A stretch of 64,000 nucleotides of DNA from Candidatus Poribacteria bacterium (GTDB taxonomy: Bacteria; Poribacteria; WGA-4E; PCPOR2b): contig CBDCUX010000005.1 in NCBI GenBank assembly GCA_965222805.1, positions 4,068,770 to 4,132,769 of the forward strand, in the 5' to 3' direction. Under the pieces are notes generated by a model, which searched no databases, was not told the origin of the DNA, and saw only the letters and a program-made list of their open reading frames with translations. Position 1 is the stretch's first letter. The number at the start of each line of letters is the position of its first letter. Below, one piece after another: positions 1 to 64,000 of the stretch. Both the position numbers and the translations under genes were made by a program.

Positions 1-129
1 CGCTGCAATTCCTGTTGCGCCCTTGAGAAATGCTCGACGTGACAAATACGGACTCACTGCTTGTGTCTCCCGCAGATGGATCGGTTTACCCGTGAATATA
101 GCTCTATTCTCCTTATCTTTAGTTTCCAT
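1..129 (-). CDS. Partial CDS, N-terminus only: putative Tat-secreted protein. Minus-strand ATG at 129; reverse translation gives METKDKENRAIFTGKPIHLRETQAVSPYLSRRAFLKGATGIAA..., which continues off the window
   Basis: Manual reverse-complement translation of bases 1-129. The SRRAFLKG twin-arginine motif is followed by a hydrophobic stretch. Co-oriented with the downstream dehydrogenase gene. Confidence 0.35.
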   Translation of the reverse strand, partial: METKDKENRAIFTGKPIHLRETQAVSPYLSRRAFLKGATGIAA

Positions 130-163
130 GGATATATCCTCCCAAGCTGGGAGCGGTTAAATC

Positions 164-1108
164 TCAACACCAGCGACTCTTATTCACTACATTTCGCAGC
201 GGTTCACCGGCGACGAATCGGCGAAGATTTGCCTTTAAAACTTCGATACGTCGGCCTGCTGTATAGGGTCCCACTCCCGCAGTATGCGGCGTGATAATGA
301 CATTCTCCATTCCCCAAAGTGGATGGTCGGCAGGGAGGGGCTCTGTTTCAAATACATCGAGTCCAGCGCCGGCGATTTCACCCGCTTCTAGCGCAGCGGT
401 CAAAGCTGCAAGGTCTACGACAACCCCCCGTGAGATGTTAATGAGATACCCCGTTTTTTTCATCCGTTTGAATTGATCGGTGTTAATCAGCTTAAAGGTT
501 TCGGGAGTATGGGGGACGCAACTGACGACGAAATCAGATTCTGCTAGGAGGTCGTCTAGCCGGTCTATACTCCATAACGCGTCAACGAAATCGGGTTGCT
601 CAATTTCTACCGCATTCGTTGCTATCACGCGCATCTCCGATGCTGCGCCACGTTTTGCCACTGCTGTCCCAATTCCGCCAAGCCCGATGACTCCAAGCGT
701 TGTGTCCGCAAGATGGAGGACAGGGACGTCCTTTGCCCAGTTTCGCTCAAGTTGCCGACGTAGAAAGATATGAAAACCGCGGGAGAACATCAAGATATAC
801 CCCATCACATGATCTGCGATGTTATCACTGTAGATTCCTTGCATATTGGATACTGTTACGTCACTCTCTGCCAGTGCAGGGAACATATAGTGTTCGAGCC
901 CTGCCATTGGGGTCTGAATCCAACGCAATTTTTTCGCCGGTGCTAACAGTTCCGGGGTGATTCGACCGTACATTGCATCAATTTCGCCAATGATTTCAAG
1001 GGCTTGTGCTTCGTTTTCAGCGTTCTGAATTTCGACCTTATTTGAAACAGATTGGATTTCGCGTAGTTCGTTTTCATTAAGTGCGGGATAAATTAGAAAT
1101 TTCATCAA
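164..1108 (-). CDS. D-isomer-specific 2-hydroxyacid dehydrogenase (phosphoglycerate dehydrogenase-like), NAD-binding
   Basis: 314-aa ORF. Rossmann motif GVIGLGGIGTAVAKRG. Catalytic-domain layout typical of the D-2-hydroxyacid dehydrogenase family (R...E...H region ISRGVVVD...TPHTAG). Confidence 0.85.
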   Translation of the reverse strand: MMKFLIYPALNENELREIQSVSNKVEIQNAENEAQALEIIGEIDAMYGRITPELLAPAKKLRWIQTPMAGLEHYMFPALAESDVTVSNMQGIYSDNIADHVMGYILMFSRGFHIFLRRQLERNWAKDVPVLHLADTTLGVIGLGGIGTAVAKRGAASEMRVIATNAVEIEQPDFVDALWSIDRLDDLLAESDFVVSCVPHTPETFKLINTDQFKRMKKTGYLINISRGVVVDLAALTAALEAGEIAGAGLDVFETEPLPADHPLWGMENVIITPHTAGVGPYTAGRRIEVLKANLRRFVAGEPLRNVVNKSRWC

Positions 1109-1258
1109 GTTCTCCTATCTTCTATTCTGTTAAATTATACTTGCGAGCATCGCCGATAGCAAAGCCATTAGTAGTATAGCATTTCGCCGTCTCTCTGTAA
1201 AGGGTAAGGGGCAATTTTCTCATTGCTGCTGCTTGTGTTCACGCTTTGAATTTTTTGC

Positions 1259-1287
1259 TTGATCTTCGTTTTTCTATCACTTATAAT
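1259..1287 (+). promoter_or_regulatory. Sigma70-like promoter: TTGATC, 17-nt spacer, TATAAT
   Basis: -35 TTGATC at 1259-1264 and -10 TATAAT at 1282-1287 with exact 17-nt spacing, about 90 nt upstream of the GTPase start. Confidence 0.4.
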
Positions 1288-1376
1288 CTCTTGTAGTTGT
1301 GGGACATGGGAACAGTGAAAAAAAGTAAAAGAGATCATTCCAAAATCTACAATTTCTGACACCTACGGAGGTGACC

Positions 1377-2372
1377 ATGCCAGCAAATCTCCCTCCCGAA
1401 TACTACAAACTGAAGCATGGACTCGAAGCGGCGAGGACTGATGACGAGCGGCTCCAGCTGTTAGAGGAGATGACGCGGATCACGCCAAAGCATAAGGGCA
1501 CCGAAAAGGTTCGCGCAGATCTTCGGTCTCGAATTTCAAAGTTGAGAAAAGCCGCTGGGAAGAAGCAGTCGAAGAGAGGGCACAGCTATCACGTTCCCAA
1601 ACAAGGGGCGGGCCAACTCGTGCTTATTGGCACCCCTAATGTCGGCAAGTCGCAAATTATCGCAAGCTTTACGAAGGCGAAACCGGCTGTTTCGCCAACG
1701 CCGTATACCACTCAGGAACCTAGCGTTGGGATGTTGGCTTATGAGAACATCCAATTTCAATTGGTTGATACACCGCCGATCACACAGGACTTCGTCCAAC
1801 CGTGGGTATTCGACCTCGTAAGGAATGCTGACCTCGCCCTACTTGTCGTCAGTCTTGCGAGCGATGAAATCCTGGATCAGGTTGAGATCGTTGAATCGAA
1901 GTTAACTGAGGCAAAGATTCAAATTGCAGGAATCGAGCAGCCGTTAGATGAGGTGGGTGAAGCGTTTGAAGCGAATTTCACGAAAACAGTCCTGCTGATT
2001 GCCAACCAAGCGGATGAAGAGGGTGCCGCGGATCGACTAGAGATACTGCAAGAATTTTACGCTGAACATTTCCAGATCTACCCGCTTTCTGCTATCACCG
2101 GCGAGGGGCTTGATCAATTGCAAGAAGTAGTCTATAAACAGCTCGAGATCTCCCGCGTTTACACGAAATCTCCAGCCAAGCCTGTGGATTACGAAGATCC
2201 AATCGTGCTTCCTAAAGGCAGCAAAGTTATTGAAGCAGCGATGGCATTGCACAAAGAGTTTGCACAAGACTTCAAGTCTGCACGGATTTGGGGTGCTAAC
2301 TGGTATGACGGGCAAACCGTCAGTCGCGACGATGTAGTGCACGAGGGGGATGTGCTGGAGTTTCATGTGTGA
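1377..2372 (+). CDS. DRG-family (Obg-like) GTPase with C-terminal TGS domain
   Basis: G1 motif GTPNVGKS, then T (YTTQEP), DTPP and NQAD motifs. The N-terminal helical region RADLRSRISKLRKA...KQGAGQLVLIG resembles the DRG N-terminus. The C-terminal TGS-like segment is VVHEGDVLEFHV. ATG at 1377 has GGAGG 6 nt upstream; the ORF track starts at GTG 1371. Confidence 0.7.
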   Translation: MPANLPPEYYKLKHGLEAARTDDERLQLLEEMTRITPKHKGTEKVRADLRSRISKLRKAAGKKQSKRGHSYHVPKQGAGQLVLIGTPNVGKSQIIASFTKAKPAVSPTPYTTQEPSVGMLAYENIQFQLVDTPPITQDFVQPWVFDLVRNADLALLVVSLASDEILDQVEIVESKLTEAKIQIAGIEQPLDEVGEAFEANFTKTVLLIANQADEEGAADRLEILQEFYAEHFQIYPLSAITGEGLDQLQEVVYKQLEISRVYTKSPAKPVDYEDPIVLPKGSKVIEAAMALHKEFAQDFKSARIWGANWYDGQTVSRDDVVHEGDVLEFHV

Positions 2373-2403
2373 TTAACTCCTGAGTCCTTCAGCGGTCGGT
2401 GAG

Positions 2404-3495
2404 ATGACCTCCAAAGAAATTACACGATTCCGCAAAAACCTTCTCGCGTGGTTTGAGACCCATCGCCGCAAACTTCCTTGGCGCGAAACCGAAGATCCCT
2501 ACCGTATCTGGGTGTCGGAGGTGATGCTTCAGCAAACACAGGTCAAAAAAGTGCTGGAGTATTATCAGAAATTTGTGAACAGGTTCCCCGATGTGGAGAG
2601 TTTGGCAGGGGCTGCCCTACAGGATCTGCTGAAAACGTGGGAAGGATTGGGGTACTATGCCAGAGCGCGGAACCTCCACAAAGCCGCCAAAGTCGTCGTA
2701 CAAGATCTAGAGGGTAAGATACCTTCCGATTATGCTGTATTCCGAAAGCTGCCCGGTGTCGGGGATTACATCGCTGCCGCGGTTCAGAGCATTACGTTTA
2801 ACCATTCCTATGCCGTCGTAGATGGCAACGTTAAGCGGCTCCTTGCACGCCTATTTCTAATCAAGGCACCTATTAACCGATCCACTTCGGCGAAGATTTT
2901 TCAAGATAAAGCGAATCTGTTGCTAGAGCACACCGTGCCGGGGATTTTTAATCAGGCGATGATGGAGTTGGGTGCGACCGTCTGCCGTCCACGTTCACCG
3001 ACCTGTATCGTTTGTCCGGTGAACGCGGCTTGTCGCGCATTTCAGACCGCTCGACAGGAGGAGTTTCCGGTCAGGCAGAAATCCAAGCCTCTACCGGAGT
3101 ATCACATTGTGGCGGGGGTTATCCACAAAGATGACCGGGTTCTAATCACCCAACGCAAACTGGCAGGATTACTTGGTGGGTTATGGGAATTCCCTAGTGG
3201 ACAGATCCGGAAAAAAGAAACTACTGAACAAGCCTGTAGCCGCGCAATTCGCGAGGAGACGAACCTTCTCGTTGAACCGATTGAATATCTGATCCGCGTC
3301 AAGCACGCCTACACCCACTTTAAGATTGTGATGGACGTTTTTCATTGTTATTACCAATCCGGCGAAGTTGTCCTAAACGAGGCGATAGATTATCGCTGGA
3401 TTACCGTTGATCAGATTGATCAATTTCCTTTTCCACGTTCTAACCATAAGTTTATCCCCCTGTTGACACAGGGCAAGGAGGATAGTAATGAGTAA
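2404..3495 (+). CDS. mutY: A/G-specific adenine DNA glycosylase MutY (HhH-GPD plus 4Fe-4S plus C-terminal NUDIX-like domain)
   Basis: HhH-GPD signature LPGVGDYIAAAV. Iron-sulfur loop C-x6-C-x2-C-x5-C (CRPRSPTCIVCPVNAAC). The C-terminal MutT-like domain (LWEFPSG) is typical of MutY. Confidence 0.88.
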   Translation: MTSKEITRFRKNLLAWFETHRRKLPWRETEDPYRIWVSEVMLQQTQVKKVLEYYQKFVNRFPDVESLAGAALQDLLKTWEGLGYYARARNLHKAAKVVVQDLEGKIPSDYAVFRKLPGVGDYIAAAVQSITFNHSYAVVDGNVKRLLARLFLIKAPINRSTSAKIFQDKANLLLEHTVPGIFNQAMMELGATVCRPRSPTCIVCPVNAACRAFQTARQEEFPVRQKSKPLPEYHIVAGVIHKDDRVLITQRKLAGLLGGLWEFPSGQIRKKETTEQACSRAIREETNLLVEPIEYLIRVKHAYTHFKIVMDVFHCYYQSGEVVLNEAIDYRWITVDQIDQFPFPRSNHKFIPLLTQGKEDSNE

Positions 3496-3604
3496 CGATA
3501 GTCTTAAAGTTTACCAAGATTTAGGTGTCAAACCTGTCATCGATGTGATGGGCTTCATGACGGTACTGGGCGGCTCTCGCCCCTCGCCAGGGGTTTAAGC
3601 GGCG

Positions 3605-4615
3605 ATGACTCACGCCAGCCGATACTTTGCCGACATGGAGCAGCTTCTGAAGAAAACGGGTGACATTATCGCAGGTCTACTAGGGGGCGAAGCGGCTTTG
3701 GTAACGTCCGGTTGTGCGGCAGCACTTGCCTTGAGTTCGGCGACCTGCATGGCTGGAAATGATTCCGATAAGATTCAACAGCTGCCGGATACGACCGGCA
3801 TGAAAAACGAAATCATCATCCAAAAGTCTCAGCGATACCATTACGACCGATGTATAACCATCTTTGGTGCCAAGATGGTCGAGGTGGGTGATGAGCATAC
3901 TACCGCTGAGCAGGGGAAGCCGCCAATCACCGACAAAACCGCCGCTATCCACTACGTCGCGCCCGGAGGTGGTGCGGGCGTTGTATCGTTAGAAGAGGTT
4001 ATCAGTATTGCCCACGCCCATGATATTCCGGTAATCGTTGACGCCGCAAGTCAGGTCTATCCACTAGATCAGATGCGTCGGTATCCAGCGGCGGGTGCAG
4101 ACCTAATCGGTTACGGTGTGAAATACTTCGGCGCGTGCAACTCGACGGGGGTTCTGTGCGGTCGCAAGGATTTGGTGGATGCAGCGTTTCTCAACAGTTT
4201 CATCGGTTACGAAATGCACCTTACGCGGTGCGTCGGCAGACCGCTGAAATTAGATCGGCAGGAGATTGTCGCTGTCGTCGCGGCATTAGGCGAATGGTTT
4301 TCCATGGACCACGACGCACGAATCGCCGAATACGAGCAAAAAGCGCAAGCCATTCAGGTTTCCCTCAATGGTGTTGCCCATATCACCTACGAACCGACCT
4401 CGGATGAACGCGCACTAGGCAATGGGCTTCGGGTAATCTTGGACGAGGGTGCGTTGGGTAAAACCGCTGGCGAGGTCGCCGCGATTTTACTTGATGGCGA
4501 CCCAAGCATCTGTCTGCACGGCGGTAATGGTGCGCTGCATATCGCTGTATCGAATCTGGTCGGAGATGATGTACAGGTGATCTCAGATCGGTTGAGAGAA
4601 GTACTGACAGCTTAG
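3605..4615 (+). CDS. SelA-like / DgaE-like PLP-dependent enzyme (COG1921 family)
   Basis: 336 aa. The segment GYGVKYFGACNSTGVLCGRKDLVDAA resembles the Lys-containing PLP site and the GRKDL motif of SelA/DgaE-type enzymes. Confidence 0.5.
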   Translation: MTHASRYFADMEQLLKKTGDIIAGLLGGEAALVTSGCAAALALSSATCMAGNDSDKIQQLPDTTGMKNEIIIQKSQRYHYDRCITIFGAKMVEVGDEHTTAEQGKPPITDKTAAIHYVAPGGGAGVVSLEEVISIAHAHDIPVIVDAASQVYPLDQMRRYPAAGADLIGYGVKYFGACNSTGVLCGRKDLVDAAFLNSFIGYEMHLTRCVGRPLKLDRQEIVAVVAALGEWFSMDHDARIAEYEQKAQAIQVSLNGVAHITYEPTSDERALGNGLRVILDEGALGKTAGEVAAILLDGDPSICLHGGNGALHIAVSNLVGDDVQVISDRLREVLTA

Positions 4616-4748
4616 GAAAATTGATTGCCGTAAGACAAGCTGACAATTTGCACCAATTTTTGTGATTGTTGAAAAACAGGGAACCTGTCCTCGCAACCCC
4701 TTCGCAAGGAGTTGCGGGGGCTCGTTGTTTCGTATAAGGAGATTATTT

Positions 4749-5693
4749 ATGCCACTATGGGAACGTCAACTCAACGAATGGCTTACCGAGAAACCGGAAC
4801 GCACAGCGGCGGCTGATTTTGAAGCGTTCTGGGACGAAACGCAATCGCTGGCTCAATCCCAACTGCTGAATCCAGAGGTTGTCTCTGTAGAATACCCTTC
4901 AAAGAAGCTATCCGCCTATCAGGTCTCGTTCGATGCCTTTGACCGTGGCCGTATTCAGGCATGGCTTCTCGTACCTATCGCTTCCACATCGGAGAAACTC
5001 CCCGCACTCATCCGTTGGCACGACTACCTCGGTTTTCGTGGACGTATCTGCACACACCTGTCGTGGGCACTTCAAGGATTCGTCGTGCTCGTGCCAGATA
5101 TCCGGGGGCACGGAGATTCTTCCGACTTGACTCATTACTCGTGGGGTAATAACAAGGGTTACTTCGCTCAAGGCATCCAGGATTCGCACGAATACTATTT
5201 ACGGGGCTGCATCGCCGATGGGCTGCGAGCGGTTCAGTTTCTTAACGAGCGTGAGGATGTCGATTCAGATCGGGTCGGGATTATTGGAGATGGGCTAGGC
5301 GGGTTGGTCAGTCTATGGACGGCGGCATTTAACCCGCAGATCAACACGATTGCCCCAGTTGCTCCGTATCCTTGCGATTGGGAGCGGCATGTTATCAGTG
5401 CGAGCAGCGTTGCCGCGGATGAAGTCAAGATTTACCTGACGCGCTATCCGGAGCACGAAGAGACGGTCTGGAAAACATTGAGTTACTTTGACCCGATCAA
5501 TATCGCTCACCGTGTAACGTGTCCGTCGCTGTTCCCCCTTGGTCTACAGGGCAACACCGCACCACCTCAAGACTCAGTGGGCATCTACAACCTGCTCGAA
5601 GCCGAAAAGGAGTTGAAACCACTGCCTTACGACGGGCACGGCGCAGGTATTGAAGAGTTGATTGGCTGGATGCAAGAGCGGTTAACCCCGTAG
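4749..5693 (+). CDS. Acetyl xylan esterase / cephalosporin-C deacetylase family (CE7) paralog, apparently catalytically inactive
   Basis: Homologous throughout to the adjacent CE7 gene. The nucleophile motif is GDGLGG where the paralog has GGSQGG, and the acid position is LQGNTAPP where the paralog has LRDTTCPP. The His region YDGHGAG is retained. ATG 4749 has AAGGAG 7 nt upstream; the ORF track start at 4662 is a spurious extension. Confidence 0.75.
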   Translation: MPLWERQLNEWLTEKPERTAAADFEAFWDETQSLAQSQLLNPEVVSVEYPSKKLSAYQVSFDAFDRGRIQAWLLVPIASTSEKLPALIRWHDYLGFRGRICTHLSWALQGFVVLVPDIRGHGDSSDLTHYSWGNNKGYFAQGIQDSHEYYLRGCIADGLRAVQFLNEREDVDSDRVGIIGDGLGGLVSLWTAAFNPQINTIAPVAPYPCDWERHVISASSVAADEVKIYLTRYPEHEETVWKTLSYFDPINIAHRVTCPSLFPLGLQGNTAPPQDSVGIYNLLEAEKELKPLPYDGHGAGIEELIGWMQERLTP

Positions 5694-5768
5694 CAAACTG
5701 TAGGGCAGTAGGGAGTCATAGATGTAATTCTCTACCATCAGTTTGTGCGATAACAGGAGATTTATACG

Positions 5769-6731
5769 ATGTGGACATTTGACTTACCATTAGAAGAGTT
5801 GGAAACTTACAAACCACCCCGCACCGCGCAGCCGGACTTTGAGGAGTTTTGGGCACGCACGAAAGCGGAGGGATTGGCACAACCGTTGAACCCTGAGTTG
5901 GTCCCTATTGACTATCCTGTAAAACGGGTTCAGGTATTTTCTGCAACATTTGATGGCTACGCGGGCGGAAGTGATCAGCCACCGCGGGCAGGTGGTTGGT
6001 TTTTCATTCCCGAAGACCCTGCCCCGCGCCCGGCGTTAGTGATCTACCACGGCTACCACGGCTATCGCGATAGAATCTCGACCCATTTGCCTTGGGCGCT
6101 GATGGGGTTCGCGGTGTTAGCGATGGATGTGCGTGGACGTGGTGAGGCACCGGATTGGACTGAGTATGAAGGGGGGCACGGGCTCGGCTGGATGACTCGA
6201 GGCATCATGAACAAGGAGGAATACCTCTATCGCTTCGCTTATATGGATTGCGTGCGTGGTGTCGAATTTATCGCGGGGCGTCCGGAGGTAGATCCCGATC
6301 GAATTGGCGTGCTCGGTGGTTCTCAAGGTGGCGCCTTGAGTCTTGCTGTTGCAGCACTGAGTGACCGACCCGCCATCGCGATGCCGATGGTTCCCTTCCT
6401 ATGCTACTATCCCGATGCCGTGAAGATGGCACGGGAGAACCAATACGGCGAGTTGAACAACTACTTCATTCGTTATCCTGAACGGGAAGCGGAAGGGATG
6501 AAGACGTTGAGCTACGTTGATAATATGAACCTTGCACCGTGGATAACCTGTCCGACGCTGGTCTCCGTTGGCTTGCGGGACACCACCTGTCCGCCCTCGA
6601 CCGTTTATGCGACCTATAACCATCTCACCTGCGAGAAGGAGATCCTGTATTACCCCTACGACATGCACAGTGGTGGTGGTGACGCACACAGGGAGCGGGT
6701 AATCGAGTGGGCGCATCGGTTGAATCCGTGA
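5769..6731 (+). CDS. Acetyl xylan esterase / cephalosporin-C deacetylase (CE7 family, AXE1)
   Basis: GxSQGG nucleophile motif (VLGGSQGGALS), Asp in GLRDTTCPPST, His in YPYDMHSGGG. The length and N-terminus are typical of CE7. Confidence 0.85.
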   Translation: MWTFDLPLEELETYKPPRTAQPDFEEFWARTKAEGLAQPLNPELVPIDYPVKRVQVFSATFDGYAGGSDQPPRAGGWFFIPEDPAPRPALVIYHGYHGYRDRISTHLPWALMGFAVLAMDVRGRGEAPDWTEYEGGHGLGWMTRGIMNKEEYLYRFAYMDCVRGVEFIAGRPEVDPDRIGVLGGSQGGALSLAVAALSDRPAIAMPMVPFLCYYPDAVKMARENQYGELNNYFIRYPEREAEGMKTLSYVDNMNLAPWITCPTLVSVGLRDTTCPPSTVYATYNHLTCEKEILYYPYDMHSGGGDAHRERVIEWAHRLNP

Positions 6732-6821
6732 GCCGTTTCTACCTAGCAGTTTACCAAGTTTGAGGACAGATTGGGAAAACGGGAAAGCAGTATTCTCTCG
6801 TTTTCCCGCTCTATTCTTCGC

Positions 6822-8744
6822 TCAGAACCATGTCGTATACAGGGGTGTTTTGAGAATAATACTCAGCAGTCCCCAATATGTGCCGACAATGAAGTCCCCA
6901 ACCACCAATCCCATGAAAAACGGGACAACCTTCCGATAGGCCGTCGCCCCGCCGTGTTTTAAGATTAGCAATTTTATCGTCCAGCAGACCAGAAGCGCGA
7001 ACCAGTAGACATCAATGGTGCCGGAGCTGATGCCCAGAATATATCCCGCTGGGTGGAATGGAAACCATATAAAACGCATCCGCATCCATCCCATTAGAAT
7101 TGAGAAAACAACCGAACCACCAATGATACCGGTGCCTAAAGTATCGGGTTCCTTAGGATTTTGTAACCAGCCGCTCAAGCTATTGGACGCTTGGGTGCCT
7201 GCTGCTAGCAATTCCCCGGCGGTTGAGGCGCCGTACTGGTACAGCATGACCGGAAAGATCCAGAATGCCAAGAGAACACCAACAATAAGAGAGAGCATCA
7301 TCGCCCAAGTGAGTCGTTGGGTATTGGCACCGGTGCCTTCGGCGGACTTGAAGGCTTCCAACTGGTGAGGCATGGGGTGGCTTCGGTTTAACCGATTGAA
7401 CCAATAAAACAGCGAGAACATAGTCAAATTTGCAGCGCCGATTTTGCGCGTTCCAAGCGCAGAAACGAGCACGACTTGTGGATTCACGAGGACGATTGCG
7501 TGTAAAGGTGGACCCAATTCGGCTCGCATTCGCGTGAGTGCTGTGGCAATCATGAAGTAGAGTCCGAAGAATACCGGCACAAGCCATCGAGACATCCCTA
7601 AACTGTTGCAATAAAAAATCAGGACGATCATCCCGCCGATGAAACAGAGCACCGCTGTCCGATAACGCATTGGCTCGTCCGAATCATCAAGTGTTGATTT
7701 CAGGTTAATAACCTTCTTGAAAACCTCCCAAAAGTACCGTCGTCCCATGTAGAGTGTCATCACACATAACCCAATCATCGCCCCGGTGGCTTGCTCCCCA
7801 AAAAACGGATAGCGCGGCATAGTATTCCAACCCATCATTGCGCCGAGCAATCGCTCCATTTTGCGAAACAGGAAGAAGAACCATGTCGAAAAGGTGAGGT
7901 CTAAAGGTATTAGGAAGGAGAGTCCAATAAGAAATGGGTAGAACCGTATTGGCAACGCACCGATGGCATTCCACGGTTCCTCTGTGAACAAGACACCCAG
8001 ATTGTAGCTGGGCTCCTTGATTGGAACATGTGGAATCTTTGGATATATAAAACTTATCCCGTTGATGAGGCTGATTGCGCCTGCGACACTAAAACCTATC
8101 CACATGAGCCGGTTACGAAAGAAGCCGTGGGTGGGATTGGTCATCTCCATTGGGATTTGGATAATTGGATAGGCGAGTCGCTCATTTTCGATCCACTGCT
8201 TCCGAAGGATAACGTTAAGACAGATTAGCATAAAAAAGAGGACTGAAATCAGGAACGACCACGCAATGGCAGGCCGGATCCAGAATCGATAGTAGCCTGC
8301 GGACCAGAAGGCAGATTCGCCTTTGTAAAAATACTCGACAGCGTCAGGGTCTCGGACGAGCAGCACATCCGGAAGGTATCTGTGAAAGAGGTTTGCCCAT
8401 TCGTTTGCAGGTGTCGCGTAAAAATAGGCATGAGGAATAACCCCCATCATACAGACCATGTTGTCGTGGGCGGTGACGGCGGTGGTTGCGGAGACAGTGG
8501 TGTAAATCATCAGCAGTTCCGCTTGCGAAAACGGCTCCTTCGACATGAACCGCCCGCCGATTTTGTTGAATAAAATCAGGAAAGAAAGGAAAAAGATAGA
8601 GAGTTGCGGCAGGGACATTGATGTCCAATGGAGGGAATGCCATATCATCTCCTCAAGTGCCACAAGGTAGAGGCACAGAGGCATGAGCAGCAATCCAAAC
8701 AGGATTGCTCTTATTGAGATGCGGGAGGTTTCGACCTGTTTCAT
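6822..8744 (-). CDS. Polytopic integral membrane protein, unknown family (paralog A), about 14 predicted TM segments
   Basis: 640-aa ORF, strongly hydrophobic and W/F/Y-rich. About 75% identical to the adjacent paralog at 8931-10880. I recognise no catalytic motif. Confidence 0.6.
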   Translation of the reverse strand: MKQVETSRISIRAILFGLLLMPLCLYLVALEEMIWHSLHWTSMSLPQLSIFFLSFLILFNKIGGRFMSKEPFSQAELLMIYTTVSATTAVTAHDNMVCMMGVIPHAYFYATPANEWANLFHRYLPDVLLVRDPDAVEYFYKGESAFWSAGYYRFWIRPAIAWSFLISVLFFMLICLNVILRKQWIENERLAYPIIQIPMEMTNPTHGFFRNRLMWIGFSVAGAISLINGISFIYPKIPHVPIKEPSYNLGVLFTEEPWNAIGALPIRFYPFLIGLSFLIPLDLTFSTWFFFLFRKMERLLGAMMGWNTMPRYPFFGEQATGAMIGLCVMTLYMGRRYFWEVFKKVINLKSTLDDSDEPMRYRTAVLCFIGGMIVLIFYCNSLGMSRWLVPVFFGLYFMIATALTRMRAELGPPLHAIVLVNPQVVLVSALGTRKIGAANLTMFSLFYWFNRLNRSHPMPHQLEAFKSAEGTGANTQRLTWAMMLSLIVGVLLAFWIFPVMLYQYGASTAGELLAAGTQASNSLSGWLQNPKEPDTLGTGIIGGSVVFSILMGWMRMRFIWFPFHPAGYILGISSGTIDVYWFALLVCWTIKLLILKHGGATAYRKVVPFFMGLVVGDFIVGTYWGLLSIILKTPLYTTWF

Positions 8745-8930
8745 TTTGAGTCGATGTCTAATTTTTGTTTCGTGGATTAGGGTTTTATACTAACGCAAAT
8801 CGCCACCTATCGCCCCGTTGGGGGCAAATGAGCTAATGAATATTTTTCTGAATCAGGATTAAAGGATTGAAGGGTTTTTAGGAAAAAAACGTGGTGCCTG
8901 AAATGTGAGATCAGTTTCCACCATTTCGGT

Positions 8931-10880
8931 TTAAAACCACGTTGTGTACAGGGGTGTTCCTAGAATGATACTCAGCAGTCCCCAATAGGTGCCGACGATG
9001 AAATCTCCGACCACCAATCCCATGAAGAAGGGCAAAATCTTCCTATAGGTTTTTACTCCACCGTGTCTCAGGACCAGCAGTTTGATCAGCCAGCAGACGA
9101 ACAAGGCGAACCAATAAACGTCAATTGTGCCAGAACTGACGCCCAGAATATATCCACCCGGATGGAATGGGAACCATAGAAAGCGCATTCGCATCCATGA
9201 CATCCACATAGAAAAGACCAGCGATCCACCAATGATACTGCCGCCGACTGGGTCCGGCGAACGTGGATACTGCAACCACCCGCCGAGGCTATTGTAAGCC
9301 TGCCAACCTGCACCCAGCAATTCCCCTGCGGTTGAAGCACCGTATTGATAGAGTACGACGGGGAAGATCCAGAATGAAACCAGAAGACCGACAAGCAAAG
9401 AGATCATCATCGCCCAGAATAGGCGGCTGGTGCTCGCGTGGGTGCGTTCTGCCGACTTAAATCCCTCCAGTTGATGCGGCATCGGGTGGCTACGGTTGTA
9501 TCGGTTGAACCAGAAAAGCAGGGAGAACATGGTTAGATTGGCTGTGCCGAGTCTTCGTGTCCCAAATGCTGCGACGAGAATAACTTGTGGGTTTACCAAT
9601 CGAATCGGATGCAAGGGGGGACCGAGCTCCGCTCGCATTCGTGTCAATGCGGTGGCGATCATGAAGTAAAGCGCGAAGAACAGTGGCACGAGCCATTGGG
9701 ACATCCCCAAGTGGCTGCAGAACACCATCAGGGCAATCATGCCGCCGATTAAACAGAGTACCGCAGTTCGATAGCGCATTGGTTCGTCTGTGTCGTCAAG
9801 CGTAGATTGGAGCCCAATGACTTTTCTAAAAACGTCGGTGAAGTGTCGGCGGCCTAGGTAGAGTGCTGTGATGCAAAGTCCAATCATAGCGCCGGTGGCT
9901 TGTTCGCCAAAGAATGGATATTGTGGGATAGTGCTCCAGCCAACCATCGCACCGACCAATCGCTCCAGTTTACGGAATAGGAAGAAGAACCACGTCGAAA
10001 AGGTGAGATCTAAGGGGATTAGGAATGAGAGTCCAATCAGAAATGGATAGAATCGCAGCGGCAGTGTGCCGATAGCATTCCACGGCTCCTCGTTAAAATA
10101 GACACCTAGATCGTAGTTTGGTTCTTTTATCGGTATGCGCGGCACGCTCGGATAGAGGAAGTTGAGTCCGTTGAGAAGGCTTATCACCCCAGCGACGGTG
10201 AATCCTATCCACATCATCCGGTTGCGGAAGAAACCGGAGCGTAAATCGGTCATCTCCAGCGGAATCTGAATAATTGGATAGGCGAGTCGCTCGTTTTCAA
10301 TCCACTGTTTTCTGAGAATAACATTGATGCAGAGCAGCATAAAGAAAAGGACAGCAAGCAGAAAGGACCAACCGATGGCAGGCTTAATCCAGAATCGATA
10401 GTAGCCGCTCGCAAAGAAATCGGATTCGCCTCTGTAGAAATAGTTCACCGCATTGGGGTCACGGATAACGAGCAGATCAGGGAGATGTTTGTGGAAAAGC
10501 GCTGCCCACTCGTTTTCTGGGGTGGCGTAGAAGAAGGCGTGCGTAAGGACCCCCATCATGCAGACCATGTTGTCGTGCGCGGTGTATGCTGTGGTTGCAG
10601 AAAGGGTCGTATAAATCATCAACAATTCTGCTTGCGAAAATGGATTTCTTGACAAAAACCGTCCAGCGATTTTGTTGAGGAGAATTAAGAAAAAGAGAAA
10701 AAAGATAGAGAGTTGCGGCAGGGACATTGATGTCCAGTGGAGGGAATGCCATATCATCTCCTCAAGGGCTACCAGATACGCACACAATGGCATCAGCAGC
10801 AATCCAAACAGAATCGATTTTATTGAAATACGAGAGGCGTCTGGCTGTTTAGCCTCACCATTTTCGTTCAGGTTCATCAC
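8931..10880 (-). CDS. Polytopic integral membrane protein, unknown family (paralog B)
   Basis: 649-aa ORF, collinear with paralog A across its whole length (shared WHSLHWTSMSLPQLSIFF... N-terminus and identical C-terminus GDFIVGTYWGLLSIIL.TPLYTTWF). Confidence 0.6.
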   Translation of the reverse strand: MMNLNENGEAKQPDASRISIKSILFGLLLMPLCAYLVALEEMIWHSLHWTSMSLPQLSIFFLFFLILLNKIAGRFLSRNPFSQAELLMIYTTLSATTAYTAHDNMVCMMGVLTHAFFYATPENEWAALFHKHLPDLLVIRDPNAVNYFYRGESDFFASGYYRFWIKPAIGWSFLLAVLFFMLLCINVILRKQWIENERLAYPIIQIPLEMTDLRSGFFRNRMMWIGFTVAGVISLLNGLNFLYPSVPRIPIKEPNYDLGVYFNEEPWNAIGTLPLRFYPFLIGLSFLIPLDLTFSTWFFFLFRKLERLVGAMVGWSTIPQYPFFGEQATGAMIGLCITALYLGRRHFTDVFRKVIGLQSTLDDTDEPMRYRTAVLCLIGGMIALMVFCSHLGMSQWLVPLFFALYFMIATALTRMRAELGPPLHPIRLVNPQVILVAAFGTRRLGTANLTMFSLLFWFNRYNRSHPMPHQLEGFKSAERTHASTSRLFWAMMISLLVGLLVSFWIFPVVLYQYGASTAGELLGAGWQAYNSLGGWLQYPRSPDPVGGSIIGGSLVFSMWMSWMRMRFLWFPFHPGGYILGVSSGTIDVYWFALFVCWLIKLLVLRHGGVKTYRKILPFFMGLVVGDFIVGTYWGLLSIILGTPLYTTWF

Positions 10881-11035
10881 TTCCTTATCGTGATTTGGGG
10901 GTTCACATGGTAAAACGGTTTTGAGTCATATTAAGAAATTGTGCAACTTGGGGTGAGCAGATGTAAATCGAGGGTTGATGTAGGTTTCAACGATCGTTGA
11001 AACCTACAAAATTCCGATCATTGTGCATCAACGTG

Positions 11036-12133
11036 CTAGGGTTGTTTAAGTTTTCCCCAGAGTGTCGTTAGCTTGTCTTGTGGAGAGACAGACAGTGCCC
11101 CCGGTGTATATTCGTAAATTGATGGGAACGATTGTACCCCCGCTCGGCCGCCCGGCACATAAATCTTGCCTCCTGCTACGGTGGCAGGGACCCCGGCTCT
11201 CCCTCGCGGTAGCGGAACGGCTTCATCGATGACCCATTCGTCGAGGGCTGGGTTGTAAACATCCACCCTTTTAAGAACTTCATCGTTGCTACCGTCGCTA
11301 AATGTGGACAGGCCGCCGATTGCGAAGATTCGACTGCTCAAAGTTGTAATTCCAAAAAGGGCTTTTTGCACTGGCATCGGTTTCTTGGCTTCCCATGTAT
11401 CTGTCGCCGGATCGTAGACTTCGATAACATTCAGGACCTCTTCAAGATTCCATCCGCCGATTGCATAAATCTTTCCCTGAAGCACAGCGGCCCCCAGACC
11501 GCCTCTTGGTGTTGGCATATCCCTTTTCTGATCAAAGGTATCTTCTTTCGGATCATACTCGAAAACGGTGCCGTACACCTCTTTCTGTGCGCCTCTATCC
11601 CATCCACCGATTACATAGATTTTGTCACCAACCACAGCCGCGGAAGTCGCCGCAAGTGCTTTGGGCAACTTCGCTAGTTTTTTCCACGCGCCTCGTTCTC
11701 CCGCCTCTGGATTGAATACTTCTACTGCATCAAGAACTTTGCCGCCACGCCTTGAGGCACCTCCAAACACATAAATCATACCATCGAACGTAACAGCCGC
11801 CATGCGTGCTCTTGTTGTTGGCATACTTCTCTTCGGTGCCCATGTATTGGTCACTGGGTCATACGCTTGGACGCGGTCTAGTGTCAGGTCACCGGGGTTC
11901 GGAATGTGCGGTGCTCGGTTGACTTCAATCCCGCCGATGACGTAGACTTTGCCGTCGACGCTGGCAGCAGCCGCACAACACCTTGATGACTCTGGCATGT
12001 TTTCTCTTCTTTCCCATTTGTCATCTGCTGCCAAACTACTACCGGTTATGGCTAACAGACCAATCAGGGTCAAGCCTGCGAAAAGGCACATGACATTGGG
12101 TTTCATGTCATGTGTTAGTTTATTTATTATCAT
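11036..12133 (-). CDS. Secreted Kelch-repeat beta-propeller protein
   Basis: Signal peptide, then six Kelch-type blades with a recurring GG motif (KVYVIGG, MIYVFGG, KIYVIGGW, KIYAIGGW, RIFAIGG, KIYVPGG). AAGGAG RBS upstream. Confidence 0.85.
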   Translation of the reverse strand: MIINKLTHDMKPNVMCLFAGLTLIGLLAITGSSLAADDKWERRENMPESSRCCAAAASVDGKVYVIGGIEVNRAPHIPNPGDLTLDRVQAYDPVTNTWAPKRSMPTTRARMAAVTFDGMIYVFGGASRRGGKVLDAVEVFNPEAGERGAWKKLAKLPKALAATSAAVVGDKIYVIGGWDRGAQKEVYGTVFEYDPKEDTFDQKRDMPTPRGGLGAAVLQGKIYAIGGWNLEEVLNVIEVYDPATDTWEAKKPMPVQKALFGITTLSSRIFAIGGLSTFSDGSNDEVLKRVDVYNPALDEWVIDEAVPLPRGRAGVPATVAGGKIYVPGGRAGVQSFPSIYEYTPGALSVSPQDKLTTLWGKLKQP

Positions 12134-12232
12134 ATTTATCTCCTTTTTCAGCGTTTATGCTGGGTTGGGCACAATTGTATACCTGTTTCCCAGCATCAAC
12201 AGTATCCACGCTTCTGGGTCAGGGGAATTCGG
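12134..12232 (-). pseudogene. Decayed remnant of a T9SS-type C-terminal sorting domain, immediately downstream of the stop codon of PD40 paralog 1
   Basis: The reverse-strand translation that continues past the stop reads LSKN*PNSPDPEAWILLMLGNRYTIVPNPA. This is homologous to LMQNFPNPFNPETWIPYYLANAATVTVRIY at the start of the CTD in paralogs 2-5. Confidence 0.55.
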
Positions 12233-13405
12233 CTAGTTTTTCGACAGCGCGCTACGCTTGACTTCGCCAAGGGTTGTAAAACGCTTCTGTTGTGGTTCGA
12301 CAGAACGGAGCTCGAAGACTGGATTCCATCTGGCAAAGGTATCGTTTCCGTCGGGATTGTTGCTGATATTTCTTAGCCCACCGCCGTTGGCGTCCATGAG
12401 GTACACTTCTCGGTTTCCATCTCGTCTCGACTCAAACAGGATTCTGCTCCCCTTGGGTGACGAGACTGGATAACTGTCGGTCCCGGGATCGTTTGTCAGA
12501 TTGACCTTATTATTGCCATCAGGATCCATGCGGTAAATTTCCCAGTTCCCATCCCGCTGAGTTTCAAAGAAGATGCCGCTTGTCGACCAATTAGGTCGTC
12601 TGTCGGTTTTCTCGTGGTCCGTCAACCGTATCAGATTGTTTCCATCAATATCGATAACATAGAGTTCTGCATTGCCATCTCGCTTCGATTGAAAGACGAT
12701 CTGCATCCCATCAGGTGAAAAACGACCCCACTCATCTGGTGCAATATGATTGGTGAGATTGAGCTGATTTTTACCGACCTCCCTTCCTGCTGCGTCGGCA
12801 ATAAAGATATCGAATTGAGATACATTGTCAATCAAATCACGATTGCTTTCAAAAACAACTTTTGTTCCGTCGGGCGACCAAGAGCCTTTCTGGTCCTTGT
12901 TGATACCCTCGCCCTCTGCATTTGCTATATTAACCAACTCTCCCGGTTTGTTATCGTTGCCCAAGGTCAGGAGGCCGACATCCCAACTTGCTGCCTGCGG
13001 CAGTTCCTGCGAATACACAAGGATGCGTGGATCGCCTTTCGGTGCGAATATGGGTTCATTTAATTTTGCACCGAGGGCTTTTCCTGTGAAATCTTGATCT
13101 TTTGGCTTTTGTGGATCTGTCATATCTACGATACGCAAATCAAATCGCTCCCCGCCTCGGATATTTGCACTGTAGACGATCAACGTGCCATCGGGCGACC
13201 AGTCAGGGGTTAGCGTTTTCACCTTATGATTTGTGAGTTGCACAACCTCATCATTATCGAACACCACACAAACTTCACTGCCGGCACCACGATCGCAGAG
13301 GAAAGATGCCATTGGCACCTGTGCCAATGCGGTGCTGACACTTAGGTAAACAAGAGAGACTAACAGAAAGCCCCCCCAAAATATAATAGAGTTTTTAACA
13401 AACAT
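12233..13405 (-). CDS. Secreted PD40/TolB-like beta-propeller protein, paralog 1 (CTD lost)
   Basis: ATG at 13405 with AAGGAG RBS. Signal peptide followed by the conserved mature N-terminus AQVPMASFLCDR. WSPDG / RDGN.E(I/L)Y PD40 repeats. Ends at ...TTLGEVKRSAL, where the paralogs continue into the sorting domain. Confidence 0.8.
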   Translation of the reverse strand: MFVKNSIIFWGGFLLVSLVYLSVSTALAQVPMASFLCDRGAGSEVCVVFDNDEVVQLTNHKVKTLTPDWSPDGTLIVYSANIRGGERFDLRIVDMTDPQKPKDQDFTGKALGAKLNEPIFAPKGDPRILVYSQELPQAASWDVGLLTLGNDNKPGELVNIANAEGEGINKDQKGSWSPDGTKVVFESNRDLIDNVSQFDIFIADAAGREVGKNQLNLTNHIAPDEWGRFSPDGMQIVFQSKRDGNAELYVIDIDGNNLIRLTDHEKTDRRPNWSTSGIFFETQRDGNWEIYRMDPDGNNKVNLTNDPGTDSYPVSSPKGSRILFESRRDGNREVYLMDANGGGLRNISNNPDGNDTFARWNPVFELRSVEPQQKRFTTLGEVKRSALSKN

Positions 13406-13562
13406 TGTTTTCTCCTTTAGGTCAGATTGGGAATTTAGAGTTTGGGAAAGAAACTTGAATTGCAAAGCAAATAGCGGCGGAAAGGGATCGAGCGTCCCCA
13501 ATGTGTAAGGCGTTAACTATCGCGGCAAACGCAATAGGTTCGCCGGAGTTTCCAGCGGACTG

Positions 13563-15005
13563 CTACTTCATGAGTACCATTCGTTTTGTTTCGGAGAAGT
13601 CGTCAGCGACAAGTTGGTAGAAATAAACCCCACTTGCCACGGATTGTCCGGTGTCGTCCCTGCCATCCCAGTAGGCTGCGCTCTGTCTGCCCGTGTAAGC
13701 TCCTGCTGCCTGTTTTCCAACATTGATGGAGCGAATTAACTCGCCCTTGACGTTGTAGATTCGCACAGTTACAGTAGCAGCATTGGCGAGATAGTAGGGT
13801 ATCCACGTTTCAGGATTGAAAGGGTTGGGGAAATTTTGCATCAAACTGGTGCGTTTGATGTCTCCAAGGGTCGTGAAGTATTTGCTTTGTGGCTCAACCG
13901 AACGGAGTTCAAAGACTGGATTCCATCTGGCGTCTGTGTCATTCTCAGGATGATTCGTGAGATTCCTCAGACCGGCACCATCGGCTTGTATGAAGTATAT
14001 TTCCCGCTTTCCATCACGTTTAGATTCAAATAAGATTCGCGTCCCTTTAGGTGACCAGATAGGTTTACTATCACTTTTAGGGTCATTGCTGAGGTTGACT
14101 TGATTGTTTCCATTGGGATCGGACCGATAAATCTCATAGTTGCCATCGCGGTTAGTTTCAAAGACGATGCCGCCGGGAGACCATTCAGCTCTTCGATCGG
14201 TCTTGTCATTTTCGGTAATCCGCGTAAGATTTTCGCCATCAATGCCTACGGTATAGATTTCCCAATTACCGTCTCGCTTTGATTCAAACACGACTGCTGT
14301 TCCATCAGGCGACCACCGTGCGCGCTGGTCGGGTGCCTCATGATCGGTGAGGTTAATCTGATTTTTTCCGGCACCCCGTTTTTCTGCGTCAGCGACGAAA
14401 ATATCGAACTGGGCTCTGTCGTTAATTTTACTGCGCTCGCTCTCAAAAACGATCTTGGTTCCGTCAGGAGACCAGGAGCCCTCCAAATCCGCTGTGATCC
14501 CTTCGCCCTCTGCATTCGAGATGTTGATCAGGGCATCCGCTTTTCCTTTTGCATCTAATGTGAGCATGCCTATATCCCAACCGTTGGGGTCTGGAAGGCC
14601 TGTGGAAAAGACAAGAATCCGTGGGTTGCCAGCCGGTGCCCATCGGGGTCCGGACAGTTTTATTCCGGGTCCGTCGGGCGGTCCTGTCAGGTCTATCTGT
14701 TTCGGTTTTTGCGGGTCGGTGAGATCTATAAGAAAGAGATCGAAGTTCTCGGCACCACGCACATTGGAATCGAACGCGATGTAATTTCCATCGGGCGACC
14801 ACTCGGGTGTAAACACCTTGGCTTTATTCTTTGTGAGTTGCTTAACCTCCCCGTTGTCATACAGAAGATAGACCTCATCGTCACCGGTGCGGTCGGAGAG
14901 GAAAGATGCCATTGGCACCTGTGCCAGTGTGGTGTTTACGCTCAGAGAGACAAGCAGGCCGAATAAAAGGCTTCCCCAAGATGGTATAGAGTATTTACCA
15001 AACAT
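13563..15005 (-). CDS. Secreted PD40/TolB-like beta-propeller protein with T9SS-type C-terminal sorting domain (Por_Secre_tail / FlgD-Ig-like), paralog 2
   Basis: Signal peptide plus AQVPMASFLSDR. Multiple PD40 repeats (WSPDGTKIVFES, RDGNWEIY). C-terminus NFPNPFNPETWIPYYL...VTVRIYNVKGELIRS...GVYFYQL...KRMVLMK matches the T9SS type A CTD consensus. Confidence 0.85.
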   Translation of the reverse strand: MFGKYSIPSWGSLLFGLLVSLSVNTTLAQVPMASFLSDRTGDDEVYLLYDNGEVKQLTKNKAKVFTPEWSPDGNYIAFDSNVRGAENFDLFLIDLTDPQKPKQIDLTGPPDGPGIKLSGPRWAPAGNPRILVFSTGLPDPNGWDIGMLTLDAKGKADALINISNAEGEGITADLEGSWSPDGTKIVFESERSKINDRAQFDIFVADAEKRGAGKNQINLTDHEAPDQRARWSPDGTAVVFESKRDGNWEIYTVGIDGENLTRITENDKTDRRAEWSPGGIVFETNRDGNYEIYRSDPNGNNQVNLSNDPKSDSKPIWSPKGTRILFESKRDGKREIYFIQADGAGLRNLTNHPENDTDARWNPVFELRSVEPQSKYFTTLGDIKRTSLMQNFPNPFNPETWIPYYLANAATVTVRIYNVKGELIRSINVGKQAAGAYTGRQSAAYWDGRDDTGQSVASGVYFYQLVADDFSETKRMVLMK

Positions 15006-15046
15006 AAGCTTTCTTCTTGCTTCCTTCTAGTAATTCTTACGTGGTC

Positions 15047-16453
15047 CTACTTCAAAAGTACCATTCGTCGTGTTTCGGAGAAGTCATCAGCTAAAAGCTG
15101 GTAAAAATAAACCCCGCTCGCCACGGACTGTCCGGTGTCGTCTTTACCATTCCAGTAGACTGCACTCTGTTTGCCCGTGTAAGCCCCTGCCGGCTGTTTT
15201 CCAACATTGATGGAGCGAATTAACTCGCCCTTGATGTTGTAGATTCGCACGGTTACAGTAGCGGCATCGGCGAGATAGTAGGGAATCCATGTTTCAGGAT
15301 TGAAAGGGTTGGGGAAATTTTGCATCAGGCTGGTGTGTTTGATGTCTCCAAGGGTCGTGAAGTGCTTATCCTGCGGTTCGACAGGACGCAAGAAATAAAC
15401 CGGATTCCATCTACCAAAGAAGTCCTTCTCGGGATTGTTCGTGAGGTTCTTCACGGCGCCGCCATCGGTATCCATGAGGTACAGTTCTGTATTCTTATCC
15501 CGTCTGGACTCAAATAAGACCTTTTGCCCATTGGGGGACAAGAGCGGATTTGCGTCTTTTCCTGGGTCATTGGTCAGATTGGTTTGATTGTTCCCATCGA
15601 GCTCCATCCCATAAATCTCCCAGTTTCCATCCCGCTTACTTTCAAAGACAATGCTGCTTTTTAGCCACTCGACATTTCGGTCGGTCTCATCATTATCGGT
15701 TAACTGCTTGAGGTTTTCTCCATCGGCGTCCATGACGAAGATTTCCCAATCGCCGTCTCTATTCGATTCAAAGAGAATCTTCGTCCCGTCCGGCGACCAG
15801 CGCGGGCGCTGGTCACCGGCGTCGTGCTTGGTGAGCAGCACCTGGTCGACGCCGGGTTTCCGGGTCGTCATATCCGCGATGACGATATCGAATGCGCCGC
15901 GCGGCCAAGCCACACGCCCACCATGAAAAGCTATCTTTGTCCCATCAGGGGACCAGGAGGCCTCGCGATCTTGGCCTTCTCCCTCGCCCGCCGCATTTGC
16001 CACATTGAAAGCGACGACATCATCTTCCTCGAAATCTAGCATGCCGACATCCCAATGGAGGGCGTTTGGCAGACCACCAAGCGACTCAACGAGCAGACGC
16101 TGCTCGCCCGTGGGCGACCATCGGGGTTTTTGCCATATTCCCCCAAACTTTCCCTGCATCAGGTCTGTCTGGTCTTTGTTTTTCACATCTATCGTATAGA
16201 TTTCAAAGCTTTCTCCGCCCCGTATATTACTGGTGAAGGCAATTGTCTGTCCATCTGGAGACCAATCGAAATCAGTCGTTTTGGCCTTGTTCTTTGTGAG
16301 TTGTTCAACATCGCCATTATTGAACAGGAGATAGATCTCTGGATCGCCGGATCTGCCTGAAAGAAAGGCTATCATTGGCACCTGCGCGTATGCTGCACCG
16401 ATACATAGGAGGGCTAAGCTTCCCACTAGGGTAATGATACCTTTGCGTGACAT
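15047..16453 (-). CDS. Secreted PD40/TolB-like beta-propeller protein with T9SS-type CTD, paralog 3 (the most divergent propeller)
   Basis: Start MSRKGIITLVGS at 16453 with AAGGAG RBS. AQVPMIAFLSGR N-terminus, PD40 repeats, conserved CTD ...NFPNPFNPETWIPYYLADAATVTVRIYNIKGE... Confidence 0.85.
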   Translation of the reverse strand: MSRKGIITLVGSLALLCIGAAYAQVPMIAFLSGRSGDPEIYLLFNNGDVEQLTKNKAKTTDFDWSPDGQTIAFTSNIRGGESFEIYTIDVKNKDQTDLMQGKFGGIWQKPRWSPTGEQRLLVESLGGLPNALHWDVGMLDFEEDDVVAFNVANAAGEGEGQDREASWSPDGTKIAFHGGRVAWPRGAFDIVIADMTTRKPGVDQVLLTKHDAGDQRPRWSPDGTKILFESNRDGDWEIFVMDADGENLKQLTDNDETDRNVEWLKSSIVFESKRDGNWEIYGMELDGNNQTNLTNDPGKDANPLLSPNGQKVLFESRRDKNTELYLMDTDGGAVKNLTNNPEKDFFGRWNPVYFLRPVEPQDKHFTTLGDIKHTSLMQNFPNPFNPETWIPYYLADAATVTVRIYNIKGELIRSINVGKQPAGAYTGKQSAVYWNGKDDTGQSVASGVYFYQLLADDFSETRRMVLLK

Positions 16454-16501
16454 TGTTAGGCTCCTTTTCAAGTGCTCCTACCCCATCCTTTGCAAGCCCT
16501 C

Positions 16502-17929
16502 CTATTTCATCACTACCATTCGTCGAGTTTCGGAGAAGTCATCAGCCAAAAGCTGATAGAAATAAACCCCACTCGCCACGGATTGTCCGGTGTCGTCTTT
16601 ACCATCCCAGTAAACTGCATGCTGTCGGCTCGTGTAAGCCCCTGCCGGCTGTTTTCCAACATTGATGGAGCGTATTGACTCACCCTTGACGTTGTAGATC
16701 CGCACGGTTACAGTAGCGGCATCGGCGAGATAGTAGGGAATCCATGTTTCAGGATTGAACGGGTTAGGGAAATTTTGCATCAAACTGGTGCGTTTGATGT
16801 CTCCAAGGGTCGTGAAGTATTTGCTTTGTGGCTCAACCGAACGGAGTTCAAACTGAGGATTCCATCTTGCATCTGTGTCATTCTCAGGATGATTCGTGAG
16901 ATTCCTCAGACCGGCACCATCGGCTTGTATGAAGTATATCTCTCGCTTTCCATCACGTTTGGACTCAAATAAAATTCGCGTCCCTTTGGCGGACCAAATG
17001 GGTTTACTATCACTTTTTTCGTGGTTGCTGAGATTAACTTGGTTGTTTCCATCGGGATCGGACCGATAAATCTCATAGTTGCCATCGCGGTTAGTTTCAA
17101 AAACGATGCCGCCGGGAGACCATTCAGCTCTTCGATCGGTCTTGTCATTTTCGGTAATCCGCGTAAGATTTTCGCCATCAATGCCTACGGTATAGATTTC
17201 CCAGTTGCCATCGCGCTTCGATTGAAACACGACCGCTGTTCCATCAGGCGACCACCGTGCGCGCTGGTCGGGTGCCTCATGATCGGTAAGATTTATCTGA
17301 TTTTTTCCGATAGCTCGTTTTTCTACATCAGCGACGAAAATATCGAACTGGGCTCTCTCTAAAACTTTCTTGCGCTCGCTCTCAAAAACGATCTTGGTTC
17401 CGTCAGGAGACCAAGAGGCTTCCAGATCTTGTCCGGCTGCTTCGCCATCTACGTTTGTGATGTTAATCAGCTCATCCACTTTGCCTTTTGCATCTAAGGT
17501 CAAGAGCCCTATATCCCAGCCGTTGGCGTTTGGTAGTCCTGCGGCGTAGACAATAAGCCGCAGGTCACCGGCAGGCGCCCATCGGGGTCCAGACAGTTTT
17601 AGTCCCGGTCCATCGGGCGGGCCTGTTAGGTTTGTCTGTTTCGGTTTTTGCGGGTCGGTGAGATCTATTAGAAACACGTCAAAGTTCTCTTCACCGCGCA
17701 CATTGGCATCGAAAGCAATGAATTCACCATCGGGCGACCATTCGGGAGTAAACACCTTGACTTTATTATTTGTGAGTTGCTTAATCTCTCCGTTGTCATA
17801 CAGAAGATAAACCTCATCGTCACCGGTGCGGTCAGAGAGGAAAGATGCCATTGGCACTTGAGCGTATGTGGAACCGATGAACAGGAGAAGTAAGCTTCCC
17901 ACTAGGGTGGTAATACCTTTGCGTGACAT
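16502..17929 (-). CDS. Secreted PD40/TolB-like beta-propeller protein with T9SS-type CTD, paralog 4
   Basis: Start MSRKGITTLVGS at 17929 with AAGGAG RBS. The C-terminal roughly 300 aa are nearly identical to paralog 2 at the DNA level. Confidence 0.85.
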   Translation of the reverse strand: MSRKGITTLVGSLLLLFIGSTYAQVPMASFLSDRTGDDEVYLLYDNGEIKQLTNNKVKVFTPEWSPDGEFIAFDANVRGEENFDVFLIDLTDPQKPKQTNLTGPPDGPGLKLSGPRWAPAGDLRLIVYAAGLPNANGWDIGLLTLDAKGKVDELINITNVDGEAAGQDLEASWSPDGTKIVFESERKKVLERAQFDIFVADVEKRAIGKNQINLTDHEAPDQRARWSPDGTAVVFQSKRDGNWEIYTVGIDGENLTRITENDKTDRRAEWSPGGIVFETNRDGNYEIYRSDPDGNNQVNLSNHEKSDSKPIWSAKGTRILFESKRDGKREIYFIQADGAGLRNLTNHPENDTDARWNPQFELRSVEPQSKYFTTLGDIKRTSLMQNFPNPFNPETWIPYYLADAATVTVRIYNVKGESIRSINVGKQPAGAYTSRQHAVYWDGKDDTGQSVASGVYFYQLLADDFSETRRMVVMK

Positions 17930-18074
17930 TATTAGCTCCTTTCCAAGCCCCAGAGCAGTTGCATGTAAATATTGTGTAGGACGGACGCACCCCAATTCCA
18001 AAAATCATGTCCGACTTCGGACTGCGTTATGATAGGACTTTGGCATACGACAATGAAAATCCAATCGCGGCATA

Positions 18075-18109
18075 GGTTTCCAACCCCAATTCATTGGGGT
18101 TAGGAAACC
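18075..18109. repeat. Perfect hairpin GGTTTCCAACCCCAAT-TCA-TTGGGGTTAGGAAACC, within a structured 250-bp intergenic region inside the PD40 array
   Basis: A 15-bp inverted repeat read directly. The neighbouring palindromes GTCCGACTTCGGAC (about 18022) and CCCGATCTATCGGGG (about 18150) are nested inside the imperfect inverted repeat GTTGCAGCGCAG...CTGCGCTACAAC. Confidence 0.6.
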
Positions 18110-18253
18110 CTGATTTCATCGCGGACAGGTTGCAGCGCAGCTACAATCCCGATCTATCGGGGTTCTGCGCTACAACGGGGGTTAACCCAAGGTTCTGATT
18201 GCTCAACTGCCTAATTCCTAATAACAGATGCAATTCAGCTATTCCAAGCCCTC

Positions 18254-19681
18254 CTATTTCATTACTACCATTCGTCGGGTTTCAGAGAAGTCATCAGCCA
18301 AAAGTTGGTAGAAATAAACCCCGCTCGACACGGATTGCCCGGTGTCATCTTTACCATCCCAGTAGGCTGCGCTCTGTTTGCCTGTGTAAGCCCCTGCTGC
18401 TTGTTGTCCAACGTCAATAGCCCGAACCAACTCGCCCTTGACGTTGTAGATCCGCACAGTTACAGAAGCGGCTTCGGCGAGATAGTAAGGGATCCATGTC
18501 TCAGGATTGAAGGGGTTGGGGAAATTTTGCATCAGGCTGGTGCGTTTGATGTCTCCAAGGGTGGTGAAATGCTTACTTTGTGGTTCGACGGAGCGGAGTT
18601 CAAAGACCGGATTCCAGCGCGCATAGGTATCATCGCCATCGGGATTGTTGCTGAGATTCACTAGACCGCCGCCATCGGCGTTCATGGTATAGATCTCCCG
18701 ATTGCCATCCCGTCTGGATTCAAATAGGATTCTTCTCCCTTTAGGTGACCAGATAGGGTGATTATCGCTTTTAGCGTCATTGGTTAGATTGACTTGGTTG
18801 TTGCCATCGGGATCCATGCGATAAATCTCATAATTGCCATCGCGCTGGCTTTCAAAGAGAATGCCGCCGGCTGACCAATTCGCCCTTCTGTCGGTCTTGT
18901 CATTGTTTGTCAATCGCAGAAGGTTTTCACCAGTGATATCAACCCGATAGAGTTCCCAATTGCCATCTCGTTTCGACTCAAATATAACGGCGGTGCCGTC
19001 CGGGGACCACTGTGCTTTCTGGTCAGGATGTTCATTATTGGTTAGATTGACTTGATTCTTTCCGGCACCTTTCTTCTCTGCGTCCGCTATAAATATGTCA
19101 AACTGTTTTTTACCGTTCAGCTTGTCGTTGCGTTCGCCCTGGAAGACAATCTTGGTTCCATCTGGCGACCATTCGCCGTTCTGATCTTGACCTACCCCTT
19201 CGCCTTCTGCATTTGTGATATTGATCAAGGCGCCCGCTTTGCCTGCATCTACTGTAAGCAGACCAACATCCCAGTTATCAGCATTTGGCAGCCCTGTGGC
19301 ATAAATAAGAATACGTGGGTCGCCTGCTGGTGCCCATTTAGGTTCATTCAATTTTAGACCAAGTGCGTCTCCTGTGAAATTTGACACGTCTGGTTTTTGT
19401 GGATCGGTCATATCAATTAAAAACAGATCGAAAGTCTCGCCACCACGCACATTGGCACTAAATGCGATAAAATTGCCATCCGGCGACCATTCAGGTGTCA
19501 GAGTTATTACCTTATTTTTTGTTGCTTGCACAATATTTCCATCGTGGTAGACGATGCAAACTTCATCCTTGTCGCCTACTTCACAAAGGTAGGATGCCAT
19601 TGGCACCTGCGCGTGTATTGAATTAATGAACAAAAAGGACACCAAACTCACTACTAGGGCGATAATATCTTTGCGTGACAT
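18254..19681 (-). CDS. Secreted PD40/TolB-like beta-propeller protein with T9SS-type CTD, paralog 5
   Basis: MSRKDIIALV signal peptide, AQVPMASYLCEV, PD40 repeats, CTD NFPNPFNPETWIPYYLAEAASVTVRIYNVKGELVRA... Confidence 0.85.
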   Translation of the reverse strand: MSRKDIIALVVSLVSFLFINSIHAQVPMASYLCEVGDKDEVCIVYHDGNIVQATKNKVITLTPEWSPDGNFIAFSANVRGGETFDLFLIDMTDPQKPDVSNFTGDALGLKLNEPKWAPAGDPRILIYATGLPNADNWDVGLLTVDAGKAGALINITNAEGEGVGQDQNGEWSPDGTKIVFQGERNDKLNGKKQFDIFIADAEKKGAGKNQVNLTNNEHPDQKAQWSPDGTAVIFESKRDGNWELYRVDITGENLLRLTNNDKTDRRANWSAGGILFESQRDGNYEIYRMDPDGNNQVNLTNDAKSDNHPIWSPKGRRILFESRRDGNREIYTMNADGGGLVNLSNNPDGDDTYARWNPVFELRSVEPQSKHFTTLGDIKRTSLMQNFPNPFNPETWIPYYLAEAASVTVRIYNVKGELVRAIDVGQQAAGAYTGKQSAAYWDGKDDTGQSVSSGVYFYQLLADDFSETRRMVVMK

Positions 19682-19812
19682 TATTAGCTCCTTTCCAAAG
19701 ATGATAAACTCCTTTCAACAGAGATAAGCGATTTATGGAAAACGATGGTGTAAGTGTAATGGAGGGCAACAATTGCCTGAAATTCCATTACCCTTACACC
19801 ACACAGATAGTT

Positions 19813-20523
19813 CTAGCGAGTAACTGCTGGTTGTCCACCACTTTTTAGTATGCCCCAGGTAGTCGCGAGTTTCCCTTTACTCTCAACAGCACGTGGATCT
19901 TTTCGAGGAAATTCCGTTGGCCAGGGGTCGTCGTCCGGCTTCTCGTCTTGGTCTTGACTGAGTAGCAGCTGATCAAGATTATGCGGCTGCTGCCTCGGGC
20001 TTGAACGTACCCGATGAAGTCCGCGTTCTTTTGCCTCCCACTCGACCGTTGTTTCTGGCGGAACACCTTGGCTAATCCACTTGTAAATGCCGGCATCAAA
20101 CACGTCACGCCAATTGCCCAACCCACGGCCTAAAAAGTCCGGGTCAGCGGTATGCTCTGTGGTACCGATTTGGTTATCAAACTGTAACCAGAAGGCATCA
20201 GTGCCGGTGTCACCATCGCTTTTGCCTCTTGCATAGACGAAATAGGTGCCTGCCTCGCACCAGAACTCAACTTCCCACCATGCCGTTGGCTCTGCAACCG
20301 GTGGATTCACTGCACCACCGATAAATTGAAATGCGAGGCCATTGGAAGCGTCGGCATCTCGTGCAAATGCAGTATTTTCCGGCGACGTTTCACCAAAATC
20401 TCTGATTGTCTCTGCGCTGATGACGACCTCTTCTATCGCAGCAAAGCCATTAGAAGCCATGCCGACAACGCAAAGTGCCATAAGCGTGCAGATTAATAAA
20501 CTTGGTGCTCTCATTTTAAACAA
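19813..20523 (-). CDS. Secreted hypothetical protein (signal peptide; W/F-rich middle; acidic/Pro-rich C-terminal tail)
   Basis: 236-aa ORF with an N-terminal signal peptide MFKMRAPSLLICTLMALCVVGMASNGFA. I recognise no known motif. Confidence 0.5.
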   Translation of the reverse strand: MFKMRAPSLLICTLMALCVVGMASNGFAAIEEVVISAETIRDFGETSPENTAFARDADASNGLAFQFIGGAVNPPVAEPTAWWEVEFWCEAGTYFVYARGKSDGDTGTDAFWLQFDNQIGTTEHTADPDFLGRGLGNWRDVFDAGIYKWISQGVPPETTVEWEAKERGLHRVRSSPRQQPHNLDQLLLSQDQDEKPDDDPWPTEFPRKDPRAVESKGKLATTWGILKSGGQPAVTR

Positions 20524-20870
20524 CCTCCTGATAGGTTATTAAATGTTAGGTGTATACAGATACAAACGAGCGTTGTTCCCTACAAACTTAACCCCAAGTG
20601 CTTCTATCCGGGTTCAACCCCGATGAAATTGGGATTCAAAGCAACTAATTGATAGGGATTGCCATGCCCTTTTGTAATATCAATGTTACATCAATATAAT
20701 ATTTTAGCAAAAATCACGGAATTATGCAACCATTAAAATGAATGAAAGTTTCAGAATAGGTATAAAAATTACATAAACAATCCGCAAGAATCATTAATTT
20801 CACTCTTGAGACCGAGATTTCTTGATAATTATTCACCTGCCGCCCCGCTTGGGCTTTGAGGATCAGGCAA

Positions 20871-20965
20871 AGCCACCCGACCTACGGGTATTGGTTTTAT
20901 AGGTCTATATTCATCTCTTGACACCGAAATGTCGATTTTGGAAAATCGACCTACAGAAGTCCGGC
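20871..20965. repeat. Short dispersed intergenic repeats: the CACCCGACCTACGGGT element, then the GACACCGAA.GTCGATTTTGGAAAATCGACCTACAG element, which includes the perfect palindrome GTCGATTTTGGAAAATCGAC
   Basis: The first motif recurs in reverse complement at 41476-41489. The second recurs at 55252-55300 with about 85% identity. Confidence 0.55.
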
Positions 20966-21142
20966 GTTGTTTCAAGTGCCTCAGTTATTTATGGAATGGG
21001 TTGCTATCCCACTAAAGCGTCCGGATTAAGACGGAAATTCCTTGAGTTTGTTATCGGTTTTTGATACACTACAGCTAAATTGAAACGAGTTAGGATTTGC
21101 ATTAGTGGAAAGATACGGGGGACCCGACTTTGGGAGGTTTGA

Positions 21143-21709
21143 ATGTCAGAAGCGGTTAGTAACACGATGGTCGAAAACTACAAAGGTATCTTGCAACAGT
21201 ATTGTCAAAAACGGGCGCTAGGAAATCTAACCTATGAAACAGATCAACAGGGGACATCCAATGAACCGAGTTGGATTGTCACTGTTAAGTATGGGGAAAC
21301 AACCCACACCACGCCGGCACCGGTTCGTGGATCTAAGCGCTGGGCGGAACAGATAGCATCCAAACAGATTCTGGAGCAGATAGAATCCCACCAAGAAGCG
21401 TTTCTGGCAGGTGACTCCGTTGAAACAACCGAGACACACGAACAGTCAACGGAAATATCGTCGCTAGAACCCCTCTATGTACCGACCGAGCTTGTTACCA
21501 CTGCACTTGGCATCGCCAACCATCGATTGTCTGGACAGCAGCGTGGCACACGCTACCGTGACTCGGTGGAATCCAAGCAAAGCAATGAAGCGTTTGCACA
21601 GAACCTAGCAGATCTCACAATGCAGATTGTGCGTGAGGTCGCGAATGCTGCAAAGACTTCCGGCGTGACGTTTGGTGACACATCATCGCAACCTGAGGCT
21701 GAGGACTGA
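21143..21709 (+). CDS. Stand-alone double-stranded RNA-binding domain (dsRBD) protein with acidic low-complexity C-terminal tail
   Basis: The N-terminal 75 aa YKGILQQYCQKRALGNLTYETDQQGTSNEPSWIVTVKYGETTHTTPAPVRGSKRWAEQIASKQILEQI fit the dsRBM consensus (L..YCQK...P.Y.......GP.H...F...V.V.......G.G.SKK.A...AA..AL). The remaining roughly 110 aa are S/T/E-rich. Confidence 0.6.
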   Translation: MSEAVSNTMVENYKGILQQYCQKRALGNLTYETDQQGTSNEPSWIVTVKYGETTHTTPAPVRGSKRWAEQIASKQILEQIESHQEAFLAGDSVETTETHEQSTEISSLEPLYVPTELVTTALGIANHRLSGQQRGTRYRDSVESKQSNEAFAQNLADLTMQIVREVANAAKTSGVTFGDTSSQPEAED

Positions 21710-21827
21710 TAGGTGAGACTCAATCCATACCCAAATGTTACAAAGATCGACTTGCGACATAGCGCTCGAGGATTTGTATAAAAAATCACACTTCACTTGC
21801 TATGTTTCACGCTATGTCATTATAGGC

Positions 21828-21856
21828 TTGACAAAAAGCCGTATCGTCTTTAGAAT
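21828..21856 (+). promoter_or_regulatory. Sigma70-like promoter: TTGACA, 17-nt spacer, TAGAAT
   Basis: -35 at 21828-21833 and -10 at 21851-21856 with exact 17-nt spacing. This would give a roughly 210-nt 5' UTR, containing the hairpin CCCACCCTGTTGGGTGG at 21995-22010, before the thioredoxin-domain gene. Confidence 0.35.
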
Positions 21857-22070
21857 GGCTTGAGCTTTCGGTTAAGTTTAGGCTTACAAAGCGCAGATGT
21901 CGAGAAACAAGGACAGGTATGGAAATAGAGATATGAAAGGCTTTAGTATATATGTAGGATGGGACTCTTAATTTTTGTTAGGTTTGCTGACTGCCCACCC
22001 TGTTGGGTGGCGAGGCTTCTCCGAAGACCGGCGAGTAGATCTAATTGCAATCATCTATAGAAAGGGATAA

Positions 22071-24140
22071 ATGATGTCTGATAATCCAGAGCACACCAAC
22101 CGACTCATCGACGAAACGAGTCCCTATCTCCTGCAGCACGCGCACAATCCTGTTGATTGGTATGCGTGGGGTGAGGAAGCACTCGCGCAAGCCAGACAGC
22201 AGGACAAACCTATCCTATTGAGCATCGGTTACGCTGCCTGCCACTGGTGCCATGTCATGGAGCACGAATCCTTTGAGAACGAACAGATTGCCGCGATCAT
22301 GAATGAGCATTTCATTAATATCAAGGTAGATCGCGAAGAGCGTCCGGACTTGGACGAGATCTACATGAATGCGGTCCAGCTGCTTACGGGACAAGGCGGT
22401 TGGCCCATGACCATGTTTCTGACACCGGAGCTAAAGCCGTTCTACGGTGGGACCTACTTTCCCCCCGATAATCGCTACGGTCGTCCGGGGTTTCCCCGTG
22501 TGCTACTCGGTGTTGCGGAAGCGTACCGGGAGCGTCCTGACGCGGTAGCGCAACAAGCCGATCAGATTATTACTAACTTGAGCCAGTTGTCGGCAATGGA
22601 AGGGCATGGTCATCAGTTGACTGCCGACATGCTAGATCAGGCGTATCAGGACTATCGATCTCGATTTGATTATCATAACGGTGGGTTTGGAGAGGCTCCT
22701 AAGTTTCCACCGAGTATGGGACTTGCACTGTTGCTGCGTCAATGGCATCGCACGGGTAACTCCGATGCTCTTGAGACGGTTGAAGTCACGCTGGAGAAGA
22801 TGGCGTGCGGTGGGATGTATGACCAGCTCGGCGGGGGATTCCATCGTTATTCGGTTGATGAGAGATGGCTTGTTCCGCACTTCGAGAAGATGCTCTACGA
22901 CAATGCTTTGTTGAGCGTGACCTATCTAGAAGCATATCAGGCAACAGGGAAAGCCTTTTATCGCCGAATCGCTGTGGAAACGCTTGATTATGTTTTGTCT
23001 GAGATGTACGATGCGGAAAAGGGTGGATTTTACTCGACCCAGGACGCGGACAGCGAAGGGGTTGAGGGCAAGTTTTTCGTCTGGGATCTGGACGAGGTAG
23101 AAAAGATTCTTGGGGAGGAGAAAGCTAAGATTTTCTGCGAGTATTATGATATTACGGAGCATGGCAATTTTGAGCACAAAAACATCCTGCATGTTCAGAC
23201 ACCGACAGATATGTTTGCTAGAAAGCTGGGTATGGATTTGGATGAGCTAGAGGAGATACTCGCCGAGGGGAGACGGCAACTTTTTGAAGTCCGTGAGCAA
23301 CGGATTAAGCCGGGCTTGGATGACAAGATTCTCACAAGTTGGAACGGTTTAATGATTCGGAGCATGGCGATGGGGTATCAAATCCTCGGTGATGAGCGTT
23401 ATCGGGAAGCTGCGGAAAAATCTGCGAGATTCATTTTATCGGAACTCTCCCAAGCTAATGGACTGTTACTCCGTACACACCGTGCCGGCAAAAGCCATCT
23501 AAATGCCTACCTTGAGGATTATTCCTATTTCGTTACCGGTTTGATCGATCTCTATGAGGGAACCTTCGCTCTTGAGTGGTTGAAAGAGGCGGAACGTCTG
23601 AATCAGATTATGATCGAGCAGTTTTGGGATGAGGCGAACGGTAGCTTCTTCTTTACGAGCAAGAACCACGAAACCCTTATTGTCCGATCGAAACCGGGTT
23701 ATGATGGTGCCACCCCTTCCGGTGTGTCAATGGCTATCCATAATTTATTGCGGCTTGGCAAGCTGCTCAATCGACCGGACTTCCGGGAAAAAGTGGAAAC
23801 CACGCTCGATGTCTATTACCACCAAATCGAACATTCGCCCAGCGGATCGGCGCAGATGCTCTGCGAACTTGACTTTCTGCTGTCTACACCCAAAGAGATT
23901 GCGATTGCCGGTCAGTGGGAGAGTGAGGACACCCAGGCTGCGTTGGCTGCTATTCATAGCGGCTTTATCCCCAACAAAGTGCTCGCTTTGGCTAGCGATA
24001 GAGAGGCTGTCAGCGATTTGATTCCGCTCCTTGAAGGCAAGACGCAGGTTGATGGCAAGGCGACAATCTATGTGTGCGAGAACTACACTTGCAAAGCACC
24101 GACGACGGATGTGGAGGAATTAGCGGAGCTACTTCAGTAA
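22071..24140 (+). CDS. Thioredoxin-domain protein of the YyaL/SPATA20 family (DUF255 thioredoxin-like N-terminus plus six-hairpin glycosidase-like domain)
   Basis: 689 aa. N-terminus [62 protein letters not shown] is the hallmark of COG1331/DUF255. Confidence 0.85.
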
Positions 24141-24272
24141 AAGGGGCACCATGCCATAGGAAAGTAAAGGGGAATGAGTGCCGTTGAGGAGTCCCAAAGA
24201 ATCAGTCGAAATTTTCGCTTTCAAGTCCGACTTGGGAGGAACTCGATCTACAGATGATGTAAGGAGTTGGCT

Positions 24273-24764
24273 GTGAACGAAGATGAACTTGAACAGAGAG
24301 AACAGGCCCTACTTTACTTGCTTGAGGGAGAGGCACATCAGATGCGCGGTGAGTTTGGACGCGCAATTGCGTTGTACATAAAGTCGATTGCTCTATATCC
24401 CACTGCGAAAGCGCACACATGGCTCGGTTGGACCTACAGCATGATCGGACGTTACCAAGATTCTATCGATGAGTGCCACAAAGCGATTCGTCTAGATGCC
24501 GATTTTGGCAATCCGTACAACGACATCGGTGCGTGTCTAATTCAGCTTGGTGAATATGATGCTGCTATCCCATGGTTAGAGAAAGCGATAGAAGCACCCG
24601 ACTATGAAGCACGGTGTCATCCCCACATGAATCTGGGCCGTGTCTGGGAACATCGGTTGGAATGGGATAAAGCAATCGAAAGCTACAAACGTGCCCTATA
24701 TGAAAGTCCTGATTATCAACCTGCATTTACTGCGCTTAGAACGTTGCGAGCAAATCTGAATTAG
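24273..24764 (+). CDS. TPR-repeat protein
   Basis: W/Y/A/G spacing typical of TPR repeats (AIALYIKSIALYPTAKAHTWLGWTY, YNDIGACLIQLGEYDAAIPWLEKAIE). GTG at 24273 lies 6 nt after AAGGAG; the ORF track starts at TTG 24267. Confidence 0.7.
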   Translation: MNEDELEQREQALLYLLEGEAHQMRGEFGRAIALYIKSIALYPTAKAHTWLGWTYSMIGRYQDSIDECHKAIRLDADFGNPYNDIGACLIQLGEYDAAIPWLEKAIEAPDYEARCHPHMNLGRVWEHRLEWDKAIESYKRALYESPDYQPAFTALRTLRANLN

Positions 24765-24923
24765 ATAACAATTATCTAAGGTATTAGTTGTAGACATATC
24801 CAAACGGTTTGTGAGGTGGTTCAGTGGATTTGTCAATCCACGGTGAGCGGTGCTTGCCTCCCGATGTAAGGTTTCCTATAAGTCGTAAATTGCGTTATAA
24901 TAGCACCAAATGAGGAGAAGGCT

Positions 24924-26588
24924 ATGGCAATTTTGGAAGGTGGTCAGATTATTACAAAGGTCCTGAAGCAAGAGAATGTGGAATATCTCTTTACGCTCTG
25001 TGGCGGGACGATCGAATCGATTTATGAAGGGTGTCTGAACGACGGTATCAAAATCATCGATACGCGCGTAGACCCATCTGCAACGATGATGGCGGATGCG
25101 TATGCGCGGGTCACCGGGGGCGTAGGAGTTAGTGGTGTTACTCGCGGGCCGGGGCACGCTGCGATGATCTACGGGCTAGCGACGGCGCACATGATGGGTA
25201 GCCCTCTGTACTCGATAAGTGGTAACAGCGATGCGGATCAGATCGACATGGGCGGGTCTCAGGAATACAACCAAACCGGGCTGGTCAAGCCGATTACCAA
25301 GTGGACACGTTTGGTCGCACAGACAGACAGGCTGCCGGAGTATGTCGGCACCGGATTCCGTAAGGCGTTGGGAGGGCGTCCGGGACCTGTTCACCTGAAC
25401 GTGCCTTACGATGTTTTGTACGACAAGATCGACGATGCGGAGGTCGCTTATCCTGAACCGGCGAACTCTCGTGCGAACGGTCGAGTCCACGGCGACCCGG
25501 ACCAGATAGACCGCGCATTGAAGTTGCTGGCGGGTGCGGACAGCCCGGTAATTATCGCCGCCGGTGCGACTCACTGGCAGAATGCCGCAGGTGCACTCTT
25601 AGATTTTGCGGAGGCAACAGGGATACCGTTTTTCTCAACAGGTGGCGATGTCAACGCAATCACCCGTCCGCATCCGCTCTTCTTTGGCGCGGCAACTTCT
25701 CGATTCGGCAATGCCTCAAAGGAGCTGTGCAATGCTGATGTAATTCTTGCCTTGGGGGTTAAATTCGACACAAACATCAGCTACGGCAAACCGCCGCTCT
25801 TTCACCCAGATGCCAAGTTTATCTGCGTTGATATTGATGCTGAGGAGATGGGCAAAAACCGCCCGTTCGACGTTGGCATCATCGGTGACCTGCAACCCGT
25901 CTTGACCGAGATGACGAACGGTGTCTCCCGACATGACTTTCACAAACCGACAGATTGGGTTGAACGCCTGAATCTCGTCCGTCAGGGATTCCGGCAACGC
26001 CTCGCTGAGGCGGAGAACTCCGACAGCGTTCCTGTTCATCCGCTACGCATTTGCAAGGAGGTTCGTGAACTGTTCGGGGATGATGCCACAATTTCCCTCG
26101 ACGGTGGAGATGCCTCACTCTTTTCGCACATGGCACTCGATCATTATCACCCACCCTACTTACTGTTCACAGGTCCCATCGGTGGGATTGGACAGGGGGT
26201 CCCCTTCGCGTTGGCAGGTAAGGTGGCGAGGCCAGATCAGCCGAGCGTTCTGATTACCGGTGACGGTTCTTTTGGTTACGGCATCATCGAGTACGATACC
26301 GCACTCAAACATGACTTGCCGATTATTTCAGTCGTCTCAAGCGATGAGGCGTGGGGCATTGTGAGGCACCCACAGATCCAACGCTACGGTTTGGATCGTG
26401 CCGTTGCGACAGATCTCCGGGCGGTTAGTTATGAGCGGGTTGCCGAAGCACTGGATTGTTACGGAGAACGTGTCACGAAACCGGATGAGATCCGTCCAGC
26501 CTTACAGCGCGCTGCCGACTCAGGGAGACCGGCGGTGATTAATGTTCCCACAATCTTCACGAGTGCGGCAGCGTACTGCCCGCTATAG
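24924..26588 (+). CDS. Thiamine pyrophosphate-dependent enzyme (acetolactate synthase large subunit-like / decarboxylase family)
   Basis: 554 aa. The N-terminal TPP pyrimidine-binding domain, the central domain and the C-terminal TPP-binding motif GDGSFGYG...N are in canonical order. Confidence 0.75.
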   Translation: MAILEGGQIITKVLKQENVEYLFTLCGGTIESIYEGCLNDGIKIIDTRVDPSATMMADAYARVTGGVGVSGVTRGPGHAAMIYGLATAHMMGSPLYSISGNSDADQIDMGGSQEYNQTGLVKPITKWTRLVAQTDRLPEYVGTGFRKALGGRPGPVHLNVPYDVLYDKIDDAEVAYPEPANSRANGRVHGDPDQIDRALKLLAGADSPVIIAAGATHWQNAAGALLDFAEATGIPFFSTGGDVNAITRPHPLFFGAATSRFGNASKELCNADVILALGVKFDTNISYGKPPLFHPDAKFICVDIDAEEMGKNRPFDVGIIGDLQPVLTEMTNGVSRHDFHKPTDWVERLNLVRQGFRQRLAEAENSDSVPVHPLRICKEVRELFGDDATISLDGGDASLFSHMALDHYHPPYLLFTGPIGGIGQGVPFALAGKVARPDQPSVLITGDGSFGYGIIEYDTALKHDLPIISVVSSDEAWGIVRHPQIQRYGLDRAVATDLRAVSYERVAEALDCYGERVTKPDEIRPALQRAADSGRPAVINVPTIFTSAAAYCPL

Positions 26589-26590
26589 GC

Positions 26591-27442
26591 TTAATGCGCT
26601 TGCCATGATGTCCGCTTCAGGGGATCGTGGACGTTAATTGTCAGCGAAGGACCAAAGTCCTCAATCTCGAGACGCAGGTTATCACCGTCCTGAATTGGTG
26701 CCAAGGCGTAGTGATGGGTTCCCGTGTTTACGACGTTGCCGGGTTCAAGCGTCAAGACTTTGGTGACTTCTTCCAACACCTCCGGTATAAAACGCGCCAT
26801 AGAGTCAGAGGAGAAGTCGTGCCGAAGTTCGTCGTTGACCCAGAGCTTAATTCCAAGATCGTTTGGATCGGAAACCTCGTCAGCGGTGACCAGTGCCGGT
26901 CCCATCGGAGCAAAGGTATGCCAGCTTTTACCCAAGAAGAAACCGCCGGGAAGACCACGGGCAGACACATCAATAAACTGGGTATAGCCGAAAACATGAT
27001 CCATCGCTTCATCTTGTGAGAGGTGACTTGCTGTCTTACCGATGACTACACTGAGTTCAGGCTCGAAGTGGAAAACGGTAGCGTCGGTTTCGGGAAGTTG
27101 AACCGTATCGTCCTTTCCAATGATGCCGGTGGGGGATTTGAGGAAGGCGTTAAATTCTCCCCGATCGGGGACTGCAGGTTCTATGTAATTGCCGGCAAGA
27201 CAGACTAATTGATTCGGTCTGGGTAGGGGAGCCCTGAGACGAACACTATCAAGTGATGTTCCCGCATTTCCTTCGGCGGCCTGCGCGAGTTGGGGTTGTA
27301 GGTTGTCCCAATCTTGAATAAGTGTTTCGATGAGTTCTTGGGGACTGTGGTAAGAAACTCCCACCAGTGCTGAGGCGACATCAACAATCTGATCTCCGCT
27401 AATTACGCCTAGTTGATAGTCATTGAAAAATGCAAGTTTCAT
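26591..27442 (-). CDS. Fumarylacetoacetate hydrolase (FAH) family protein (2-keto-4-pentenoate hydratase / oxaloacetate decarboxylase-like)
   Basis: 283 aa. FAH-fold motifs FHFEPELSVVIGKTA and metal-binding D/E positions. Confidence 0.7.
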   Translation of the reverse strand: MKLAFFNDYQLGVISGDQIVDVASALVGVSYHSPQELIETLIQDWDNLQPQLAQAAEGNAGTSLDSVRLRAPLPRPNQLVCLAGNYIEPAVPDRGEFNAFLKSPTGIIGKDDTVQLPETDATVFHFEPELSVVIGKTASHLSQDEAMDHVFGYTQFIDVSARGLPGGFFLGKSWHTFAPMGPALVTADEVSDPNDLGIKLWVNDELRHDFSSDSMARFIPEVLEEVTKVLTLEPGNVVNTGTHHYALAPIQDGDNLRLEIEDFGPSLTINVHDPLKRTSWQAH

Positions 27443-27622
27443 CTGATGTTTTTCCTTTCGATTTCTGTTGATATTACAGGTTTATTGTGGAACATGCCCG
27501 TTTCCCTAGACTCGGCACACATGTTCTCAACGATAATTTGCATTGTAGCACGAATCGTGCGGCTGTCAAGAATTTTTCGCTGTCTAATAGAGAATAGCAA
27601 GCAGCTTCCCCGCTGTTATGTG

Positions 27623-28738
27623 TTACATGCAGAACATCTCGATCATCTGTTGATACACACCGACAGATTCTGAAAGCTGTGCGATGTCAATCCACTCTCC
27701 GACTGTATGCGCTTGAACAATATCGCCAGGACCGAGAATAACGAGTTGTAAGTGATGCTTGAAAGCGTGTGCGTCCGTGCCAAACGGCACCGTTCCCGGT
27801 TTCGTCGTGCCCGTGGCTTTTAGTCCCGCTTGGACAACCTCAGCATCGGGCGAGACGTAGAATGGTGTCCCTTGCTGCGAAGAGACTTCAAGATCGTACT
27901 TCTCGGCGGTTTCCGTTATCATTGCGATTACATCGTCGCTACGATCATTCGGCATTGGTCTAAAGCTGAGGGTGCAAACCGTTTTCGCTGCGGCAACGTT
28001 TGGCCGACACCCTCCGTCATCAAGCACCATATTAAATCCATTGGTCGGAGGGTTGAATTCCTGATTCATAAAGGATTCATCGGTTTTGAGCAGTTTTGCC
28101 AGTTCTGCCATCTCAGCGAGGAAAGGTGCTATCAGGAAATTCGCCGAAATCCCTTTATCTGTGCTGGTATGGGCTGCCCGTCCTTTCGCTGTCACAATGA
28201 CCCGTCCACCTCCCTTGTGGGCATAGACCGGTGTCAATCGTGTTGGCTCGGCGATGACGCCCTGTTTAGGTCGTTCCGCCTTGAAAAATTCTGATTCCTC
28301 TGCAACCTGACGCGCGCCCGCACCGCTAATTTCTTCGTCCGCTGTGACTACAATAAAAAGCGGTTTCTTTAAATCGGAGGCATTCACCGTTGCACCCGCG
28401 GTAATTGTTGCAGCCAACGGTCCTTTCATGTCACAACTGCCGCGACCAAAGAGGCGACCATCTTGGATTACTGGGTCGAATGGGTCCCACTCCCCCTCCA
28501 AGCCGGGAACAGTATCGGAGTGAGAAAAGAGCCCAAAACCGTCGGGACCCTCGCCCTTCTTGCCCACCAAACCCACCTTTCGCTCGCCATTGTCATCGAC
28601 GTATTCTAGACGCTCGACCTCAAACTCACATCCCTTTAACGTATTTTCAAGGAGATCCGAGACCTCCCTATTACTCCGCTGGCTAACGGAATCAATCGCC
28701 ACAATATCCCTAGTCAGTTGAACGACATCAAGTCCCAT
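27623..28738 (-). CDS. M20 family metallopeptidase (ArgE/DapE/acetylornithine deacetylase-like)
   Basis: Motifs HSDTVP, GRGSCDMKG and the typical dimerisation insert. ATG at 28738; the ORF track's TTG at 28759 has no RBS. Confidence 0.75.
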   Translation of the reverse strand: MGLDVVQLTRDIVAIDSVSQRSNREVSDLLENTLKGCEFEVERLEYVDDNGERKVGLVGKKGEGPDGFGLFSHSDTVPGLEGEWDPFDPVIQDGRLFGRGSCDMKGPLAATITAGATVNASDLKKPLFIVVTADEEISGAGARQVAEESEFFKAERPKQGVIAEPTRLTPVYAHKGGGRVIVTAKGRAAHTSTDKGISANFLIAPFLAEMAELAKLLKTDESFMNQEFNPPTNGFNMVLDDGGCRPNVAAAKTVCTLSFRPMPNDRSDDVIAMITETAEKYDLEVSSQQGTPFYVSPDAEVVQAGLKATGTTKPGTVPFGTDAHAFKHHLQLVILGPGDIVQAHTVGEWIDIAQLSESVGVYQQMIEMFCM

Positions 28739-29066
28739 CAAGAATGAACTCCTATCCAAAGTTTAACCCATTCTGAAAAATATCAGAAAGAGTAACATGC
28801 TTTGTAAAATTTACTTTTAAGAACAGATGTATTAATCCCAGTACATTGTGACTGTTGGATTAAATTCTCAGGCAATATAGGCAGCCTCATCGTGTGGCGT
28901 GTGGTGCGGTAACAGTTTATACCAATTTTTACCGATGATGGCTTACCGCATCCGAAGGTTCTGATACCTGTCATTTTAGTCGCCCTGCACTGCACCTGTT
29001 AGAATCGTGCTATGCTATCATATCTTTACTAGGAGGTCTACAAAAAAATGGATTTATCAATTTTCG

Positions 29067-29095
29067 TTGACTTTTCATAAGAATATGGTTACAAT
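29067..29095 (+). promoter_or_regulatory. Sigma70-like promoter: TTGACT, 17-nt spacer, TACAAT
   Basis: -35 at 29067-29072 and -10 at 29090-29095 with exact 17-nt spacing, upstream of the lipoprotein gene. Confidence 0.35.
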
Positions 29096-29225
29096 GGTTA
29101 ATATGGCATGTCCTCAGAATTGGCTTGTCAGCAGAATTGTGGGCGTAATTTTTCTGGGGATGAGAAGCTTTCAGGGACCGTAACGCGCTGTGCGCTAACA
29201 ATATGGTCGTAGTAAGGAGAAACCA

Positions 29226-29831
29226 ATGAAACAGCAGTTTACAACTTACTTAATCTGTGTGCTATTTGTAGTAGGCTTCATCGCTTGTGGAGGGGATTCG
29301 GACGATGATACGGCTCAGCAGCCCACACAGCCATCGCCATCAAGCGGTGGCGGTGAAGTCATACAACTTGAGGTTGATTATGAAGCGGAAGATGCAGCAA
29401 TTCGAGAAATTTTTACCCTATATGCCGAAGCGATCGAAACAGAAGACTCTAAGCAATTTATGGCGCATTGGTTGAAAAGCGAGAGCGATGATGTCTTTGT
29501 CACTTGGGATTTTTGGGCAGGAGCATTTGCGAAACACATTGGCTGGAAAACAATTGAACAGGCATGGTTAGGTATTTTCCAGTTGCGCAGAGGCAAAATG
29601 ACCGTTGAATTCGACAGTGTCGCAATCGATACAATCGGCAAAACCGCCACGTTACGCGGCCGTTATCAATGGGCAGTCGGCGGGGGTCTGATTGCATTAA
29701 TGAAGAAGGATCGCGAAGAGGGGTGGAAAATTAAGCAGGTTGATTACACAAATGGAAAGTTTGGGAAACAGGTCGATGAACTCAAGGATCCTGCCTACGT
29801 GAATCCTCCACTCGAGGAAGAGCAGGAATAA
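29226..29831 (+). CDS. Lipoprotein, possibly with an NTF2-like/SnoaL-like fold
   Basis: Lipobox FIAC at the end of the signal peptide, followed by a D/S-rich linker. The body AIREIFTLYAEAIETEDSKQFMAHWL...WKIKQVDYTN is suggestive of an NTF2-like fold (weak). Confidence 0.45.
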   Translation: MKQQFTTYLICVLFVVGFIACGGDSDDDTAQQPTQPSPSSGGGEVIQLEVDYEAEDAAIREIFTLYAEAIETEDSKQFMAHWLKSESDDVFVTWDFWAGAFAKHIGWKTIEQAWLGIFQLRRGKMTVEFDSVAIDTIGKTATLRGRYQWAVGGGLIALMKKDREEGWKIKQVDYTNGKFGKQVDELKDPAYVNPPLEEEQE

Positions 29832-29926
29832 ACAGCGGTTGAGTTGCCTATGGATTAGAGGCGGTTAAGGTTGACTTCCCCTGCAGGGGAAGCCGACCTA
29901 CTTCCGGCGCATTCCCAGCAAAGATA

Positions 29927-30505
29927 TCAGATAACAATAAGATGAAATCCGATGCCAGCGATACCTGCGCCTGCGTATCGCAACAACCCTGCCCCTTGCC
30001 TGAATCTTTCCGCAACAATCCCAATCAAAACACCGGCAATATGAATACCGGCTGTTCCGACAACAAATCCGCCAGCGTAAAACAGGGGCTTAGAGAAATA
30101 TGGCATCTCAGTTCCATGCGCATGACCGTGAAATATAGCAAAGAACCCCACAAACACCATAGCTAACCGTGGAGAAAGTTTCTTATCTGCTGCAATTGCT
30201 ATACCTAGCGCTAACACAGAAAGCGCTATACCCAATTCAACTGAAAATATTGGTATACCATTTATTCCAAGAATTCCACCGCCGAGCATAACAAGCACAA
30301 AAGTTAATGGCACCCTCCATATAGCTTGCCCTCCCATCTGTGCACTCAAGATCCCTACGCTTAATATTGCGAGAAGATGATCAAATCCAAGAACCGGGTG
30401 CGTCAGTCCAGACATGAATCCGCCACCGCCAGGCACTTCGTGTGCGTAGGATATGCTCGGAAAAAACGATACAACTCCCAGTATTGATAGAACGATTTTT
30501 CTCAT
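29927..30505 (-). CDS. HupE/UreJ family membrane protein (Ni/Co uptake accessory)
   Basis: Signal peptide, then HEVPGGGGFMSGLTHPVLGFDHLLAILSVG, matching the HupE/UreJ signature (H....G...G..HP..G.DHLLAM). Six TM segments. Confidence 0.8.
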   Translation of the reverse strand: MRKIVLSILGVVSFFPSISYAHEVPGGGGFMSGLTHPVLGFDHLLAILSVGILSAQMGGQAIWRVPLTFVLVMLGGGILGINGIPIFSVELGIALSVLALGIAIAADKKLSPRLAMVFVGFFAIFHGHAHGTEMPYFSKPLFYAGGFVVGTAGIHIAGVLIGIVAERFRQGAGLLRYAGAGIAGIGFHLIVI

Positions 30506-30796
30506 CAGTTTTCCTTTCCTACCATTGCTTCTTGTTTATACGGAGCTTTAGCAATAGGATTTATTAGAATCTCAAAAGGACGCTGTCGTAGATACTGCTG
30601 CAGGAGTCCCTGATTGCAGATCTCACTTCTATTCCTGAGCGATTGTCGATATTATACTATGCTGTGAATGAAGTCTCGACACTTTTATGCTAATTTCCCT
30701 GCATCAGGTTAATGCTTACGAAATAGTTGATCCACAGGTCTATATGGATTATTCCAATGCGATAGAGTTAGGACGGGCCGTATGTAATATTAACAG

Positions 30797-31954
30797 CTAC
30801 GCGTTAGTCACCGATCCATCGCGTCGACGGAGGAAAGGTCCCTGCCCAATCACCATAGGATTGGCAAGTGCCACCTCCTCATTGAACTCGACCCCAAGTC
30901 CCGGCAATTCGGGAACTGGAAAGCGCGAACCTTCAGGTTGTGGTTGGACGGGAAATAGGTCAGCATCATAGCGACCGGTCTGCTCGGTCGGCGATTCCCT
31001 TATCTCTAGCCACGCAAAGTTGGGTACTGCTGCCGCCAAGTGAATCGTCGCCGCGGTACAAATTGTTCCCAAAGGGTTATGTGGCATGAGGTCGATGTAG
31101 TGAGATTCCGCCAAACTAGCGACCTTCATTGCTTCGGTTAAGCCGCCGACATTGCAGACATCGAGCCGAACGAAATTGGTGATACCACGTTCAATATAAG
31201 GAAGAAACCCCCACTTACTCGAAATTTCCTCCCCAATTGCGAAGGGCACATCCACCATCGTTCGCAGCGATTCATACGTCTCCGGCGTCTCATCGCGGAT
31301 TGGCTCCTCCAAAAAGTCAAGCGTTCCGGGAGGCATCCGATGACAGAAAGAAGCGGCTTCCGCAACGCTGAGGCGGTGGTGATAGTCAACACCGAGAACA
31401 GGCTCAGGACCAATAGCCTCGCGCAACTGTGTCAGCCACGTCGCCGTCAGCGCGATTGACTCGCGTGGCTCGAAGATATCTCCATTGGGTCCCTGCGCTC
31501 CTCGTGCTATCCATGTCCGGATGACATTCCACCCATTCTCGATTAGCAAATTGGCATCCGCGATCAGCTGCTCCGCCGATTGAGCGTGCGTCGTCGCAAA
31601 GCAGGGGACGTAATCCCGCTGTTTCCCACCAAGCAACTGATAGACGGGAACCCCCAAGGCTTTACCGGCAATGTCATGAAGCGCGATGTCAATCGCAGCG
31701 ATCGCAGCGGTGAGGATACGTCCGCCCTCAAAATACTGGCTCCGATACATCTCCTGCCACAATGCACCGATACGCATCGGGTCTTGACCGATCAGAAATT
31801 CACGATAATGTTGAACCGCACCAACCACAGCCAAAGCGCGGCTCGGTATGCCTGCCTCACCCACCCCATAAATGCCCACATCGGTCTCCACTTTCACCAC
31901 CAGTTGGGTGCCGCCCACCTGCACCGGGAACGCCTTAATATCAGTAATCTTCAT
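30797..31954 (-). CDS. Enolase-superfamily acid-sugar dehydratase (D-galactonate/D-mannonate dehydratase DgoD/ManD-like)
   Basis: N-terminus MKITDIKAFPV...VKVETDVGIYGVGEA...AAIDIALHDIAGKALGVPVYQLLGG is highly similar to the ManD/DgoD family. Metal-ligand D/E/D positions lie in the barrel. ATG at 31954. Confidence 0.75.
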   Translation of the reverse strand: MKITDIKAFPVQVGGTQLVVKVETDVGIYGVGEAGIPSRALAVVGAVQHYREFLIGQDPMRIGALWQEMYRSQYFEGGRILTAAIAAIDIALHDIAGKALGVPVYQLLGGKQRDYVPCFATTHAQSAEQLIADANLLIENGWNVIRTWIARGAQGPNGDIFEPRESIALTATWLTQLREAIGPEPVLGVDYHHRLSVAEAASFCHRMPPGTLDFLEEPIRDETPETYESLRTMVDVPFAIGEEISSKWGFLPYIERGITNFVRLDVCNVGGLTEAMKVASLAESHYIDLMPHNPLGTICTAATIHLAAAVPNFAWLEIRESPTEQTGRYDADLFPVQPQPEGSRFPVPELPGLGVEFNEEVALANPMVIGQGPFLRRRDGSVTNA

Positions 31955-32102
31955 CAAATTACCTCCCGTATAATTTGGATATTTCGATTGACTCAGTTTA
32001 TTCATCGTGGTATATTCTTATTGTATCTGGTTTCTATAATTTGCTCAACACAATTATTCGGCGTCAACCTGTGTTATTATCAAAAAAGGAAGGTGACTCA
32101 CG

Positions 32103-32891
32103 ATGACCGAAAATGTGCGGAGAATTGAGGCTGCGAAAGGTTGCTCACGACACCCCCAATCCCATTGGAGTATGGAGCAAATAGTGTGCCATCCATCCCT
32201 GCAAGTTACCCTGTTCGCTCTGATAATGTGTTTGCTTGCTGCTTTATGGGGGTGTTCGGATTATCAGAGCGGTGAGGCTGCTTATAAACGAGGAGACTAC
32301 AAAACCGCACTAAAGAAATTGCGACCACTCGCCGAGAAAGGTAACTCCAAAGCCCAGTTTCGGCTTGGCTGGATGTATGGCCATGGTGAGGGCGTTATTC
32401 AAAACGATGAAGAGGCAGTCGAATGGTATCGAAAAGCTGCCCAACAAGATCATGTTATAGCCCAGTTTAACCTCGGCGCTAGGTATGCAACCGGCGAAGG
32501 CGTTGTTCAGAACAATGAAGAGGCAATCAAATGGTATGAAAAAGCCATTGAACTAGGTCCTGCTGGAGACCAGGCTATCCTCGGCCTCAGATATGTAAAT
32601 GGTGCGGGCGTCGCTCAGGACTATGGCAAAGCACTCAAGTGTTTTCGCAAGGCTGTCGAGGGTGGCAATACCATAGCCCAACTTTACCTTGGCTCGATGT
32701 GCGAATCTGGCACGGGTGTCGATCAAAATTACGTTACGGCGTATATGTGGTATCATCGCGCTGGCACACTAGGTATTGAGGGAGCTCACGAAGAACGTGA
32801 TAAAATCACTGAAAAGATGACCATCGCTCAACTTCGTGAAGCCCAGCGTTTAGCGCGAGAATGGAAGCAACGCATAGATAACGCGAAGTAG
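32103..32891 (+). CDS. Secreted Sel1-repeat protein (about 5 repeats)
   Basis: Repeated A.AQF.LG.MY..G.GV.Q....A..WY.KAA units. N-terminal hydrophobic signal anchor. Confidence 0.85.
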   Translation: MTENVRRIEAAKGCSRHPQSHWSMEQIVCHPSLQVTLFALIMCLLAALWGCSDYQSGEAAYKRGDYKTALKKLRPLAEKGNSKAQFRLGWMYGHGEGVIQNDEEAVEWYRKAAQQDHVIAQFNLGARYATGEGVVQNNEEAIKWYEKAIELGPAGDQAILGLRYVNGAGVAQDYGKALKCFRKAVEGGNTIAQLYLGSMCESGTGVDQNYVTAYMWYHRAGTLGIEGAHEERDKITEKMTIAQLREAQRLAREWKQRIDNAK

Positions 32892-32985
32892 TCGAGTCAG
32901 TAAAAACAGTATCGTAGTCAACGCTAAACAATTTGCATTTGATACAGCCATCAGTCCTATATTGACACGAGAAAGGAAATTCACT

Positions 32986-34437
32986 ATGCTGCGAGTTACC
33001 TTTTCTGTTTTGATGTTGTGTCTGCTTACCGCTGCGTTCGTGTGGGCGGACTATCAGGAAGGTGTGGAGGCTTATGAACGAGGTGACTACGAAACCGCAC
33101 TACAAGAATTCCAACCGCTTGCCGAGGGCGGAGATCCCAAGGCTCAGTTTTATCTTGGACGGATGTATGCAAGGGGCAACGGCGTCCCCCAAGACGACGA
33201 AGAGGCAGCCAAATTATACAGAGAAGCCGCCGAGGACGGCGATACCATAGCCCAATTTGTTCTTGGGATCTGGTATGAAGATGGTAGAGGCGTTCCTAAA
33301 GACAAGGGGGAGGCAGCCAAATGGTACTATAAAGCCGCTCAACAAGGTTCTGATCTGGCACGGTATAAACTGAGCCGGATGTTTCCCACTAGCATGGACA
33401 TCCTTCAGAGCGACGAGGAGAAGACCGATTTATACAGAAAAGCCGCCGAACACGGCTACCCCAAAGCACAATTTCCGCTTGGTATGATGTATCAATACGG
33501 CTGGGGTGTCCCTCAAGACGATAAGGGGGCGATCAAGTGGTATCACAAGGCTGCCGAAAACGGCGATCCTTTTGCTCAGTTTGAGCTCAGCCTGAGATAT
33601 GAATATGGCTGGGGTGTCCCCCAAGACTACAAAGAGAATGCAAAATGGTACAACAAAGCCGCTCAACAATTTCATACCCTGGCCGGGTATAAACAATTTG
33701 GCTGGATGCCCCGCAGTTACGAGGAGGTTGCTCAGGAGATTGAGGGAATAATCAAGTGGTATCGAACGACTGCCGAGCACGGTTATACCAAAATACAATT
33801 CCGCCTTGCCAAGCTGTATGAATACGGTTGGGGTGTTCCTCAAGACGACCAAAAGGCGAGCAGATGGTATCACGCAGCCGCAAAACATGGCGACGTAGAT
33901 GCTCTGTTTGAACTCGTTTTGAGGCATGAACATGGTAGGAGTGTTCCTTGGAACAACGAAGAGGCAATCGAACGGTACAGCAAATCTGCCCAACAAAGCT
34001 TTGCCTCAGCACAGTACCGCCTTGGCTGGGCGTATTACAAAGGCGAAGGGGTTCCTCAGGATTATGGGGAGGCAGTCAAATGGTATAGGAAGGCTGCCGA
34101 ACAGGACCATGTCGGTGCCCAATATGCGCTTGGCTGGGCGTATTACAAAGGCGAAGGGGTACCTCAGGACTATGGGGAGGCAGTCAAGTGGTATCGAAAA
34201 GCCGCTGAAAAAGGCGATAGCAGTTCCCAGTACCGTCTCGGCGTGATGTATGAAAATGGCGAGGGAGTTGCTCAAGATTATGTAGCCTCCTATGTATGGT
34301 ATCATCTCGCCTCCCAAACATGTGGGCTTGAATCTGCTCGCAAGCAACGCGATAGAATCGCCGAAAAGATGACCAACGCCCAAATTGCTGAAGCCAAGCG
34401 TTTAGCGCGTGAATGGAAGCCGACGAGGGAAGACTAA
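32986..34437 (+). CDS. Secreted Sel1-repeat protein (about 11 repeats)
   Basis: Same Sel1 repeat architecture as the upstream gene. The C-terminal tail KMTNAQIAEAKRLAREWK matches KMTIAQLREAQRLAREWK in the neighbour. ATG 32986 has an AAAGGA RBS. Confidence 0.85.
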   Translation: MLRVTFSVLMLCLLTAAFVWADYQEGVEAYERGDYETALQEFQPLAEGGDPKAQFYLGRMYARGNGVPQDDEEAAKLYREAAEDGDTIAQFVLGIWYEDGRGVPKDKGEAAKWYYKAAQQGSDLARYKLSRMFPTSMDILQSDEEKTDLYRKAAEHGYPKAQFPLGMMYQYGWGVPQDDKGAIKWYHKAAENGDPFAQFELSLRYEYGWGVPQDYKENAKWYNKAAQQFHTLAGYKQFGWMPRSYEEVAQEIEGIIKWYRTTAEHGYTKIQFRLAKLYEYGWGVPQDDQKASRWYHAAAKHGDVDALFELVLRHEHGRSVPWNNEEAIERYSKSAQQSFASAQYRLGWAYYKGEGVPQDYGEAVKWYRKAAEQDHVGAQYALGWAYYKGEGVPQDYGEAVKWYRKAAEKGDSSSQYRLGVMYENGEGVAQDYVASYVWYHLASQTCGLESARKQRDRIAEKMTNAQIAEAKRLAREWKPTRED

Positions 34438-34474
34438 CGGATAAACGCTAGCACGGAATAGAAAGGAAGATCCA

Positions 34475-35461
34475 ATGAAACGAGTCGCCAAGCCAGAGGG
34501 AAAATTTAACGTTGTTATCGAAGACGCGCCGATGCCTGAGCCCGGTCCCGGCGAGGTCCGTGTCAAAGCTATGCGGAGTCTTATCAGTCGAGGTTCCGAG
34601 ATGGGAGGACGGTATACCCGCGAATATGCGGTCAACCCCGAAAGCATGGGGTACTCACTTGCAGGAATTGTCGACGCTGTCGGTGATGGAGTCGACCACT
34701 ACGCCGTCGGTGACCGGGTTGTTGCTTCAGCACCTCACGCACAATACACGGTCCGTCCTGTCGGTTTGAGATCACCCCAAGACCAAGCACAAGTCGTCCC
34801 CATGTTACCATCGGTGAATTTCGACCAAGCACCTTACTATCCGCTGACCTCCGGTGCTGTGTCTTGGATAGACATTGAGGACATCCAGCCTTACGATACG
34901 GTTGTCATCATTGGGCAGGGGTTGGTCGGCAGCCTCCTAATGCAGGTTGCAAAAGCCAATGGACGCGGACGCATCATCACAGTGGACGCACTTGATAGCC
35001 GGTGCGCACTATCCGAGGAGTTGGGGGCAGACACAGTCATCAACGCCAGCGATGAAGATCCCGTCCGAGCTGTACGAAAACTCACCAATGGGGTCGGTGC
35101 GAACATTGTGGCTTATGCTGTCGGAGGACCAGCGGGACCGAAAGCCTTCGATCAAGGCTTGGATATGGTGGCGGTCGGTGGGTTGCTGCATCTGATCGGT
35201 CTGTATGAGCATCAACCGTTGCCGCTCATGTCGAGCAAGATTCAGGGAAGGAGACTACTGGGCGGCTACTATGGCCAAGTCGTTCCCGCCGGAGTTTCAC
35301 TGCGAGCGATGCAGCTACTCGGTTCAGGCGTCATCCAAACAGAGAGAATGACGACCCACTGTTTCCCTTATACCGAAGCCGCCGCCGCGTTTGACCTGCT
35401 CTACGCCCGAATGAATGAGGCGTTGGGTGTGCTGCTTGACTGGGAAGTGCCGGACGCTTGA
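34475..35461 (+). CDS. Medium-chain dehydrogenase/reductase (alcohol dehydrogenase GroES-like plus Rossmann domain)
   Basis: 328 aa. GroES-like N-domain (GEVRVK...), nucleotide-binding VIIGQGLVGSLLMQVAKANG. Lacks the full Zn-ligand set, so it may be a Zn-independent MDR. Confidence 0.7.
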   Translation: MKRVAKPEGKFNVVIEDAPMPEPGPGEVRVKAMRSLISRGSEMGGRYTREYAVNPESMGYSLAGIVDAVGDGVDHYAVGDRVVASAPHAQYTVRPVGLRSPQDQAQVVPMLPSVNFDQAPYYPLTSGAVSWIDIEDIQPYDTVVIIGQGLVGSLLMQVAKANGRGRIITVDALDSRCALSEELGADTVINASDEDPVRAVRKLTNGVGANIVAYAVGGPAGPKAFDQGLDMVAVGGLLHLIGLYEHQPLPLMSSKIQGRRLLGGYYGQVVPAGVSLRAMQLLGSGVIQTERMTTHCFPYTEAAAAFDLLYARMNEALGVLLDWEVPDA

Positions 35462-35621
35462 TTGTTCCCAAGAACTCTATAAGCTATAAGTTTCTACGCG
35501 CTGCTCGGCTTGGGTAGACAGATCCAAGCCATCTTTGTGTGCATGCAATGGACTTGTCAATCCATGAGTTGCCTAACGGGATTGTAACGATTGCTAATTC
35601 TTGGAAAAAGGAGAGATACCT

Positions 35622-37358
35622 ATGCCAAACAGTCACCGCCCCTCAATACGAGGAAAACGTTATCTTGTCTCATCGCTTCACTATCTCGCAACGATGGCGG
35701 GGGTTCGCATCCTCGAAAGTGGAGGTAACGCTGCCGACGCCGGTGTAGCAACTGGAATCTGTATCAACGTCCTGCAGCCCGGATCCGCACACTTTGGAGG
35801 TGTTGCACCGATTATCTACTGCCCCGCGTCAGGAGAGCCCGTTGAAACGGTTAGCGGACTCGGAAGGTGGCCCAAAGCTGCAACGATGGACTACTTCCAC
35901 GAAAATCACGACGGCGATCTGCCCGCTGGAATCCTGCGCACGGTCATGCCCGCAGCACCCGATGGGTGGCTGACAGCACTTGCGCGATTCGGCACAATGA
36001 CGTTTGAAGAGGTGATCCAACCCGCCTTAGACCTAGTCGAAAACGGGAGGCCCGTGGATGATCAGTTTTACGGACTTGTGAGTGGGGATGGCGTCAGAAG
36101 TTCTCCCTCAACCGCGGAAGTGTACAACCCCGGTGGACAGGTGCCGCAAATTGGAGAAATCTTCGTCCAGAAAGACCTCGCGCAAACCTTTAAGCGGATG
36201 ATCGAAGCTGAGCGCAAAGCCAGCGGAAACCGACACGCCGGCCTCCGTGCAGCACGTGACCTGATCTATAAGGGCGAAATCGCCCACGAAATTGCCGATT
36301 TCTATCGGGCAGAGGGCGGTCTGCTGACCTACGAGGATTTGGCATCGTTTTCGGTGCGCGTTGAGCCACCGGAGCATATCAACTACAAAGGCTATGACGT
36401 TTACACTTGCGGTCCTTGGTGCCAAGGTCCCACGTTAAATATGGCACTGAAAATCCTCGAAGGGTTTAATCTAAAGGCGATTGGGCATAACACCGCGGAC
36501 TATCTCCACACTGTGGTTGAATCCCTCAAACTTGCTTTTGCAGACCGGCATGCGTACTTCGGCGATCCCGATTTTGTGCAGGTGCCGATGGCGGGATTGC
36601 TAGACGGAAGATATGCCGCTGAAAGACGAGCCGCAATCGACCCACAGCGCGCCACTCCCGATATGCCGCCTCCCGGCAATCCATGGCACTTCCATCCCGA
36701 ACCCCGCCGCGAAAATGGACCGTTCCCAACCTTGGATCCGGATCGTCCCCAACCGGAATACACATCAGAATGGGAGACGGATACCAGCTACATCTGCGTG
36801 GTTGATGAAGCGGGCAACGCCTTTTCAGCGACGCCATCGGATGGTGTTGGGGGGACGCCAGTCGTTCCGGGCTTAGGCTTCCCAATCTCATCCCGTGGCA
36901 CACAGACTTGGCTCGATCCGGAGCATCCGTGTTGTCTGCAGCCGTGGAAGCGTCCACGACTCACGCCGAACCCCGCGCTAGCTCTCAAAGATGGAAAACC
37001 GTTCATGCCCTTCGGCTGCCCCGGCGGCGATGCACAGATTCAAGGGATGCTACAGGTCTTTCTCAATACTGTTGAATTTGGGATGGAGCCACAAGAGGCG
37101 ATCGAGGCACCTCGCGCTGTCACGCACAGCTTTCCCAATTCGTTCTGGCCCCATGGCATTCAGCCCGGCGAAGTAACCGTTGAGGCGCGTGTCGATGCGG
37201 GGGTACGAGAGGTTTTAAGAGAGCGAGGACATATCGTCCACGATAACCAAGATTGGGGAGCGGTCAGTTGTGTCTGTGCCATCACGGTCGATCCCGATAC
37301 CGGCGTCCGTGCCGGTGGCGCGGATCCAAGATCAACATCGTATGCAATCGGATGGTAG
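35622..37358 (+). CDS. ggt: Gamma-glutamyltranspeptidase
   Basis: GGT family layout with the autoprocessing/nucleophile Thr in TDTSYICVVDEAGNAFSATPS and the C-terminal GG motif. ATG 35622 with an AAAGGAG RBS. Confidence 0.85.
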   Translation: MPNSHRPSIRGKRYLVSSLHYLATMAGVRILESGGNAADAGVATGICINVLQPGSAHFGGVAPIIYCPASGEPVETVSGLGRWPKAATMDYFHENHDGDLPAGILRTVMPAAPDGWLTALARFGTMTFEEVIQPALDLVENGRPVDDQFYGLVSGDGVRSSPSTAEVYNPGGQVPQIGEIFVQKDLAQTFKRMIEAERKASGNRHAGLRAARDLIYKGEIAHEIADFYRAEGGLLTYEDLASFSVRVEPPEHINYKGYDVYTCGPWCQGPTLNMALKILEGFNLKAIGHNTADYLHTVVESLKLAFADRHAYFGDPDFVQVPMAGLLDGRYAAERRAAIDPQRATPDMPPPGNPWHFHPEPRRENGPFPTLDPDRPQPEYTSEWETDTSYICVVDEAGNAFSATPSDGVGGTPVVPGLGFPISSRGTQTWLDPEHPCCLQPWKRPRLTPNPALALKDGKPFMPFGCPGGDAQIQGMLQVFLNTVEFGMEPQEAIEAPRAVTHSFPNSFWPHGIQPGEVTVEARVDAGVREVLRERGHIVHDNQDWGAVSCVCAITVDPDTGVRAGGADPRSTSYAIGW

Positions 37359-37361
37359 GAG

Positions 37362-38807
37362 ATGTCAAATACTTTAAACCGTAAACAGGCTATCGTCATC
37401 GGCGGCGGTATCGCCGGACTGACGACATGCTACCGCATGGTTACTGAATCAGCCAAGCGTGGCATCCCCCTCGATGTGAAACTACTCGAAGCCGGAGACC
37501 GTGTCGGGGGGGCAATCCATACGTCCAAACAGGACGGCTTTGTCATCGAACACGGTCCCGATGTCTTCCTATCCACAAAGCCGTGGGCAAAAGCCTTATC
37601 CGAAGAGTTGGGCATCGCCGACCAATTCCTCAGTACAAATTCGAGGGAGCGACGCAGTTTCGTCCTACGCAAAGGCAAGCTGTATCCTGTCCCCGATGGC
37701 TTCTACCTAATGGCACCTGCTTCTTTCTTGCCCTTCGTGAAGACACCGATCTTCAGTTGGCACGGAAAACTGCGGATGGCATTAGATTGGATTATACCCC
37801 GCCGCCGAAACGATGCCGACGAATCGCTGGAAGGTTTCATCAGGCGCCGGCTGGGAAAGGAAGCGTTCACACGGATAGCACAGCCGATGATAGGTGGCAT
37901 CTACACCGCGGATGGGAAAGAACTAAGCCTCAAAGCGACGATGCCGCAATTCCTTGAGATGGAACAGAAGCATGGCAGCATCATCAAAGCCCTAATTGCT
38001 CGGAAGAAAGAATCCCAAGGCGGGGCTAGCGGTACAAGCGGTCCCCGCTACAGCCTGTTCCTCTCTTTCAAAGATGGGATGCAAACCCTGACAGATACCC
38101 TCGCGGAGTGTTTACCTGACGATTGCATACAGCTTGGAACAGAGGTCAGTCATCTGGACTACCAGAATCAAGAGGACAAATGGCATGTTCATCTGGCGAA
38201 TGGGGAACAGATGGAGGGCGATCTGGTCTGTGTTGCGCTCCCTGCACACCGTGCAGCAGGGTTGGTCAGAACAGCCGCTCCGAGCCTGTCAGAGTCTCTC
38301 GCCTCTATCCCTTATGCTTCCTCTGCCATTGTGAACCTGGCTTTCCGCCGATCGGATATTGAACACCCTCTCAACGGGATGGGATTTGTTGTGCCTGCCG
38401 CTGAGAACCGCTCGATTATCGGATGCACATTCAGCAGCGTCAAGCTTGCGGGCCGTGCGCCAGCGGATTATGCCCTATTACGGGCGTATGTGGGTGGAGC
38501 GGGAAGTAGGGGAGAGGCGTATTTCCGCCGATCGGAGTCGGAGATGGTCGAATCAGTTCTCGGAGAGCTGCGCGACTTGCTCGGACTTAGAGACGATCCT
38601 CAGTTGACCTTTGTGCACAAGCACGCAAACGCAATGGCGCAATATCATCTGGGACATCTGGATCTAGTGGCGGAAATCGAGGCGCAGGCGAAAACGCTGC
38701 CCGGCTTTGCACTCGCCGGAAACGCCTATCGCGGAATCGGCATCCCCGATTGCGTTAACAGTGGGGAGAAGGCGGCAGCTCTGCTTCTGGAGCAAGAATT
38801 AAAATGA
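37362..38807 (+). CDS. hemY: Protoporphyrinogen/coproporphyrinogen III oxidase (HemY/CgoX, FAD-dependent)
   Basis: FAD motif IVIGGGIAGL. MPQFLEMEQKHGS, LLRAYVGGAG and GNAYRGIGIPDCVNSGEKAA align closely with Bacillus HemY (TFPQFYQTEQKH, LLRAYVGKAG, GASFEGVGIPDCIDQGKAA). Confidence 0.85.
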   Translation: MSNTLNRKQAIVIGGGIAGLTTCYRMVTESAKRGIPLDVKLLEAGDRVGGAIHTSKQDGFVIEHGPDVFLSTKPWAKALSEELGIADQFLSTNSRERRSFVLRKGKLYPVPDGFYLMAPASFLPFVKTPIFSWHGKLRMALDWIIPRRRNDADESLEGFIRRRLGKEAFTRIAQPMIGGIYTADGKELSLKATMPQFLEMEQKHGSIIKALIARKKESQGGASGTSGPRYSLFLSFKDGMQTLTDTLAECLPDDCIQLGTEVSHLDYQNQEDKWHVHLANGEQMEGDLVCVALPAHRAAGLVRTAAPSLSESLASIPYASSAIVNLAFRRSDIEHPLNGMGFVVPAAENRSIIGCTFSSVKLAGRAPADYALLRAYVGGAGSRGEAYFRRSESEMVESVLGELRDLLGLRDDPQLTFVHKHANAMAQYHLGHLDLVAEIEAQAKTLPGFALAGNAYRGIGIPDCVNSGEKAAALLLEQELK

Positions 38808-39832
38808 CATCGACTTTAACTCTGCAAATCGCACTGATCTGCCCCCTCCTCGCACTCATAATGTTCTGTGCACAGGTAATGGCTGCGGATGAGACGGAAG
38901 AGGAATCAATCTTCGAGCCTAGCTATCTTAGCTACGATGACATCTACCGGGATTTCACGAAGAAAAAAATGTGTAAAAGATGCCATCCGGCAATCTGGCG
39001 TGAATGGGAAAGGTCGATGCACGCTAAGGCATGGGAGGACCCAATCTATCAAGAAGCCGCGAGCCAGGTCGCAGATCGGGAGAAGACGTGCGATCCGTGC
39101 CATGCTCCTGAACCAATTCTGATCACCGGTATCGGAAAAATGCCGAAGCTGCGGGCGACGGACCGGGGGTTTGGCGTATCTTGTATCGTGTGCCATATCG
39201 ACGCACACGGCGCGATGCATGGACCTCACAAGAGTGCCAATCCGATGTACCATGCGAATGTGACTTCTGAGGCTCATGCCAATCCAACGGAGCTTTGCGC
39301 CACCTGCCACGGTCAACCGAGTGTGCCGGAACACAATCAGGTTGATAGCTTCAGAAATAGCCCCGCTGCGGAACAGGGATTGACCTGTGCCACCTGTCAC
39401 ATGCCCGCTGTCAAACGACGGTTAAGCGTGCATAGCTACGAAAACGTTTCCATCCGGCGGCACACATGGATGGGCAGTCGCAGTGTTAATAAGCTGAGAA
39501 GTGCCGCAAATCTGAAAATAGTACGTGCAGAGGGCGAAGCAACTGTTCGTCTGACCAATAAGGCGGGGCATCTCCTTCCGGGCGAAGCTTTGCGCGCGAT
39601 TATCCTCGACATAAAAATTTCCGATGCCAACGGAGCAGTGAGCCGCCATGAGCAAGTCTTCATTTCCGCCGGATCGGATGAACCTGAAACTAGCCGCATA
39701 CCACCCGGTGAAACGCGGGAGGTCGTGTATACCCTCAGCGATACAGAGAAGATCGAAGCAAAGCTGCGTTATCGTCTGACACCGAAGACACCAGAAACCG
39801 AGTGGGTCACAATGGCGGAGGCAAGTCAATAG
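38804..39832 (+). CDS. Secreted pentaheme c-type cytochrome
   Basis: Five CxxCH motifs (CKRCH, CDPCH, CIVCH, CATCH, CATCH) after a signal peptide. The start ATG overlaps the hemY TGA (ATGA). Confidence 0.8.
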   Translation: MTSTLTLQIALICPLLALIMFCAQVMAADETEEESIFEPSYLSYDDIYRDFTKKKMCKRCHPAIWREWERSMHAKAWEDPIYQEAASQVADREKTCDPCHAPEPILITGIGKMPKLRATDRGFGVSCIVCHIDAHGAMHGPHKSANPMYHANVTSEAHANPTELCATCHGQPSVPEHNQVDSFRNSPAAEQGLTCATCHMPAVKRRLSVHSYENVSIRRHTWMGSRSVNKLRSAANLKIVRAEGEATVRLTNKAGHLLPGEALRAIILDIKISDANGAVSRHEQVFISAGSDEPETSRIPPGETREVVYTLSDTEKIEAKLRYRLTPKTPETEWVTMAEASQ

Positions 39833-39893
39833 ACTTACTCTCGCTGCATGTGACAAAACCGTACTAACAATTCACAGGAGGTAGACTGATAGG

Positions 39894-40025
39894 ATGAAAC
39901 TTTCGAATCGTCCCGCTCAACGCGTGGGTTCATGGAAGCGCGTTATATGGTATCTGATTTTGCTAGCAATAATTCTGATTTTAATCTGGCAGATGCCAGC
40001 AATCGTCCGCCGGATCCCCATCTAA
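39894..40025 (+). CDS. Putative small single-TM membrane protein (43 aa)
   Basis: AGGAGG RBS 8 nt upstream. MKLSNRPAQRVGSWKRVIWYLILLAIILILIWQMPAIVRRIPI. Absent from the ORF track because it is under 60 aa. Confidence 0.35.
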   Translation: MKLSNRPAQRVGSWKRVIWYLILLAIILILIWQMPAIVRRIPI

Positions 40026-40104
40026 CTATTATTGTCAATTCACCGGATGAACGCGGGTTCAAGTCCGCCTAATCCACAATCTCAGTCATTAAGGATATAG
40101 CATT

Positions 40105-41460
40105 ATGTTGAAATCAAAGAATAGATTAGCTTTTGTAACACTCGTCACCCTCTGTAGTGTTATCACTCTTATTTGCGGACAAACTGCCTCCGCTCAAGAT
40201 AAACTCGTCATTATATCGCCACATTGGGAAGGGATCGAAACAGAGTTCGATACTGCGTTTAAGGCGTGGTATGTTGAGGAGACAGGACGTCAAGTCACTG
40301 TAGATTGGCTAGATCAGGGCGGGTCTTCTTCTGACTTCAGATTCATAGAATCGGAGTTTAAGCGGCTGCCCGAAGGCATCGGGATAGATCTCTTTTTCGG
40401 GGGTGGAACAGATAACTACCTCAAGCTCGCGGATAAGGGCTTGCTGGCTCCCTACAAACTATCAGAAATCCAGTTGGCACGAATTCCGAAAGAGATTTTT
40501 GGTATTCCCGTTTACGATCCGGAATATCGTTGGTACGGCACGGCGTTGTCGAGTTTTGGAATTATGTACAATGAGGAACTGCGTGCGCTTTTCGATTTGC
40601 CCGAAATCCGAACGTGGAACGATCTGACTCACCCCAAACTCGTCAATCGTGTTGGCGCAGCAGACCCCCGTGAAAGCGGGAGTGCACACATGATGTATGA
40701 GCTTATCCTGCAAGGCTACGGCTGGGAGAAGGGCTTTGAGTTGATTACGCAACTTGGCGCGAATGTCAGGGGGTTTTCCGCAGGGTCAAATGCCATTCCT
40801 AGAGATGTCGCTGCAGGGCAAGTCATCTACGGCATGGCAATTGACTTCTATGCTTACGGTCAGATTGCTGTTATCGGCGCAGACAAAATTCATTATGTTG
40901 TGCCACATGATGCTGCGGTCGTCAGCCCTGACTCAATCGCCATCCTCAAAGGCGCGCCCAATATGGCGGTCGCCCAGAAATTTCTCGATTTTGTCCTTTC
41001 AGATCGGGCACAAAAACTTTGGGTATTACGCGACACCGACCCGGAGGGACCGAAGTGGAAAGGGGGGTTGAACCGTAGCAGTGTTATCCCAGCCCTGTAC
41101 GATGAACTCGGGGATCGCTGTGTCGCCGCCAATCCGTTTACGATGGAGCTGAACCCCATTGACTATGATGCGGTAAAAGGTGGGATACGCTGGGACATCG
41201 TCGGAGATCTCATCGGTGCACTTGTCATTGAGCCGCATAAAGATTTGGTCAGCACGTGGAAAGCCATCAATAAAAGTGAGGATCCAGAGAAACGCGCTGC
41301 CGCGATTCAGATCTTGGGTCAGATCCCAATATCAGAAGCGGAAGCACTAGAACTCTCTCAGGGGAGTTGGCAAGCACCAGACTTCCGTAACCAGAAGCTG
41401 AAGGAATGGAGAGCATTCGCCAAAGAGAAGTTCAAGGAAGCGAAGAAAGTGGTGAAGTGA
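40105..41460 (+). CDS. ABC transporter periplasmic substrate-binding protein (family 1; Fe3+/polyamine-type)
   Basis: Signal peptide and a two-lobe SBP fold typical of the AfuA/PotD class. No cognate permease or ATPase nearby. Confidence 0.65.
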   Translation: MLKSKNRLAFVTLVTLCSVITLICGQTASAQDKLVIISPHWEGIETEFDTAFKAWYVEETGRQVTVDWLDQGGSSSDFRFIESEFKRLPEGIGIDLFFGGGTDNYLKLADKGLLAPYKLSEIQLARIPKEIFGIPVYDPEYRWYGTALSSFGIMYNEELRALFDLPEIRTWNDLTHPKLVNRVGAADPRESGSAHMMYELILQGYGWEKGFELITQLGANVRGFSAGSNAIPRDVAAGQVIYGMAIDFYAYGQIAVIGADKIHYVVPHDAAVVSPDSIAILKGAPNMAVAQKFLDFVLSDRAQKLWVLRDTDPEGPKWKGGLNRSSVIPALYDELGDRCVAANPFTMELNPIDYDAVKGGIRWDIVGDLIGALVIEPHKDLVSTWKAINKSEDPEKRAAAIQILGQIPISEAEALELSQGSWQAPDFRNQKLKEWRAFAKEKFKEAKKVVK

Positions 41461-41469
41461 TAAGGTGCT

Positions 41470-41505
41470 AGGCACACCCGTAGGTCGGGCATCCTACCCG
41501 ACTCA
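41470..41505. repeat. Reverse-complement copy of the CCCGACCTACGGGT dispersed repeat, with adjacent hairpin GTCGGGCATCCTACCCGAC
   Basis: ACCCGTAGGTCGGG at 41476-41489 is the reverse complement of the motif at 20876-20890. Confidence 0.5.
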
Positions 41506-41737
41506 TAACCCTAGGGGGTGCAACGGGCGTATTTTCGCTCGAGAGGAGCGATATGTCTGTAGAAAGCTATGTGTCTAGTGCTCGCGCTCCAGCGGAGCGC
41601 AATGTGTATAGAATGCTATTTTAGTTTGCTGATTGCGTTGTGAACGTCTGCAATTGCTAACCATACCTCATGATGAGAGTTAGGTGCATGGTGTCCAAGT
41701 GTCAACTGTCACTATTAAAGTTTGAAGGAGGGATTGC

Positions 41738-42079
41738 ATGAGTCTTCGGCTTACGTGGGTTCGTGGGTATATTAACTCGGATCCTGGTGTGTCTGGTGTT
41801 TATATTCTGTATTACTACCCTCGATATTCTGTTTTGCCGGGCGGTCGTCGGGTTATTTATGTGGGGCAGGGTAATGTTGGGCAGAGATTTGCTGCTCATG
41901 CGAGAGATCCTAGGATTAAGCGGTATGGTTTTGAGGATATATATACTGTGTGGGCACGGGTTTCTTCAGCGAGTCAAAAGCCTGTGGAGAAATACTTACA
42001 TTTTATGCTAAATCCGATAGTAAGTACCTCGAATCATGCTACTATGACGGCTGTGAATTTGCCGTGGGGTGAGGTTTAG
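41738..42079 (+). CDS. GIY-YIG nuclease family protein
   Basis: GVYILYY...(10)...VIYVGQG...R..AH...E..N arrangement, i.e. the GIY, YIG, Arg, His, Glu and Asn positions of the GIY-YIG fold. Lies in a G+T-rich compositional island. Confidence 0.6.
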   Translation: MSLRLTWVRGYINSDPGVSGVYILYYYPRYSVLPGGRRVIYVGQGNVGQRFAAHARDPRIKRYGFEDIYTVWARVSSASQKPVEKYLHFMLNPIVSTSNHATMTAVNLPWGEV

Positions 42080-42190
42080 TTGTGATAGAAATTGTGGCGG
42101 GCTTGATCTAGAAGATTATTGTTGGTTTTTGGATTGGGGCGGTGTTGGCTTGCTTTGTGTATTTGATTAAAAGGTGGAGGAGGTGAGAGA

Positions 42191-42427
42191 ATGAGAGCAC
42201 TTTGGCGCGGTTGGGAGGATGTTAATCCTGAACTTGTGGATTGTATTCAGCTTATTCAGCACCGGGATAATGATTGGGTTATCTATATGGTGCATTATGT
42301 TGCGAGTAATTCTCGTAGCTCAGACGCGATATGTGAGGGTAGGGACGAAATAGATATGAGAAGGAAGGCTCATGAGATAGCAGGTCGTTTTGGCTGTCAA
42401 GTGCTTGAGTCTGGAGGTCCTAGGTAA
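42191..42427 (+). CDS. Hypothetical protein (island-encoded)
   Basis: 78-aa ORF with a GGAGG RBS, same G+T-rich composition as the GIY-YIG gene. Confidence 0.4.
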   Translation: MRALWRGWEDVNPELVDCIQLIQHRDNDWVIYMVHYVASNSRSSDAICEGRDEIDMRRKAHEIAGRFGCQVLESGGPR

Positions 42428-42454
42428 TAGGAGGACTGAGCAACACCAAAAAAA

Positions 42455-42658
42455 ATGAAGAAATCCACAGCAAAGGGAATCGGCCGACTCTGGTTAGCAG
42501 GAACCGTCATCTGCAGCGTAGGCGCAGGAATGTACTCAAAGCACAAAAACCCATTCAACATAGACGAAGGTTTCAACGCCTTCATGATAACCTTGATAAC
42601 CGGGCTAGTAAGCTACGTTCTAGTCAGATGGGCATTAAGAGCATTCACACAACAATGA
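42455..42658 (+). CDS. Hypothetical small membrane protein (uncertain; A+C-rich region)
   Basis: 67-aa ORF with two hydrophobic segments. Caveat: A+C-rich sequence is intrinsically poor in stop codons, so the ORF may be a compositional artefact. Confidence 0.25.
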   Translation: MKKSTAKGIGRLWLAGTVICSVGAGMYSKHKNPFNIDEGFNAFMITLITGLVSYVLVRWALRAFTQQ

Positions 42659-42676
42659 TAACTGAAAGGAACCATC

Positions 42677-42976
42677 ATGAACCACGAAACAAGAGAAGCC
42701 ATCCAAGGAAACAAGACCATCAAGCTGACCCTCGCATTCCATACGACCAAGATTGCTGAAGAAGAAGGTCACATAGTACCAAAGCACGCATGGTCAAACG
42801 GAGCAATCAAATTAAGAACCAATTCATTACATGGTATCAGCAAGACCAAGAGCGTCCCCTTCAATTCACTAATGGAACTTCCAGCGGTACTTGAACAACT
42901 ACTAATCGACGAAGGAATTACACTACATCCAAGTCATAGAACAAAAAGATACATGCACATTAACATCGAGGACTAG
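42677..42976 (+). CDS. Hypothetical protein (uncertain; A+C-rich region)
   Basis: 99-aa ORF, weak AAAGGA RBS, same caveat as above. Confidence 0.25.
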   Translation: MNHETREAIQGNKTIKLTLAFHTTKIAEEEGHIVPKHAWSNGAIKLRTNSLHGISKTKSVPFNSLMELPAVLEQLLIDEGITLHPSHRTKRYMHINIED

Positions 42977-42985
42977 ACAAAAAAA

Positions 42986-43013
42986 TGCCCCCACGATCTT
43001 CACCGCGGGGGCA
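42986..43013 (+). terminator. GC-rich hairpin TGCCCCC-(14 nt)-GGGGGCA
   Basis: 7-bp G/C stem directly after the stop of the 42677-42976 ORF. No T-run follows. Confidence 0.3.
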
Positions 43014-43191
43014 TGTCCCCTTCAAACTACTACGAAATAAAGAACTACTACGGCTCAAAAGGCTAGTTGAGACTTCTATTGTTTGCGGCATTAAACATTT
43101 GGTAAATTGGTTAATTCATTTAATCACTCAACTAATAACCTGATAGCCTGAACGTGGAGGCACTCACCCTCACCATAGGAGATACCCAACA

Positions 43192-43521
43192 ATGCCAATA
43201 ACATGGAAAGTCGAGATAGTAAAAGTATCAGATAACAATGAATCACTAGAGCACTCAGCAAACTTCGACGCAAACACAATTACAGAGGCTCAAGAAAAAG
43301 CCGACGAAGTAGTCAGCCAACACATACCACAACTTTCTGGAAAGATTCCAGACATTAACTGGACACTAGACCAAGAAAAAAACCGTGTAGTTAAAGTCTA
43401 TTACCCACTAGGGATAAGACCAATCAGCCGACAAGCAAGAGTAGGCATAGAGATTTCACTTACAACCGAATGGTACGTAACAATCAAACCACTCAACACA
43501 TCACTTCAAGACATCCAGTAA
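43192..43521 (+). CDS. Hypothetical protein (island-encoded; A+C-rich region)
   Basis: 109-aa ORF with an AGGAG RBS 10 nt upstream, the best-supported of the three A+C-rich ORFs. Confidence 0.35.
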   Translation: MPITWKVEIVKVSDNNESLEHSANFDANTITEAQEKADEVVSQHIPQLSGKIPDINWTLDQEKNRVVKVYYPLGIRPISRQARVGIEISLTTEWYVTIKPLNTSLQDIQ

Positions 43522-43524
43522 TTA

Positions 43525-43599
43525 TGAGAGGTGGGTGACACATAAAACGCTTCCCCTTTTCCAACTCTCATTTTCGGGGAATCAGTCGCCCACCTCTCA
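43525..43599. repeat. 15-bp inverted repeat TGAGAGGTGGGTGAC ... GTCGCCCACCTCTCA, one mismatch, 45-nt spacer, at the right edge of the compositional island
   Basis: Arms at 43525-43539 and 43585-43599, read directly. Confidence 0.5.
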
Positions 43600-43775
43600 C
43601 CCCAAAAGCCTATAACTGAGCAACGCCTTTGATTCAAGAATCATGCCGGATTTAAGCCTGTATCTACATAGTTCCAAAATCTTTTGGTTGTATAGAAAAC
43701 AGCCTGACATACACCTCAAAATGTCAACACAACAAAGCCACAGACTCACCCCCAATACGGCTTTCCTATCTCCCC

Positions 43776-44855
43776 TCAAGCCTCCCAAAGCAGGTTAACC
43801 GCACTCGCCTTAATAATAAAGTAGCACACCGTCCCCTCCACAAGTCCAAGCTGCTCGCGGGCATCGCTCGTAACCTCCACCGACAGCAGATGCCCCTCAA
43901 TATCGACCGATAGCATCACACGCCCCGCTTGGACAGCGATTTGCCGGATTGTCCCGCGCAAAATATTCCGTGCACTCATCCGCAGATTTGGGTCCATCGC
44001 GACGATGATATCCCGTGCCCTGATGGCGATGGGCATCGTCGCGCCGGGCTCCGTCTCCGTATACGAAACCATCAGCCTTTGTTCCCCCAATGCCAACTCC
44101 GTCACGCCGCGCTCCTCGGACGCAACGACCACCGGCAAAGCGAGAATATTCTCCACCCCCGTCATTTGGGCAACGGGCAACGCCGAAGGAAACGCTAGCA
44201 GTTGGTGGGGCTCGCCGCGCCCCGTGATCCGACCTTCGGAGAGCAAAAAGGCTTCGTCTGCAAGTGCCATCACTTCTGAAATGGAGTGCGTGACGTAAAG
44301 GAGGGGGATGTCAAACGCTTGTTTGATGTGATAGAGGTAGGGCAGAATGCGGTTTTTCAAGCCGGCATCCAGAGATGTAAGCGGCTCGTCCATTAATAGC
44401 AAGCGCGGCGACATCCCCAAAGCGCGTGCAATGGCGACCCGCTGCCGTTGACCGCCGGAGAGTTGGCTTGGATATCGATCCAACAATTCCCCGATTTCAA
44501 GGATATCAATAATTGTATTGGTGTCAATCCGTTTTTCACTATTGAGTCGGTGGGGACGACCGTAGGAGATATTTTGTCGAACCTTCAGGTGCGGAAAAAG
44601 ATGCCCTTCCTGAAAGACATACCCAAAATGACGCTTTTCTGGTGGCAGACATTTTTTGTGGTAGGAGGAATACAACGTTTGACCGGAAAACAGGAGTTCG
44701 CCTTCGTCAGGGTGTAGGATGCCACTAATACAGTTGAGTAGTGTGCTTTTACCACTTCCTGAGGGTCCCAGAAATGCCGTTACTTTCTCCGTGATGGTGT
44801 GATCAATCTCAATCTGAAAATTTCCAAGCCGCTTGCGAAACTTGAGTTTTAACAT
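43776..44855 (-). CDS. modC: Molybdate ABC transporter ATP-binding protein with C-terminal TOBE/MOP domain
   Basis: Walker A GPSGSGKST, signature LSGGQRQR, Walker B LLLMDEP. The extra roughly 120-aa C-terminal TOBE-like domain is typical of ModC. Confidence 0.85.
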   Translation of the reverse strand: MLKLKFRKRLGNFQIEIDHTITEKVTAFLGPSGSGKSTLLNCISGILHPDEGELLFSGQTLYSSYHKKCLPPEKRHFGYVFQEGHLFPHLKVRQNISYGRPHRLNSEKRIDTNTIIDILEIGELLDRYPSQLSGGQRQRVAIARALGMSPRLLLMDEPLTSLDAGLKNRILPYLYHIKQAFDIPLLYVTHSISEVMALADEAFLLSEGRITGRGEPHQLLAFPSALPVAQMTGVENILALPVVVASEERGVTELALGEQRLMVSYTETEPGATMPIAIRARDIIVAMDPNLRMSARNILRGTIRQIAVQAGRVMLSVDIEGHLLSVEVTSDAREQLGLVEGTVCYFIIKASAVNLLWEA

Positions 44856-44885
44856 GGGACGTAATCCCTAAAACGTCACAGAGGG

Positions 44886-45566
44886 TTAAGTAGGGATACC
44901 TCCTCGCTTGATATATAGCCGTTCCGCTATCCACAGCGTTGCGAAAGCGATCAGGGTGGATAGAAACACTAGACGGTATGCACTCATATCTTGACCGATT
45001 TGGACGAAGTTATAGATTGCCAGAGGCAATGTCTGCGTCCTGCCTGGAATGTTGCCCGCTACCATCATGGTCGCGCCAAATTCGCCAAGGCTTCTAGAAA
45101 ATCCGAGGATTGCCCCACCGATAATTCCACGATAGGACAGGGGCAGTGTGACAGTAAGAAACACCTTCAACGGCGAGGCACCGAGCGTTCTTGCAGCATT
45201 TTCCAGTTGTGGGTCCACAGCTTCCATCGCCGCGACGATGCCGCGCACTAGTAGCGGAAACGAAAGCACCGAAATCGCCAACACCACCGCCACCCATGAA
45301 AAGACGATTTCAAGCCCAAAAAGCCGGAAGAGCAGCCCCCCGATTGGCCCACGCTTACTGAGGAGAATCAGCAGGAAAAAGCCGCTGACGACCGGTGGCA
45401 ATACCATCGGTAGCATGACAATGGTATTGAGGAGCGATTTACCGGGGAATGACAACTTGGCGAGGATCCAGCCGACGAGGAGTCCCGGAGGCAGGATGAG
45501 AAGCAGACTCAACGAGGCAGCTTTGATTGATAAAACCAGCGCACTGACTTCTGCTGCTGTTAACAT
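44886..45566 (-). CDS. modB: Molybdate ABC transporter permease
   Basis: 226-aa permease with five TM segments and the EAA-like loop LGASPLKVFLTVTLPL. Operonic with modA and modC. Confidence 0.85.
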   Translation of the reverse strand: MLTAAEVSALVLSIKAASLSLLLILPPGLLVGWILAKLSFPGKSLLNTIVMLPMVLPPVVSGFFLLILLSKRGPIGGLLFRLFGLEIVFSWVAVVLAISVLSFPLLVRGIVAAMEAVDPQLENAARTLGASPLKVFLTVTLPLSYRGIIGGAILGFSRSLGEFGATMMVAGNIPGRTQTLPLAIYNFVQIGQDMSAYRLVFLSTLIAFATLWIAERLYIKRGGIPT

Positions 45567-46315
45567 TATTTCACCACAGAGAAACCGTATTTTTCAAAGA
45601 TTGCTGCAACTTCGGCGGTTTGGAGGTACTCCAGAAACGCTTGAGCGAGAGCTTTATGGGCAGTGTTTCGGAGTACTGCTGCGGGATACACAATTGGGGA
45701 ATGACTGGAATTAGGAAATTGATAGATAATTCTGACTTTTTCACTCAACCCTGCGTCCGTTTGATAGACAATCCCGACATCAACCTCACCGGACCCGACA
45801 TATGCCAGAGTGGATCGAACATCCGCACCGGGCACCAATTTCGGTTGTACTGTGTCCCAGACTCCCAGGTGTGTTAGAGCTTCCTTCCCATAAATGCCGG
45901 CAGGGACTGAATTCGGTTCGCCGATAGCAATCCGTCGAACCGAGTCATGGGCGAGCATCCGCACATCAGTCATGGAAAGCGAGCTATTAGCAGGCGCAAC
46001 CAACACCAACCGGTTGTTCAAGATCGACCGGCGCGAATCCTCATAAAGCAGCCCCTCCCCTCGTAAGGCATCAATCTGTCTGGGACTAGCAGAAATGAAT
46101 ACATCCGCCGGTGCACCCTTCTCGATTTGGCGTTGTAAGGTTGAAGAACCGGCAAAGTTACAATACACCTTGACATTCCGCACTGTACCAAAACGCTGGC
46201 TGACTTCTGTGAGCGCGTCTGTCAAACTCATCGCGCCAAAGATAACTAACTCCTCGCCTGCACACCCGATAAACAGATAAGCTAAACTCAGAAGAACAAG
46301 AAGATACGGTTTCAT
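45566..46315 (-). CDS. modA: Molybdate-binding periplasmic protein
   Basis: Collinear with E. coli ModA (FAGSSTLQRQIEKGAPADVFISA, VPAGIYGKEALTHLGVWDTVQPKLVPGADVR, GIVYQTDA, VYPAAV). Lipoprotein-type signal peptide. Confidence 0.88.
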   Translation of the reverse strand: MKPYLLVLLSLAYLFIGCAGEELVIFGAMSLTDALTEVSQRFGTVRNVKVYCNFAGSSTLQRQIEKGAPADVFISASPRQIDALRGEGLLYEDSRRSILNNRLVLVAPANSSLSMTDVRMLAHDSVRRIAIGEPNSVPAGIYGKEALTHLGVWDTVQPKLVPGADVRSTLAYVGSGEVDVGIVYQTDAGLSEKVRIIYQFPNSSHSPIVYPAAVLRNTAHKALAQAFLEYLQTAEVAAIFEKYGFSVVK

Positions 46316-46496
46316 TAATTATACGATCTCCTGTTTTTTGTATTGCTTAACTTCTGACAATATGTTATCTTGCTTAATAATGGAACCGGTGAATACTGGT
46401 GGCGGTTTGAATAAAACGCAGAAGGTAAAGAAATCGCAACGTCAACGAGCTAGAAAAGCACGAAGGCGAAACCGATGAGAAAAGGAGAATATCTAA

Positions 46497-46901
46497 ATGA
46501 AAAAGTTAGTTATAGCAACAATCGTTATTGCGCTATGTATAATTGCAAGTATTCTACAAAGTCAACAGTCCACTAAAGAAACAATCATTAGAGAAAAGCT
46601 AATTATCACTGACGAATACGGAAACAAAAAAATCGTTTTCACTGCCGCCCACGATGGTGCTATCGTTGAAATTAAGCACAAAGAAACAAGGATAACATTA
46701 GGAGTTGGGGATATGGGTGCTATACTTGATCTCGCTCATGACGAAGCAGAAACTAAGCGAGTCATATTACACACAAAACATGGGAAACCCGCAATAGAGT
46801 TACATCACGGCAAAAGCACCATAATCTTATTATTCGACAGCAACAGAACACCCATTATAGCAGCAGTAGATAAAGACGGGAAGATAAAAAAAGTAGAATG
46901 A
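46497..46901 (+). CDS. Hypothetical secreted/membrane-anchored small protein (AT-rich gene)
   Basis: 134-aa ORF with an N-terminal hydrophobic segment. AAA/ATA-rich codon usage unlike its neighbours. Confidence 0.45.
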   Translation: MKKLVIATIVIALCIIASILQSQQSTKETIIREKLIITDEYGNKKIVFTAAHDGAIVEIKHKETRITLGVGDMGAILDLAHDEAETKRVILHTKHGKPAIELHHGKSTIILLFDSNRTPIIAAVDKDGKIKKVE

Positions 46902-47035
46902 AAGATATTATATTCAAAAAAGTTCAACCGGACGACGATTTGAGCCTTTGTGCGATCAAAAATCTCGAGCGTTTGTATTTTGAAAAATCCACAATAGTTG
47001 GCCACAATGACCGAAGGCTCCACGGAGGAATCGAC

Positions 47036-47827
47036 ATGACAAACTCAAATAAGAACAGCTCTCCCATTTCAGAAGCGCAAATTGAGCAGTATACCCGTGA
47101 CGGTTACCTGCTGGTTTCCGGATTGATTTCTGAAGACATCGCTGCAAAAGCGGAAGCTGCAATGTGGCGTTGCATGGGAATTGATTCCAATAATCCGCCT
47201 TCCTCTTGGGACGACGTCCAAGGAGGCATCTGTCTATACAACAGCGTGGATCTCGTCAACTGCTTCACCCCGCAATGCCTCGCTGCAGCAGCGCAGTTGA
47301 CTGGAGAAACCCCGTCCACATTTAGCAAGCTACATCGGCATCCGAAAACCTATTGCGCCCCAGACTTCCTAGCAGCGCAAGAAGCGAAAGAAGATGTCTC
47401 CAAGTTCTTCAGATGGGATTGCGCTTACACTATCAATATCCATCCAACCTCAGATGAATGGGAAACCCCAACAATCACATCGGGAGGGCATCTAGATCAC
47501 TCCCTTGAGGAACACTATCACAAGACTTTTCCGCCTGTCTTTCGAGTCGGTGCCCTGATTTATCTGAACGACATCGCACCTCACGGTGGCGGCACGTTTG
47601 TCTGGCCTAGATCGCATCACGAACTAGAGCGTGTGGCAAGAAAAAACCTCATGCGCTATGAATACCGCAACTCGTTGAACGGAGATCTACCCGAACTCGA
47701 TCTCGGTGACCCCGTTGGTTTGCCTATTCGGCGCGGCGATGTGCTATTCCTACATCACCTGTGCATCCATTCGGGAAGCAAGAATGTGAGCAATCAGCCA
47801 CGATTTGCTATGAATATGAAATGGTAA
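47036..47827 (+). CDS. Phytanoyl-CoA dioxygenase (PhyH) family Fe(II)/2-oxoglutarate oxygenase
   Basis: N-terminal IEQYTRDGYLLV motif. HxD...H iron triad candidates HLDH and HGGGTFVWPRSHH. ATG 47036 with a GGAGG RBS; the track ORF begins at 46898. Confidence 0.6.
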   Translation: MTNSNKNSSPISEAQIEQYTRDGYLLVSGLISEDIAAKAEAAMWRCMGIDSNNPPSSWDDVQGGICLYNSVDLVNCFTPQCLAAAAQLTGETPSTFSKLHRHPKTYCAPDFLAAQEAKEDVSKFFRWDCAYTINIHPTSDEWETPTITSGGHLDHSLEEHYHKTFPPVFRVGALIYLNDIAPHGGGTFVWPRSHHELERVARKNLMRYEYRNSLNGDLPELDLGDPVGLPIRRGDVLFLHHLCIHSGSKNVSNQPRFAMNMKW

Positions 47828-47867
47828 TGCAGATTGTCAGGACCGATTGTGCAAAATGCTTGCGGGA

Positions 47868-49061
47868 TTACCCTTCAGAATCTTGGTAGAATTTCATCAA
47901 GATTTCTGCAACTTCAGGACGTGAAAACTCCGGCGGCAACATTTCACCCGCTGCCAGCATGTCCCTGACCTTCGTCCCCGACAGGAATAGGTAATCTTCC
48001 GGTCCGTGTGGACAGTCACGCATCATCACAATCTCACCACACTGATTACACCAAACGGTATGATCGCCCCGAAAGATTTCAATTTCGAGCGCGCCTTCGG
48101 AGATGTCATCAAAAATGGTCTGTGCATCAAACGGTCCATAGTAATCCCCAACCCCCGCGTGATCTCGACCAACAATCAGATGTGTGCAGCCACAATTCTG
48201 TCTGAACACCGCGTGTAACACAGCCTCGCGGGGCCCAGCGTAGAGCATATCAAATCCGTAACCGGTAATTGAGACGGTGTTTTCAGGGAAATACAACTCA
48301 ACCATTTTGCGGATGGAAGCGTCGCGGACATCGGCGGGAATATCACCCGGCTTCAACTTCCCAAGCAGCATGTGAATCAGGATTCCGTCGGCACCCACTT
48401 CGTTTTGTGCGATTGTGCACAACTCCTCATGTGCGCGGTGCATCGGGTTCCTTGTTTGGAAAGCAACAACTGTATTCCATCCCCGTTTCTCGATATCCTC
48501 TCGGATTTCGGAGGCGGTGCGGAAGGTATCAGGGAAGTCAGATCTGAAATAAGAATAGTTGAGCACCTGGATAGGTCCAGAGATTACCTGATTCCCCATA
48601 TCAGTAAAGGCTTCCACACCGGGGTGTGTCGGATCCGTTGTCCGAAAGATCTGCTCAATCAGGTAGGTTTTCTGGTCGTCCGAGATCTCTTCAATCTCTG
48701 AAACGTCCATGACAGCGATTGGCGGTTGACCGTCTACGTTTGGATCAAGCAACGCAATTCGTTCAGCGTTTTTAATCGCATCATTGACCTGTTCCGCCTT
48801 GACGATATTCATCACTGGGACGGGCCAAAACAGACCGCCCGGCAGCGTCATATTTTGGGCGATACTTGCGGCTTCGGCGAGGTTCATATAGCCGGTAAGT
48901 GGATTAAAATAACCTGAACCGAGCATCACCGCAGATGCGGCAGCTCCTGAAGAGATAAGGATAGCTGGTAGGTTTTCAGCTTCTTTAATCAGCGCTGCAC
49001 GCTCAACATCATCGGCAACGTAAAGGGGATTCAAAGTATCAGAACCGTGTGGTTTAATCAT
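47868..49061 (-). CDS. sat: Sulfate adenylyltransferase (ATP sulfurylase)
   Basis: QTRNPMHRAHEEL and GRDHAGVG motifs. PUA-like N-domain. Confidence 0.88.
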   Translation of the reverse strand: MIKPHGSDTLNPLYVADDVERAALIKEAENLPAILISSGAAASAVMLGSGYFNPLTGYMNLAEAASIAQNMTLPGGLFWPVPVMNIVKAEQVNDAIKNAERIALLDPNVDGQPPIAVMDVSEIEEISDDQKTYLIEQIFRTTDPTHPGVEAFTDMGNQVISGPIQVLNYSYFRSDFPDTFRTASEIREDIEKRGWNTVVAFQTRNPMHRAHEELCTIAQNEVGADGILIHMLLGKLKPGDIPADVRDASIRKMVELYFPENTVSITGYGFDMLYAGPREAVLHAVFRQNCGCTHLIVGRDHAGVGDYYGPFDAQTIFDDISEGALEIEIFRGDHTVWCNQCGEIVMMRDCPHGPEDYLFLSGTKVRDMLAAGEMLPPEFSRPEVAEILMKFYQDSEG

Positions 49062-49287
49062 TCAGTGCTCCTTGGATAGATAATAGAATAACACAAGCTG
49101 TTATCTTATTCGCTTCGAGAAATTTTGAGTTTTGTCTCATCGCAATTATAATATCGAATTTATGCCTCATTGTCAATCGGTTTCTCGGCTTCACCTGTTC
49201 CAACTTTTTGTAAATTAAGATTCGACTGTTGCCATTTTTCACGCTGCGACCTTGTCTCCCTTCTCGGAAAAATTTTCCACACATTTC

Positions 49288-50396
49288 ATATCTAAATAGG
49301 ACTTACGCAAGTTTCATCTGAATAGCGGGCGATTTCAATTGTTGTCGCAAGTATTGGGAGAATAAACTGTGCTTGACTTGATAAATGGTTTGGTCTGTCT
49401 GATACGCGACTTGTTTGAGTCGCACCCAAACCAACATTGCACAACCGATGTGATTGCGAACAATTCGTGCCAAGCGACATTGACACCCCTCCAGACCGGT
49501 CAACTGCTTGGCTTCCCGGTGAAACTGCTCAATCTTCCACCGCCGGTTACACGCTTGTTGTGCAACCGATGTGTCGTTTTGAGCTAAGTCGTTGGTAACA
49601 ACATAATCCGTGCGCCCGTTACCGGACGCAACCCGGAAAAGTTTCACCTTGTGATGCTTGGCAAAGCCTCTGATTTTAATCCGTTTCCCGCGTCGGCGTT
49701 CACACTCGGTCCACTGCAAGCTATCTACACGCTGGTAAGGCGTTTGGGCATTGGAGTCGTCTACCTGACGATTCGACTTCAGCGGGCAATAGTAATGTTT
49801 GTCTAACTGTTCAATGGATAGCATCAAATCTTTGGCGGCATACCAGCTATCCATCAACACCGTTGAGAACAAAAGCCGCTTGTGATAGACCGAGTGGGAT
49901 AACATCTCTTTAACATGATCTAATTTGCGCTTGCCATCTGTCTGTGGGTCGTAAATACGGTAGTCAATCACCCAGAAACGATCTAAGTCGGGATTGACAT
50001 AGACACAAGTCACCACACCTATACCGTTAATGACACCTTTGGCGTTGCCGCTATACTGAACACGCGCTAGTGCTATGTTCCGAGCGTAGCGCTTATCCAA
50101 AACGGTGTCATCAAAGATGACATATCCCCCTTCTGTTTGCACAAGGTGGGGTTTGACATTTTCCCATACCAAGCGTGGGCGGATACGCTCACCGGCAAGA
50201 TAACGGTTTATCATATCATGACTGAACTGTTGGCTATGGTCAGCCAAATGGGTTAAGGTATAGTTGATGGGGCTACTTAACAAATACTGACAGTAATCGA
50301 GTCGAGTCGGTTGGGGCATATTCACCTCCATGCCACTCATTCTACTGTGTTTCAACAATTATGTCTATCGATTTTGCGTAAGTCCTATCTAAAGCT
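49288..50396 (-). mobile_element. IS element (IS4/IS701-like) with imperfect terminal inverted repeats of about 20 bp around the core TTGCGTAAGTCCTAT
   Basis: Left end CTAAATAGGACTTACGCAAG (49292-49311) is the reverse complement of right end TTGCGTAAGTCCTATCTAAAG (50375-50395). A single transposase ORF lies between them. No clear target-site duplication identified. Confidence 0.7.
49303..50358 (-). CDS. DDE-type transposase (IS4/IS701-like family)
   Basis: 351-aa ORF filling the IS. Conserved D...D...E-type spacing (DDTVLDK ... MDSWY ... KIEQFHREAK). Confidence 0.7.
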   Translation of the reverse strand: MLKHSRMSGMEVNMPQPTRLDYCQYLLSSPINYTLTHLADHSQQFSHDMINRYLAGERIRPRLVWENVKPHLVQTEGGYVIFDDTVLDKRYARNIALARVQYSGNAKGVINGIGVVTCVYVNPDLDRFWVIDYRIYDPQTDGKRKLDHVKEMLSHSVYHKRLLFSTVLMDSWYAAKDLMLSIEQLDKHYYCPLKSNRQVDDSNAQTPYQRVDSLQWTECERRRGKRIKIRGFAKHHKVKLFRVASGNGRTDYVVTNDLAQNDTSVAQQACNRRWKIEQFHREAKQLTGLEGCQCRLARIVRNHIGCAMLVWVRLKQVAYQTDQTIYQVKHSLFSQYLRQQLKSPAIQMKLA

Positions 50397-50565
50397 ACCT
50401 CAACGATAAACGTTCAAAAAACAGAGTTAAATAAATATTTCCCGAAACTTGACCTTGATACTTAACGTATGTTATGGTAAAATAGTATCTATCATCTCAT
50501 TTTTTGGTACGATTTAATCTATAGCTGTGATGAAACGCGATATCATTAGAAAGGGAAAATAACGC

Positions 50566-52299
50566 ATGGCAACCCAAGAAGCAAAATGGACGAAATTGGC
50601 GGATTTGAGCGAGGTTCCCGTTGGAGAAGCGAAGGCAGTGCGGATAGGTGAAGGGCGGAGTATCGCACTGTTCAACGTTGACGGCAAACTCTATGCGACT
50701 GACAACCAATGCCCTCACATGGGTTATCCGCTGACACGCGGACGCATTCGACGCGGCATCCTCACCTGCGATTGGCACGAGCGAAGCTTCGACCTTGAAG
50801 GGGGTGGCTGTTTCAACGTTGAGTGCGATGATCTGCAAACCTTTCCCGCCGAAGTACGGCACAACGAGATTTGGGTTCAACTCGGCGATTTGACCTATAG
50901 ACGGAAGGCAGAGCATCTCAACCTATTGTGGGAAGGACTTCTGAGCGGAGACCGCTGGACGATGTCAAAGGCGATTGCCCTACTCCTTAAAGGGGGCGTG
51001 CCGGAAGTAGAGATTGTCGAGTTAATTCTACGACATCTTGGGCGACATATCGCTAGCTCGCACGGATCGGAGGCGGGTTGGGATATCGCTCGATTGATGA
51101 ACGGACTTTCGGTTGGGCGACGATATAAAGACGCGGATCGGCTGATTGCGATGACGACCGCTGCGTGTGCTGCCTCCGGCGGAGCTGCTGAACGTCTTGA
51201 AGTTGTGCCGTTGCCGGAGCCGGTAGCTTGGGAGAATATCGACCCGTGGATACGCAGCTTCTCACGCGACGGTCGCTCTGGACGCATCGAGCGTTGCCTC
51301 TTCACCGCCTACACGCTCGGCGATGCGGATAAAGTTCTGCCCCTCCTTTTTGAATGCACGGTTGAGCCGCACTTTCTCGGCTTCCCGGATAATCTCATTT
51401 CGCTCGGTTATCTCTCCGAAGCGGTTGATGAATTTGGCTGGGAGAAAGCCTTTGAACTGGTCTTCAATCTCGGTGCTCAGCTGGTTGGGCGTGGGCGTGG
51501 GGAACCACAACGGTTTCGCCGAGATGCCATCGGTATCATGAGAGAGAAACTCGGTGAATTGGATGGCTCGGATAACGCAGCAACCGATTATGACGAGGAT
51601 GCCTTTGTAACCGCATTGACAAGCGTGGATATTCAGAAGTCATTCGACGCTGTTGCAGCCGCTCTACAAGGTGGTGCTCCAATCGACCAGATCATTTCAA
51701 CATTGGTGATCCTCGCCGCCGACCGGATGGCGCGAACCCCGGTGAATGTGGATGGCGGTTGGGAGTGCCTGACGACGGAACTTAACCTCGCTGCATCACT
51801 CCGCACGGTGCAACGCATTGCGGGTGATACCGCTGCGGCAAAGGGAATCTTCCACGCAGCGTGGCTCATTTTCGACGACCGTTGGCTCAACATTCCGTTG
51901 CGCACATTGACTCCGCCGCCGGTCGAAAGCACACTCAACGTCTCCAATGAGGAGCAAGGCATCCAACAGATTACCAACGCCATTGAAACCCTCAATGTGC
52001 AGTCGGTCGGTGGACAGGTGCTCGCATATCTTAATTCTGGTTATTCTGGCGATACTTTGCTCCGCGCGCTCGGTAAAGCGATCCTCTGGAACGATACTGC
52101 CACCGAAATCCTCCCCACACTCCGCACTATTTTCGATGAATGGAACAATTGTGCCGGACACCCCGCCCGCAATCAACTGCTCGTTGCACTTGCGCGCTAC
52201 GCCACTGACATCCGTACCAACAAGGATAGCGAATCTGCTACAACCACGGCGATGCGTTTTGCGGAAGGACGAACGACGGTGGAGGTTTTTGAAGATTAA
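50566..52299 (+). CDS. Rieske [2Fe-2S] domain fused to a roughly 470-aa uncharacterised C-terminal domain (paralog 1)
   Basis: Rieske boxes CPHMGYPL and CDWHE in the first 100 aa. I recognise no motif in the remainder. Conserved with the paralog at GHPARNQLLVALARYATDIR and ADRMARTP. Confidence 0.7.
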   Translation: MATQEAKWTKLADLSEVPVGEAKAVRIGEGRSIALFNVDGKLYATDNQCPHMGYPLTRGRIRRGILTCDWHERSFDLEGGGCFNVECDDLQTFPAEVRHNEIWVQLGDLTYRRKAEHLNLLWEGLLSGDRWTMSKAIALLLKGGVPEVEIVELILRHLGRHIASSHGSEAGWDIARLMNGLSVGRRYKDADRLIAMTTAACAASGGAAERLEVVPLPEPVAWENIDPWIRSFSRDGRSGRIERCLFTAYTLGDADKVLPLLFECTVEPHFLGFPDNLISLGYLSEAVDEFGWEKAFELVFNLGAQLVGRGRGEPQRFRRDAIGIMREKLGELDGSDNAATDYDEDAFVTALTSVDIQKSFDAVAAALQGGAPIDQIISTLVILAADRMARTPVNVDGGWECLTTELNLAASLRTVQRIAGDTAAAKGIFHAAWLIFDDRWLNIPLRTLTPPPVESTLNVSNEEQGIQQITNAIETLNVQSVGGQVLAYLNSGYSGDTLLRALGKAILWNDTATEILPTLRTIFDEWNNCAGHPARNQLLVALARYATDIRTNKDSESATTTAMRFAEGRTTVEVFED

Positions 52300-52360
52300 G
52301 TCAAACGATCATGAAACTTCTTGAAAAGTGCTTCAAACAGAACAACAAGGGAGATTAATC

Positions 52361-54109
52361 ATGTTGAACACATCATCCAATTTCGTCAAAGTCGCCAATC
52401 TAGACGAACTTGCCGAAGGGAAACCGAGAGCTATTAGAGTTGAAGGGCAAAGCATCGCCCTGTTTAAGCACAACGGCAACATCTACGCCACCGATAATCA
52501 GTGCCCTCACATGGGCTATCCGCTGACACGCGGGCGTGTCCGTGGCGGCGTGCTCACCTGCGATTGGCACGGTTGGAGCTACGATATGGGGGGTGGCGGC
52601 TGTTTCACAGGCGGTTGCGATGACTTATCGACCTTCCCAGTCGAAGTATGTGAAGACGAAATATACATTGATGTCGCCAGCGGCGGAAACAAGCGGGATG
52701 ACGCCCATTTTCTCCTGCTCCAAGAAGGGTTGTTGAGTGGGGACAACTGGACGCTCTCGAAGGCGGTTGCGATTATGCTTGCCAGAGGAGTTTCCGAAGC
52801 AGATGTCCTGAATCGATTAGTGCGACATGGGGGACGACATTTTGTTACTGAACTTGATGCAGGCGAAGGGGGTTGGCAACTCGCGTATCTAGTCAACGGT
52901 GTGAAGGTTGCTAGTCAGTATGAACCGGAGGACCGGCTCATCCCGCTGATGATGGCTGCGTCGGGTGCATCGGGACGGGCAGGAGATCGCCCAGCGATTA
53001 ACCCTCTACCGGGAGAGATAACGTGGGAGAAGTTGGAGAGATGGATTCGCGTCTTCTCTGCTGACCGAGAATGGGAGGGCATCGAAAAGTGCCTCATCAC
53101 CGCACGGCGTCTTGGCGGACATGACGATAAAATCATTCCATTGGCATATGAATGCGTTGTCGAGCCGTTCTTCTTGGGGCATAATGATAGCCTGCTCTAC
53201 GTCGGTTATCTCGCCGAATTGCTCGAACAGTTCGGTTGGGAGGTCTCTGAAGAGTTGGTTTGTAATCTCACGGCGAAAATACTTGGTCGGGGTCGTGACG
53301 CACCGGACGAAATCCGGCGGGAGGCAATCAGCAAGCTAGAATCGTTAGAGGGTTTTATCGCCGATTTAGCCGCCAATCCAGCTACCCCAACAACCGATTT
53401 TGACGAGGACGCATTTGCCGCAGGTGTTGTGAGCGGTGATCTCGACAACACATTCGATACAATTACCGACGCGCTGAAAAGTGGTGTCGAAATCAACCGC
53501 ATCGTTTCGACGATGGTGCTTCTGGGTGCTGATCGGATGGCACGTACCCCAGCCAGTATGAGCCCAGGCTGGTGGGAGTTGGGACGGGAGATTTCCCTCG
53601 CCTCGTCCATCCGTACGGTGTTGCGTGTCGCGGGTTTTGAGGTTGCTGCCAAAGCACTCTATCACGTAGCGTGGGAATTCTTCAGCAACCGCTGGCTCAA
53701 CATTAGGCAGATGCTACTTAGTGCTTCGAGAGGTACAACCACATCAGATGCACCAAACGAACAGGCTGCAATTGAGGAGGTCATCAATACTATTGAAACA
53801 GTTCAGATTCAGGAGGTTGGACGGATGACGCGACAATACCTCAACGGTAGCTTCTCCGCCGACCGGCTATTGTCTGAACTGGGACAATGCATCCTCAAGG
53901 ACGATAAAGGTTGGGATATCCTGAATACATTGCGGACCGCGTTTGACGAGTGGGAGCTGTGCGAGGGACACCCCGCTCGAAATCAGTTACTTGTTGGACT
54001 GGCGCGTTGGACAACTGATGTCCGTAAAAACACCAACAGCGATTCCGCCGCGAGAACCGCGCAGCGATTCGCACGAGGTGAGACAGCCGTTGACCTGTAT
54101 GAACAGTAG
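52361..54109 (+). CDS. Rieske [2Fe-2S] domain fused to the uncharacterised C-terminal domain (paralog 2)
   Basis: ATG 52361 with an AAGGGAG RBS. CPHMGYPL...CDWHG. Collinear with paralog 1 at roughly 50% identity. Confidence 0.7.
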   Translation: MLNTSSNFVKVANLDELAEGKPRAIRVEGQSIALFKHNGNIYATDNQCPHMGYPLTRGRVRGGVLTCDWHGWSYDMGGGGCFTGGCDDLSTFPVEVCEDEIYIDVASGGNKRDDAHFLLLQEGLLSGDNWTLSKAVAIMLARGVSEADVLNRLVRHGGRHFVTELDAGEGGWQLAYLVNGVKVASQYEPEDRLIPLMMAASGASGRAGDRPAINPLPGEITWEKLERWIRVFSADREWEGIEKCLITARRLGGHDDKIIPLAYECVVEPFFLGHNDSLLYVGYLAELLEQFGWEVSEELVCNLTAKILGRGRDAPDEIRREAISKLESLEGFIADLAANPATPTTDFDEDAFAAGVVSGDLDNTFDTITDALKSGVEINRIVSTMVLLGADRMARTPASMSPGWWELGREISLASSIRTVLRVAGFEVAAKALYHVAWEFFSNRWLNIRQMLLSASRGTTTSDAPNEQAAIEEVINTIETVQIQEVGRMTRQYLNGSFSADRLLSELGQCILKDDKGWDILNTLRTAFDEWELCEGHPARNQLLVGLARWTTDVRKNTNSDSAARTAQRFARGETAVDLYEQ

Positions 54110-54449
54110 AGATGCAAAAAAACTGATTTGCCACCTAGTGGTAATTGCTTTATTTCTAAGTCCTATTTCAACTGCACACAGCGTTAGTGTGAAAACACAG
54201 GGGAAATTAGCACTCGTAGCAATTTTAGGCGGCGTTGCGATTCTGACGAAGTACCTCGTTGGACGAGATCAACAGGCTGCCAAAGCACTCCATGCCAAAC
54301 TCGGTCCGCCAGAGCGTGTTATTGAGTTCGAGCGCGGCTTCGATCGGTGGCGGATCGAATGGTATGGAAATCAAAGATATATATTCCAAAACAATGTCTT
54401 GCAGAAAGAACCTCTTACAAAACCAGCTGCGACCTCTGAGGCGTTTTAA
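54099..54449 (+). CDS. Small secreted protein (116 aa)
   Basis: Start ATG overlaps the stop of Rieske paralog 2. Signal peptide MNSRDAKKLICHLVVIALFLSPISTAHS. The track ORF 53943-54449 has a spurious N-terminal extension. Confidence 0.45.
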   Translation: MNSRDAKKLICHLVVIALFLSPISTAHSVSVKTQGKLALVAILGGVAILTKYLVGRDQQAAKALHAKLGPPERVIEFERGFDRWRIEWYGNQRYIFQNNVLQKEPLTKPAATSEAF

Positions 54450-55194
54450 GCCGTTCAAAAGTTGGATCTGGCTCTTACCGATCTGCTTTTTCATTTTGAT
54501 GATAATCGGCTGCAGTGGCGATGAAATCCTAACGCCTCCGATCCGGCATACTATAGAAATTAGCGAACTAAGTCTTGGGAACCGGACTCTAGACCCGGGT
54601 GGCACCACAACGGTTACGGCAACGTTTGGTTATTCGGGAGATGAGGCAGATCTGATTTTCAGATGGGAGGCAAGCAGTGGGCAGATTGTTGGGGAGGCAT
54701 CGAGCGTGACCTACGTTGCGTCGGACGTACCTGGCACGCACACCATCACGCTAGAGTTGACCGACGGGTTTGGAATGGTTGAGTACTCCATTACAGTTGA
54801 GGTTATTGCTCCGCAAACGCTCTTAATAGATTCTGATACCTACTGGGCAGGTCAAGGCGAAACGCTCGTGTTGAGATATCAGGTTAGCATTACGCAGATC
54901 TTGCATCAACCTGTGACACTACGGTATAACATCCTTCAAGATGAAGCTAGGATTGGTGCGTTTTTGAATGTCGAAATCGATGGAACTTTGCTTGTCGAGG
55001 AAGAAGCGATTGGAGAGGTAGATCCTGTCGAAAGAACCGTCATCGTCGGAGAGATTGATGTGTCACGAATTATCACAGGGTCAGGGATGTATGAAATAGC
55101 ACTGACTTTGGCTGTTGTGAACCCTGTCGAGCGTGGGTGGCTGTTACAAAAGGCGGAGATAACCGGAGCAGAGGGCTCAGCAGTTCTGCTGTGA
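54394..55194 (+). CDS. Lipoprotein with predicted beta-sandwich repeats
   Basis: Lipobox LMIIGC after a long n-region. The mature part is T/V/E-rich (TVTATFGYSGDE, HTITLELTDG). Overlaps the preceding small gene in another frame. Confidence 0.5.
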   Translation: MSCRKNLLQNQLRPLRRFKPFKSWIWLLPICFFILMIIGCSGDEILTPPIRHTIEISELSLGNRTLDPGGTTTVTATFGYSGDEADLIFRWEASSGQIVGEASSVTYVASDVPGTHTITLELTDGFGMVEYSITVEVIAPQTLLIDSDTYWAGQGETLVLRYQVSITQILHQPVTLRYNILQDEARIGAFLNVEIDGTLLVEEEAIGEVDPVERTVIVGEIDVSRIITGSGMYEIALTLAVVNPVERGWLLQKAEITGAEGSAVLL

Positions 55195-55251
55195 GGGAAT
55201 AGGCAGTATAGCGCAGGTTGCTAGATAGCCGGTAGGTTGGATTTCCATACT

Positions 55252-55340
55252 CGACACCGAACCGTCGATTTTGGACAATGGACCTACAGGAGTCGGCAAT
55301 GGTCTCTGATGTGTGACCAAAGGGTTGGGAAACCCAACCC
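55252..55340. repeat. Second copy of the GACACCGAA..GTCGATTTTGGA.AAT.GACCTACAG dispersed repeat, plus hairpin GGGTTGGGAAACCCAACCC
   Basis: About 85% identity to 20919-20965. Hairpin at 55322-55340. Confidence 0.5.
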
Positions 55341-55464
55341 CTAGGAAGGACGATGTGTCTGCGCACACCTCTCGATTGTTTGATTGCGATGAAATGTCAA
55401 CAGAACCTAGTAACTTAGGTTAATATAATTCTAGGAGATGCCGTCATAGCTATAATGGGAAAAT

Positions 55465-56517
55465 TTAGGGAAGCACTAGCACCTTTACCGAACCGTGTGC
55501 ATCCCGTCCAGCGGCGATAGCAAACGCCTCCCTAATTTTGTCGAGAGAAAAGCGATGAGTGATCAGCGGTGTGGGGTCAAGTTTACCCGCTCCCATCAGG
55601 TTCAGGGCAATCTGGAACTCCTTTTCCCCTTCACGTCTTCCATAACAGAAAGCCCATGTAACCGTCAACTCACGGCTACGAGCATAGCGAGAGTCTAGTG
55701 TAAAAGGGGCAACATGGCCGCCTACCATGCAGATCTTTCCGCGCTTAGCAGCAATCTCAGTTGCTTGCATCAGTGTGTTTGACCGCCCCCCTACCGCTTC
55801 AAAGACCACGCTCGCCCCCCGGCCGTTGGTCCACGCCTTTACCTCCTCCACTGGATCGGTCGTATCAACATTTATCGGGATGGCCCCAATCATCTGTTGT
55901 GCGATCTGCAAAGGACCGTCGGGCTTACCCAAAATGGCAACTGATTCTGCGCCTGCTAAATCTGCCATCTGAGCGATAGTCAGTCCGATAGGACCGCTGC
56001 CAATTACAGCGACCTGATCGCCGGGTTTCACTGGAACCATTGACAACGCATGGACAGCTACCGCGTAAACTTCAGCTAGCGCACCGGCTTCGAAGGAGAC
56101 ATTGTCCGGCAGGGCGTAAACATTATCCTCAGGTGCTACCATGTATTGGGCAAATCCGCCACCGCGAGCCGTACCGCCGATATGCACCAATTCGGAGCAG
56201 ATGTTATAGTTTCCGCTAAGACATTCTGGACACTCGTTACAAGGAATGGTCGGCTCGACGACAACACGAGCACCACTTTTGTGGTGCACAATCCCCGCTC
56301 CGAGGTCGACTACTCGCCCCGTCAATTCATGTCCGGCAGTTCGCGGTGAGAGCGGCTTCGGGTTTTCCGCATGGTAGCCGTGTAGATCGCTACCGCAGAT
56401 GCCCGTTGCTGCGACCTGAATCAGCACTTCGCCTGGTCCTGGTACTGGATCGGGCAGCGTCTCGAGTCGTATATCCTTCCCACCATAAAATCGTGCGGCT
56501 TTCATGGTATCCTCCAA
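55465..56517 (-). CDS. Zn-dependent alcohol dehydrogenase (sorbitol/threonine dehydrogenase-like MDR)
   Basis: Catalytic-Zn motif GICGSDLHGY, structural-Zn Cys cluster CNECPECLSGNYNIC, NAD-binding GSGPIGL. Confidence 0.85.
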   Translation of the reverse strand: MEDTMKAARFYGGKDIRLETLPDPVPGPGEVLIQVAATGICGSDLHGYHAENPKPLSPRTAGHELTGRVVDLGAGIVHHKSGARVVVEPTIPCNECPECLSGNYNICSELVHIGGTARGGGFAQYMVAPEDNVYALPDNVSFEAGALAEVYAVAVHALSMVPVKPGDQVAVIGSGPIGLTIAQMADLAGAESVAILGKPDGPLQIAQQMIGAIPINVDTTDPVEEVKAWTNGRGASVVFEAVGGRSNTLMQATEIAAKRGKICMVGGHVAPFTLDSRYARSRELTVTWAFCYGRREGEKEFQIALNLMGAGKLDPTPLITHRFSLDKIREAFAIAAGRDAHGSVKVLVLP

Positions 56518-56716
56518 AATCAGTTTATTTTCGTAAAAACTAATTGCCCATAGCTAGAAAATCTTGCCAACCTCTCGTAGCTAGAAGCCTTCCCTATAAA
56601 CCCTATGTGAAAGCACTTGACAGATATGAAAGGATTGAATAAAATCCCAACAACCTATCTCTAATCACCATACCAACTTGACAAGACAGCACATTCTTGG
56701 ACCAACGAGGGACACA

Positions 56717-57748
56717 ATGGATTCAACACAGTCGAACTTCTATGTATACGTTTCCATCGCGGGAGAGAACAAAATTTCTATCTTCAAAATGTCGCCTGAA
56801 ACAGCGGCACTTACCTCCCACGGGGAGGTTACGGTCTACAGCCCACCTAGCATACTCACCGTCCATCCGACCCGGGATGTCCTCTACGCTGCAATCCGAG
56901 CGACCGGAGACATTATGAGTTATCGGGTCGATCGAAACACAGGCCAGCTTGAACTGATGGATACAAGGGTAACAGGATTGGAGGACCCAGCGTATCTTGA
57001 GATAGATAAAACGGGCGACTTTTTGATAATCCCCTACTACGTTCCCGGTAAGGTAACGGTTTACCCCCTTCGGGACGATGGGACGCTTCAAAGTGAGCCG
57101 AGCGATACCCACGCGACCGGTGAACACGCACACGGAGTGGCTATCGATCCATCAAACAGATCTGTATTCGTGTCCCACACCTGTCCTACCAACTCGATCT
57201 TTCAATTCCAGTTTGACTCTAGTGCTGGAACCCTCTTTCCCAACGCGATACCCCAAGTTAGCCCTGAAAGTGAAGATGGACCCCGCCACATCTGCTTCCA
57301 TCCGAATAAGCCCTTCGTCTATGCTGACAACGAACAGGGCAGCAGTGTGACTGCCTATAAATTCAACGCCTCCAACGGCGCACTCAATGCCTTCCAAACG
57401 CTCTCAACACTGCCTGAAGGTTACGATGGTGGTAATTCCTGCGCTCGCTTGGAGATGCACCCTTCTGGAAAATTCCTGTACGCTGCAAACCGTGGTCATG
57501 ATAGCATTGCCGGTTATGCTATCAGTCCCGACGGCTCGCTGGCTTCCACAGGTTATTATCCCACGGAAAAGACGCCGCGTTCTTTCAGGATTGACCCAAA
57601 TGGTAAATTTCTGATTAGTGCCGGTCAATCTGCCAATCGACTAGTTTCGTATCGAATTGATGCAGATGCGGGTTATCTCTATCCTTTGGAAACTTATGAT
57701 GTTGGGAAGGAACCGTGGTGGGTGCTTATCGTAAAAGGGGTGGGTTAG
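56717..57748 (+). CDS. 6-phosphogluconolactonase-like 7-bladed beta-propeller lactonase (3-carboxymuconate cycloisomerase type)
   Basis: 344 aa. Repeating blade signatures (HPTRDVLYAA, HGVAIDPSNRSVFV, HPSGKFLYAANRGHDSIAGY) typical of the Pgl/lactonase family. Confidence 0.65.
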   Translation: MDSTQSNFYVYVSIAGENKISIFKMSPETAALTSHGEVTVYSPPSILTVHPTRDVLYAAIRATGDIMSYRVDRNTGQLELMDTRVTGLEDPAYLEIDKTGDFLIIPYYVPGKVTVYPLRDDGTLQSEPSDTHATGEHAHGVAIDPSNRSVFVSHTCPTNSIFQFQFDSSAGTLFPNAIPQVSPESEDGPRHICFHPNKPFVYADNEQGSSVTAYKFNASNGALNAFQTLSTLPEGYDGGNSCARLEMHPSGKFLYAANRGHDSIAGYAISPDGSLASTGYYPTEKTPRSFRIDPNGKFLISAGQSANRLVSYRIDADAGYLYPLETYDVGKEPWWVLIVKGVG

Positions 57749-57806
57749 CCAACCGCTTGTTACTAGCAACGTCTTACAAGGGATGTGTGATGTAGGAGTG
57801 GCGGCT

Positions 57807-58712
57807 TCAGAAGAGGGCAGCTTCGTATAATTGATGATAGCGATTCTCGATCTCAGGCCGGGTAAGCCGGCGTTGACGGTTCAAACTGAAGTCTTCAACA
57901 TTAAAGGAGGCGATGACTGTTCCGTAGATGATCGCTTTGCGGATTGCTGCTTCTGAGGTCTCTCCGGCAGCGGCGAGATACCCCAAAAATCCGCCTGCGA
58001 AGCTATCACCCGCCCCGGTTGGATCAGATACAGATTCCAAGGGGTAAGCGGGTGCGGCAAAGAATGTGGAATCGGTAAGGGTAATCGCTCCGTGTTCCCC
58101 TTTTTTGATAATGACTCGATCCGGTCCATAGGTGAGAATCTTCTTCCCAGCGCGGATGAGGTTACCTTCTCCCGTCAATAGACGTGCTTCCCCATCATTT
58201 AGGATCAAGATGTCTACTTCACCCAGCGTTTGCATCAGTGCGTCAAGGCTGTTATTAATCCAGAGGTTCATCGTATCGCATACGATTAATTTTGGGGCTG
58301 TCGCCTGGCGTAGCACATTCAGTTGTAGTTCAGGATTAATGTTGGCTAAGAAAACGTAAGGGGTGTCTTTATACGTTTCTGGCAATTTAGGATCGAACTC
58401 ACCGTAGACATTCAGGTCTGTAAAAAGTGTCATTGCAGCGTTAAGGTCGCTGGTATAGTCTCCACCCCAACGGAACGTTTTGCCACCTTGAATCTGTTCT
58501 AGGCCTTCGAGTTCAATCCCTTGGGCTTCTAGGAAATCGAGATGCTCTTTGGGAAAATCATCGCCGATAACAGCGACCAACCGGATAGAACCGTAGAAGA
58601 AGCGCGCCGCAGTTGAAAAGTAGATGGCTGATCCACCAAGTGCATTTTCGACTTTGCCGGCGTGGGTTTTAACATCGTCCAATCCGACGGATCCGACGAC
58701 TAAGATACTCAT
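57807..58712 (-). CDS. PfkB-family carbohydrate kinase (ribokinase/fructokinase-like)
   Basis: N-terminal GG motif (LGGSAIYF). C-terminal DPTGAGDSFAGGFLG anion-hole motif. Confidence 0.85.
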   Translation of the reverse strand: MSILVVGSVGLDDVKTHAGKVENALGGSAIYFSTAARFFYGSIRLVAVIGDDFPKEHLDFLEAQGIELEGLEQIQGGKTFRWGGDYTSDLNAAMTLFTDLNVYGEFDPKLPETYKDTPYVFLANINPELQLNVLRQATAPKLIVCDTMNLWINNSLDALMQTLGEVDILILNDGEARLLTGEGNLIRAGKKILTYGPDRVIIKKGEHGAITLTDSTFFAAPAYPLESVSDPTGAGDSFAGGFLGYLAAAGETSEAAIRKAIIYGTVIASFNVEDFSLNRQRRLTRPEIENRYHQLYEAALF

Positions 58713-58765
58713 ATCAACCTCGCAACCAAATCTGATGAGAACTGAGCTAGTATGTGAAAGCGGAC

Positions 58766-59002
58766 TTAGAAAGAAAAGGGACCTTGGCGGTTTTTGTTTT
58801 CACGCATCCCGGCAATGACGCGTCGCAGACGACGAACTAGGATAGTAACCAAGACGACGACTAACACAAATTGTAGTATCTGAAACAGTTTGAGGGTCCC
58901 GTCAGATAGTTGTGATGAATTGGCTGTGAACATCCAAATCGGCACAAGTAAAATCGCTGACAGAAGCAAAATGATGCTTTCCCAGAGATCAGAATTTTTC
59001 AT
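58766..59002 (-). CDS. Small two-TM membrane protein (78 aa)
   Basis: ATG at 59002 with AAGGAG 7 nt upstream. MKNSDLWESIILLLSAILLVPIWMF...LQFVLVVVLVTILVRRLRR. Lies in the 3' flank of ahcY. Confidence 0.4.
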   Translation of the reverse strand: MKNSDLWESIILLLSAILLVPIWMFTANSSQLSDGTLKLFQILQFVLVVVLVTILVRRLRRVIAGMRENKNRQGPFSF

Positions 59003-59019
59003 CAAGAAACTCCTTTGCA

Positions 59020-60282
59020 TCAAGTTCCCATCGTCCAAGAGTTGAGATAGGTCTGTTGTTCCTCTGTTAATTCATCGATTGCAACGCCGATGGCTCGTAG
59101 CTTCAGCTCTGCGATAGAAGCATCCAGTTCCTCCGGCACATCATAAACACGGTTTTCCATCTGTTCGTGGTTTTTAGCAACGTACTCCGCAGACAACGCC
59201 TGATTCGCAAAGCTCATATCCATGACGCTAGCGGGGTGCCCCTCCGCTGAAGCGAGATTTATGAGTCTTCCCTCTGCGAGCAGATAAAGTTTGCGGCCAT
59301 CCTTGAGGGAATATTCCTCGACCAACGCTCGCGCTGTCCTCACTTCGGTGCTTAAATCTTTGAGATCGGGGATGTTAATTTCGACATTGAAATGCCCTGA
59401 ATTACAAATAATCGCGCCATCCTTCATCGCTTCAAAATGCTCGCGGCGCAACACATGAATATTGCCTGTCAGCGTAACGACGAGATCAGCTTCAGCGACA
59501 GCCTGAATCATAGGCAAAACGCGGCAACCATCCATCACCGCTTCCAATGCGTTCAACGGATTAACTTCCGCGACAATGACATTTGCGCCTAAGCCTCGCG
59601 CCCGATCGGCAAAACCGCGCCCACACCAGCCGTAGCCGGCGACAGCAACGGTAGAACCGGCGATTAGCAGATTGGTTGCGCGAATGATGCCGTCCAGTGT
59701 GCTTTGCCCCGTCCCGTAACGATTATCAAAGAAATGCTTCGTTTTGGCGTCGTTTACGGCGATGATTGGATACTTGAGAACCCCTTCGGCTGCCATACTC
59801 CTGAGGCGGATAACCCCTGTTGTCGTTTCCTCTGTTCCGGCGTACACATTTTCCACGTAAGACGGGTTTGCATCCTCAGCGTGGAGACGAGAAACCAGAT
59901 CCGCTCCGTCATCCATAGTAATTGCCGGTTGAAAGCTGACCGCTTCATCAATATGTTGGTAATAGGTCTCGGTGTCCTCCCCCTTGATTGCAAAAATGGG
60001 GATGTCGTCATGCTCTACAAGCGACGCAGCAACATCGTCTTGGGTGCTCAGCGGGTTAGAGGCACACAAAAGTACTTCGGCACCGCCCGCTTTCAGTGCT
60101 CGGGCTAAGTTAGCGGTTTCCGTGGTAACATGCAAACATGCGGAAATCCGTACCCCTTCTAGTGGACGTTCTTGTTCAAATCGTTGGCGAATCAGACGCA
60201 GGACAGGCATGAAACGGTCTGCCCAGTCAATTCGCCGCTTTCCATCATCTGCGAGTTCTTGATCCTTGATATCGTGATTCAT
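59020..60282 (-). CDS. ahcY: Adenosylhomocysteinase
   Basis: Full-length collinearity with SahH. NAD-binding [15 protein letters not shown] at 60282 (MNHDIKDQ...). Confidence 0.88.
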
Positions 60283-60293
60283 AGCTACTCCTT

Positions 60294-61448
60294 CTATACG
60301 CCTGCCTCTGCCTTCAGCAAATCTGCGTAGTCCGTCAATTCCCATGTGAATCCCGGCTCCTCACGTCCGAAATGCCCGTAAGCCGCTGTTGCTGAGTAAA
60401 TCGGTTTTCGGAGATCAAGTCGCTCGATAATTCCGGCTGGCGTCAGATCGAAATGCCTCCTTACAAGCTGGGTTAGTTTTTCGTCGGGGATTGTACCTGT
60501 ACCGAAAGTCTCAAGCATGATTGAGATTGGTTCAACGACACCGATGGCATAGGAGAGTTGGACTTCACATCGCTCCGCCAATCCAGCGGCGACCATGTTT
60601 TTCGCAACGTGTCTCGCTGCATACGCCGCGCTCCGATCCACTTTCGTCGGATCTTTGCCAGAAAATGCCCCGCCACCATGTCTTCCCATGCCTCCGTAAG
60701 TATCAGCAATAATCTTCCGACCTGTTAGTCCGCAATCACCTTGCGGTCCGCCGACAACGAAACGCCCTGTTGGATTGACATGGTAGGTGATATCAGATTG
60801 GTTTTGACGCAGTTCTTCAGGAATGATGGGTTTGATAATTTCCTCTATGACGGCTTCTCTCAACTCGTCATTCGTAACCTCCGGAGCGTGTTGAGTCGAA
60901 ATCACAACAGTATTAACAGCTATAGGTTGTCCATCAACGTATTCAATAGTTACCTGCGATTTTCCATCAGGTCGCAGGAAGTCTAATATACCCTCTTTCC
61001 GTACTTGTGCCAGCCGGCGCGTCAGTCTATGTGCGAATATAATCGGCATTGGCATTAGCTCCGGCGTCTCGCGGCAAGCATAACCGAACATCATCCCTTG
61101 ATCGCCGGCACCGAGCCGGTCTACTCCCATTGAAATATCAGCGGATTGCTCATCAATGGCAGTCAACAGCGCACAGTGTTCGTAGTCAAAACCGTAGGTT
61201 GACTTAACATAGCCAACCTGTTGGATAGTGCGACGGACCAGTGCGGGTATATCGATGAAATTTGCACTAGTCGTGATTTCACCCGTGATGAGTGCGAGCC
61301 CCGTTGTTACCAACGTTTCGCAGGCGACGCGCCCCATTGGATCGTCTCGCATGACCGCATCAAGCACGGCATCAGAAATCTGATCTGCAAGTTTATCCGG
61401 GTGTCCTTCAGTTACGGATTCAGATGTAAATACAAAGTTTTGAGCCAA
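60294..61448 (-). CDS. metK: S-adenosylmethionine synthetase
   Basis: [33 protein letters not shown], and otherwise collinear with E. coli MetK. TTG start with an AGGAG RBS. Confidence 0.9.
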
Positions 61449-62097
61449 TTGAGTTCTCCTAGTTAAATTCCGTCATACACACAAAAAAAGGAATAAATTC
61501 GGATTCAGATTCCACCTATTGCCGATAGTGAAAAGCCGTCCCTGAGCCAGCTGAAGGAGGAGCTTCCGCTGCATGAGAAAGCCTCCACGAAACCCGCTTT
61601 TGAACGGCGTGCAGGTTCAGGCGGGGAATTCGTGTACCCGTGTCAGGTATATTCCTTCCTTTCCCCAATCTGAGGGTATGGGGCCCCTTATCAGCATTAT
61701 GAATTTTGACAATTTTATCAGTATTGTTGGGGGTGGTAGCCTATCACTCAACCCTTGAAGCGGTTTGCCAATTCTGCATCTGTGATGCCTAACCTAGTGC
61801 GCAAACGGACTAGCATGGGGTGTGATAGGTGATATGCGTCGACAGGCGCGTGCCATAGAAAAGAGATGAAAATCTCTTATCACTAGCCGCGAAAGTAGTG
61901 CCCAACCATTGAGTAATAGCAGATCGCAAACGAACCATCTCAATCTGTTGGAAAGAAAACGCTCAAATTTTTGCGAAAGGCTTTAAGCAACAAGGGAGGG
62001 ATGGCGGTAAGGTCTTGAATACATTTACAAAAAAATATGGTGCTATTACATAACCTATAAGCAGCCACATGATAACTGCAGCCGGACGTGGGACGTG

Positions 62098-62130
62098 AAA
62101 AGCAACTTATCATGTTTCACGTCTCATGCC
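62098..62130 (-). terminator. Hairpin GACGTGAAA-(14 nt)-TTTCACGTC downstream of rpsA
   Basis: 9-bp perfect stem about 125 nt after the rpsA stop. No clear U-tract. Confidence 0.3.
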
Positions 62131-62254
62131 GGCGACAGACAAACATCATCCAAAAAATTTTGTCTGAAGATTAAGTGATAGCAAACTATGATCTGGAATG
62201 ATACGAAACAGTTCGACAACACGGAGAGAGCTTACCTCCATGAACAGATACGCA

Positions 62255-64000
62255 TTAATTGTCTTCCGAACCCGATTTATTTAGTTCTTCCTTTAATAAT
62301 CCTCCAAATGCTGTTAGTTCTTCCCGGTCTTTTTGTTGAGGCTGGGAGCGTTCTGGCTGTTCTTGTTGTTGTTGTTGTTGGTACTGCGTAACGGTTGCAC
62401 GGTCCTGTTCAGCCTGCGCGGCTTTTAACGACAGACCAATTCGACGTTCAGTTGGATCTAAGTGAATTACCTTTAGGTTCAATTCCTCACCAGCCGAAAC
62501 GATATCTTCCGGCTTTTCGACGCGTTGTTCAGCAAGCTCAGAAATATGGATTAACCCTTCGATGTCATCTTCAAGCTGTGCAAACACGCCAAAACTGGTT
62601 ATGTTTACAACCTTTCCACGAACCACAGATCCAATTTTGTACTTATTCGGAACTTCTATCCATGGATCAGGTTCGATCTGTTTGAGACCTAAGGAAATCT
62701 TTTGTTGCACTGAGTCGATGCTTAAAACCATAACTTCAACTTCATCGCCTTCCTTGAGAACCTCGCGCGGATCGACAATTCGTTTCAGCCACGAAAGATC
62801 GGAAATATGGATTAAACCATCAATTCCTTCCTCAATTTCAACGAAAGCGCCAAAATTAGTCAGGTTACGTACGCGTCCCGTGAGTTTTGTACCGACAGGA
62901 TATTTTGTCTCCAAAAGCTCCCAAGGATTGGTCTCGAGTTGCTTCAACCCAAGAGATAGCTTCTGATTGCCCTTGTCGATATCCAGAACAACTGCGTCAA
63001 TGACATTGTCCTTTACGACTACCTTTGACGGTGCAATGTGTCGCCGTGTCCAAGACATCTCCGATATATGGATGAGTCCTTCCACGCCCTCTTCAAGTTC
63101 AAGAAATGCCCCGTAGTTGACAATGCCGACTACTTTGCCTGTAACCGTGGAGCCGATAGGGTATTTCTCATCCACGGATTCCCATGGATCCAGCGTTTTC
63201 TGTTTTAATCCAAGAGAAACCTTTTCGGTATTGCGATCAACAGAGATAACCATTACCTCTATTTCATCCCCTACCGAAACGACCTCAGATGGATGATTAA
63301 CTCGACGCCACGACATATCGGTTTTGTGGAGTAATCCATCAATACCACCAAGGTCAACAAATGCACCAAAGGTAGTGATACTCTTTACAACCCCGGATCG
63401 AATTTGGTTCGTTTCGAGGTTCTCAAGAAGAGCGGTTTTTTGCGATGCTAACTCCTCTTCGAGAATCACACGGCGCGACAGGACAATATTGCGGCGACGC
63501 TTACTAAGTTTAACAACCTTTGCTTCAAGTGTCTGACCGATATACTGTTCAAAATCTTGTGGAGGTCGTAACTCAATCTGAGATGCAGGTAGGAAAGCCC
63601 GTAATTTACCGAGATCTACTTGAAGCCCACCCTTAATCCGTTGTACGACGGTACCTGCCACAACCCGTCCCGCTTCGTAAGCCTCTGTAATCTCGTCCCA
63701 AACCATTTTCTGATCGGCAATTTCCTTGGATAGGACGAGCTGACCTTCGGCATCTTCCCTGCGAACGATGTACACATCAATCAAGTCACCGGTACTTATG
63801 GCAGGTACACCCTCTTCCTTAATCGGAAATTCCGATACCGGGATATACCCCTCTGACTTGAACCCAATATCAATCATAACTTCGTCATGATCGACATTAA
63901 TCACCGTTCCCTTAACAATTTCCCCTTCCGAAAAAGCTTTAAGGGAATTGTCATAGGCTTCCTCAAGGGATTCGATTTCGGCGAGCTCCGGTGTCGCTTC
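62255..64000 (-). CDS. rpsA: 30S ribosomal protein S1, partial: the N-terminus lies beyond the window end
   Basis: At least five S1 domains with the recurring G..V.G.V....FGAFV....GLLHIS motif. The reading frame stays open to base 64000 (upstream translation ...ELAEIESLEEAYDNSLKAFSEGEIVKGTV). Gln-rich C-terminal tail. Confidence 0.88.
   Translation of the reverse strand, partial: EATPELAEIESLEEAYDNSLKAFSEGEIVKGTVINVDHDEVMIDIGFKSEGYIPVSEFPIKEEGVPAISTGDLIDVYIVRREDAEGQLVLSKEIADQKMVWDEITEAYEAGRVVAGTVVQRIKGGLQVDLGKLRAFLPASQIELRPPQDFEQYIGQTLEAKVVKLSKRRRNIVLSRRVILEEELASQKTALLENLETNQIRSGVVKSITTFGAFVDLGGIDGLLHKTDMSWRRVNHPSEVVSVGDEIEVMVISVDRNTEKVSLGLKQKTLDPWESVDEKYPIGSTVTGKVVGIVNYGAFLELEEGVEGLIHISEMSWTRRHIAPSKVVVKDNVIDAVVLDIDKGNQKLSLGLKQLETNPWELLETKYPVGTKLTGRVRNLTNFGAFVEIEEGIDGLIHISDLSWLKRIVDPREVLKEGDEVEVMVLSIDSVQQKISLGLKQIEPDPWIEVPNKYKIGSVVRGKVVNITSFGVFAQLEDDIEGLIHISELAEQRVEKPEDIVSAGEELNLKVIHLDPTERRIGLSLKAAQAEQDRATVTQYQQQQQQEQPERSQPQQKDREELTAFGGLLKEELNKSGSEDN

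Follow-up and report, generated by a model that had tools for sequence, protein, structure and literature searches.

In Candidatus Poribacteria, we found a conserved cluster of secreted beta-propeller genes at positions 6822-20523, on the minus strand of a 64 kb window (the whole stretch of DNA that was analysed). The first gene transcribed is that of a small secreted protein; genes for five PD40 propellers come next, then a Kelch propeller gene, and finally two genes for membrane proteins with a predicted OPT/YSL fold. The cluster is a real, conserved, old, and slowly evolving family of a kind that has already been reported. We postulate that it pairs surface sorting by a C-terminal domain (CTD) with binding propellers that work with OPT-like importers, a reading to which we give roughly an even chance. 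New here are the wider locus, which adds the small secreted protein and the two DUF6785 membrane proteins, and a junction motif that, judging from sequence comparisons, stands ahead of the CTD in numerous poribacterial proteins and also occurs alone at C-termini. The features are as follows.

19813..20514, minus: G7, first gene of the cluster, 233-aa secreted protein with an acidic/proline-rich linker
19843-19890, minus: G7 C-terminal junction motif AVESKGKLATTWGILK, followed by 9 residues
18254..19681, minus: G6, PD40 seven-bladed propeller with junction motif and CTD
18545-18592 and 18257-18526, minus: G6 junction motif and CTD
19577-19612, minus: G6 N-terminal AQVPMASYLCEV
16502..17929, minus: G5, PD40 propeller with junction motif and CTD
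16793-16840 and 16505-16774, minus: G5 junction motif and CTD
17828-17863, minus: G5 N-terminal AQVPMASFLSDR
15047..16453, minus: G4, most divergent PD40 propeller, 468 aa, with junction motif and CTD
15338-15385 and 15050-15319, minus: G4 junction motif and CTD
13563..15005, minus: G3, PD40 propeller with junction motif and CTD
13854-13901 and 13566-13835, minus: G3 junction motif and CTD
14889-14924, minus: G3 N-terminal AQVPMASFLSDR
12233..13405, minus: G2, PD40 propeller without CTD, 390 aa
12257-12304, minus: G2 C-terminal junction motif SVEPQQKRFTTLGEVK, followed by 7 residues
12203..12232, minus: fossil CTD start, immediately past the G2 stop codon
11036..12133, minus: secreted Kelch-repeat propeller, 365 aa, without CTD
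11045-11092, minus: Kelch protein C-terminal SVSPQDKLTTLWGKLK, followed by 2 residues
8931..10880, minus: DUF6785/DUF6784 polytopic membrane protein, 649 aa (Pfam E 4e-164)
6822..8744, minus: second DUF6785/DUF6784 paralog, 640 aa, ~78% identical to the 649-aa paralog

The preliminary description had reported six co-oriented secreted propeller genes, one Kelch followed by five PD40, and the ORF list and profile matches bear it out: all six lie on the minus strand where they had been placed, the first matching Kelch_1 (E 1.6e-56) and all five of the others PD40 (E 2e-26 to 2e-35; Pfam). Signal peptides, assigned by visual inspection and a crude script rather than with SignalP, are present on the Kelch protein and on all five PD40 paralogs. 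For G2, G4, and G5, the longest ORF begins further upstream; the shorter starts are backed by orthologous gene calls. Two acetyl-xylan-esterase genes border the cluster on the opposite strand. Named homologs of the cluster proteins all came from Candidatus Poribacteria, the best genome match being a Poribacteria MAG (79% identical). Gene order is kept in the related loci L001/L002, L003, and L004, with 4 to 6 PD40 copies, and an extra CTD protein of 892-893 aa is inserted in L003 and L004. The Kelch protein has orthologs in L001, L003, and L004, and the position of G7 is kept in the same three; in L001 and L003 the Kelch gene is also followed by the DUF6785 pair.

Structure prediction indicates that the PD40 members are seven-bladed, noncatalytic propellers of the TolB/S9-peptidase-propeller type. 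In the AF2 model of G3 (mean pLDDT, 84), the propeller spans residues 31-362, residues 369-398 are disordered, and the CTD forms a beta-sandwich (399-480); Foldseek placed TolB (E about 1e-13) among its best matches, together with propellers of S9 peptidases and a designer propeller of seven blades. The best fold match, the C-terminal beta-propeller of TolB (PDB 1c5k, 2hqs, 4r40), shares the PD40 repeat signature. The TolB propeller has six blades. The PD40 paralogs, in contrast, have seven A-strands (blades), score 126-158 bits on TIGR02800 against a cutoff of 343, are not adjoined by tol-pal genes, and lack the TolB N-terminal domain, since the propeller begins at mature residue 4. S9 peptidases, DPP-IV, and tricorn have N-terminal propellers with the same PD40-type fold (DPPIV_N and Tricorn_N matches), but no alpha/beta-hydrolase catalytic domain follows in the array, where a linker and the Ig-like CTD stand instead.

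A mature N-terminus shared by all five paralogs, AQVPMASFL.DR, had been proposed as a possible new sorting signal. AQVPM is indeed invariant (5/5 paralogs), but the full motif fits only 3/5, G4 having AQVPMIAFLSGR and G6 AQVPMASYLCEV. In all five PD40 proteins the Sec signal peptide is cleaved at A-x-A|Q, and the propeller begins four residues later. The stretch "AQVPMASFL..R" is thus accounted for by the signal-peptidase site and the A strand of the first PD40 blade, and the idea of a separate signal falls away. The first strand of the G3 model consists of residues 33-37 (pLDDT above 90), and "qvpmASFLSDRTGDDEVY" aligns with "pdgtAVVFESKRDGNWEIY," "wspgGIVFETNRDGNYEIY," and "pkgtRILFESKRDGKREIY." Other poribacterial PD40 proteins likewise have an IAFxSxRDG strand that begins a few residues past the signal peptide.

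The propellers could instead be enzymes, such as PL22-type oligogalacturonate lyase-like or lactonase-like proteins, with the OPT-like transporters importing their products. Faint Pectate_lyase22 matches in G4 and its 468-aa orthologs point in this direction, as do the bordering esterase genes and a DUF6785 paralog elsewhere that adjoins an arabinofuranosidase, a sulfatase, and an S9 peptidase. However, the PL22 match is below threshold (26.8 versus 30 bits) and confined to a 36-residue stretch (model positions 43-78), the matches are mostly to PD40 and TolB-type models, no catalytic motif was identified in the propellers, and the esterases are on the other strand. We consider enzymatic propellers highly improbable and regard these proteins as putative binding modules.

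By curated HMM thresholds, G3 to G6 (four of the five PD40 members) end in a T9SS type A/FlgD-Ig-like CTD, as first described, with 28.8-37.2 bits on NCBIfam TIGR04183 (cutoff 23) and 41-44 bits on Pfam FlgD_ig (cutoff 27). Agreement with T9SS models was partial, in that Pfam Por_Secre_tail stayed below its threshold (20-25 bits versus 27). The CTD starts with QNFPNPFNPET and ends with GVYFYQL...RRMVxMK, features that we take to be typical of FCB-group CTDs. Like the known T9SS type A CTDs (TIGR04183/PF18962; RgpB, PorU, PorZ, mirolase), it occupies the C-terminal extreme of proteins that have Sec signals and unrelated cargo folds, and its ~90 residues form about eight beta-strands, counting those of at least three residues (AF2). 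The CTD is also borne by WD40, FG-GAP, NHL, and other proteins, and the same class occurs, without the junction motif, in Rhodothermales and Balneolaceae loci. Both of these taxa belong to the FCB group, where the T9SS is known. The CTD thus appears to be a cargo-independent module; given that it is always C-terminal, on many unrelated folds, it behaves like a sorting module.

An alternative hypothesis is that the proteins are periplasmic and that the CTD is a FlgD-type Ig-like spacer or binding domain with no role in sorting, the propellers being TolB-like partners of the OPT-like transporters or envelope components. Among solved structures, FlgD matches the CTD best in sequence (E 8.7e-6), the PorU CTD being marginal (E 0.38), and the nearest propeller fold is that of a periplasmic protein, TolB. 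The shortfall on Por_Secre_tail and the conservation of G2, the Kelch protein, and the L031-type PD40 protein without a CTD are also consistent with this hypothesis. According to excerpts of Kamke et al. 2014 (PMC3909097), poribacterial single-cell genomes yielded no structural genes of the T9SS, which sets these CTDs apart from the type A class, and among window ORFs of 150 aa or more no T9SS component was detected. On the other side stand the strict C-terminal placement on so many folds, the curated TIGR04183 score, the class shared with Rhodothermales and Balneolaceae, and a terminal strand of the K/R-x-x-V-x-x-K type described for T9SS CTDs. A periplasmic location therefore seems to us somewhat unlikely, and we favor the CTD as a candidate sorting and anchoring module that would use a T9SS-like route to bring the propellers to the cell surface.

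A further difference from type A CTDs is the motif (S/A)VEPxxKxxTT(L/W)GxIK that precedes the poribacterial CTD. More broadly, (S/A)VxPxxKxxTT(L/W)Gx(I/L/V)K lies N-terminal of the CTD in many poribacterial proteins; the form in the array, (S/A)VEPxxKxFTTLGDIK(R/H)TSLMQ, is conserved yet predicted to be disordered. It was present in 78/100 CTD matches, a count that is biased because the query itself held the motif. The motif also stands alone at the C-terminal extreme of G2, the Kelch protein, and G7; in poribacterial loci we counted 27 such matches among 934 ORFs, versus 1 doubtful match among 3400 ORFs from other phyla. G7 has no Pfam or NCBIfam match, and its nearest homologs likewise terminate in the motif; G7 homologs with 38-62% identity keep it although the linkers diverge. 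The G2 orthologs in L001, L003, and L004 are CTD-less, 389-391 aa long, and in the same position, with only 77-80% identity to G2. Past the G2 stop codon, the fossil reads PNSPDPEAWI in frame, where the paralogs have PNPFNPETWI; this remnant is identical in the L001 ortholog and further decayed in L003. Since CTD-less members are conserved, the CTD is dispensable for some members. We speculate that the junction motif remains on the mature proteins as a common docking or processing site.

The preliminary description read the array as rapidly diversifying surface proteins, binders or enzymes, that interact with a host or with particles and are exported by a classical T9SS route with the N-terminal motif as an extra signal. 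Its contrast in conservation is real: amino acid identity is 86-91% in the CTDs and 48-69% in the bodies (except G3/G5, at 87%). However, body dN/dS is 0.11-0.28, with dS saturated at 1.5-2.7, and syntenic orthologs in other Poribacteria are 92-98% identical per paralog, except G2. For example, the bodies of G6 and G5 are 98% and 95% identical to their L001 orthologs (8303-9730 and 10001-11428, respectively). The bodies are under purifying selection and the paralogs are old. The contrast itself largely reflects lower synonymous divergence in the CTD (dS, 0.28-0.66) and gene conversion. Between G4 and G5, nucleotide identity rises from ~60% to 92-98% at FTTLGDIK. G4 and its ortholog show 15 differences over 1092 nt of body sequence and 27 over the 315 nt of motif plus CTD (Fisher p = 3.9e-9); of these 27, 16 are derived in the window G4, are clustered, and match G3/G5-lineage paralogs. 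These patterns indicate a recent gene-conversion tract in the G4 CTD, and the sequences point to selection on a common module together with gene conversion as what keeps the 3' motif-CTD segments alike.

In favor of a diversifying array are the TIGR04183 score, the variable PD40 copy number, the inserted 892-893 aa protein, and G3, a lineage-specific duplicate with kinship to the G5 lineage (aa identity, 87%; dS, 0.40) that is missing from L001; Poribacteria also include repeat-protein-rich sponge symbionts (PMC3909097, in excerpt). The same excerpts report no T9SS genes from the phylum, the N-terminal motif is a structural strand, and the genomes nearest to this one are MAGs of unspecified source, with no tie of the lineage to a host. 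We find rapid diversification quite unlikely; what stands of that description is the secreted Kelch/PD40 propellers and the type A/FlgD-Ig-like CTD. Poribacterial repeat proteins, especially WD40, with TIGR04183 tails were reported in 2014 (Kamke et al. 2014, PMC3909097, in excerpt), and these "eukaryote-like" proteins resemble the present ones in phylum, secretion, and Por-type CTD. Here, in contrast, the cargo is PD40 rather than WD40, in a syntenic tandem array with Kelch and OPT-like transporter genes. The text of that paper contains none of the terms "PD40," "Kelch," or "TolB," and its excerpts hold no junction motif, CTD-less derivatives, or gene conversion.

The DUF6785 neighbors are predicted to have the OPT/YSL transporter fold. 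The AF2 model of the 649-aa protein (pLDDT, 91; pTM, 0.91) had one significant PDB fold match, barley Yellow Stripe 1 (7wst_A; E 2.9e-9; TM 0.60/0.64), which extends over the whole length, and three DUF6785 homologs bear a precomputed PF03169 OPT match. Sequence identity in this comparison, however, is ~14%, and the window proteins themselves do not reach the Pfam OPT model. Named DUF6785 homologs are all poribacterial, with several paralogs per sampled genome region in varied contexts. In L031 and L009, a DUF6785 gene (~30% identical) lies directly upstream of a motif-bearing PD40 gene; these loci are syntenic with each other and therefore represent one further locus type. The propeller-DUF6785 link is one of gene order in two locus types only, and other DUF6785 paralogs have unrelated gene contexts. 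We speculate that the propellers and the two OPT-like importers may act together, capturing and then taking up a peptide-like or chelate substrate.

The preliminary description reported a run of co-oriented secreted propeller genes, a Kelch gene followed by five PD40 genes (G2 to G6), and ORF listing together with Pfam and NCBIfam searches bore this out. The same cluster holds a small secreted protein (G7), and at the C terminus of four of the PD40 proteins there is a domain some 90 residues long (CTD).

Genes of the cluster and the adjacent membrane protein genes
6822-10880, minus strand: tandem pair of membrane proteins, both DUF6785/DUF6784, predicted OPT/YSL transporter fold
11036-12133, minus strand: Kelch gene; Kelch_1 in five stretches (Pfam, E = 1.6e-56, 187.8 bits)
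12233-13405, minus strand: G2, PD40 protein without CTD (ORF listing)
13563-15005, minus strand: G3, PD40 protein with CTD (ORF listing)
15047-16453, minus strand: G4, PD40 protein with CTD (ORF listing)
16502-17929, minus strand: G5, PD40 protein with CTD (ORF listing)
18254-19681, minus strand: G6, PD40 protein with CTD (ORF listing)
19813-20514, minus strand: G7, 233-aa secreted protein, at the same position in syntenic loci

Start codons of G2, G4, and G5 were trimmed to the Met that agrees with orthologous gene calls, and Sec signal peptides were judged by inspection (n-region, h-region, and A-x-A|Q site). All five paralogs matched PD40 in Pfam (E = 2e-26 to 2e-35). The array is real and was correctly described, and it is of a kind already reported for Poribacteria: Kamke et al. 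[quoted passage not shown] As flagged, the array is ordinary, as NCBI already names poribacterial PD40 propellers with type A CTDs.

Exact-protein look-ups and a genome scan recovered syntenic loci from other genomes, namely L001/L002 (which include a 9.7-Mb contig), L003 (a circular 6.04-Mb contig), and L004 (a Poribacteria MAG). These loci share one gene order, running from an opposite-strand dsRBD gene through G7, PD40 genes with CTDs, and CTD-less PD40 to Kelch, with four to six PD40 copies per locus and two CTD-less copies in L004. In L001 and L003, the Kelch gene is followed by a pair of genes for DUF6785/DUF6784 membrane proteins and by opposite-strand AXE1 genes; the L004 locus stops shortly past Kelch. 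In the window, the divergent neighbor of the cluster (21143-21709, plus strand) encodes a 188-aa dsrm protein (E = 1e-9) with an acidic tail, and its position is kept in L001 and L003. We also observed a secreted CTD protein of 892 to 893 aa, without a window counterpart, inserted in the PD40 arrays of L003 (5846-8527) and L004 (4687-7365); its N-terminal half is internally duplicated, it has an AQV start, and the CTD is its only Pfam match. All homologs with a source name were designated “Candidatus Poribacteria bacterium,” and the best match among species-representative genomes was to a 5.08-Mb Poribacteria MAG (79% identity).

The assignment of the bodies as PD40 propellers was upheld both by the PF07676 match and by an AlphaFold2 (AF2) model of G3 (mean pLDDT of 84, 61-sequence alignment), which has seven A-strands and a closing strand at residues 356 to 361. 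The best Foldseek matches of the model were TolB (E ~1e-13), the propellers of S9 peptidases and DPP-IV, and a seven-bladed designer propeller. Although TolB is the best fold match, the propeller of the PD40 paralogs starts right after the signal peptide, with no N-terminal domain; we rejected TolB identity on this ground and because TIGR02800 scored 126 to 158 bits against a cutoff of 343, there are seven blades, and the gene context consists of Kelch and DUF6785 neighbors, not tol-pal. An S9, DPP-IV, or tricorn peptidase identity was likewise rejected, given the lack of a Peptidase_S9 match and the linker and CTD at the end. Pfam and NCBIfam searches found no catalytic domain in the PD40 proteins, which are seven-bladed, noncatalytic propellers.

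All five paralogs had been described as sharing an identical AQVPMASFL.DR after the signal peptide, possibly a separate sorting signal. Only AQVPM is invariant; the full pattern fits three of the five. The first β-strand of the G3 model spans residues 33 to 37 (pLDDT >90), and in an alignment centered on strand A, “qvpmASFLSDRTGDDEVY” matches “pdgtAVVFESKRDGNWEIY,” “wspgGIVFETNRDGNYEIY,” and “pkgtRILFESKRDGKREIY.” Other poribacterial PD40 proteins also begin IAFxSxRDG a few residues past the signal peptide. Given the strand position and the alignment, the motif is an A-x-A|Q cleavage site, present in 5/5 paralogs, followed by blade 1, and the idea of a separate sorting signal was dropped. We also considered the Q-rule of pyroglutamate N termini, under which most SPase I substrates have Gln at +1 and a glutaminyl cyclase is present; this rule is said to be particular to Bacteroidetes (PMC5837995). 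A crude predictor allowed Q at +1 in 17/49 poribacterial (35%) and 46/188 other (24%) signal-like ORFs; it is therefore not distinctive of Poribacteria, and because this count is not decisive, we set aside the reading of the motif as a Q-rule signal. Many predicted signal peptides ending in A|Q were seen in the window and in further poribacterial loci (L006, L009, L031, L048, L080, and L088).

The T9SS-type CTD proposed for four paralogs was recovered by two of three family models. TIGR04183 (NCBIfam, cutoff of 23) scored 31.8, 37.2, 28.8, and 32.1 bits in G3, G4, G5, and G6, respectively, and FlgD_ig (PF13860, Pfam) scored 41 to 44 bits against a cutoff of 27, but the same CTDs stayed below the gathering score of 27 for Por_Secre_tail (PF18962) at 20.2 to 25.3 bits. 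NCBIfam gave no TIGR04183 match in G2, the Kelch protein, or G7. By inspection, G3 to G6 have an N-terminal signal peptide, and their CTD runs up to the stop codon. Type A CTDs fold as compact seven-stranded Ig-like 3+4 β-sandwiches whose last strand contains a conserved basic residue (PMC11285876). The G3 CTD model has eight β-strands of at least 3 residues in positions 400 to 478 (pLDDT of 77 to 90), and the C terminus reads (K/R)RMV(V/L)(M/L)K. Some homologs are already named “T9SS type A sorting domain-containing protein,” and the cargo in 100 CTD matches included WD40, FG-GAP, and others. The CTD is a cargo-independent C-terminal module of the type A class. Another Poribacteria MAG (L080) encodes three WD40-repeat proteins of 832 to 846 aa within 11 kb (4145-6676, 9488-12028, and 12344-14842), all of which have signal peptides and end in this CTD; the trio is a parallel expansion using a different propeller type.

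The CTD would direct the propellers to the surface via a T9SS-like route. The main rival to surface export is that the propellers reside in the periplasm and that the Ig-like domain plays no sorting role. In favor of a periplasmic location, the best PDB match of the CTD by sequence was FlgD (E = 8.7e-6), versus an E value of 0.38 for the PorU CTD, and a T9SS is not known in the phylum Poribacteria. Of the ORFs in the 64-kb window that encode 150 aa or more, none is a T9SS component (SprA/Sov, PorV, PorU, PorK/L/M/N, or GldK/L/M/N). According to Kamke et al. 2014 (PMC3909097), TIGR04183 is present in many poribacterial repeat proteins, especially WD40 proteins, and T9SS structural genes were not found in poribacterial SAGs; our literature search on T9SS in Poribacteria returned nothing past that paper.

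The observation that the CTD is >85% conserved while the propellers diverge proved accurate: amino acid identity among paralogs was 86 to 91% in the CTD and 48 to 69% in the body, except for G3/G5 (87%). The proposed explanation, a rapidly diversifying family, did not survive analysis. Body dN/dS was 0.11 to 0.28 (Nei-Gojobori, paralog pairs), and orthologs could be grouped by propeller body: G6 with L001a (98%), G5 with L001b (95%), G4 with L001c (98%) and L003c (92%), and G2 with L001d (80%) and L003e (77%), the suffixes denoting PD40 genes within a locus. G3 lacks a positional counterpart in L001 and is a duplicate nearest the G5 lineage (87% amino acid identity, dS of 0.40). On the basis of these ratios and the orthology, diversifying selection was rejected. 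By the same method, body dS was saturated (1.5 to 2.7) for all pairs except G3/G5, whereas CTD dS was merely 0.28 to 0.66.

When G4 and G5 were compared in sliding windows, nucleotide identity was 37 to 73% over the body and 86% in the signal-peptide window; it rose to 92 to 98% exactly at FTTLGDIK and held until the stop codon. Between G4 and its ortholog L001c, the body was 96 to 100% identical, the signal-peptide window 95%, and most CTD windows 85 to 93%; differences numbered 15 in 1,092 nt of body and 27 in 315 nt of tail, that is, junction motif (defined below) plus CTD (Fisher P = 3.9e-9). When polarized against the outgroups L003c and L004c, 16 of these 27 tail differences were derived in the window G4, clustering mostly at tail positions 102 to 202 and mostly matching paralogs of the G3/G5 lineage; they mark a gene conversion tract in the G4 tail. 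The pattern of a conserved tail on a divergent body thus comes from old paralogs under purifying selection, with 3′ modules that are homogenized and constrained.

G2 arose from a gene with a CTD that was truncated long ago, since an in-frame PNSPDPEAWI directly past its stop (12203-12232) is a decayed remnant of PNPFNPETWI, the first ten CTD codons. The L001 ortholog has the identical remnant, and in L003 the decay has gone further. We rejected a recent, pseudogene-like truncation, as CTD-less orthologs persist in three more genomes. G2 (12233-13405) is 80% identical to its L001 ortholog (13090-14262), compared with 95 to 98% for CTD-bearing paralogs in the same two genomes, and it has evolved more rapidly after tail loss.

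Between body and CTD lies a junction motif, (S/A)VxPxxKxxTT(L/W)Gx(I/L/V)K. The surrounding segment of G3 (residues 369 to 398, SVEPQSKYFTTLGDIKRTSLMQNFPNPF) is strongly conserved and predicted to be disordered (AF2 pLDDT <50), which argues against its being part of the propeller or CTD fold. All seven secreted cluster proteins have the motif, and the rest of the window lacks it; it precedes the CTD in G3 to G6 and lies 2 to 9 residues from the stop in G2, the Kelch protein, and G7.

Stand-alone C-terminal junction motifs in the window, and genes carrying a C-terminal motif in other poribacterial loci
11045-11092, minus strand: Kelch protein
12257-12304, minus strand: G2
19843-19890, minus strand: G7
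L031, 9998-10960: carrier
L009, 9875-10939: carrier
L067, 9089-9961: carrier
L048, 10976-11965: carrier
L006, 7050-7952: carrier

Among the fetched loci, 27 C-terminal motifs were found in 934 ORFs from poribacterial-type loci and 1, doubtful, in 3,400 ORFs from other phyla. Carriers include more PD40 proteins, a 3-keto-disaccharide-hydrolase-like protein, and proteins without a family. The nearest G7 relatives (38 to 62% identity) all have the terminal motif, although their linkers diverge; distant relatives lack it. In one G7 relative, a degenerate motif is followed by segments that read as cohesin/dockerin-like and then by the CTD. The pattern “...VEPxxxxxTTLGxIKRTALLQN(F/Y)PNPFNP” occurred in 78 of 100 CTD matches with enough upstream sequence; the motif was part of the query, which biases this count. 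We found no Pfam or NCBIfam model covering the motif and no mention of it in the literature searched. Since Rhodothermales and Balneolaceae loci carry the same CTD class without it, the motif is a lineage-specific addition to the N-terminal side of the poribacterial CTD module, and it also persists alone. It would serve as a processing or docking site retained on mature proteins.

The window DUF6785/DUF6784 proteins offer a possible partner for the tagged propellers. An AF2 model of one of them (8931-10880; pLDDT of 91, pTM of 0.91, 64 homologs) matched a single PDB fold significantly, that of the OPT/YSL transporter Yellow Stripe 1 from barley (7wst_A, E = 2.9e-9, TM of 0.60/0.64); searching DUF6785 against the PDB by sequence gave no match. 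PF03169 is on record for three DUF6785 homologs, and the window proteins have no PF03169 match at E ≤0.01. Named homologs are all poribacterial, with several paralogs in varied contexts. In L031 and L009, which are mutually syntenic and differ from the window in gene context, a motif-tagged PD40 gene is directly preceded by a DUF6785 gene (only ~30% identical); other DUF6785 paralogs occur in unrelated contexts, and the pairing is suggestive rather than general. We propose that the propellers serve as binding modules cooperating with OPT-like importers. The conserved association between tagged PD40 propellers and DUF6785 transporters of the OPT fold offers an initial functional handle on both families.

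Over the whole window, tRNA and Rfam scans gave no matches. Outside the cluster, a 2.3-kb stretch (41500-43780) of low G+C content (0.447 in the 42- to 44-kb bin) holds short ORFs only, one of them GIY-YIG-like as read from the sequence; it lies between a gene for a solute-binding protein and an operon for an ABC transporter whose ATPase has a TOBE domain, and it may be a small foreign insert. Two adjacent Sel1-repeat proteins of 262 and 491 aa (32103-34437), the second with 8 Sel1 stretches, are typical of the repeat-rich poribacterial proteome. A DDE transposase gene (49303-50358) adjoins a paralogous pair of 577 and 593 aa (50566-54109) in which only an N-terminal Rieske domain was recognized.

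The potential for novelty lies only in the junction motif taken together with the question of the export route, and the survival of the motif alone on CTD-less secreted proteins of several folds makes it worth keeping in view. One hypothesis, which we regard as improbable, is that Poribacteria sort many secreted proteins by a noncanonical route in which the junction peptide is itself a processing, docking, or attachment signal. The peptide would then act jointly with the Ig-like CTD where both are present and by itself where it stands at the extreme C terminus (G2, the Kelch protein, G7, L031-type PD40 proteins, and the 3-keto-disaccharide-hydrolase-like protein). Because complete poribacterial chromosomes now exist, the export route of orphan CTDs is directly testable. 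If true, the hypothesis would make the junction peptide a new tag for C-terminal sorting or retention and would account for the orphan TIGR04183 domains known from Poribacteria since 2014.

What the first reader, a model, noticed from the sequence alone, without database searches (positions are those of the whole stretch)
41500..43780. Compositional island with extreme keto/amino strand asymmetry that inverts sharply at about 42.43 kb
Between the SBP gene and modC, the plus strand is about 65% G+T from about 41.70 to 42.43 kb. This stretch holds the GIY-YIG nuclease gene and a 78-aa ORF with T/G-rich codons. The plus strand then switches within a few tens of bases to about 62-65% A+C from 42.44 to about 43.78 kb. 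Flanking genes show neither bias. Skew of this strength and polarity is characteristic of DNA that has spent time single-stranded, for example rolling-circle or ssDNA replicons, or of strand-specific deaminase editing. The flip suggests two oppositely oriented segments. The island is bounded on the right by a 15-bp inverted repeat (43525-43599), and a copy of a dispersed repeat lies at its left edge (41470-41505). The three plus-strand ORFs in the A+C-rich half may be artefacts, because stop codons are rare in A+C-rich sequence
Basis: seen in the sequence. Interest (0 to 1): 0.65.

Follow-up and report, generated by a model that had tools for sequence, protein, structure and literature searches.

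The report
Mirror-skewed two-kilobase foreign gene islet
A 2-kb piece of foreign DNA in a sponge-symbiont (Poribacteria) chromosome carries five real small genes, and its two halves show the same extreme, mitochondrion-like one-strand mutation footprint on opposite strands, which is unusual for bacterial DNA and whose cause is not settled.

Summary
The highest and lowest G+T windows of the whole 64-kb window both lie in this region. The polarity switches within about 17 nt (42426-42442), in the ORF2/ORF3 spacer.

The skew sits at third codon positions of five co-oriented + strand ORFs. G+T at position 3 (GT3) is 0.84 and 0.75 in the left half, and 0.18, 0.30 and 0.23 in the right half. Across 1017 ORFs of at least 90 aa from this window and related Poribacteria loci, GT3 averages 0.51 (sd 0.056). 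The island holds both extremes of that set.

Four-fold sites read T>G>A>C in the left half and the exact complement in the right half (p=0.55 for a difference). ORF1, ORF4 and ORF5 have homologues elsewhere, and none of those reaches the window's values. ORF3 has only indirect support.

The island (41614-43677) sits in an insertion hotspot between the SBP gene and modC. It is absent from all 16 syntenic relatives.

Best reading, at moderate confidence: two foreign gene modules each carry a long-term, deamination-type, single-strand mutation footprint and were joined with opposite polarity. No replication (Rep) gene, integrase or known mobile-element family was found. The GIY-YIG call for ORF1 is only weakly supported.

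The parts
40105..41460 (+). Host gene for a periplasmic solute-binding protein (SBP), the left anchor of the hotspot. Composition is unbiased.
   Evidence: 451-aa ORF. Orthologues at 60-92% identity in 80 Poribacteria loci. GT3 0.52.
41480..41502 (+). REP-like palindrome GTAGGTCGGGCATCCTACCCGAC in the conserved spacer.
   Evidence: Unique in the window at up to 3 mismatches. An orthologous palindrome is present in L013, L018 and L023, and related GTAGGTCG hairpins in L014.
41536..41613 (+). Two tandem hairpin units (CGCTC-N5-GAGCG followed by ATGT.T.TAGAA). The second ends in TGTATAGAA, which is the exact left border of the variable cargo.
   Evidence: The alignment shows all genomes identical up to ...AATGTGTATAGAA and unrelated immediately after it.
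41614..43677 (+). The foreign island proper: 2064 bp, GC 0.43-0.45 against 0.50 for the host.
   Evidence: Borders come from flank homology with relatives. The island is absent from all 16 syntenic relatives. Both host junctions are confirmed in an independent Logan contig, L001, at 100% identity.
41614..42430 (+). Block A: + strand rich in G+T (63.5%).
   Evidence: Four-fold sites of ORF1+ORF2: T48 G28 A9 C4. The ORF1-ORF2 spacer is 74% G+T with 5% C.
41738..42079 (+). ORF1, 113 aa, a real gene of a small family found mainly in viral contigs. It may have a GIY-YIG-like fold. GT3 0.84.
   Evidence: Homologues P0002 and P0003 (36-39% identity) plus five IMG/VR viral contigs (31-42%), all with GT3 0.48-0.59. 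AlphaFold2 (AF2) model has pLDDT 54. The best PDB hit is the UvrC GIY-YIG domain at E 0.15. Pfam, NCBIfam and PDB sequence searches were negative.
42191..42427 (+). ORF2, 78 aa, an orphan. GT3 0.75.
   Evidence: Called as a gene in independent assemblies. Intact with 3 amino-acid changes in the 97.6% variant L163. No homologue found in viral contigs; the large protein collections were not searched with it.
42426..42442 (.). Polarity switch point, covering the ORF2 stop codon and the start of the ORF2-ORF3 spacer.
   Evidence: Best change points all fall at 42426-42442. G+T is 0.636 to the left and 0.381 to the right.
42435..42447 (+). Direct repeat copy 1, ACTGAGCAACACC, at the start of block B.
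   Evidence: A repeat placed this way occurs in 14 of 3000 block-preserving shuffles.
42431..43677 (+). Block B: + strand rich in A+C (61.7%).
   Evidence: Four-fold sites of ORF3-5: A70 C26 T14 G5, the exact complement ordering of block A (chi-square p = 0.55).
42455..42658 (+). ORF3, 67 aa, a probable small membrane protein. GT3 0.18.
   Evidence: Coding-type periodicity: T at position 3 is 0.03, position 2 is T-rich, position 1 is A/G-rich. Called and intact with 2 amino-acid changes in L163. Not called in L001 or L002 and absent from the protein collection.
42677..42976 (+). ORF4, 99 aa, a member of a widespread conserved family of unknown function. GT3 0.29-0.30.
   Evidence: Homologues P0006-P0008 (46-53% identity) and 67 metagenome loci. 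Family GT3 is 0.41-0.65. G+T at codon positions 1+2 (GT12) is the lowest of 53 members.
42985..43014 (-). G+C-rich hairpin followed by T7 on the - strand, which looks like an intrinsic terminator for leftward transcription. On the + strand it sits just after ORF4 but has no T tract.
   Evidence: Fold z-scores are -5.2 (- strand) and -4.7 (+ strand).
43192..43521 (+). ORF5, 109 aa, a real gene of a small family. GT3 0.23.
   Evidence: Six full-length homologues at 35-49% identity. Their genes have GT3 0.45-0.47. AF2 model has pLDDT 77 and pTM 0.67.
43525..43599 (+). Strong stem-loop (15-bp outer stem plus an inner stem) directly after ORF5.
   Evidence: MFE -34.7 kcal/mol, z = -6.0. No Rfam match.
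43615..43627 (+). Direct repeat copy 2, ACTGAGCAACGCC, at the end of block B.
43678..43775 (-). Conserved host spacer. In relatives it lies upstream of a - strand gene, contains TTGACA on the - strand, and is A+C-rich on the + strand in all relatives.
   Evidence: The last windows of the relatives' spacers have G+T 0.34-0.47.
43776..44855 (-). Its 3' end shares the + strand A+C richness.
   Evidence: Orthologues at 89-94% identity in relatives. GT3 is 0.57 here and 0.63-0.70 in several relatives. I did not verify the modC family assignment.

Best explanation
**What it is.** The region is a 2,064-bp horizontally acquired islet (41614-43677). It lies at a recombination hotspot between the SBP gene and modC of a Candidatus Poribacteria chromosome. 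It encodes five co-oriented small proteins of unknown function.

**What the skew is.** The odd composition is a mutational footprint, not a coding artefact and not a property of the host locus. In each half, one DNA strand has lost C and A and gained T and G at sites free to vary. This is the pattern of cytosine and adenine deamination on a strand that is often single-stranded. The exposed strand is the + strand in block A (ORF1-2) and the - strand in block B (ORF3-5).

**Most likely history (inferred).** Both modules evolved for a long time on mobile or extrachromosomal DNA whose replication or transfer exposes one strand. Candidates are rolling-circle replication, strand-displacement replication or ssDNA transfer. 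The modules were then joined with opposite polarity relative to that strand. Block B may have entered as a 1.18-kb insertion flanked by a 13-nt direct repeat just after ORF2. The composite then landed in the hotspot.

**Shown versus inferred.** Shown: the footprint, the foreignness, the reality of ORF1, ORF4 and ORF5, and the sharp switch. Inferred: the ssDNA cause, the donor type and the order of events.
For: 1. **The skew is concentrated at codon position 3.** GT3 is 0.84 and 0.75 against 0.18, 0.30 and 0.23. Positions 1 and 2 stay near normal, so the proteins were under selection while the bias built up.
2. **The spectra mirror each other.** Four-fold sites give T48 G28 A9 C4 in block A and A70 C26 T14 G5 in block B. 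The two are indistinguishable after complementing (p = 0.55). Each differs from the host at p = 1.7e-13 and 1.9e-25. This points to one process acting on opposite strands.
3. **Purine content does not flip** (0.53 and 0.55), so the flip is independent of transcription sense.
4. **Amino-acid composition is dragged the same way.** ORF4's G+T at codon positions 1+2 (GT12) is 0.389, below all 53 family members (mean 0.458, sd 0.025). ORF5's 0.408 is below its three homologues. This fits mutation pressure rather than selection on synonymous codons alone.
5. **Homologues of ORF1, ORF4 and ORF5 elsewhere do not reach these values** (0.48-0.59, 0.41-0.65 plus the L086 copy at 0.68-0.70, and 0.45-0.47). 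The extreme state is therefore derived in this element's lineage.
6. **Skew behaves as a property of modules.** The closest ORF4 homologue (53% identity, L086) sits in a two-cassette block bounded by palindromic repeats. That block is keto-rich on the coding strand (GT3 0.68 and 0.75), the opposite polarity to the window copy. Its neighbours are normal (0.45, 0.47). The 0.75 gene is the top outlier among 534 background ORFs.
7. **The switch is sharp and a repeat brackets block B.** The switch falls within 17 nt at a gene junction. A 12/13 direct repeat brackets block B (42435-42447 and 43615-43627). A repeat placed this way occurs in 14 of 3000 shuffles.
8. **The island is foreign.** It is absent from 16 syntenic relatives. 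Their spacers range from 279 bp to 6.6 kb and hold other, unskewed cargo.
9. **The host's own replication-type skew is much weaker.** It moves the mean GT3 of a locus's same-strand genes only to 0.41-0.64.
10. **A second copy exists.** A 97.6% variant from another sample spans the switch with the same GT3 values. It differs by 20 transitions and 2 transversions.
Against: - No donor replicon was found. There is no Rep, relaxase, integrase or transposase in the island, and no DNA similarity to 50,697 phage or 72,556 plasmid records.
- I know of no bacterial plasmid or phage with synonymous-site skew this strong (own knowledge, not tested).
- The 13-nt repeat is short, and its p of about 0.005 is post hoc.
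- The 97.6% variant already holds the junction, so the two blocks have not been seen apart.
- Identical spectra in both blocks fit a single replicon with a polarity switch equally well.
- The five genes are tightly packed and co-oriented (27-nt and 18-nt spacers across and after the switch). They look like one operon, which is a coincidence under the two-module history.
- The transition excess in the variant (10:1) is not clearly above the host's 2-3.5:1 given only 22 differences.
Confidence: 0.4

Rival explanations
1. The island is one integrated mini-replicon, or a fragment of a plasmid or phage, and the switch is a replication landmark. Under bidirectional theta replication, the G+T to A+C change along the + strand is the polarity of a terminus. 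The origin would then lie at the junction of the island ends in a circular form. Alternatively, a linear element copied by strand displacement from both ends would give this polarity directly.
For: - The mutation spectrum is the same in both halves (p = 0.55), as expected from one replicon.
- There is a single sharp switch in a non-coding spacer.
- All genes are compact and co-oriented.
- The junction is conserved in the 97.6% variant.
- Leading strands enriched in G+T, and skew extremes at origin and terminus, are established knowledge. General reviews appeared in the search (titles and abstracts only, not read).
Against: - There is no initiator, Rep or polymerase gene, no iterons and no inverted terminal repeats at the ends.
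- Forks meeting on a 2-kb molecule should blur the switch and weaken the skew near it. Instead GC skew is strongest (0.53) just left of the switch.
- The magnitude is several times any replication skew seen in the 80 Poribacteria loci.
- There is no match to known plasmids or phages.
Confidence: 0.2
2. A strand-specific DNA (or RNA-intermediate) deaminase repeatedly edits these mobile modules. This could be a defence enzyme acting on incoming single strands, or a diversification system. Selection then removes damaging changes, as APOBEC editing is thought to have shaped retroviral genomes (own knowledge). Polarity would depend on which strand enters or is exposed.
For: - The spectrum is purely of the deamination type, with C and A lost and T and G gained.
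- Skew comes in cassette-sized blocks of either polarity.
- Differences between the two variants are 20 transitions to 2 transversions, with many amino-acid changes (10 non-synonymous, 5 synonymous).
Against: - No deaminase was found in the island or next to the L086 block.
- Both C->T and A->G are needed, which means two enzyme specificities or spontaneous chemistry.
- Residual C shows no clear sequence-context preference in dinucleotide ratios.
- The position-3 concentration shows long-term equilibrium rather than bursts.
Confidence: 0.12
3. The skew was made in place by convergent transcription. Rightward transcripts over ORF1-2 and leftward transcripts from the conserved - strand promoter-like flank would expose the non-template strand of each half, in transcription bubbles or R-loops, to deamination.
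For: - The polarity fits. The non-template strand would be + on the left and - on the right.
- The conserved - strand TTGACA-containing flank at 43678-43775 lies upstream of a - strand gene in relatives.
- A canonical - strand terminator lies at 42985-43014.
- The A+C richness continues into the host flank and the 3' end of modC.
Against: - The - strand terminator lies at 42985-43014, yet ORF3 and ORF4 to its left are as skewed as ORF5.
- The island is younger than the split from relatives whose SBP gene differs by 13-16% in DNA, and host genes in the same transcriptional setting are not skewed.
- The L163 variant has the same GT3 values.
- The L086 block shows skew in a different context.
Confidence: 0.08
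4. The composition is selected, not mutational. Examples would be G+U-rich and A+C-rich mRNAs tuned for low structure, for escape from or sensitivity to a sequence-specific RNase or Rho, or for a polar DNA motif.
For: - Block B RNA is predicted to be less structured than GC-matched host windows (-20 to -39 kcal/mol for most 200-nt windows, one at -47, against -44.9 +/- 8).
- Position 3 is where such selection is cheapest.
Against: - Block A RNA folds as well as or better than controls (-47 to -59), so there is no common structural logic.
- The same protein family carries opposite skews in the window and in L086.
- Amino-acid composition is dragged too.
- Non-coding DNA between ORF1 and ORF2 is as skewed as position 3 (74% G+T, 5% C).
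- There is no long complementarity between the halves, only arms of 17 nt or less.
- No enriched k-mer stands out.
Confidence: 0.08
5. The region is an assembly or sequencing artefact, such as a chimeric join or strand-specific base-conversion error.
For: Nothing specific. The host record is a metagenome-assembled genome.
Against: - Two independent Logan assemblies reproduce the island and both junctions at 100% identity.
- A third sample gives a 97.6% variant.
- Conversion errors would hit all codon positions equally, but C is 0.21-0.22 at positions 1 and 2 and 0.05 at position 3 of ORF1.
Confidence: 0.02

Closest known systems
Strand asymmetry of vertebrate mitochondrial DNA (heavy strand G+T-rich, light strand A+C-rich, attributed to deamination of the displaced single strand)
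   Same: The ordering at freely varying sites is the same: T>G>A>C on one strand. The magnitude is similar, with GT3 near 0.2 or 0.8. Genes on either strand simply carry the bias. The mtDNA values are from my own knowledge.
   Different: This is a 2-kb insert in a bacterial chromosome. The polarity flips once while gene orientation stays constant. No gradient along the element is visible (0.84, 0.75 | 0.18, 0.30, 0.23). No replication machinery is encoded.
Replication-associated GC/keto skew of bacterial chromosomes and plasmids (leading strand G+T-rich, sign change at origin and terminus)
   Same: There is a sign change at a single point. The base pairs affected are the same. Poribacteria relatives show this ordinary skew.
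   Different: Here the deviation of GT3 from 0.5 is about 0.20-0.34, against 0.14 or less for locus means in the relatives. It is confined to 2 kb. Flanking host genes are unbiased.
Integron-type gene cassette arrays and other arrays of small promoterless genes separated by palindromic sites
   Same: The genes are small and co-oriented, of unknown function and of mixed composition. Island gene families recur in such arrays (L086, L157, L155). There is a stem-loop after ORF5. Recombination of integron attC sites as single strands is known biology (seen as titles and abstracts; papers not read).
   Different: There is no integron integrase in or beside the island and no repeated attC-like site between the ORFs. 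The stem-loop lacks the RYYYAAC/GTTRRRY cores. I am not aware that integron cassettes show such skew (own knowledge).
Single-strand transposons of the IS200/IS605 family and REP-associated elements
   Same: The cargo begins exactly 3' of a short sequence next to a host hairpin (…GGAGCGCAATGTGTATAGAA|). Different cargo sits at the same point in other genomes. There is a strong subterminal stem-loop near the right end. Use of a single-stranded intermediate on one fixed strand would give a strand-specific footprint (the IS200/IS605 mechanism is from own knowledge).
   Different: There is no TnpA, TnpB or RAYT gene. The left hairpin belongs to the host flank, not to the element. No second copy of the island is seen anywhere.
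GIY-YIG nucleases (for ORF1 only)
   Same: The protein has GVY...YVGQG...R...H...E...N motifs, a predicted beta-beta-alpha-beta-alpha order, and a best PDB fold hit to the UvrC GIY-YIG domain.
   Different: There is no Pfam, NCBIfam or PDB sequence match even at E = 10. The model has low confidence (pLDDT 54). The fold hit is at E = 0.15.

Membership tests
GIY-YIG nuclease superfamily (ORF1) | Significant sequence match to the GIY-YIG domain model or to a solved GIY-YIG protein | tested here: not met
   Pfam gives 0 families at E <= 1 for ORF1, and none for 8 family members at E <= 10. NCBIfam gives nothing relevant. PDB profile searches give 0 hits at E <= 10.
GIY-YIG nuclease superfamily (ORF1) | GIY and YIG motifs on two adjacent strands, followed by conserved Arg, a catalytic Glu and a C-terminal Asn | tested here: inconclusive
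   Invariant across 8 homologues: G20 V21 Y22, G43 Q44 G45, R50, H54, E84, N107. The pattern resembles the motif set, but the correspondence was read by eye, not aligned to the family.
GIY-YIG nuclease superfamily (ORF1) | Three-stranded sheet with flanking helices (beta-beta-alpha-beta-alpha) | tested here: inconclusive
   The AF2 model has that order of elements, but pLDDT is 54. The only low-rmsd PDB hit is the UvrC GIY-YIG domain 1yd6 (E 0.15, probability 0.96, TM 0.58).
Rolling-circle plasmid or ssDNA phage | HUH-type Rep/initiator gene, or phage structural or replication genes | tested here: not met
   No Pfam or NCBIfam hit of any relevance. PHROGs and PADLOC give only E >= 0.005 hits to families of unknown function or Csx27.
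Rolling-circle plasmid or ssDNA phage | One polarity of strand bias over the whole element | tested here: not met
   The polarity inverts at 42426-42442.
Rolling-circle plasmid or ssDNA phage | Sequence similarity to known plasmids or phages | tested here: not met
   blastn (word size 11) of the island against 50,697 phage and 72,556 plasmid records gives no match at E <= 1e-3. ORF1 relatives do occur on 5 IMG/VR viral contigs.
Integron gene cassettes | attC site (imperfect palindrome with RYYYAAC and GTTRRRY cores) at the 3' end of each cassette | tested here: not met
   Only one stem-loop is present, after ORF5 (43525-43599), and it has no such cores in the sequence read. No repeated palindrome lies between ORF1/2, ORF2/3 or ORF3/4.
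Integron gene cassettes | Integron integrase (IntI) and attI next to the array | tested here: inconclusive
   None lies in the island or in the two flanking host genes. The rest of the 64-kb window was not scanned for recombinases.
IS200/IS605-type single-strand transposon | TnpA (Y1 HUH) and/or TnpB gene | tested here: not met
   No such Pfam match in any of the six ORFs scanned.
IS200/IS605-type single-strand transposon | Insertion exactly 3' of a short target sequence, with subterminal hairpins in the element | tested here: inconclusive
   Cargo starts exactly after TGTATAGAA beside a hairpin, in several genomes. That hairpin is host flank. A strong stem-loop lies 78 nt from the right end.
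Ordinary chromosomal replication skew | Bias shared by neighbouring genes over tens of kb, with magnitude in the genome's range | tested here: not met
   Flanking genes have GT3 0.51-0.57. In the window, + and - strand genes average 0.52 and 0.51. In relatives the locus means of same-strand genes span 0.41-0.64.
Mitochondrion-like single-strand deamination footprint (a mechanism class, not a gene family) | T>G>A>C at four-fold sites on the exposed strand, with the complement on the other | tested here: met
   Block A: T48 G28 A9 C4. Block B: A70 C26 T14 G5. Host: near even.
Mitochondrion-like single-strand deamination footprint (a mechanism class, not a gene family) | Gradient of bias with time spent single-stranded (distance from the origin) | tested here: inconclusive
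   GT3 by gene is 0.84, 0.75 | 0.18, 0.30, 0.23, with no monotonic trend. There are too few genes to judge.
Mitochondrion-like single-strand deamination footprint (a mechanism class, not a gene family) | A single-stranded intermediate actually exists | not testable with these tools
   This needs reads or experiments that detect ssDNA or circular forms.

The most novel reading that the evidence does not exclude
Mobile gene modules in sponge-symbiont communities may be moved or attacked through a route that repeatedly exposes one defined strand. This could be a cassette-scale single-strand mobilisation system using the hairpin-TGTATAGAA type of site, or a strand-specific deaminase acting on incoming DNA. 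Keto/amino skew would then record which strand of each module travels. The window island (two polarities side by side) and the two-cassette block in L086 would be the first examples.
Probability: 0.15. Interest if true: 0.8.

Novelty: new variant of a known kind. Interest (0 to 1): 0.55.

Why it matters
- **A possible tracer of ssDNA history.** Strand bias of this strength is textbook for animal mitochondria. To my knowledge it has not been described for small pieces of bacterial mobile DNA. If the footprint records time spent single-stranded, synonymous-site keto skew could be used to find gene modules that move or replicate through single-stranded intermediates, and to tell which strand is used, directly from metagenomes.
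- **A link to cassette biology.** It would bear on how small gene cassettes travel between bacteria. This statement rests on my own knowledge of the field.
- **A practical point for annotation.** Such islands break composition-based gene finders. ORF3 was not called in two of three assemblies.
- **If the explanation is ordinary.** If this is only transfer from an unsampled replicon with a very asymmetric replication mode, the finding still points to a donor type missing from current phage and plasmid collections.

Tried and rejected
1. **Artefact.** Rejected, because independent assemblies agree and the bias is specific to codon position 3.
2. **Spurious ORFs in the A+C-rich half.** Rejected for ORF4 and ORF5 through homologues and a confident predicted fold. 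ORF length alone is weak evidence: the longest + strand ORF reaches 109 aa in 3.7% of shuffles of block B.
3. **The two halves as a long inverted repeat or mutually pairing RNAs.** Rejected. Only chance-size inverted repeats are present, with arms of 17 nt or less.
4. **TGTATAGAA (41605-41613 and 43689-43697) as a target-site duplication.** Rejected. The right copy is conserved host sequence (ATAGAAA in relatives that lack the island).
5. **A conserved partner gene that would give ORF4 a function.** None found among 67 loci.
6. **Function from family and fold searches.** Pfam, PHROGs, PADLOC, NCBIfam, Rfam, PDB sequence searches, and PDB and viral fold searches gave nothing usable.
7. **Selection for unstructured mRNA.** This fits block B only.
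8. **Motif avoidance or enrichment.** Dinucleotide ratios and top 4-mers are unremarkable.
9. **ACTGAGCAACACC as a family-wide site.** An exact copy overlaps the stop codon of the ORF4 homologue in L092, but no other locus has it.
10. **Literature.** Four full-text searches found only general work on strand asymmetry and integrons, and nothing on cassette-scale skew. I read none of these papers in full.

Full report

Yes. On the + strand, G+T is 63.9% over 41700-42430 and 37.8% over 42440-43780. The 64-kb window as a whole is 49.9%. In 700-nt windows across the whole window (mean 0.499, sd 0.035), the 13 highest values lie at 41301-41901 and the 15 lowest at 42501-43301.

GC skew reaches +0.53 just left of the switch and AT skew reaches +0.42 to the right. 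A two-segment likelihood scan places the switch at 42426-42442, and cumulative keto excess peaks at 42434. This interval covers the ORF2 stop codon and the first bases of the 27-nt spacer before ORF3.

**2. Where does the bias sit?**

It sits at third codon positions of five + strand ORFs.

| ORF | Coordinates | Length | G+T at position 3 (GT3) |
|---|---|---|---|
| ORF1 | 41738-42079 | 113 aa | 0.84 |
| ORF2 | 42191-42427 | 78 aa | 0.75 |
| ORF3 | 42455-42658 | 67 aa | 0.18 |
| ORF4 | 42677-42976 | 99 aa | 0.30 |
| ORF5 | 43192-43521 | 109 aa | 0.23 |
| SBP (host control) | 40105-41460 | 451 aa | 0.52 |

Positions 1 and 2 of the island ORFs are close to ordinary. In ORF1, C is 0.21, 0.22 and 0.05 at positions 1, 2 and 3.

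- **Four-fold sites.** ORF1+2 have T48 G28 A9 C4. ORF3-5 have A70 C26 T14 G5. Host genes are near even.
- **Two-fold sites.** These show the same choices: T over C (46:9) and G over A (20:10) on the left, and C over T (58:17) and A over G (46:17) on the right.
- **Mirror symmetry.** After complementing, the two spectra are indistinguishable (chi-square p = 0.55). Each differs from the host at p = 1.7e-13 and 1.9e-25.
- **Purine content.** It is 0.53 and 0.55 in the two halves, so it does not flip.

One process has therefore acted on opposite strands, while the coding sense stayed the same.

**3. How unusual is it?**

Among 1017 ORFs of at least 90 aa from this window and 80 related loci, GT3 has mean 0.513 and sd 0.056. 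ORF1 is the maximum (next 0.71). ORF5 and ORF4 are the two minima (next 0.34).

Ordinary replication-type skew does exist in Poribacteria. It moves the mean GT3 of a locus's same-strand genes only to 0.41-0.64. Among 534 ORFs from unrelated metagenome loci the range is 0.32-0.75.

**4. Are the genes real?**

- **ORF1.** It has homologues at 36-39% identity (P0002, P0003) and on five IMG/VR viral contigs at 31-42%.
- **ORF4.** It belongs to a well-conserved family, with P0006-P0008 at 46-53% identity and 67 metagenome loci.
- **ORF5.** It has six full-length homologues at 35-49% identity and a confident predicted fold (pLDDT 77).
- **ORF2 and ORF3.** These are orphans. Both are intact in a 97.6% identical variant from another sample (L163, SRR5469148), where ORF3 is also called as a gene. 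ORF3 was not called in the two exact copies and is not in the protein collection. ORF2 was searched only against viral contigs.

ORF length alone is weak evidence.

The homologues do not reach the window's values. GT3 is 0.48-0.59 for ORF1 relatives, 0.41-0.65 for 59 ORF4 relatives, and 0.45-0.47 for ORF5 relatives. The L086 copy of ORF4 is the partial exception (section 6). The extreme state is therefore derived in this element's lineage.

Amino-acid composition has been dragged in the same direction. G+T at positions 1+2 of ORF4 is 0.389, below all 53 relatives (mean 0.458, sd 0.025). For ORF5 it is 0.408 against 0.447-0.509. That argues for mutation pressure rather than selection on synonymous sites alone.

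**5. What is the setting?**

The host is a Candidatus Poribacteria bacterium, identified from 80 loci recovered with the SBP protein. In the 16 closest relatives that keep SBP and modC together, the spacer varies from 279, 287, 317 and 353 bp up to 6.6 kb. It holds different, low-GC, unskewed cargo, and none of it is related to ORF1-5.

- **Left border.** It is exact. All genomes share a hairpin followed by AATGTGTATAGAA and diverge immediately after it, at window 41613|41614.
- **Right border.** Homology resumes at 43678.
- **Island.** It spans 41614-43677, which is 2,064 bp.
- **Independent confirmation.** Two Logan assemblies reproduce it at 100% identity, and L001 spans both junctions.
- **Right flank.** The conserved flank at 43678-43775 and the 3' end of modC are themselves A+C-rich on the + strand in all relatives.

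**6. A second example**

The closest ORF4 homologue (53% identity) lies on L086, a 54-kb contig from ERZ25072076. It sits in a row of small genes downstream of a Xer-like tyrosine recombinase gene, and the genes around it (7364-8732) are separated by a palindromic repeat (TCCGATAA...TTATCGGA).

There, exactly two adjacent cassettes are keto-rich on the coding strand (GT3 0.75 and 0.68). This is the opposite polarity to the window copy (0.29). Their neighbours are normal (0.45, 0.47). The 0.75 gene is the top outlier among 534 background ORFs.

Skew therefore behaves as a property of modules. It can have either polarity relative to the gene.

**7. What most likely happened**

The spectrum (loss of C and A, gain of T and G on one strand) is what deamination of single-stranded DNA gives. 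In ordering and size it resembles what I recall for vertebrate mtDNA (own knowledge).

My preferred reading is that two modules carry this footprint from a long history on DNA that exposes one strand, and that they were joined with opposite polarity. Supporting points:
- The switch is sharp and falls at a gene junction.
- A 12/13 direct repeat (ACTGAGCAAC[A/G]CC at 42435-42447 and 43615-43627) brackets block B. A repeat placed this way occurs in 14 of 3000 shuffles.
- The L086 block shows skew confined to cassettes.

Points against:
- No donor was found.
- The island has no replication or recombination gene.
- The 97.6% variant already contains the junction.
- The genes look like one compact operon.

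I give this reading 0.4.

**8. Rivals**

1. **A single integrated mini-replicon whose terminus or origin is the switch (0.2).** It explains the identical spectra. It does not explain the lack of any replication gene or terminal repeats, or the fact that the skew is strongest right at the switch.
2. **Recurrent strand-specific deaminase editing (0.12).** It is compatible with the spectrum and with 20 transitions to 2 transversions between variants. No deaminase is nearby, and the host's own ratio is already 2-3.5.
3. **In-situ convergent transcription (0.08).** The polarity fits, and there is a - strand terminator at 42985-43014 and a conserved - strand promoter-like flank. ORF3 and ORF4 lie beyond that terminator, and host genes are unskewed.
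4. **Selection on RNA or DNA composition (0.08).** Block B RNA is predicted to be weakly structured, but block A is not. The same family carries opposite skews.
5. **Artefact (0.02).**

**9. ORF1 as a GIY-YIG nuclease**

The motif pattern and invariant residues are suggestive (G20 V21 Y22, G43 Q44 G45, R50, H54, E84, N107). The only low-rmsd PDB match of a low-confidence model is the UvrC GIY-YIG domain (E 0.15).

Pfam, NCBIfam and PDB sequence searches are all negative. The label should be 'possible GIY-YIG-like'.

**10. Verdict**

The footprint is of the single-strand deamination type and has two polarities. However, the genes are co-oriented, ORF4 and ORF5 at least are real, and nothing identifies a rolling-circle or ssDNA replicon.

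This is a new variant of a known kind of feature (strand compositional asymmetry) at an unusual scale and strength. The mechanism is open, and more metagenome scanning and read-level analysis could settle it.

Noticed in passing
window 41461-43775; L006-L023 around 9354-15935: The SBP-modC spacer is an insertion hotspot in Poribacteria, ranging from 279 bp to 6.6 kb. Cargo in relatives is mostly on the - strand. It includes a zinc-ribbon membrane protein (MALIACPECRR...), a protein of about 276 aa, and proteins of about 475-500 aa with the motif YRFRS...IYFASPDELNDPMEGFRD.
   Followed up: partly
L019 10645-10817; L010 10975-11090: Inside the larger spacers there is a junction made of a copy of the right flank, including 17 nt of the modC 3' end, directly followed by hairpin unit 2 and TGTATAGAA. 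It looks as if whole spacer units had been duplicated or inserted in tandem.
   Followed up: partly
L155 5900-5975 and 6440-6515; L086 6517-6581 and 6918-6982: A repeat of about 65-75 nt (...CCTCCCCACGCCT[CG]C[CT]TTG[GT]GGCGAAA...) flanks the ORF5 homologue in L155 and occurs twice in L086. It has no Rfam match. It may be a cassette boundary or a structured RNA shared between sponge-metagenome contigs.
   Followed up: partly
L086 7364-8737: A palindromic repeat, TCCGATAA-N-TTATCGGA, separates consecutive small genes downstream of a Xer-like tyrosine recombinase gene. This is an integron-like cassette array without a recognisable IntI.
   Followed up: partly
L092 6281-6293: An exact copy of the 13-mer ACTGAGCAACACC, which brackets block B in the window, overlaps the stop codon of a distant (43% identity) ORF4 homologue in a 64% GC contig and starts a terminator hairpin. 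No other family member has it, so it is probably coincidence.
   Followed up: yes
window 46497-46901 (+): A 134-aa A-rich orphan ORF next to modA has the third-lowest GT3 (0.34) of the Poribacteria set. It is absent from the relatives' loci. The composition is AT-rich rather than keto/amino-skewed.
   Followed up: partly
L037 (all genes), L013/L022/L023, L084; window as a whole: Replication-type skew differs strongly among Poribacteria. In L037 the + strand genes have GT3 0.58-0.71. In L013, L022 and L023 the two strands give 0.43-0.46 against 0.58-0.59. The window's own genes give 0.52 against 0.51. modC GT3 ranges from 0.57 here to 0.70 in relatives with about 90% protein identity.
   Followed up: partly
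L086 7418-7969: The most keto-skewed gene outside the window (GT3 0.75) encodes a 183-aa protein with a helix-hairpin-helix motif (LHGVGDAVASAIL). The Pfam HHH_2 match is at E 0.018, below the family cut-off.
   Followed up: partly
window 12200-19700 and 32390-34420: There are tandem paralogous gene arrays (five genes of about 1.5 kb each with internal 126/132-nt repeats) and a run of 108-nt repeats in two adjacent genes. These are unrelated to the finding.
   Followed up: no

What the first reader, a model, noticed from the sequence alone, without database searches (positions are those of the whole stretch)
50566..55194. Tandem Rieske-domain proteins fused to a large uncharacterised domain, followed by a small secreted protein and a lipoprotein
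Two adjacent paralogs, about 50% identical over 577 and 582 aa, each open with a complete Rieske [2Fe-2S] module (CPHMGYPL...CDWHE/G). Each continues with a roughly 470-aa region that I cannot assign to any family. It lacks the mononuclear-iron E/D-x3-D-x2-H-x4-H motif of Rieske oxygenase alpha subunits, although both paralogs share an RH.GRH cluster and the strongly conserved blocks ADRMARTP and GHPARNQLLV.LAR..TD.R. Two overlapping downstream genes encode a small signal-peptide protein and a lipoprotein, which suggests a small envelope-associated module with a redox input. This could be an undescribed Rieske-dependent enzyme or sensor family. The adjacency to sat may or may not be functional, since an IS now separates them
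Basis: partly seen in the sequence, partly recalled or inferred. Interest (0 to 1): 0.75.

Follow-up and report, generated by a model that had tools for sequence, protein, structure and literature searches.

The report
Paired Rieske proteins with dioxygenase-like helical domain
Two neighbouring genes of a sponge-symbiont (Poribacteria) genome encode the two subunits of an undescribed iron-sulfur protein family in which a Rieske domain is fused to a helical domain that, in the one confident model, resembles an unusual class of iron dioxygenases; the secreted protein and lipoprotein next door are only local neighbours.

Summary
Genes A (50566-52299, 577 aa) and B (52361-54109, 582 aa) are 49% identical paralogs. 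Each has an intact Rieske [2Fe-2S] domain followed by about 470 aa that match no Pfam, NCBIfam or PDB sequence.

New findings:
1. The window is Candidatus Poribacteria.
2. A-then-B is an old duplication. It is kept as an isolated two-gene unit in Poribacteria, Acidobacteria/Bryobacteraceae and Latescibacteria, with different flanks each time.
3. The small secreted protein, the lipoprotein and sat accompany the pair only in close Poribacteria (at least 84% identity), where the whole region is syntenic. The proposed envelope module is therefore not supported.
5. Distant single-gene relatives are common in soil metagenomes. Some sit in an operon with a genuine questin-oxidase gene. Others are fused to an ECF sigma factor or a nucleotide cyclase.
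6. The A/B clade lacks the His set of those relatives but keeps its own: H117, H157, H161, H430, H532.

Best guess: a heteromeric cytoplasmic redox enzyme. A redox sensor is the main rival.

The parts
50566..52299 (+). Gene A: 577-aa subunit with a Rieske domain fused to a helical domain
   Evidence: ORF. Pfam Rieske hit. AF2 model with pLDDT 85 and pTM 0.80. Orthologs of 62-98% identity in Poribacteria, Acidobacteria and Latescibacteria.
50584..50880 (+). Rieske [2Fe-2S] domain of A (residues about 7-105; ligands C49, H51, C68, H71)
50893..52296 (+). All-helical C-terminal domain of A (residues 110-577), with clade-invariant H117, K135, H157, H161, E242, C244, C264, R387, W399, H430, H532
52361..54109 (+). 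Gene B: 582-aa paralogous subunit, 49% identical to A, same architecture
   Evidence: Always directly follows A in other genomes. Keeps the same conserved polar residues as A.
52379..52672 (+). Rieske [2Fe-2S] domain of B (ligands C48, H50, C67, H70)
50449..50483 (+). Sigma-70-like promoter candidates (two overlapping consensus matches) between the IS end and the start of A
   Evidence: Consensus scan only. The better match is TTGATA-17-TAAAAT with an extended TG. The number of matches in the region is not significantly above shuffles.
54099..54449 (+). Small 116-aa protein with two hydrophobic segments. A lineage-specific downstream neighbour, not part of the conserved unit
   Evidence: Start overlaps the stop of B by 11 nt. 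Hydrophobic segments at residues 9-27 and 36-55. Found only in close Poribacteria. No Pfam or NCBIfam hit.
54394..55194 (+). Putative lipoprotein (266 aa, lipobox IIGC). A lineage-specific downstream neighbour
   Evidence: Weak PKD-like hits below the Pfam threshold. Found only in close Poribacteria, and missing in L016.
49297..50382 (-). IS element (DDE transposase ORF 49303-50358) inserted between sat and gene A in this genome only
   Evidence: Pfam DDE_Tnp_1. The insertion is absent from the 93%-identical locus L004 and from all other relatives. 18-nt terminal inverted repeats at 49293-49310 and 50374-50391.

Best explanation
A and B are the two subunits of a soluble, cytoplasmic, heteromeric iron-sulfur redox protein from an undescribed family. 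Each subunit carries a low-potential, ferredoxin-type Rieske [2Fe-2S] domain fused to an all-helical domain of about 470 aa. In the one confident model, that domain's nearest structural relatives are the DUF4243/questin-oxidase non-haem-iron dioxygenases.

Most likely mechanism (inferred, not shown): the built-in Rieske cluster takes single electrons from a cellular reductase or ferredoxin and passes them to a His-rich site in the helical domain of the same or the partner subunit (H117, H157, H161, H430, H532). There, an O2-dependent or other redox transformation of a small, probably quinone- or hydroquinone-like, substrate takes place.

Shown: the two-gene unit is old and self-contained. The downstream secreted protein and lipoprotein, and sat, are only local neighbours. 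Inferred: the heteromer, the electron path, the metal site and the substrate class.
For: - Rieske domains: both proteins have complete Rieske ligand motifs, Pfam hits above threshold and ferredoxin-like folds. 28 of 29 diverse family members keep the cluster ligands.
- Pairing: A-type followed by B-type occurs in 23 of 24 informative genome loci and in L001, L003, L114, L115 and L116. Each gene is about 60-96% identical to its own type and about 43-53% to the other. Flanks differ in every lineage.
- Both subunits look functional: across 30 A-type and 30 B-type sequences both keep the same conserved polar set, including five His and two Cys in the helical domain, with only 22 fixed differences.
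- Independent link to DUF4243: a blind census of neighbours of distant relatives found genuine PF14027 questin-oxidase genes directly downstream (L061 and L086, 42.6 and 48.8 bits against a cut-off of 27). The same arrangement recurs in four Candidatus Binatus contigs, next to MarR-like, GST, OsmC and luciferase-like genes.
- Redox context: another relative sits between two FMN-reductase genes, a nitroreductase and a glyoxalase. This recalls the reductase-plus-dioxygenase pairs of BTG13, GedK and BruN (PMC11575538).
- Same family: the A/B helical domain and that of the distant relatives align with hhalign probability 100%, E 3e-45.
- Location: no signal peptide or membrane segment.
Against: - There is no sequence-level link to DUF4243. 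None of 29 members hits PF14027 at E<=10. hhalign probability is 0.4% and 0.1%.
- The DUF4243 C-terminal HxxK ligand pair is absent from A and B.
- The conserved H282/D285/K289/H418/H528/Q531 set of the large 'main branch' is replaced in A and B by D, I/L, Y, T/R, E/D, P/N.
- I could not obtain a residue-level superposition, so the clustering of the five His in space is untested.
- No reductase, catabolic or biosynthetic gene is conserved next to the A/B pair.
- Some distant relatives are fused to signalling domains or flanked by signalling genes.
Confidence: 0.4

Rival explanations
1. Redox, oxygen or quinone sensor. The Rieske cluster (and perhaps a ligand site in the helical domain) reports the redox state, and the helical domain passes the signal on through protein-protein contacts. 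A and B would then be a stand-alone heteromeric sensor whose output partner is encoded elsewhere.
For: - Distant family members are fused to classical output domains. P0220 is an ECF sigma-70 (regions 2 and 4) followed by Rieske and the helical domain. P0205 is Rieske, the helical domain and an adenylate/guanylate cyclase.
- P0261 lies between a response regulator and SpoIIE phosphatase genes.
- P0159 follows a cluster of histidine kinases, response regulators and a Ser/Thr kinase.
- Cyclase-STAND-TPR genes flank three metagenome loci and lie about 8 kb upstream in L029.
- P0159 and P0261 belong to the minor branches that share H157 and H161 with A and B; P0159 carries the RHxxRH form.
Against: - Only 2 fusions to signalling output domains were seen among the 10 representatives scanned for extra domains.
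- A census of 108 neighbours showed no dominant signalling partner.
- None of about 10 distinct A/B contexts has an adjacent regulator or output gene.
- Strict co-inheritance of two near-equivalent subunits is as typical of enzymes as of sensors.
Confidence: 0.3
2. The DUF4243 resemblance is an artefact of one predicted model. The helical domain would then be a scaffold or oligomerisation domain (part of it resembles the C-terminal helical domain of MgsA and the lids of clamp loaders). The protein would act simply as a dedicated Rieske-type electron carrier for an unlinked partner enzyme.
For: - Two members give weak Pfam MgsA_C hits at E 0.12.
- There is no sequence-profile similarity to DUF4243.
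- The Rieske domain is closest to stand-alone Rieske ferredoxins.
Against: - About 470 aa with some 50 polar residues (including W and Y) conserved in at least 95% of both the A-type and B-type sequences, among them five His and two Cys, is a lot for a mere scaffold.
- The independent operon link to genuine PF14027 genes would be an odd coincidence.
Confidence: 0.2
3. One reading: A and B, the small signal-peptide protein and the lipoprotein form one envelope-associated module with a redox input, possibly linked to sat.
For: - The small gene overlaps the stop of B by 11 nt, and the lipoprotein gene overlaps the small gene, so co-transcription in this genome is likely.
- The four genes occur together in 17 close Poribacteria loci; an eighteenth (L016) lacks the lipoprotein gene.
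Against: - In those loci the whole region from ModA to AHCY is syntenic, so the co-occurrence carries no information.
- The two downstream genes and sat are absent beside the pair in divergent Poribacteria (L021, L022, L024, L027, L028), Bryobacteraceae, Acidobacteria, Latescibacteria and other contigs.
- In L006, L008, L012 and L023 the small gene is separated from B by 100-250 nt, and L016 lacks the lipoprotein.
- A and B are predicted to be cytoplasmic.
Confidence: 0.05

Closest known systems
DUF4243 / questin-oxidase family (Pfam PF14027): BTG13, GedK, PaD, BruN, OzmD. These are non-haem-iron dioxygenases with a 4-His plus carboxylated-Lys centre that cleave hydroquinones or anthraquinols (PMC12173810, PMC11371914, PMC11575538)
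   Different: No detectable sequence similarity. No C-terminal HxxK ligand pair in A or B. The domain is about 100 aa longer than the bacterial DUF4243 proteins found here. It is fused to a Rieske domain, which no described DUF4243 enzyme has. It occurs as an A/B pair. Iron binding is untested.
Rieske-type ferredoxins of aromatic oxygenase systems (BphF 1fqt, NDO ferredoxin 2qpz, TodB 3dqy, T4moC 1vm9) and NirD
   Different: Those are free-standing proteins of about 105 aa that shuttle electrons between a reductase and an oxygenase. Here the domain is covalently fused to a 470-aa domain, and no reductase or oxygenase gene is linked.
Rieske non-haem-iron oxygenase alpha subunits (NDO, carbazole, phthalate and dicamba oxygenases, SxtT)
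   Same: An N-terminal Rieske domain followed by a larger domain in one chain. Cross-subunit electron transfer within an oligomer is the obvious analogy.
   Different: The second domain is all-helical, not the START/Bet v 1-like catalytic domain. There is no 2-His-1-carboxylate motif and no Pfam Ring_hydroxyl_A-type hit. The structural hits to these enzymes cover only the Rieske part (105-127 aligned residues).
MgsA/WRNIP C-terminal helical domain (Pfam MgsA_C) and clamp-loader lid domains
   Different: No AAA+ module is present. The similarity covers only a fraction of the domain and may be a generic helical bundle.

Membership tests
Rieske [2Fe-2S] domain proteins | CxH...CxxH cluster-ligand motifs | tested here: met
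   A has C49-P-H51...C68-D-W-H71 and B has C48-P-H50...C67-D-W-H70. The ligands are kept in 28 of 29 diverse relatives.
Rieske [2Fe-2S] domain proteins | Profile match above the curated threshold, and the Rieske fold | tested here: met
   [not shown]
Rieske [2Fe-2S] domain proteins | An actual bound [2Fe-2S] cluster with the characteristic EPR and UV-vis signature | not testable with these tools
   Needs expression and spectroscopy.
Rieske non-haem-iron oxygenase alpha subunit | C-terminal START-like catalytic domain with the mononuclear-iron motif [ED]x3Dx2Hx4H | tested here: not met
   The motif is absent from A and B. The C-terminal domain is all-helical. No Ring_hydroxyl-type Pfam hit.
DUF4243 / questin oxidase (PF14027) | Match to the PF14027 profile | tested here: not met
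   No hit at E<=10 for A, B or 27 relatives. hhalign against a bacterial DUF4243 profile gives probability 0.1-0.4%.
DUF4243 / questin oxidase (PF14027) | The BTG13/PaD all-helical fold | tested here: inconclusive
   [not shown]
DUF4243 / questin oxidase (PF14027) | 4-His plus Lys iron centre, with the last two ligands as a C-terminal HxxK (PaD H394/K397, BruN H386/Kcx389; bacterial members H327/K330) | tested here: not met
   No HxxK in the C-terminal half of A or B; the only HxxK is HDDK at residue 254 of B. A and B have GHPAR (HxxR) at 531/536. The main branch has FHxxQ. Ligand numbers are from PMC11371914, PMC11575538. The correspondence of the other His could not be tested, because no residue-level superposition was available.
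DUF4243 / questin oxidase (PF14027) | Non-haem iron binding and hydroquinone-cleaving dioxygenase activity | not testable with these tools
   Needs metal analysis and enzyme assays.
Fused sensor modules of signalling proteins | Covalent or operonic link to an output domain (sigma factor, cyclase, kinase, phosphatase) | tested here: not met
   The feature is met for some distant relatives (P0220, P0205, P0261, P0159). It is not met for A and B or any of their orthologs in about 10 distinct contexts.

The most novel reading that the evidence does not exclude
A and B, together with the large family of soil-bacterial relatives, represent a new architecture of Rieske-dependent metalloenzyme. A built-in Rieske cluster feeds electrons to a DUF4243-type helical metal site (self-contained, heteromeric in the A/B clade). 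This would be a new structural solution for Rieske-coupled oxygen chemistry, distinct from the START-like catalytic domain of the classical Rieske oxygenases. In some lineages it has been co-opted as a redox-sensing input for ECF sigma factors and nucleotide cyclases.
Probability: 0.3. Interest if true: 0.8.

Novelty: new variant of a known kind. Interest (0 to 1): 0.62.

Why it matters
- Rieske clusters are known to feed only a few kinds of catalytic domain. A Rieske domain fused to a DUF4243-like helical domain would add a new one.
- It would connect the recently discovered 4-His/carboxy-Lys dioxygenases, described so far mostly from fungal natural-product pathways, to a widespread bacterial family. 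That family gave 358 clusters at 50% identity in a 1.84-billion-protein library and at least 484 hits in metagenome contigs.
- The A/B pair was found in all 25 Poribacteria and Bryobacteraceae genome loci retrieved, apart from one locus with A alone and one cut by a contig end. It may therefore be part of the conserved gene set of an uncultivated sponge-symbiont phylum and a candidate for its redox or aromatic-compound metabolism.
- The sigma-factor and cyclase fusions offer a possible new Rieske-based sensing principle.
- The work also removes a misleading association with the envelope proteins and with sat.

Tried and rejected
- Sequence assignment of the C-terminal domain failed everywhere: Pfam at E<=10 for the domain alone and for 29 family members; NCBIfam; phmmer and a family profile against PDB sequences, which found only Rieske domains plus a chance 6-phosphogluconate dehydrogenase hit at E 0.03.
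- Foldseek against the PDB was swamped by Rieske-domain hits and said nothing about the helical domain. The afdb50 library was unavailable.
- hhalign of the family profiles against a bacterial DUF4243 profile gave no signal. That profile did not reach BTG13 or PaD in PDB sequences either, so ligand positions could not be transferred by sequence.
I repeated it with 6 sequences.
- The census of 108 flanking ORFs around distant relatives found no dominant partner family.
- The ankyrin genes between A and B in some Poribacteria look like insertions of symbiont 'eukaryote-like' genes, not partners.
- A functional link to sat, PhyH or ModA is rejected because these genes accompany the pair only in the close, fully syntenic clade.
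- Literature searches for Rieske with DUF4243 and for ECF sigma with Rieske found nothing.
Full report
**1. Observation**

The region holds two co-directional ORFs. Gene A is 50566-52299 (577 aa). Gene B is 52361-54109 (582 aa from an ATG that follows a GGGAG ribosome-binding site). They are 49% identical over their full length (543 bits, E = 0).

Both match Pfam Rieske PF00355 at residues about 7-100, well above threshold, and both carry CPH...CDWH. The motifs RH.GRH, ADRMARTP and GHPARNQLLV.LAR..TD.R are present in both. The Rieske-oxygenase motif [ED]x3Dx2Hx4H is absent.

Residues 110 to the end match nothing in Pfam even at E<=10 and nothing in NCBIfam. The only PDB sequence matches are Rieske domains.

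Downstream, a 116-aa protein (54099-54449) starts 11 nt before the stop of B. A 266-aa protein with a lipobox (54394-55194) overlaps the small gene. Neither A nor B has a signal peptide or a membrane segment.

**2. Organism and local context**

Homologs of 96-98% identity, and the genome scan, identify the window as Candidatus Poribacteria, an uncultivated sponge-symbiont phylum.

In 18 Poribacteria loci where A is at least 84% identical (one of them, L025, retains only B), the entire stretch ModA-PhyH-sat-A-B-small-lipoprotein-ADH-lactonase-PfkB-AHCY is syntenic. The lipoprotein gene is missing in L016. Co-occurrence within this clade therefore says nothing about function.

None of these loci has the IS that separates sat from A here. 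Comparison with L004 places the insertion at about 49297-50382, with 18-nt terminal inverted repeats. A promoter-like site remains between the IS and gene A.

**3. What is conserved**

Beyond the close clade, only the A-then-B pair persists.

- Divergent Poribacteria (61-64% identity) have A and B, sometimes with ankyrin-repeat genes inserted between them, but no small protein, lipoprotein or sat.
- Bryobacteraceae, another Acidobacteria MAG, a Latescibacteria MAG and two metagenome contigs all carry an A-type gene followed 12-101 nt later by a B-type gene. The flanks are completely different in each.
- In every case the first gene is closer to A and the second to B. The duplication is therefore old, and the pair is inherited (or transferred) as one unit.
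- In total, 23 of 24 informative genome loci have the pair. L018 has only an A-type gene within 8 kb.
- Across 30 A-type and 30 B-type sequences, both keep the same conserved polar residues in the helical domain. These include H117, H157, H161, H430, H532, C244, C264, K135, E242, R387 and W399. There are only 22 fixed differences.

This pattern is what one expects of an obligate heteromer with two functionally similar subunits. That is an inference.

**4. The C-terminal domain**

An AlphaFold2 model of A built on 29 sequences is confident (pLDDT 85, pTM 0.80) and shows a Rieske beta-domain followed by about 20 helices.

BTG13, PaD, GedK and BruN are DUF4243 (PF14027) enzymes. They are non-haem-iron dioxygenases with four His and a carboxylated Lys. 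They cleave hydroquinones and work together with a separate quinone reductase (PMC12173810, PMC11371914, PMC11575538).

Caveats:

- No sequence method links the two families.
- The model of B, built without B-type homologs, was poor (pLDDT 64, pTM 0.40). It reproduced the MgsA_C-like hits but not the BTG13 hit.
- I could not get a residue-level superposition.

**5. The wider family**

A profile of the two helical domains found 358 clusters (at 50% identity) among 1.84 billion representatives. Most are proteins of about 580-600 aa with the same architecture. A metagenome scan found at least 484 relatives, mostly in what appear to be soil samples.

hhalign shows that the A/B domain and this 'main branch' are the same family (probability 100%, E 3e-45). 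Main-branch members are single genes. They conserve a polar set that A and B lack: H282, D285, N288, K289, E320, E321, N408, E409, D412, H418, H528, Q531 in P0180 numbering. A and B have D, I/L, G, Y, E/A, P, V/M, D/S, G, T/R, E/D, P/N at those columns.

Conversely, H157 and H161 occur in the A/B clade and two small branches (as RHxxRH in A, B and the P0159/P0169 branch) but are mostly Phe or Tyr in the main branch. Residues conserved family-wide are K135, E242, R243, R311, R387, W399, R439, Y488, D510 and R544.

In linear order, the His-bearing segments fall roughly where PaD has its ligands (H63, H166, H317, H394/K397):

- H157/H161 lie about 50 residues into the domain.
- Main-branch H282, or D275 in A, lies at about 168.
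- H430 lies at about 323.
- Main-branch H528, or H532 in A, lies at about 415-425.

This correspondence is suggestive only.

**6. Contexts of distant relatives**

A blind census of 108 flanking ORFs found no dominant partner. It did turn up two genuine PF14027 questin-oxidase genes directly downstream of the family gene, the next called ORF on the same strand (L061, L086).

The same operon, a divergent MarR-like gene followed by Rieske-helical (586 aa) and questin oxidase (352 aa), recurs in four Candidatus Binatus contigs, three of which have identical gene order. It lies beside GST, OsmC, luciferase-like and ADH genes. A related genome has the same synteny without the Rieske-helical gene.

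This association was found independently of the fold search and supports a real functional link with DUF4243 enzymes. One relative lies between two FMN reductases, a nitroreductase and a glyoxalase.

Other relatives point to signalling:

- an ECF sigma factor fused in front of the Rieske-helical module;
- a C-terminal nucleotide cyclase fusion;
- a response regulator and SpoIIE phosphatase as neighbours;
- a kinase and response-regulator cluster;
- cyclase-STAND-TPR neighbours.

**7. Interpretation**

Shown:

- two intact Rieske-domain paralogs;
- an undescribed helical domain;
- an ancient, self-contained A-B gene pair;
- independence from the downstream envelope genes and from sat;
- a predicted cytoplasmic location.

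Supported but not proven: a DUF4243-like fold.

Inferred: heteromer formation, electron transfer from the Rieske cluster to a His-rich site, and redox chemistry on a quinone- or hydroquinone-like compound.

**8. Novelty**

No Pfam or NCBIfam model covers the helical domain, no structure has been solved, and I found no paper on it. Database names stop at 'Rieske (2Fe-2S) protein' or 'nitrite reductase/ring-hydroxylating ferredoxin subunit'.

Both building blocks are known kinds, but their fusion and the conserved heteromeric pair are new. I therefore rate it a new variant of a known kind, with moderately high interest.

Noticed in passing
window 49297-50382: An IS element of about 1.09 kb (DDE transposase ORF 49303-50358 on the minus strand, 18-nt terminal inverted repeats) is inserted 183 bp upstream of gene A. 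It is absent from all 25 related genome loci, so it is a recent insertion in this genome.
   Followed up: yes
L021 9417-10700; L027 9414-10703 and 10750-11328: In divergent Poribacteria, one or two ankyrin-repeat genes sit between the A-type and B-type genes and split the otherwise adjacent pair. L022 and L024 show a similar gap between A and B, but their intervening ORFs were not scanned.
   Followed up: partly
L031 1519-4050 (P0220), 4043-4471 and 5107-6885: An 843-aa protein fuses an ECF sigma factor (regions 2 and 4) to the Rieske-helical module. It is followed by a SnoaL-like gene, an unknown gene and a second Rieske-helical gene. A TetR gene and a methyltransferase lie upstream.
   Followed up: partly
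P0205 (734 aa; Logan contig of 3.2 kb): A Rieske-helical module carries a C-terminal adenylate/guanylate cyclase domain. Separate cyclase-STAND-TPR genes lie next to family members in L040, L078 and L103, and about 8 kb upstream in L029.
   Followed up: partly
L117-L120 4226-7059 (3104-5937 in L120); L121 6001-7083: Candidatus Binatus contigs carry a divergent MarR-like gene, then a Rieske-helical gene (586 aa), then a genuine questin-oxidase (PF14027) gene, next to GST, OsmC and luciferase-like genes. A related genome keeps the synteny but lacks the Rieske-helical gene.
   Followed up: partly
L018 7671-9440: One Poribacteria genome has an A-type gene (71% identical) with no B-type gene within 8 kb. 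This is the only exception to the pairing.
   Followed up: no
window 46497-47827: A 134-aa protein with an N-terminal hydrophobic segment (46497-46901) overlaps the start of a PhyH-family (phytanoyl-CoA dioxygenase-like) gene (46898-47827). The pair is convergent with sat, and the PhyH gene is conserved in the close Poribacteria.
   Followed up: no
window 54394-55194: The lipoprotein candidate gives weak PKD-domain hits (residues about 107-182, E 0.0016-0.0017, below the Pfam thresholds). This suggests an Ig-like extracellular domain.
   Followed up: no
[not shown]
   Followed up: partly
P0225 (761 aa), P0259 (659 aa), P0207 (457 aa): Some relatives have the helical domain without a detected Rieske domain. 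It is fused to a WD40 propeller (P0225) or to a 3-keto-disaccharide-hydrolase (DUF1080) domain (P0259), or it stands alone (P0207).
   Followed up: no
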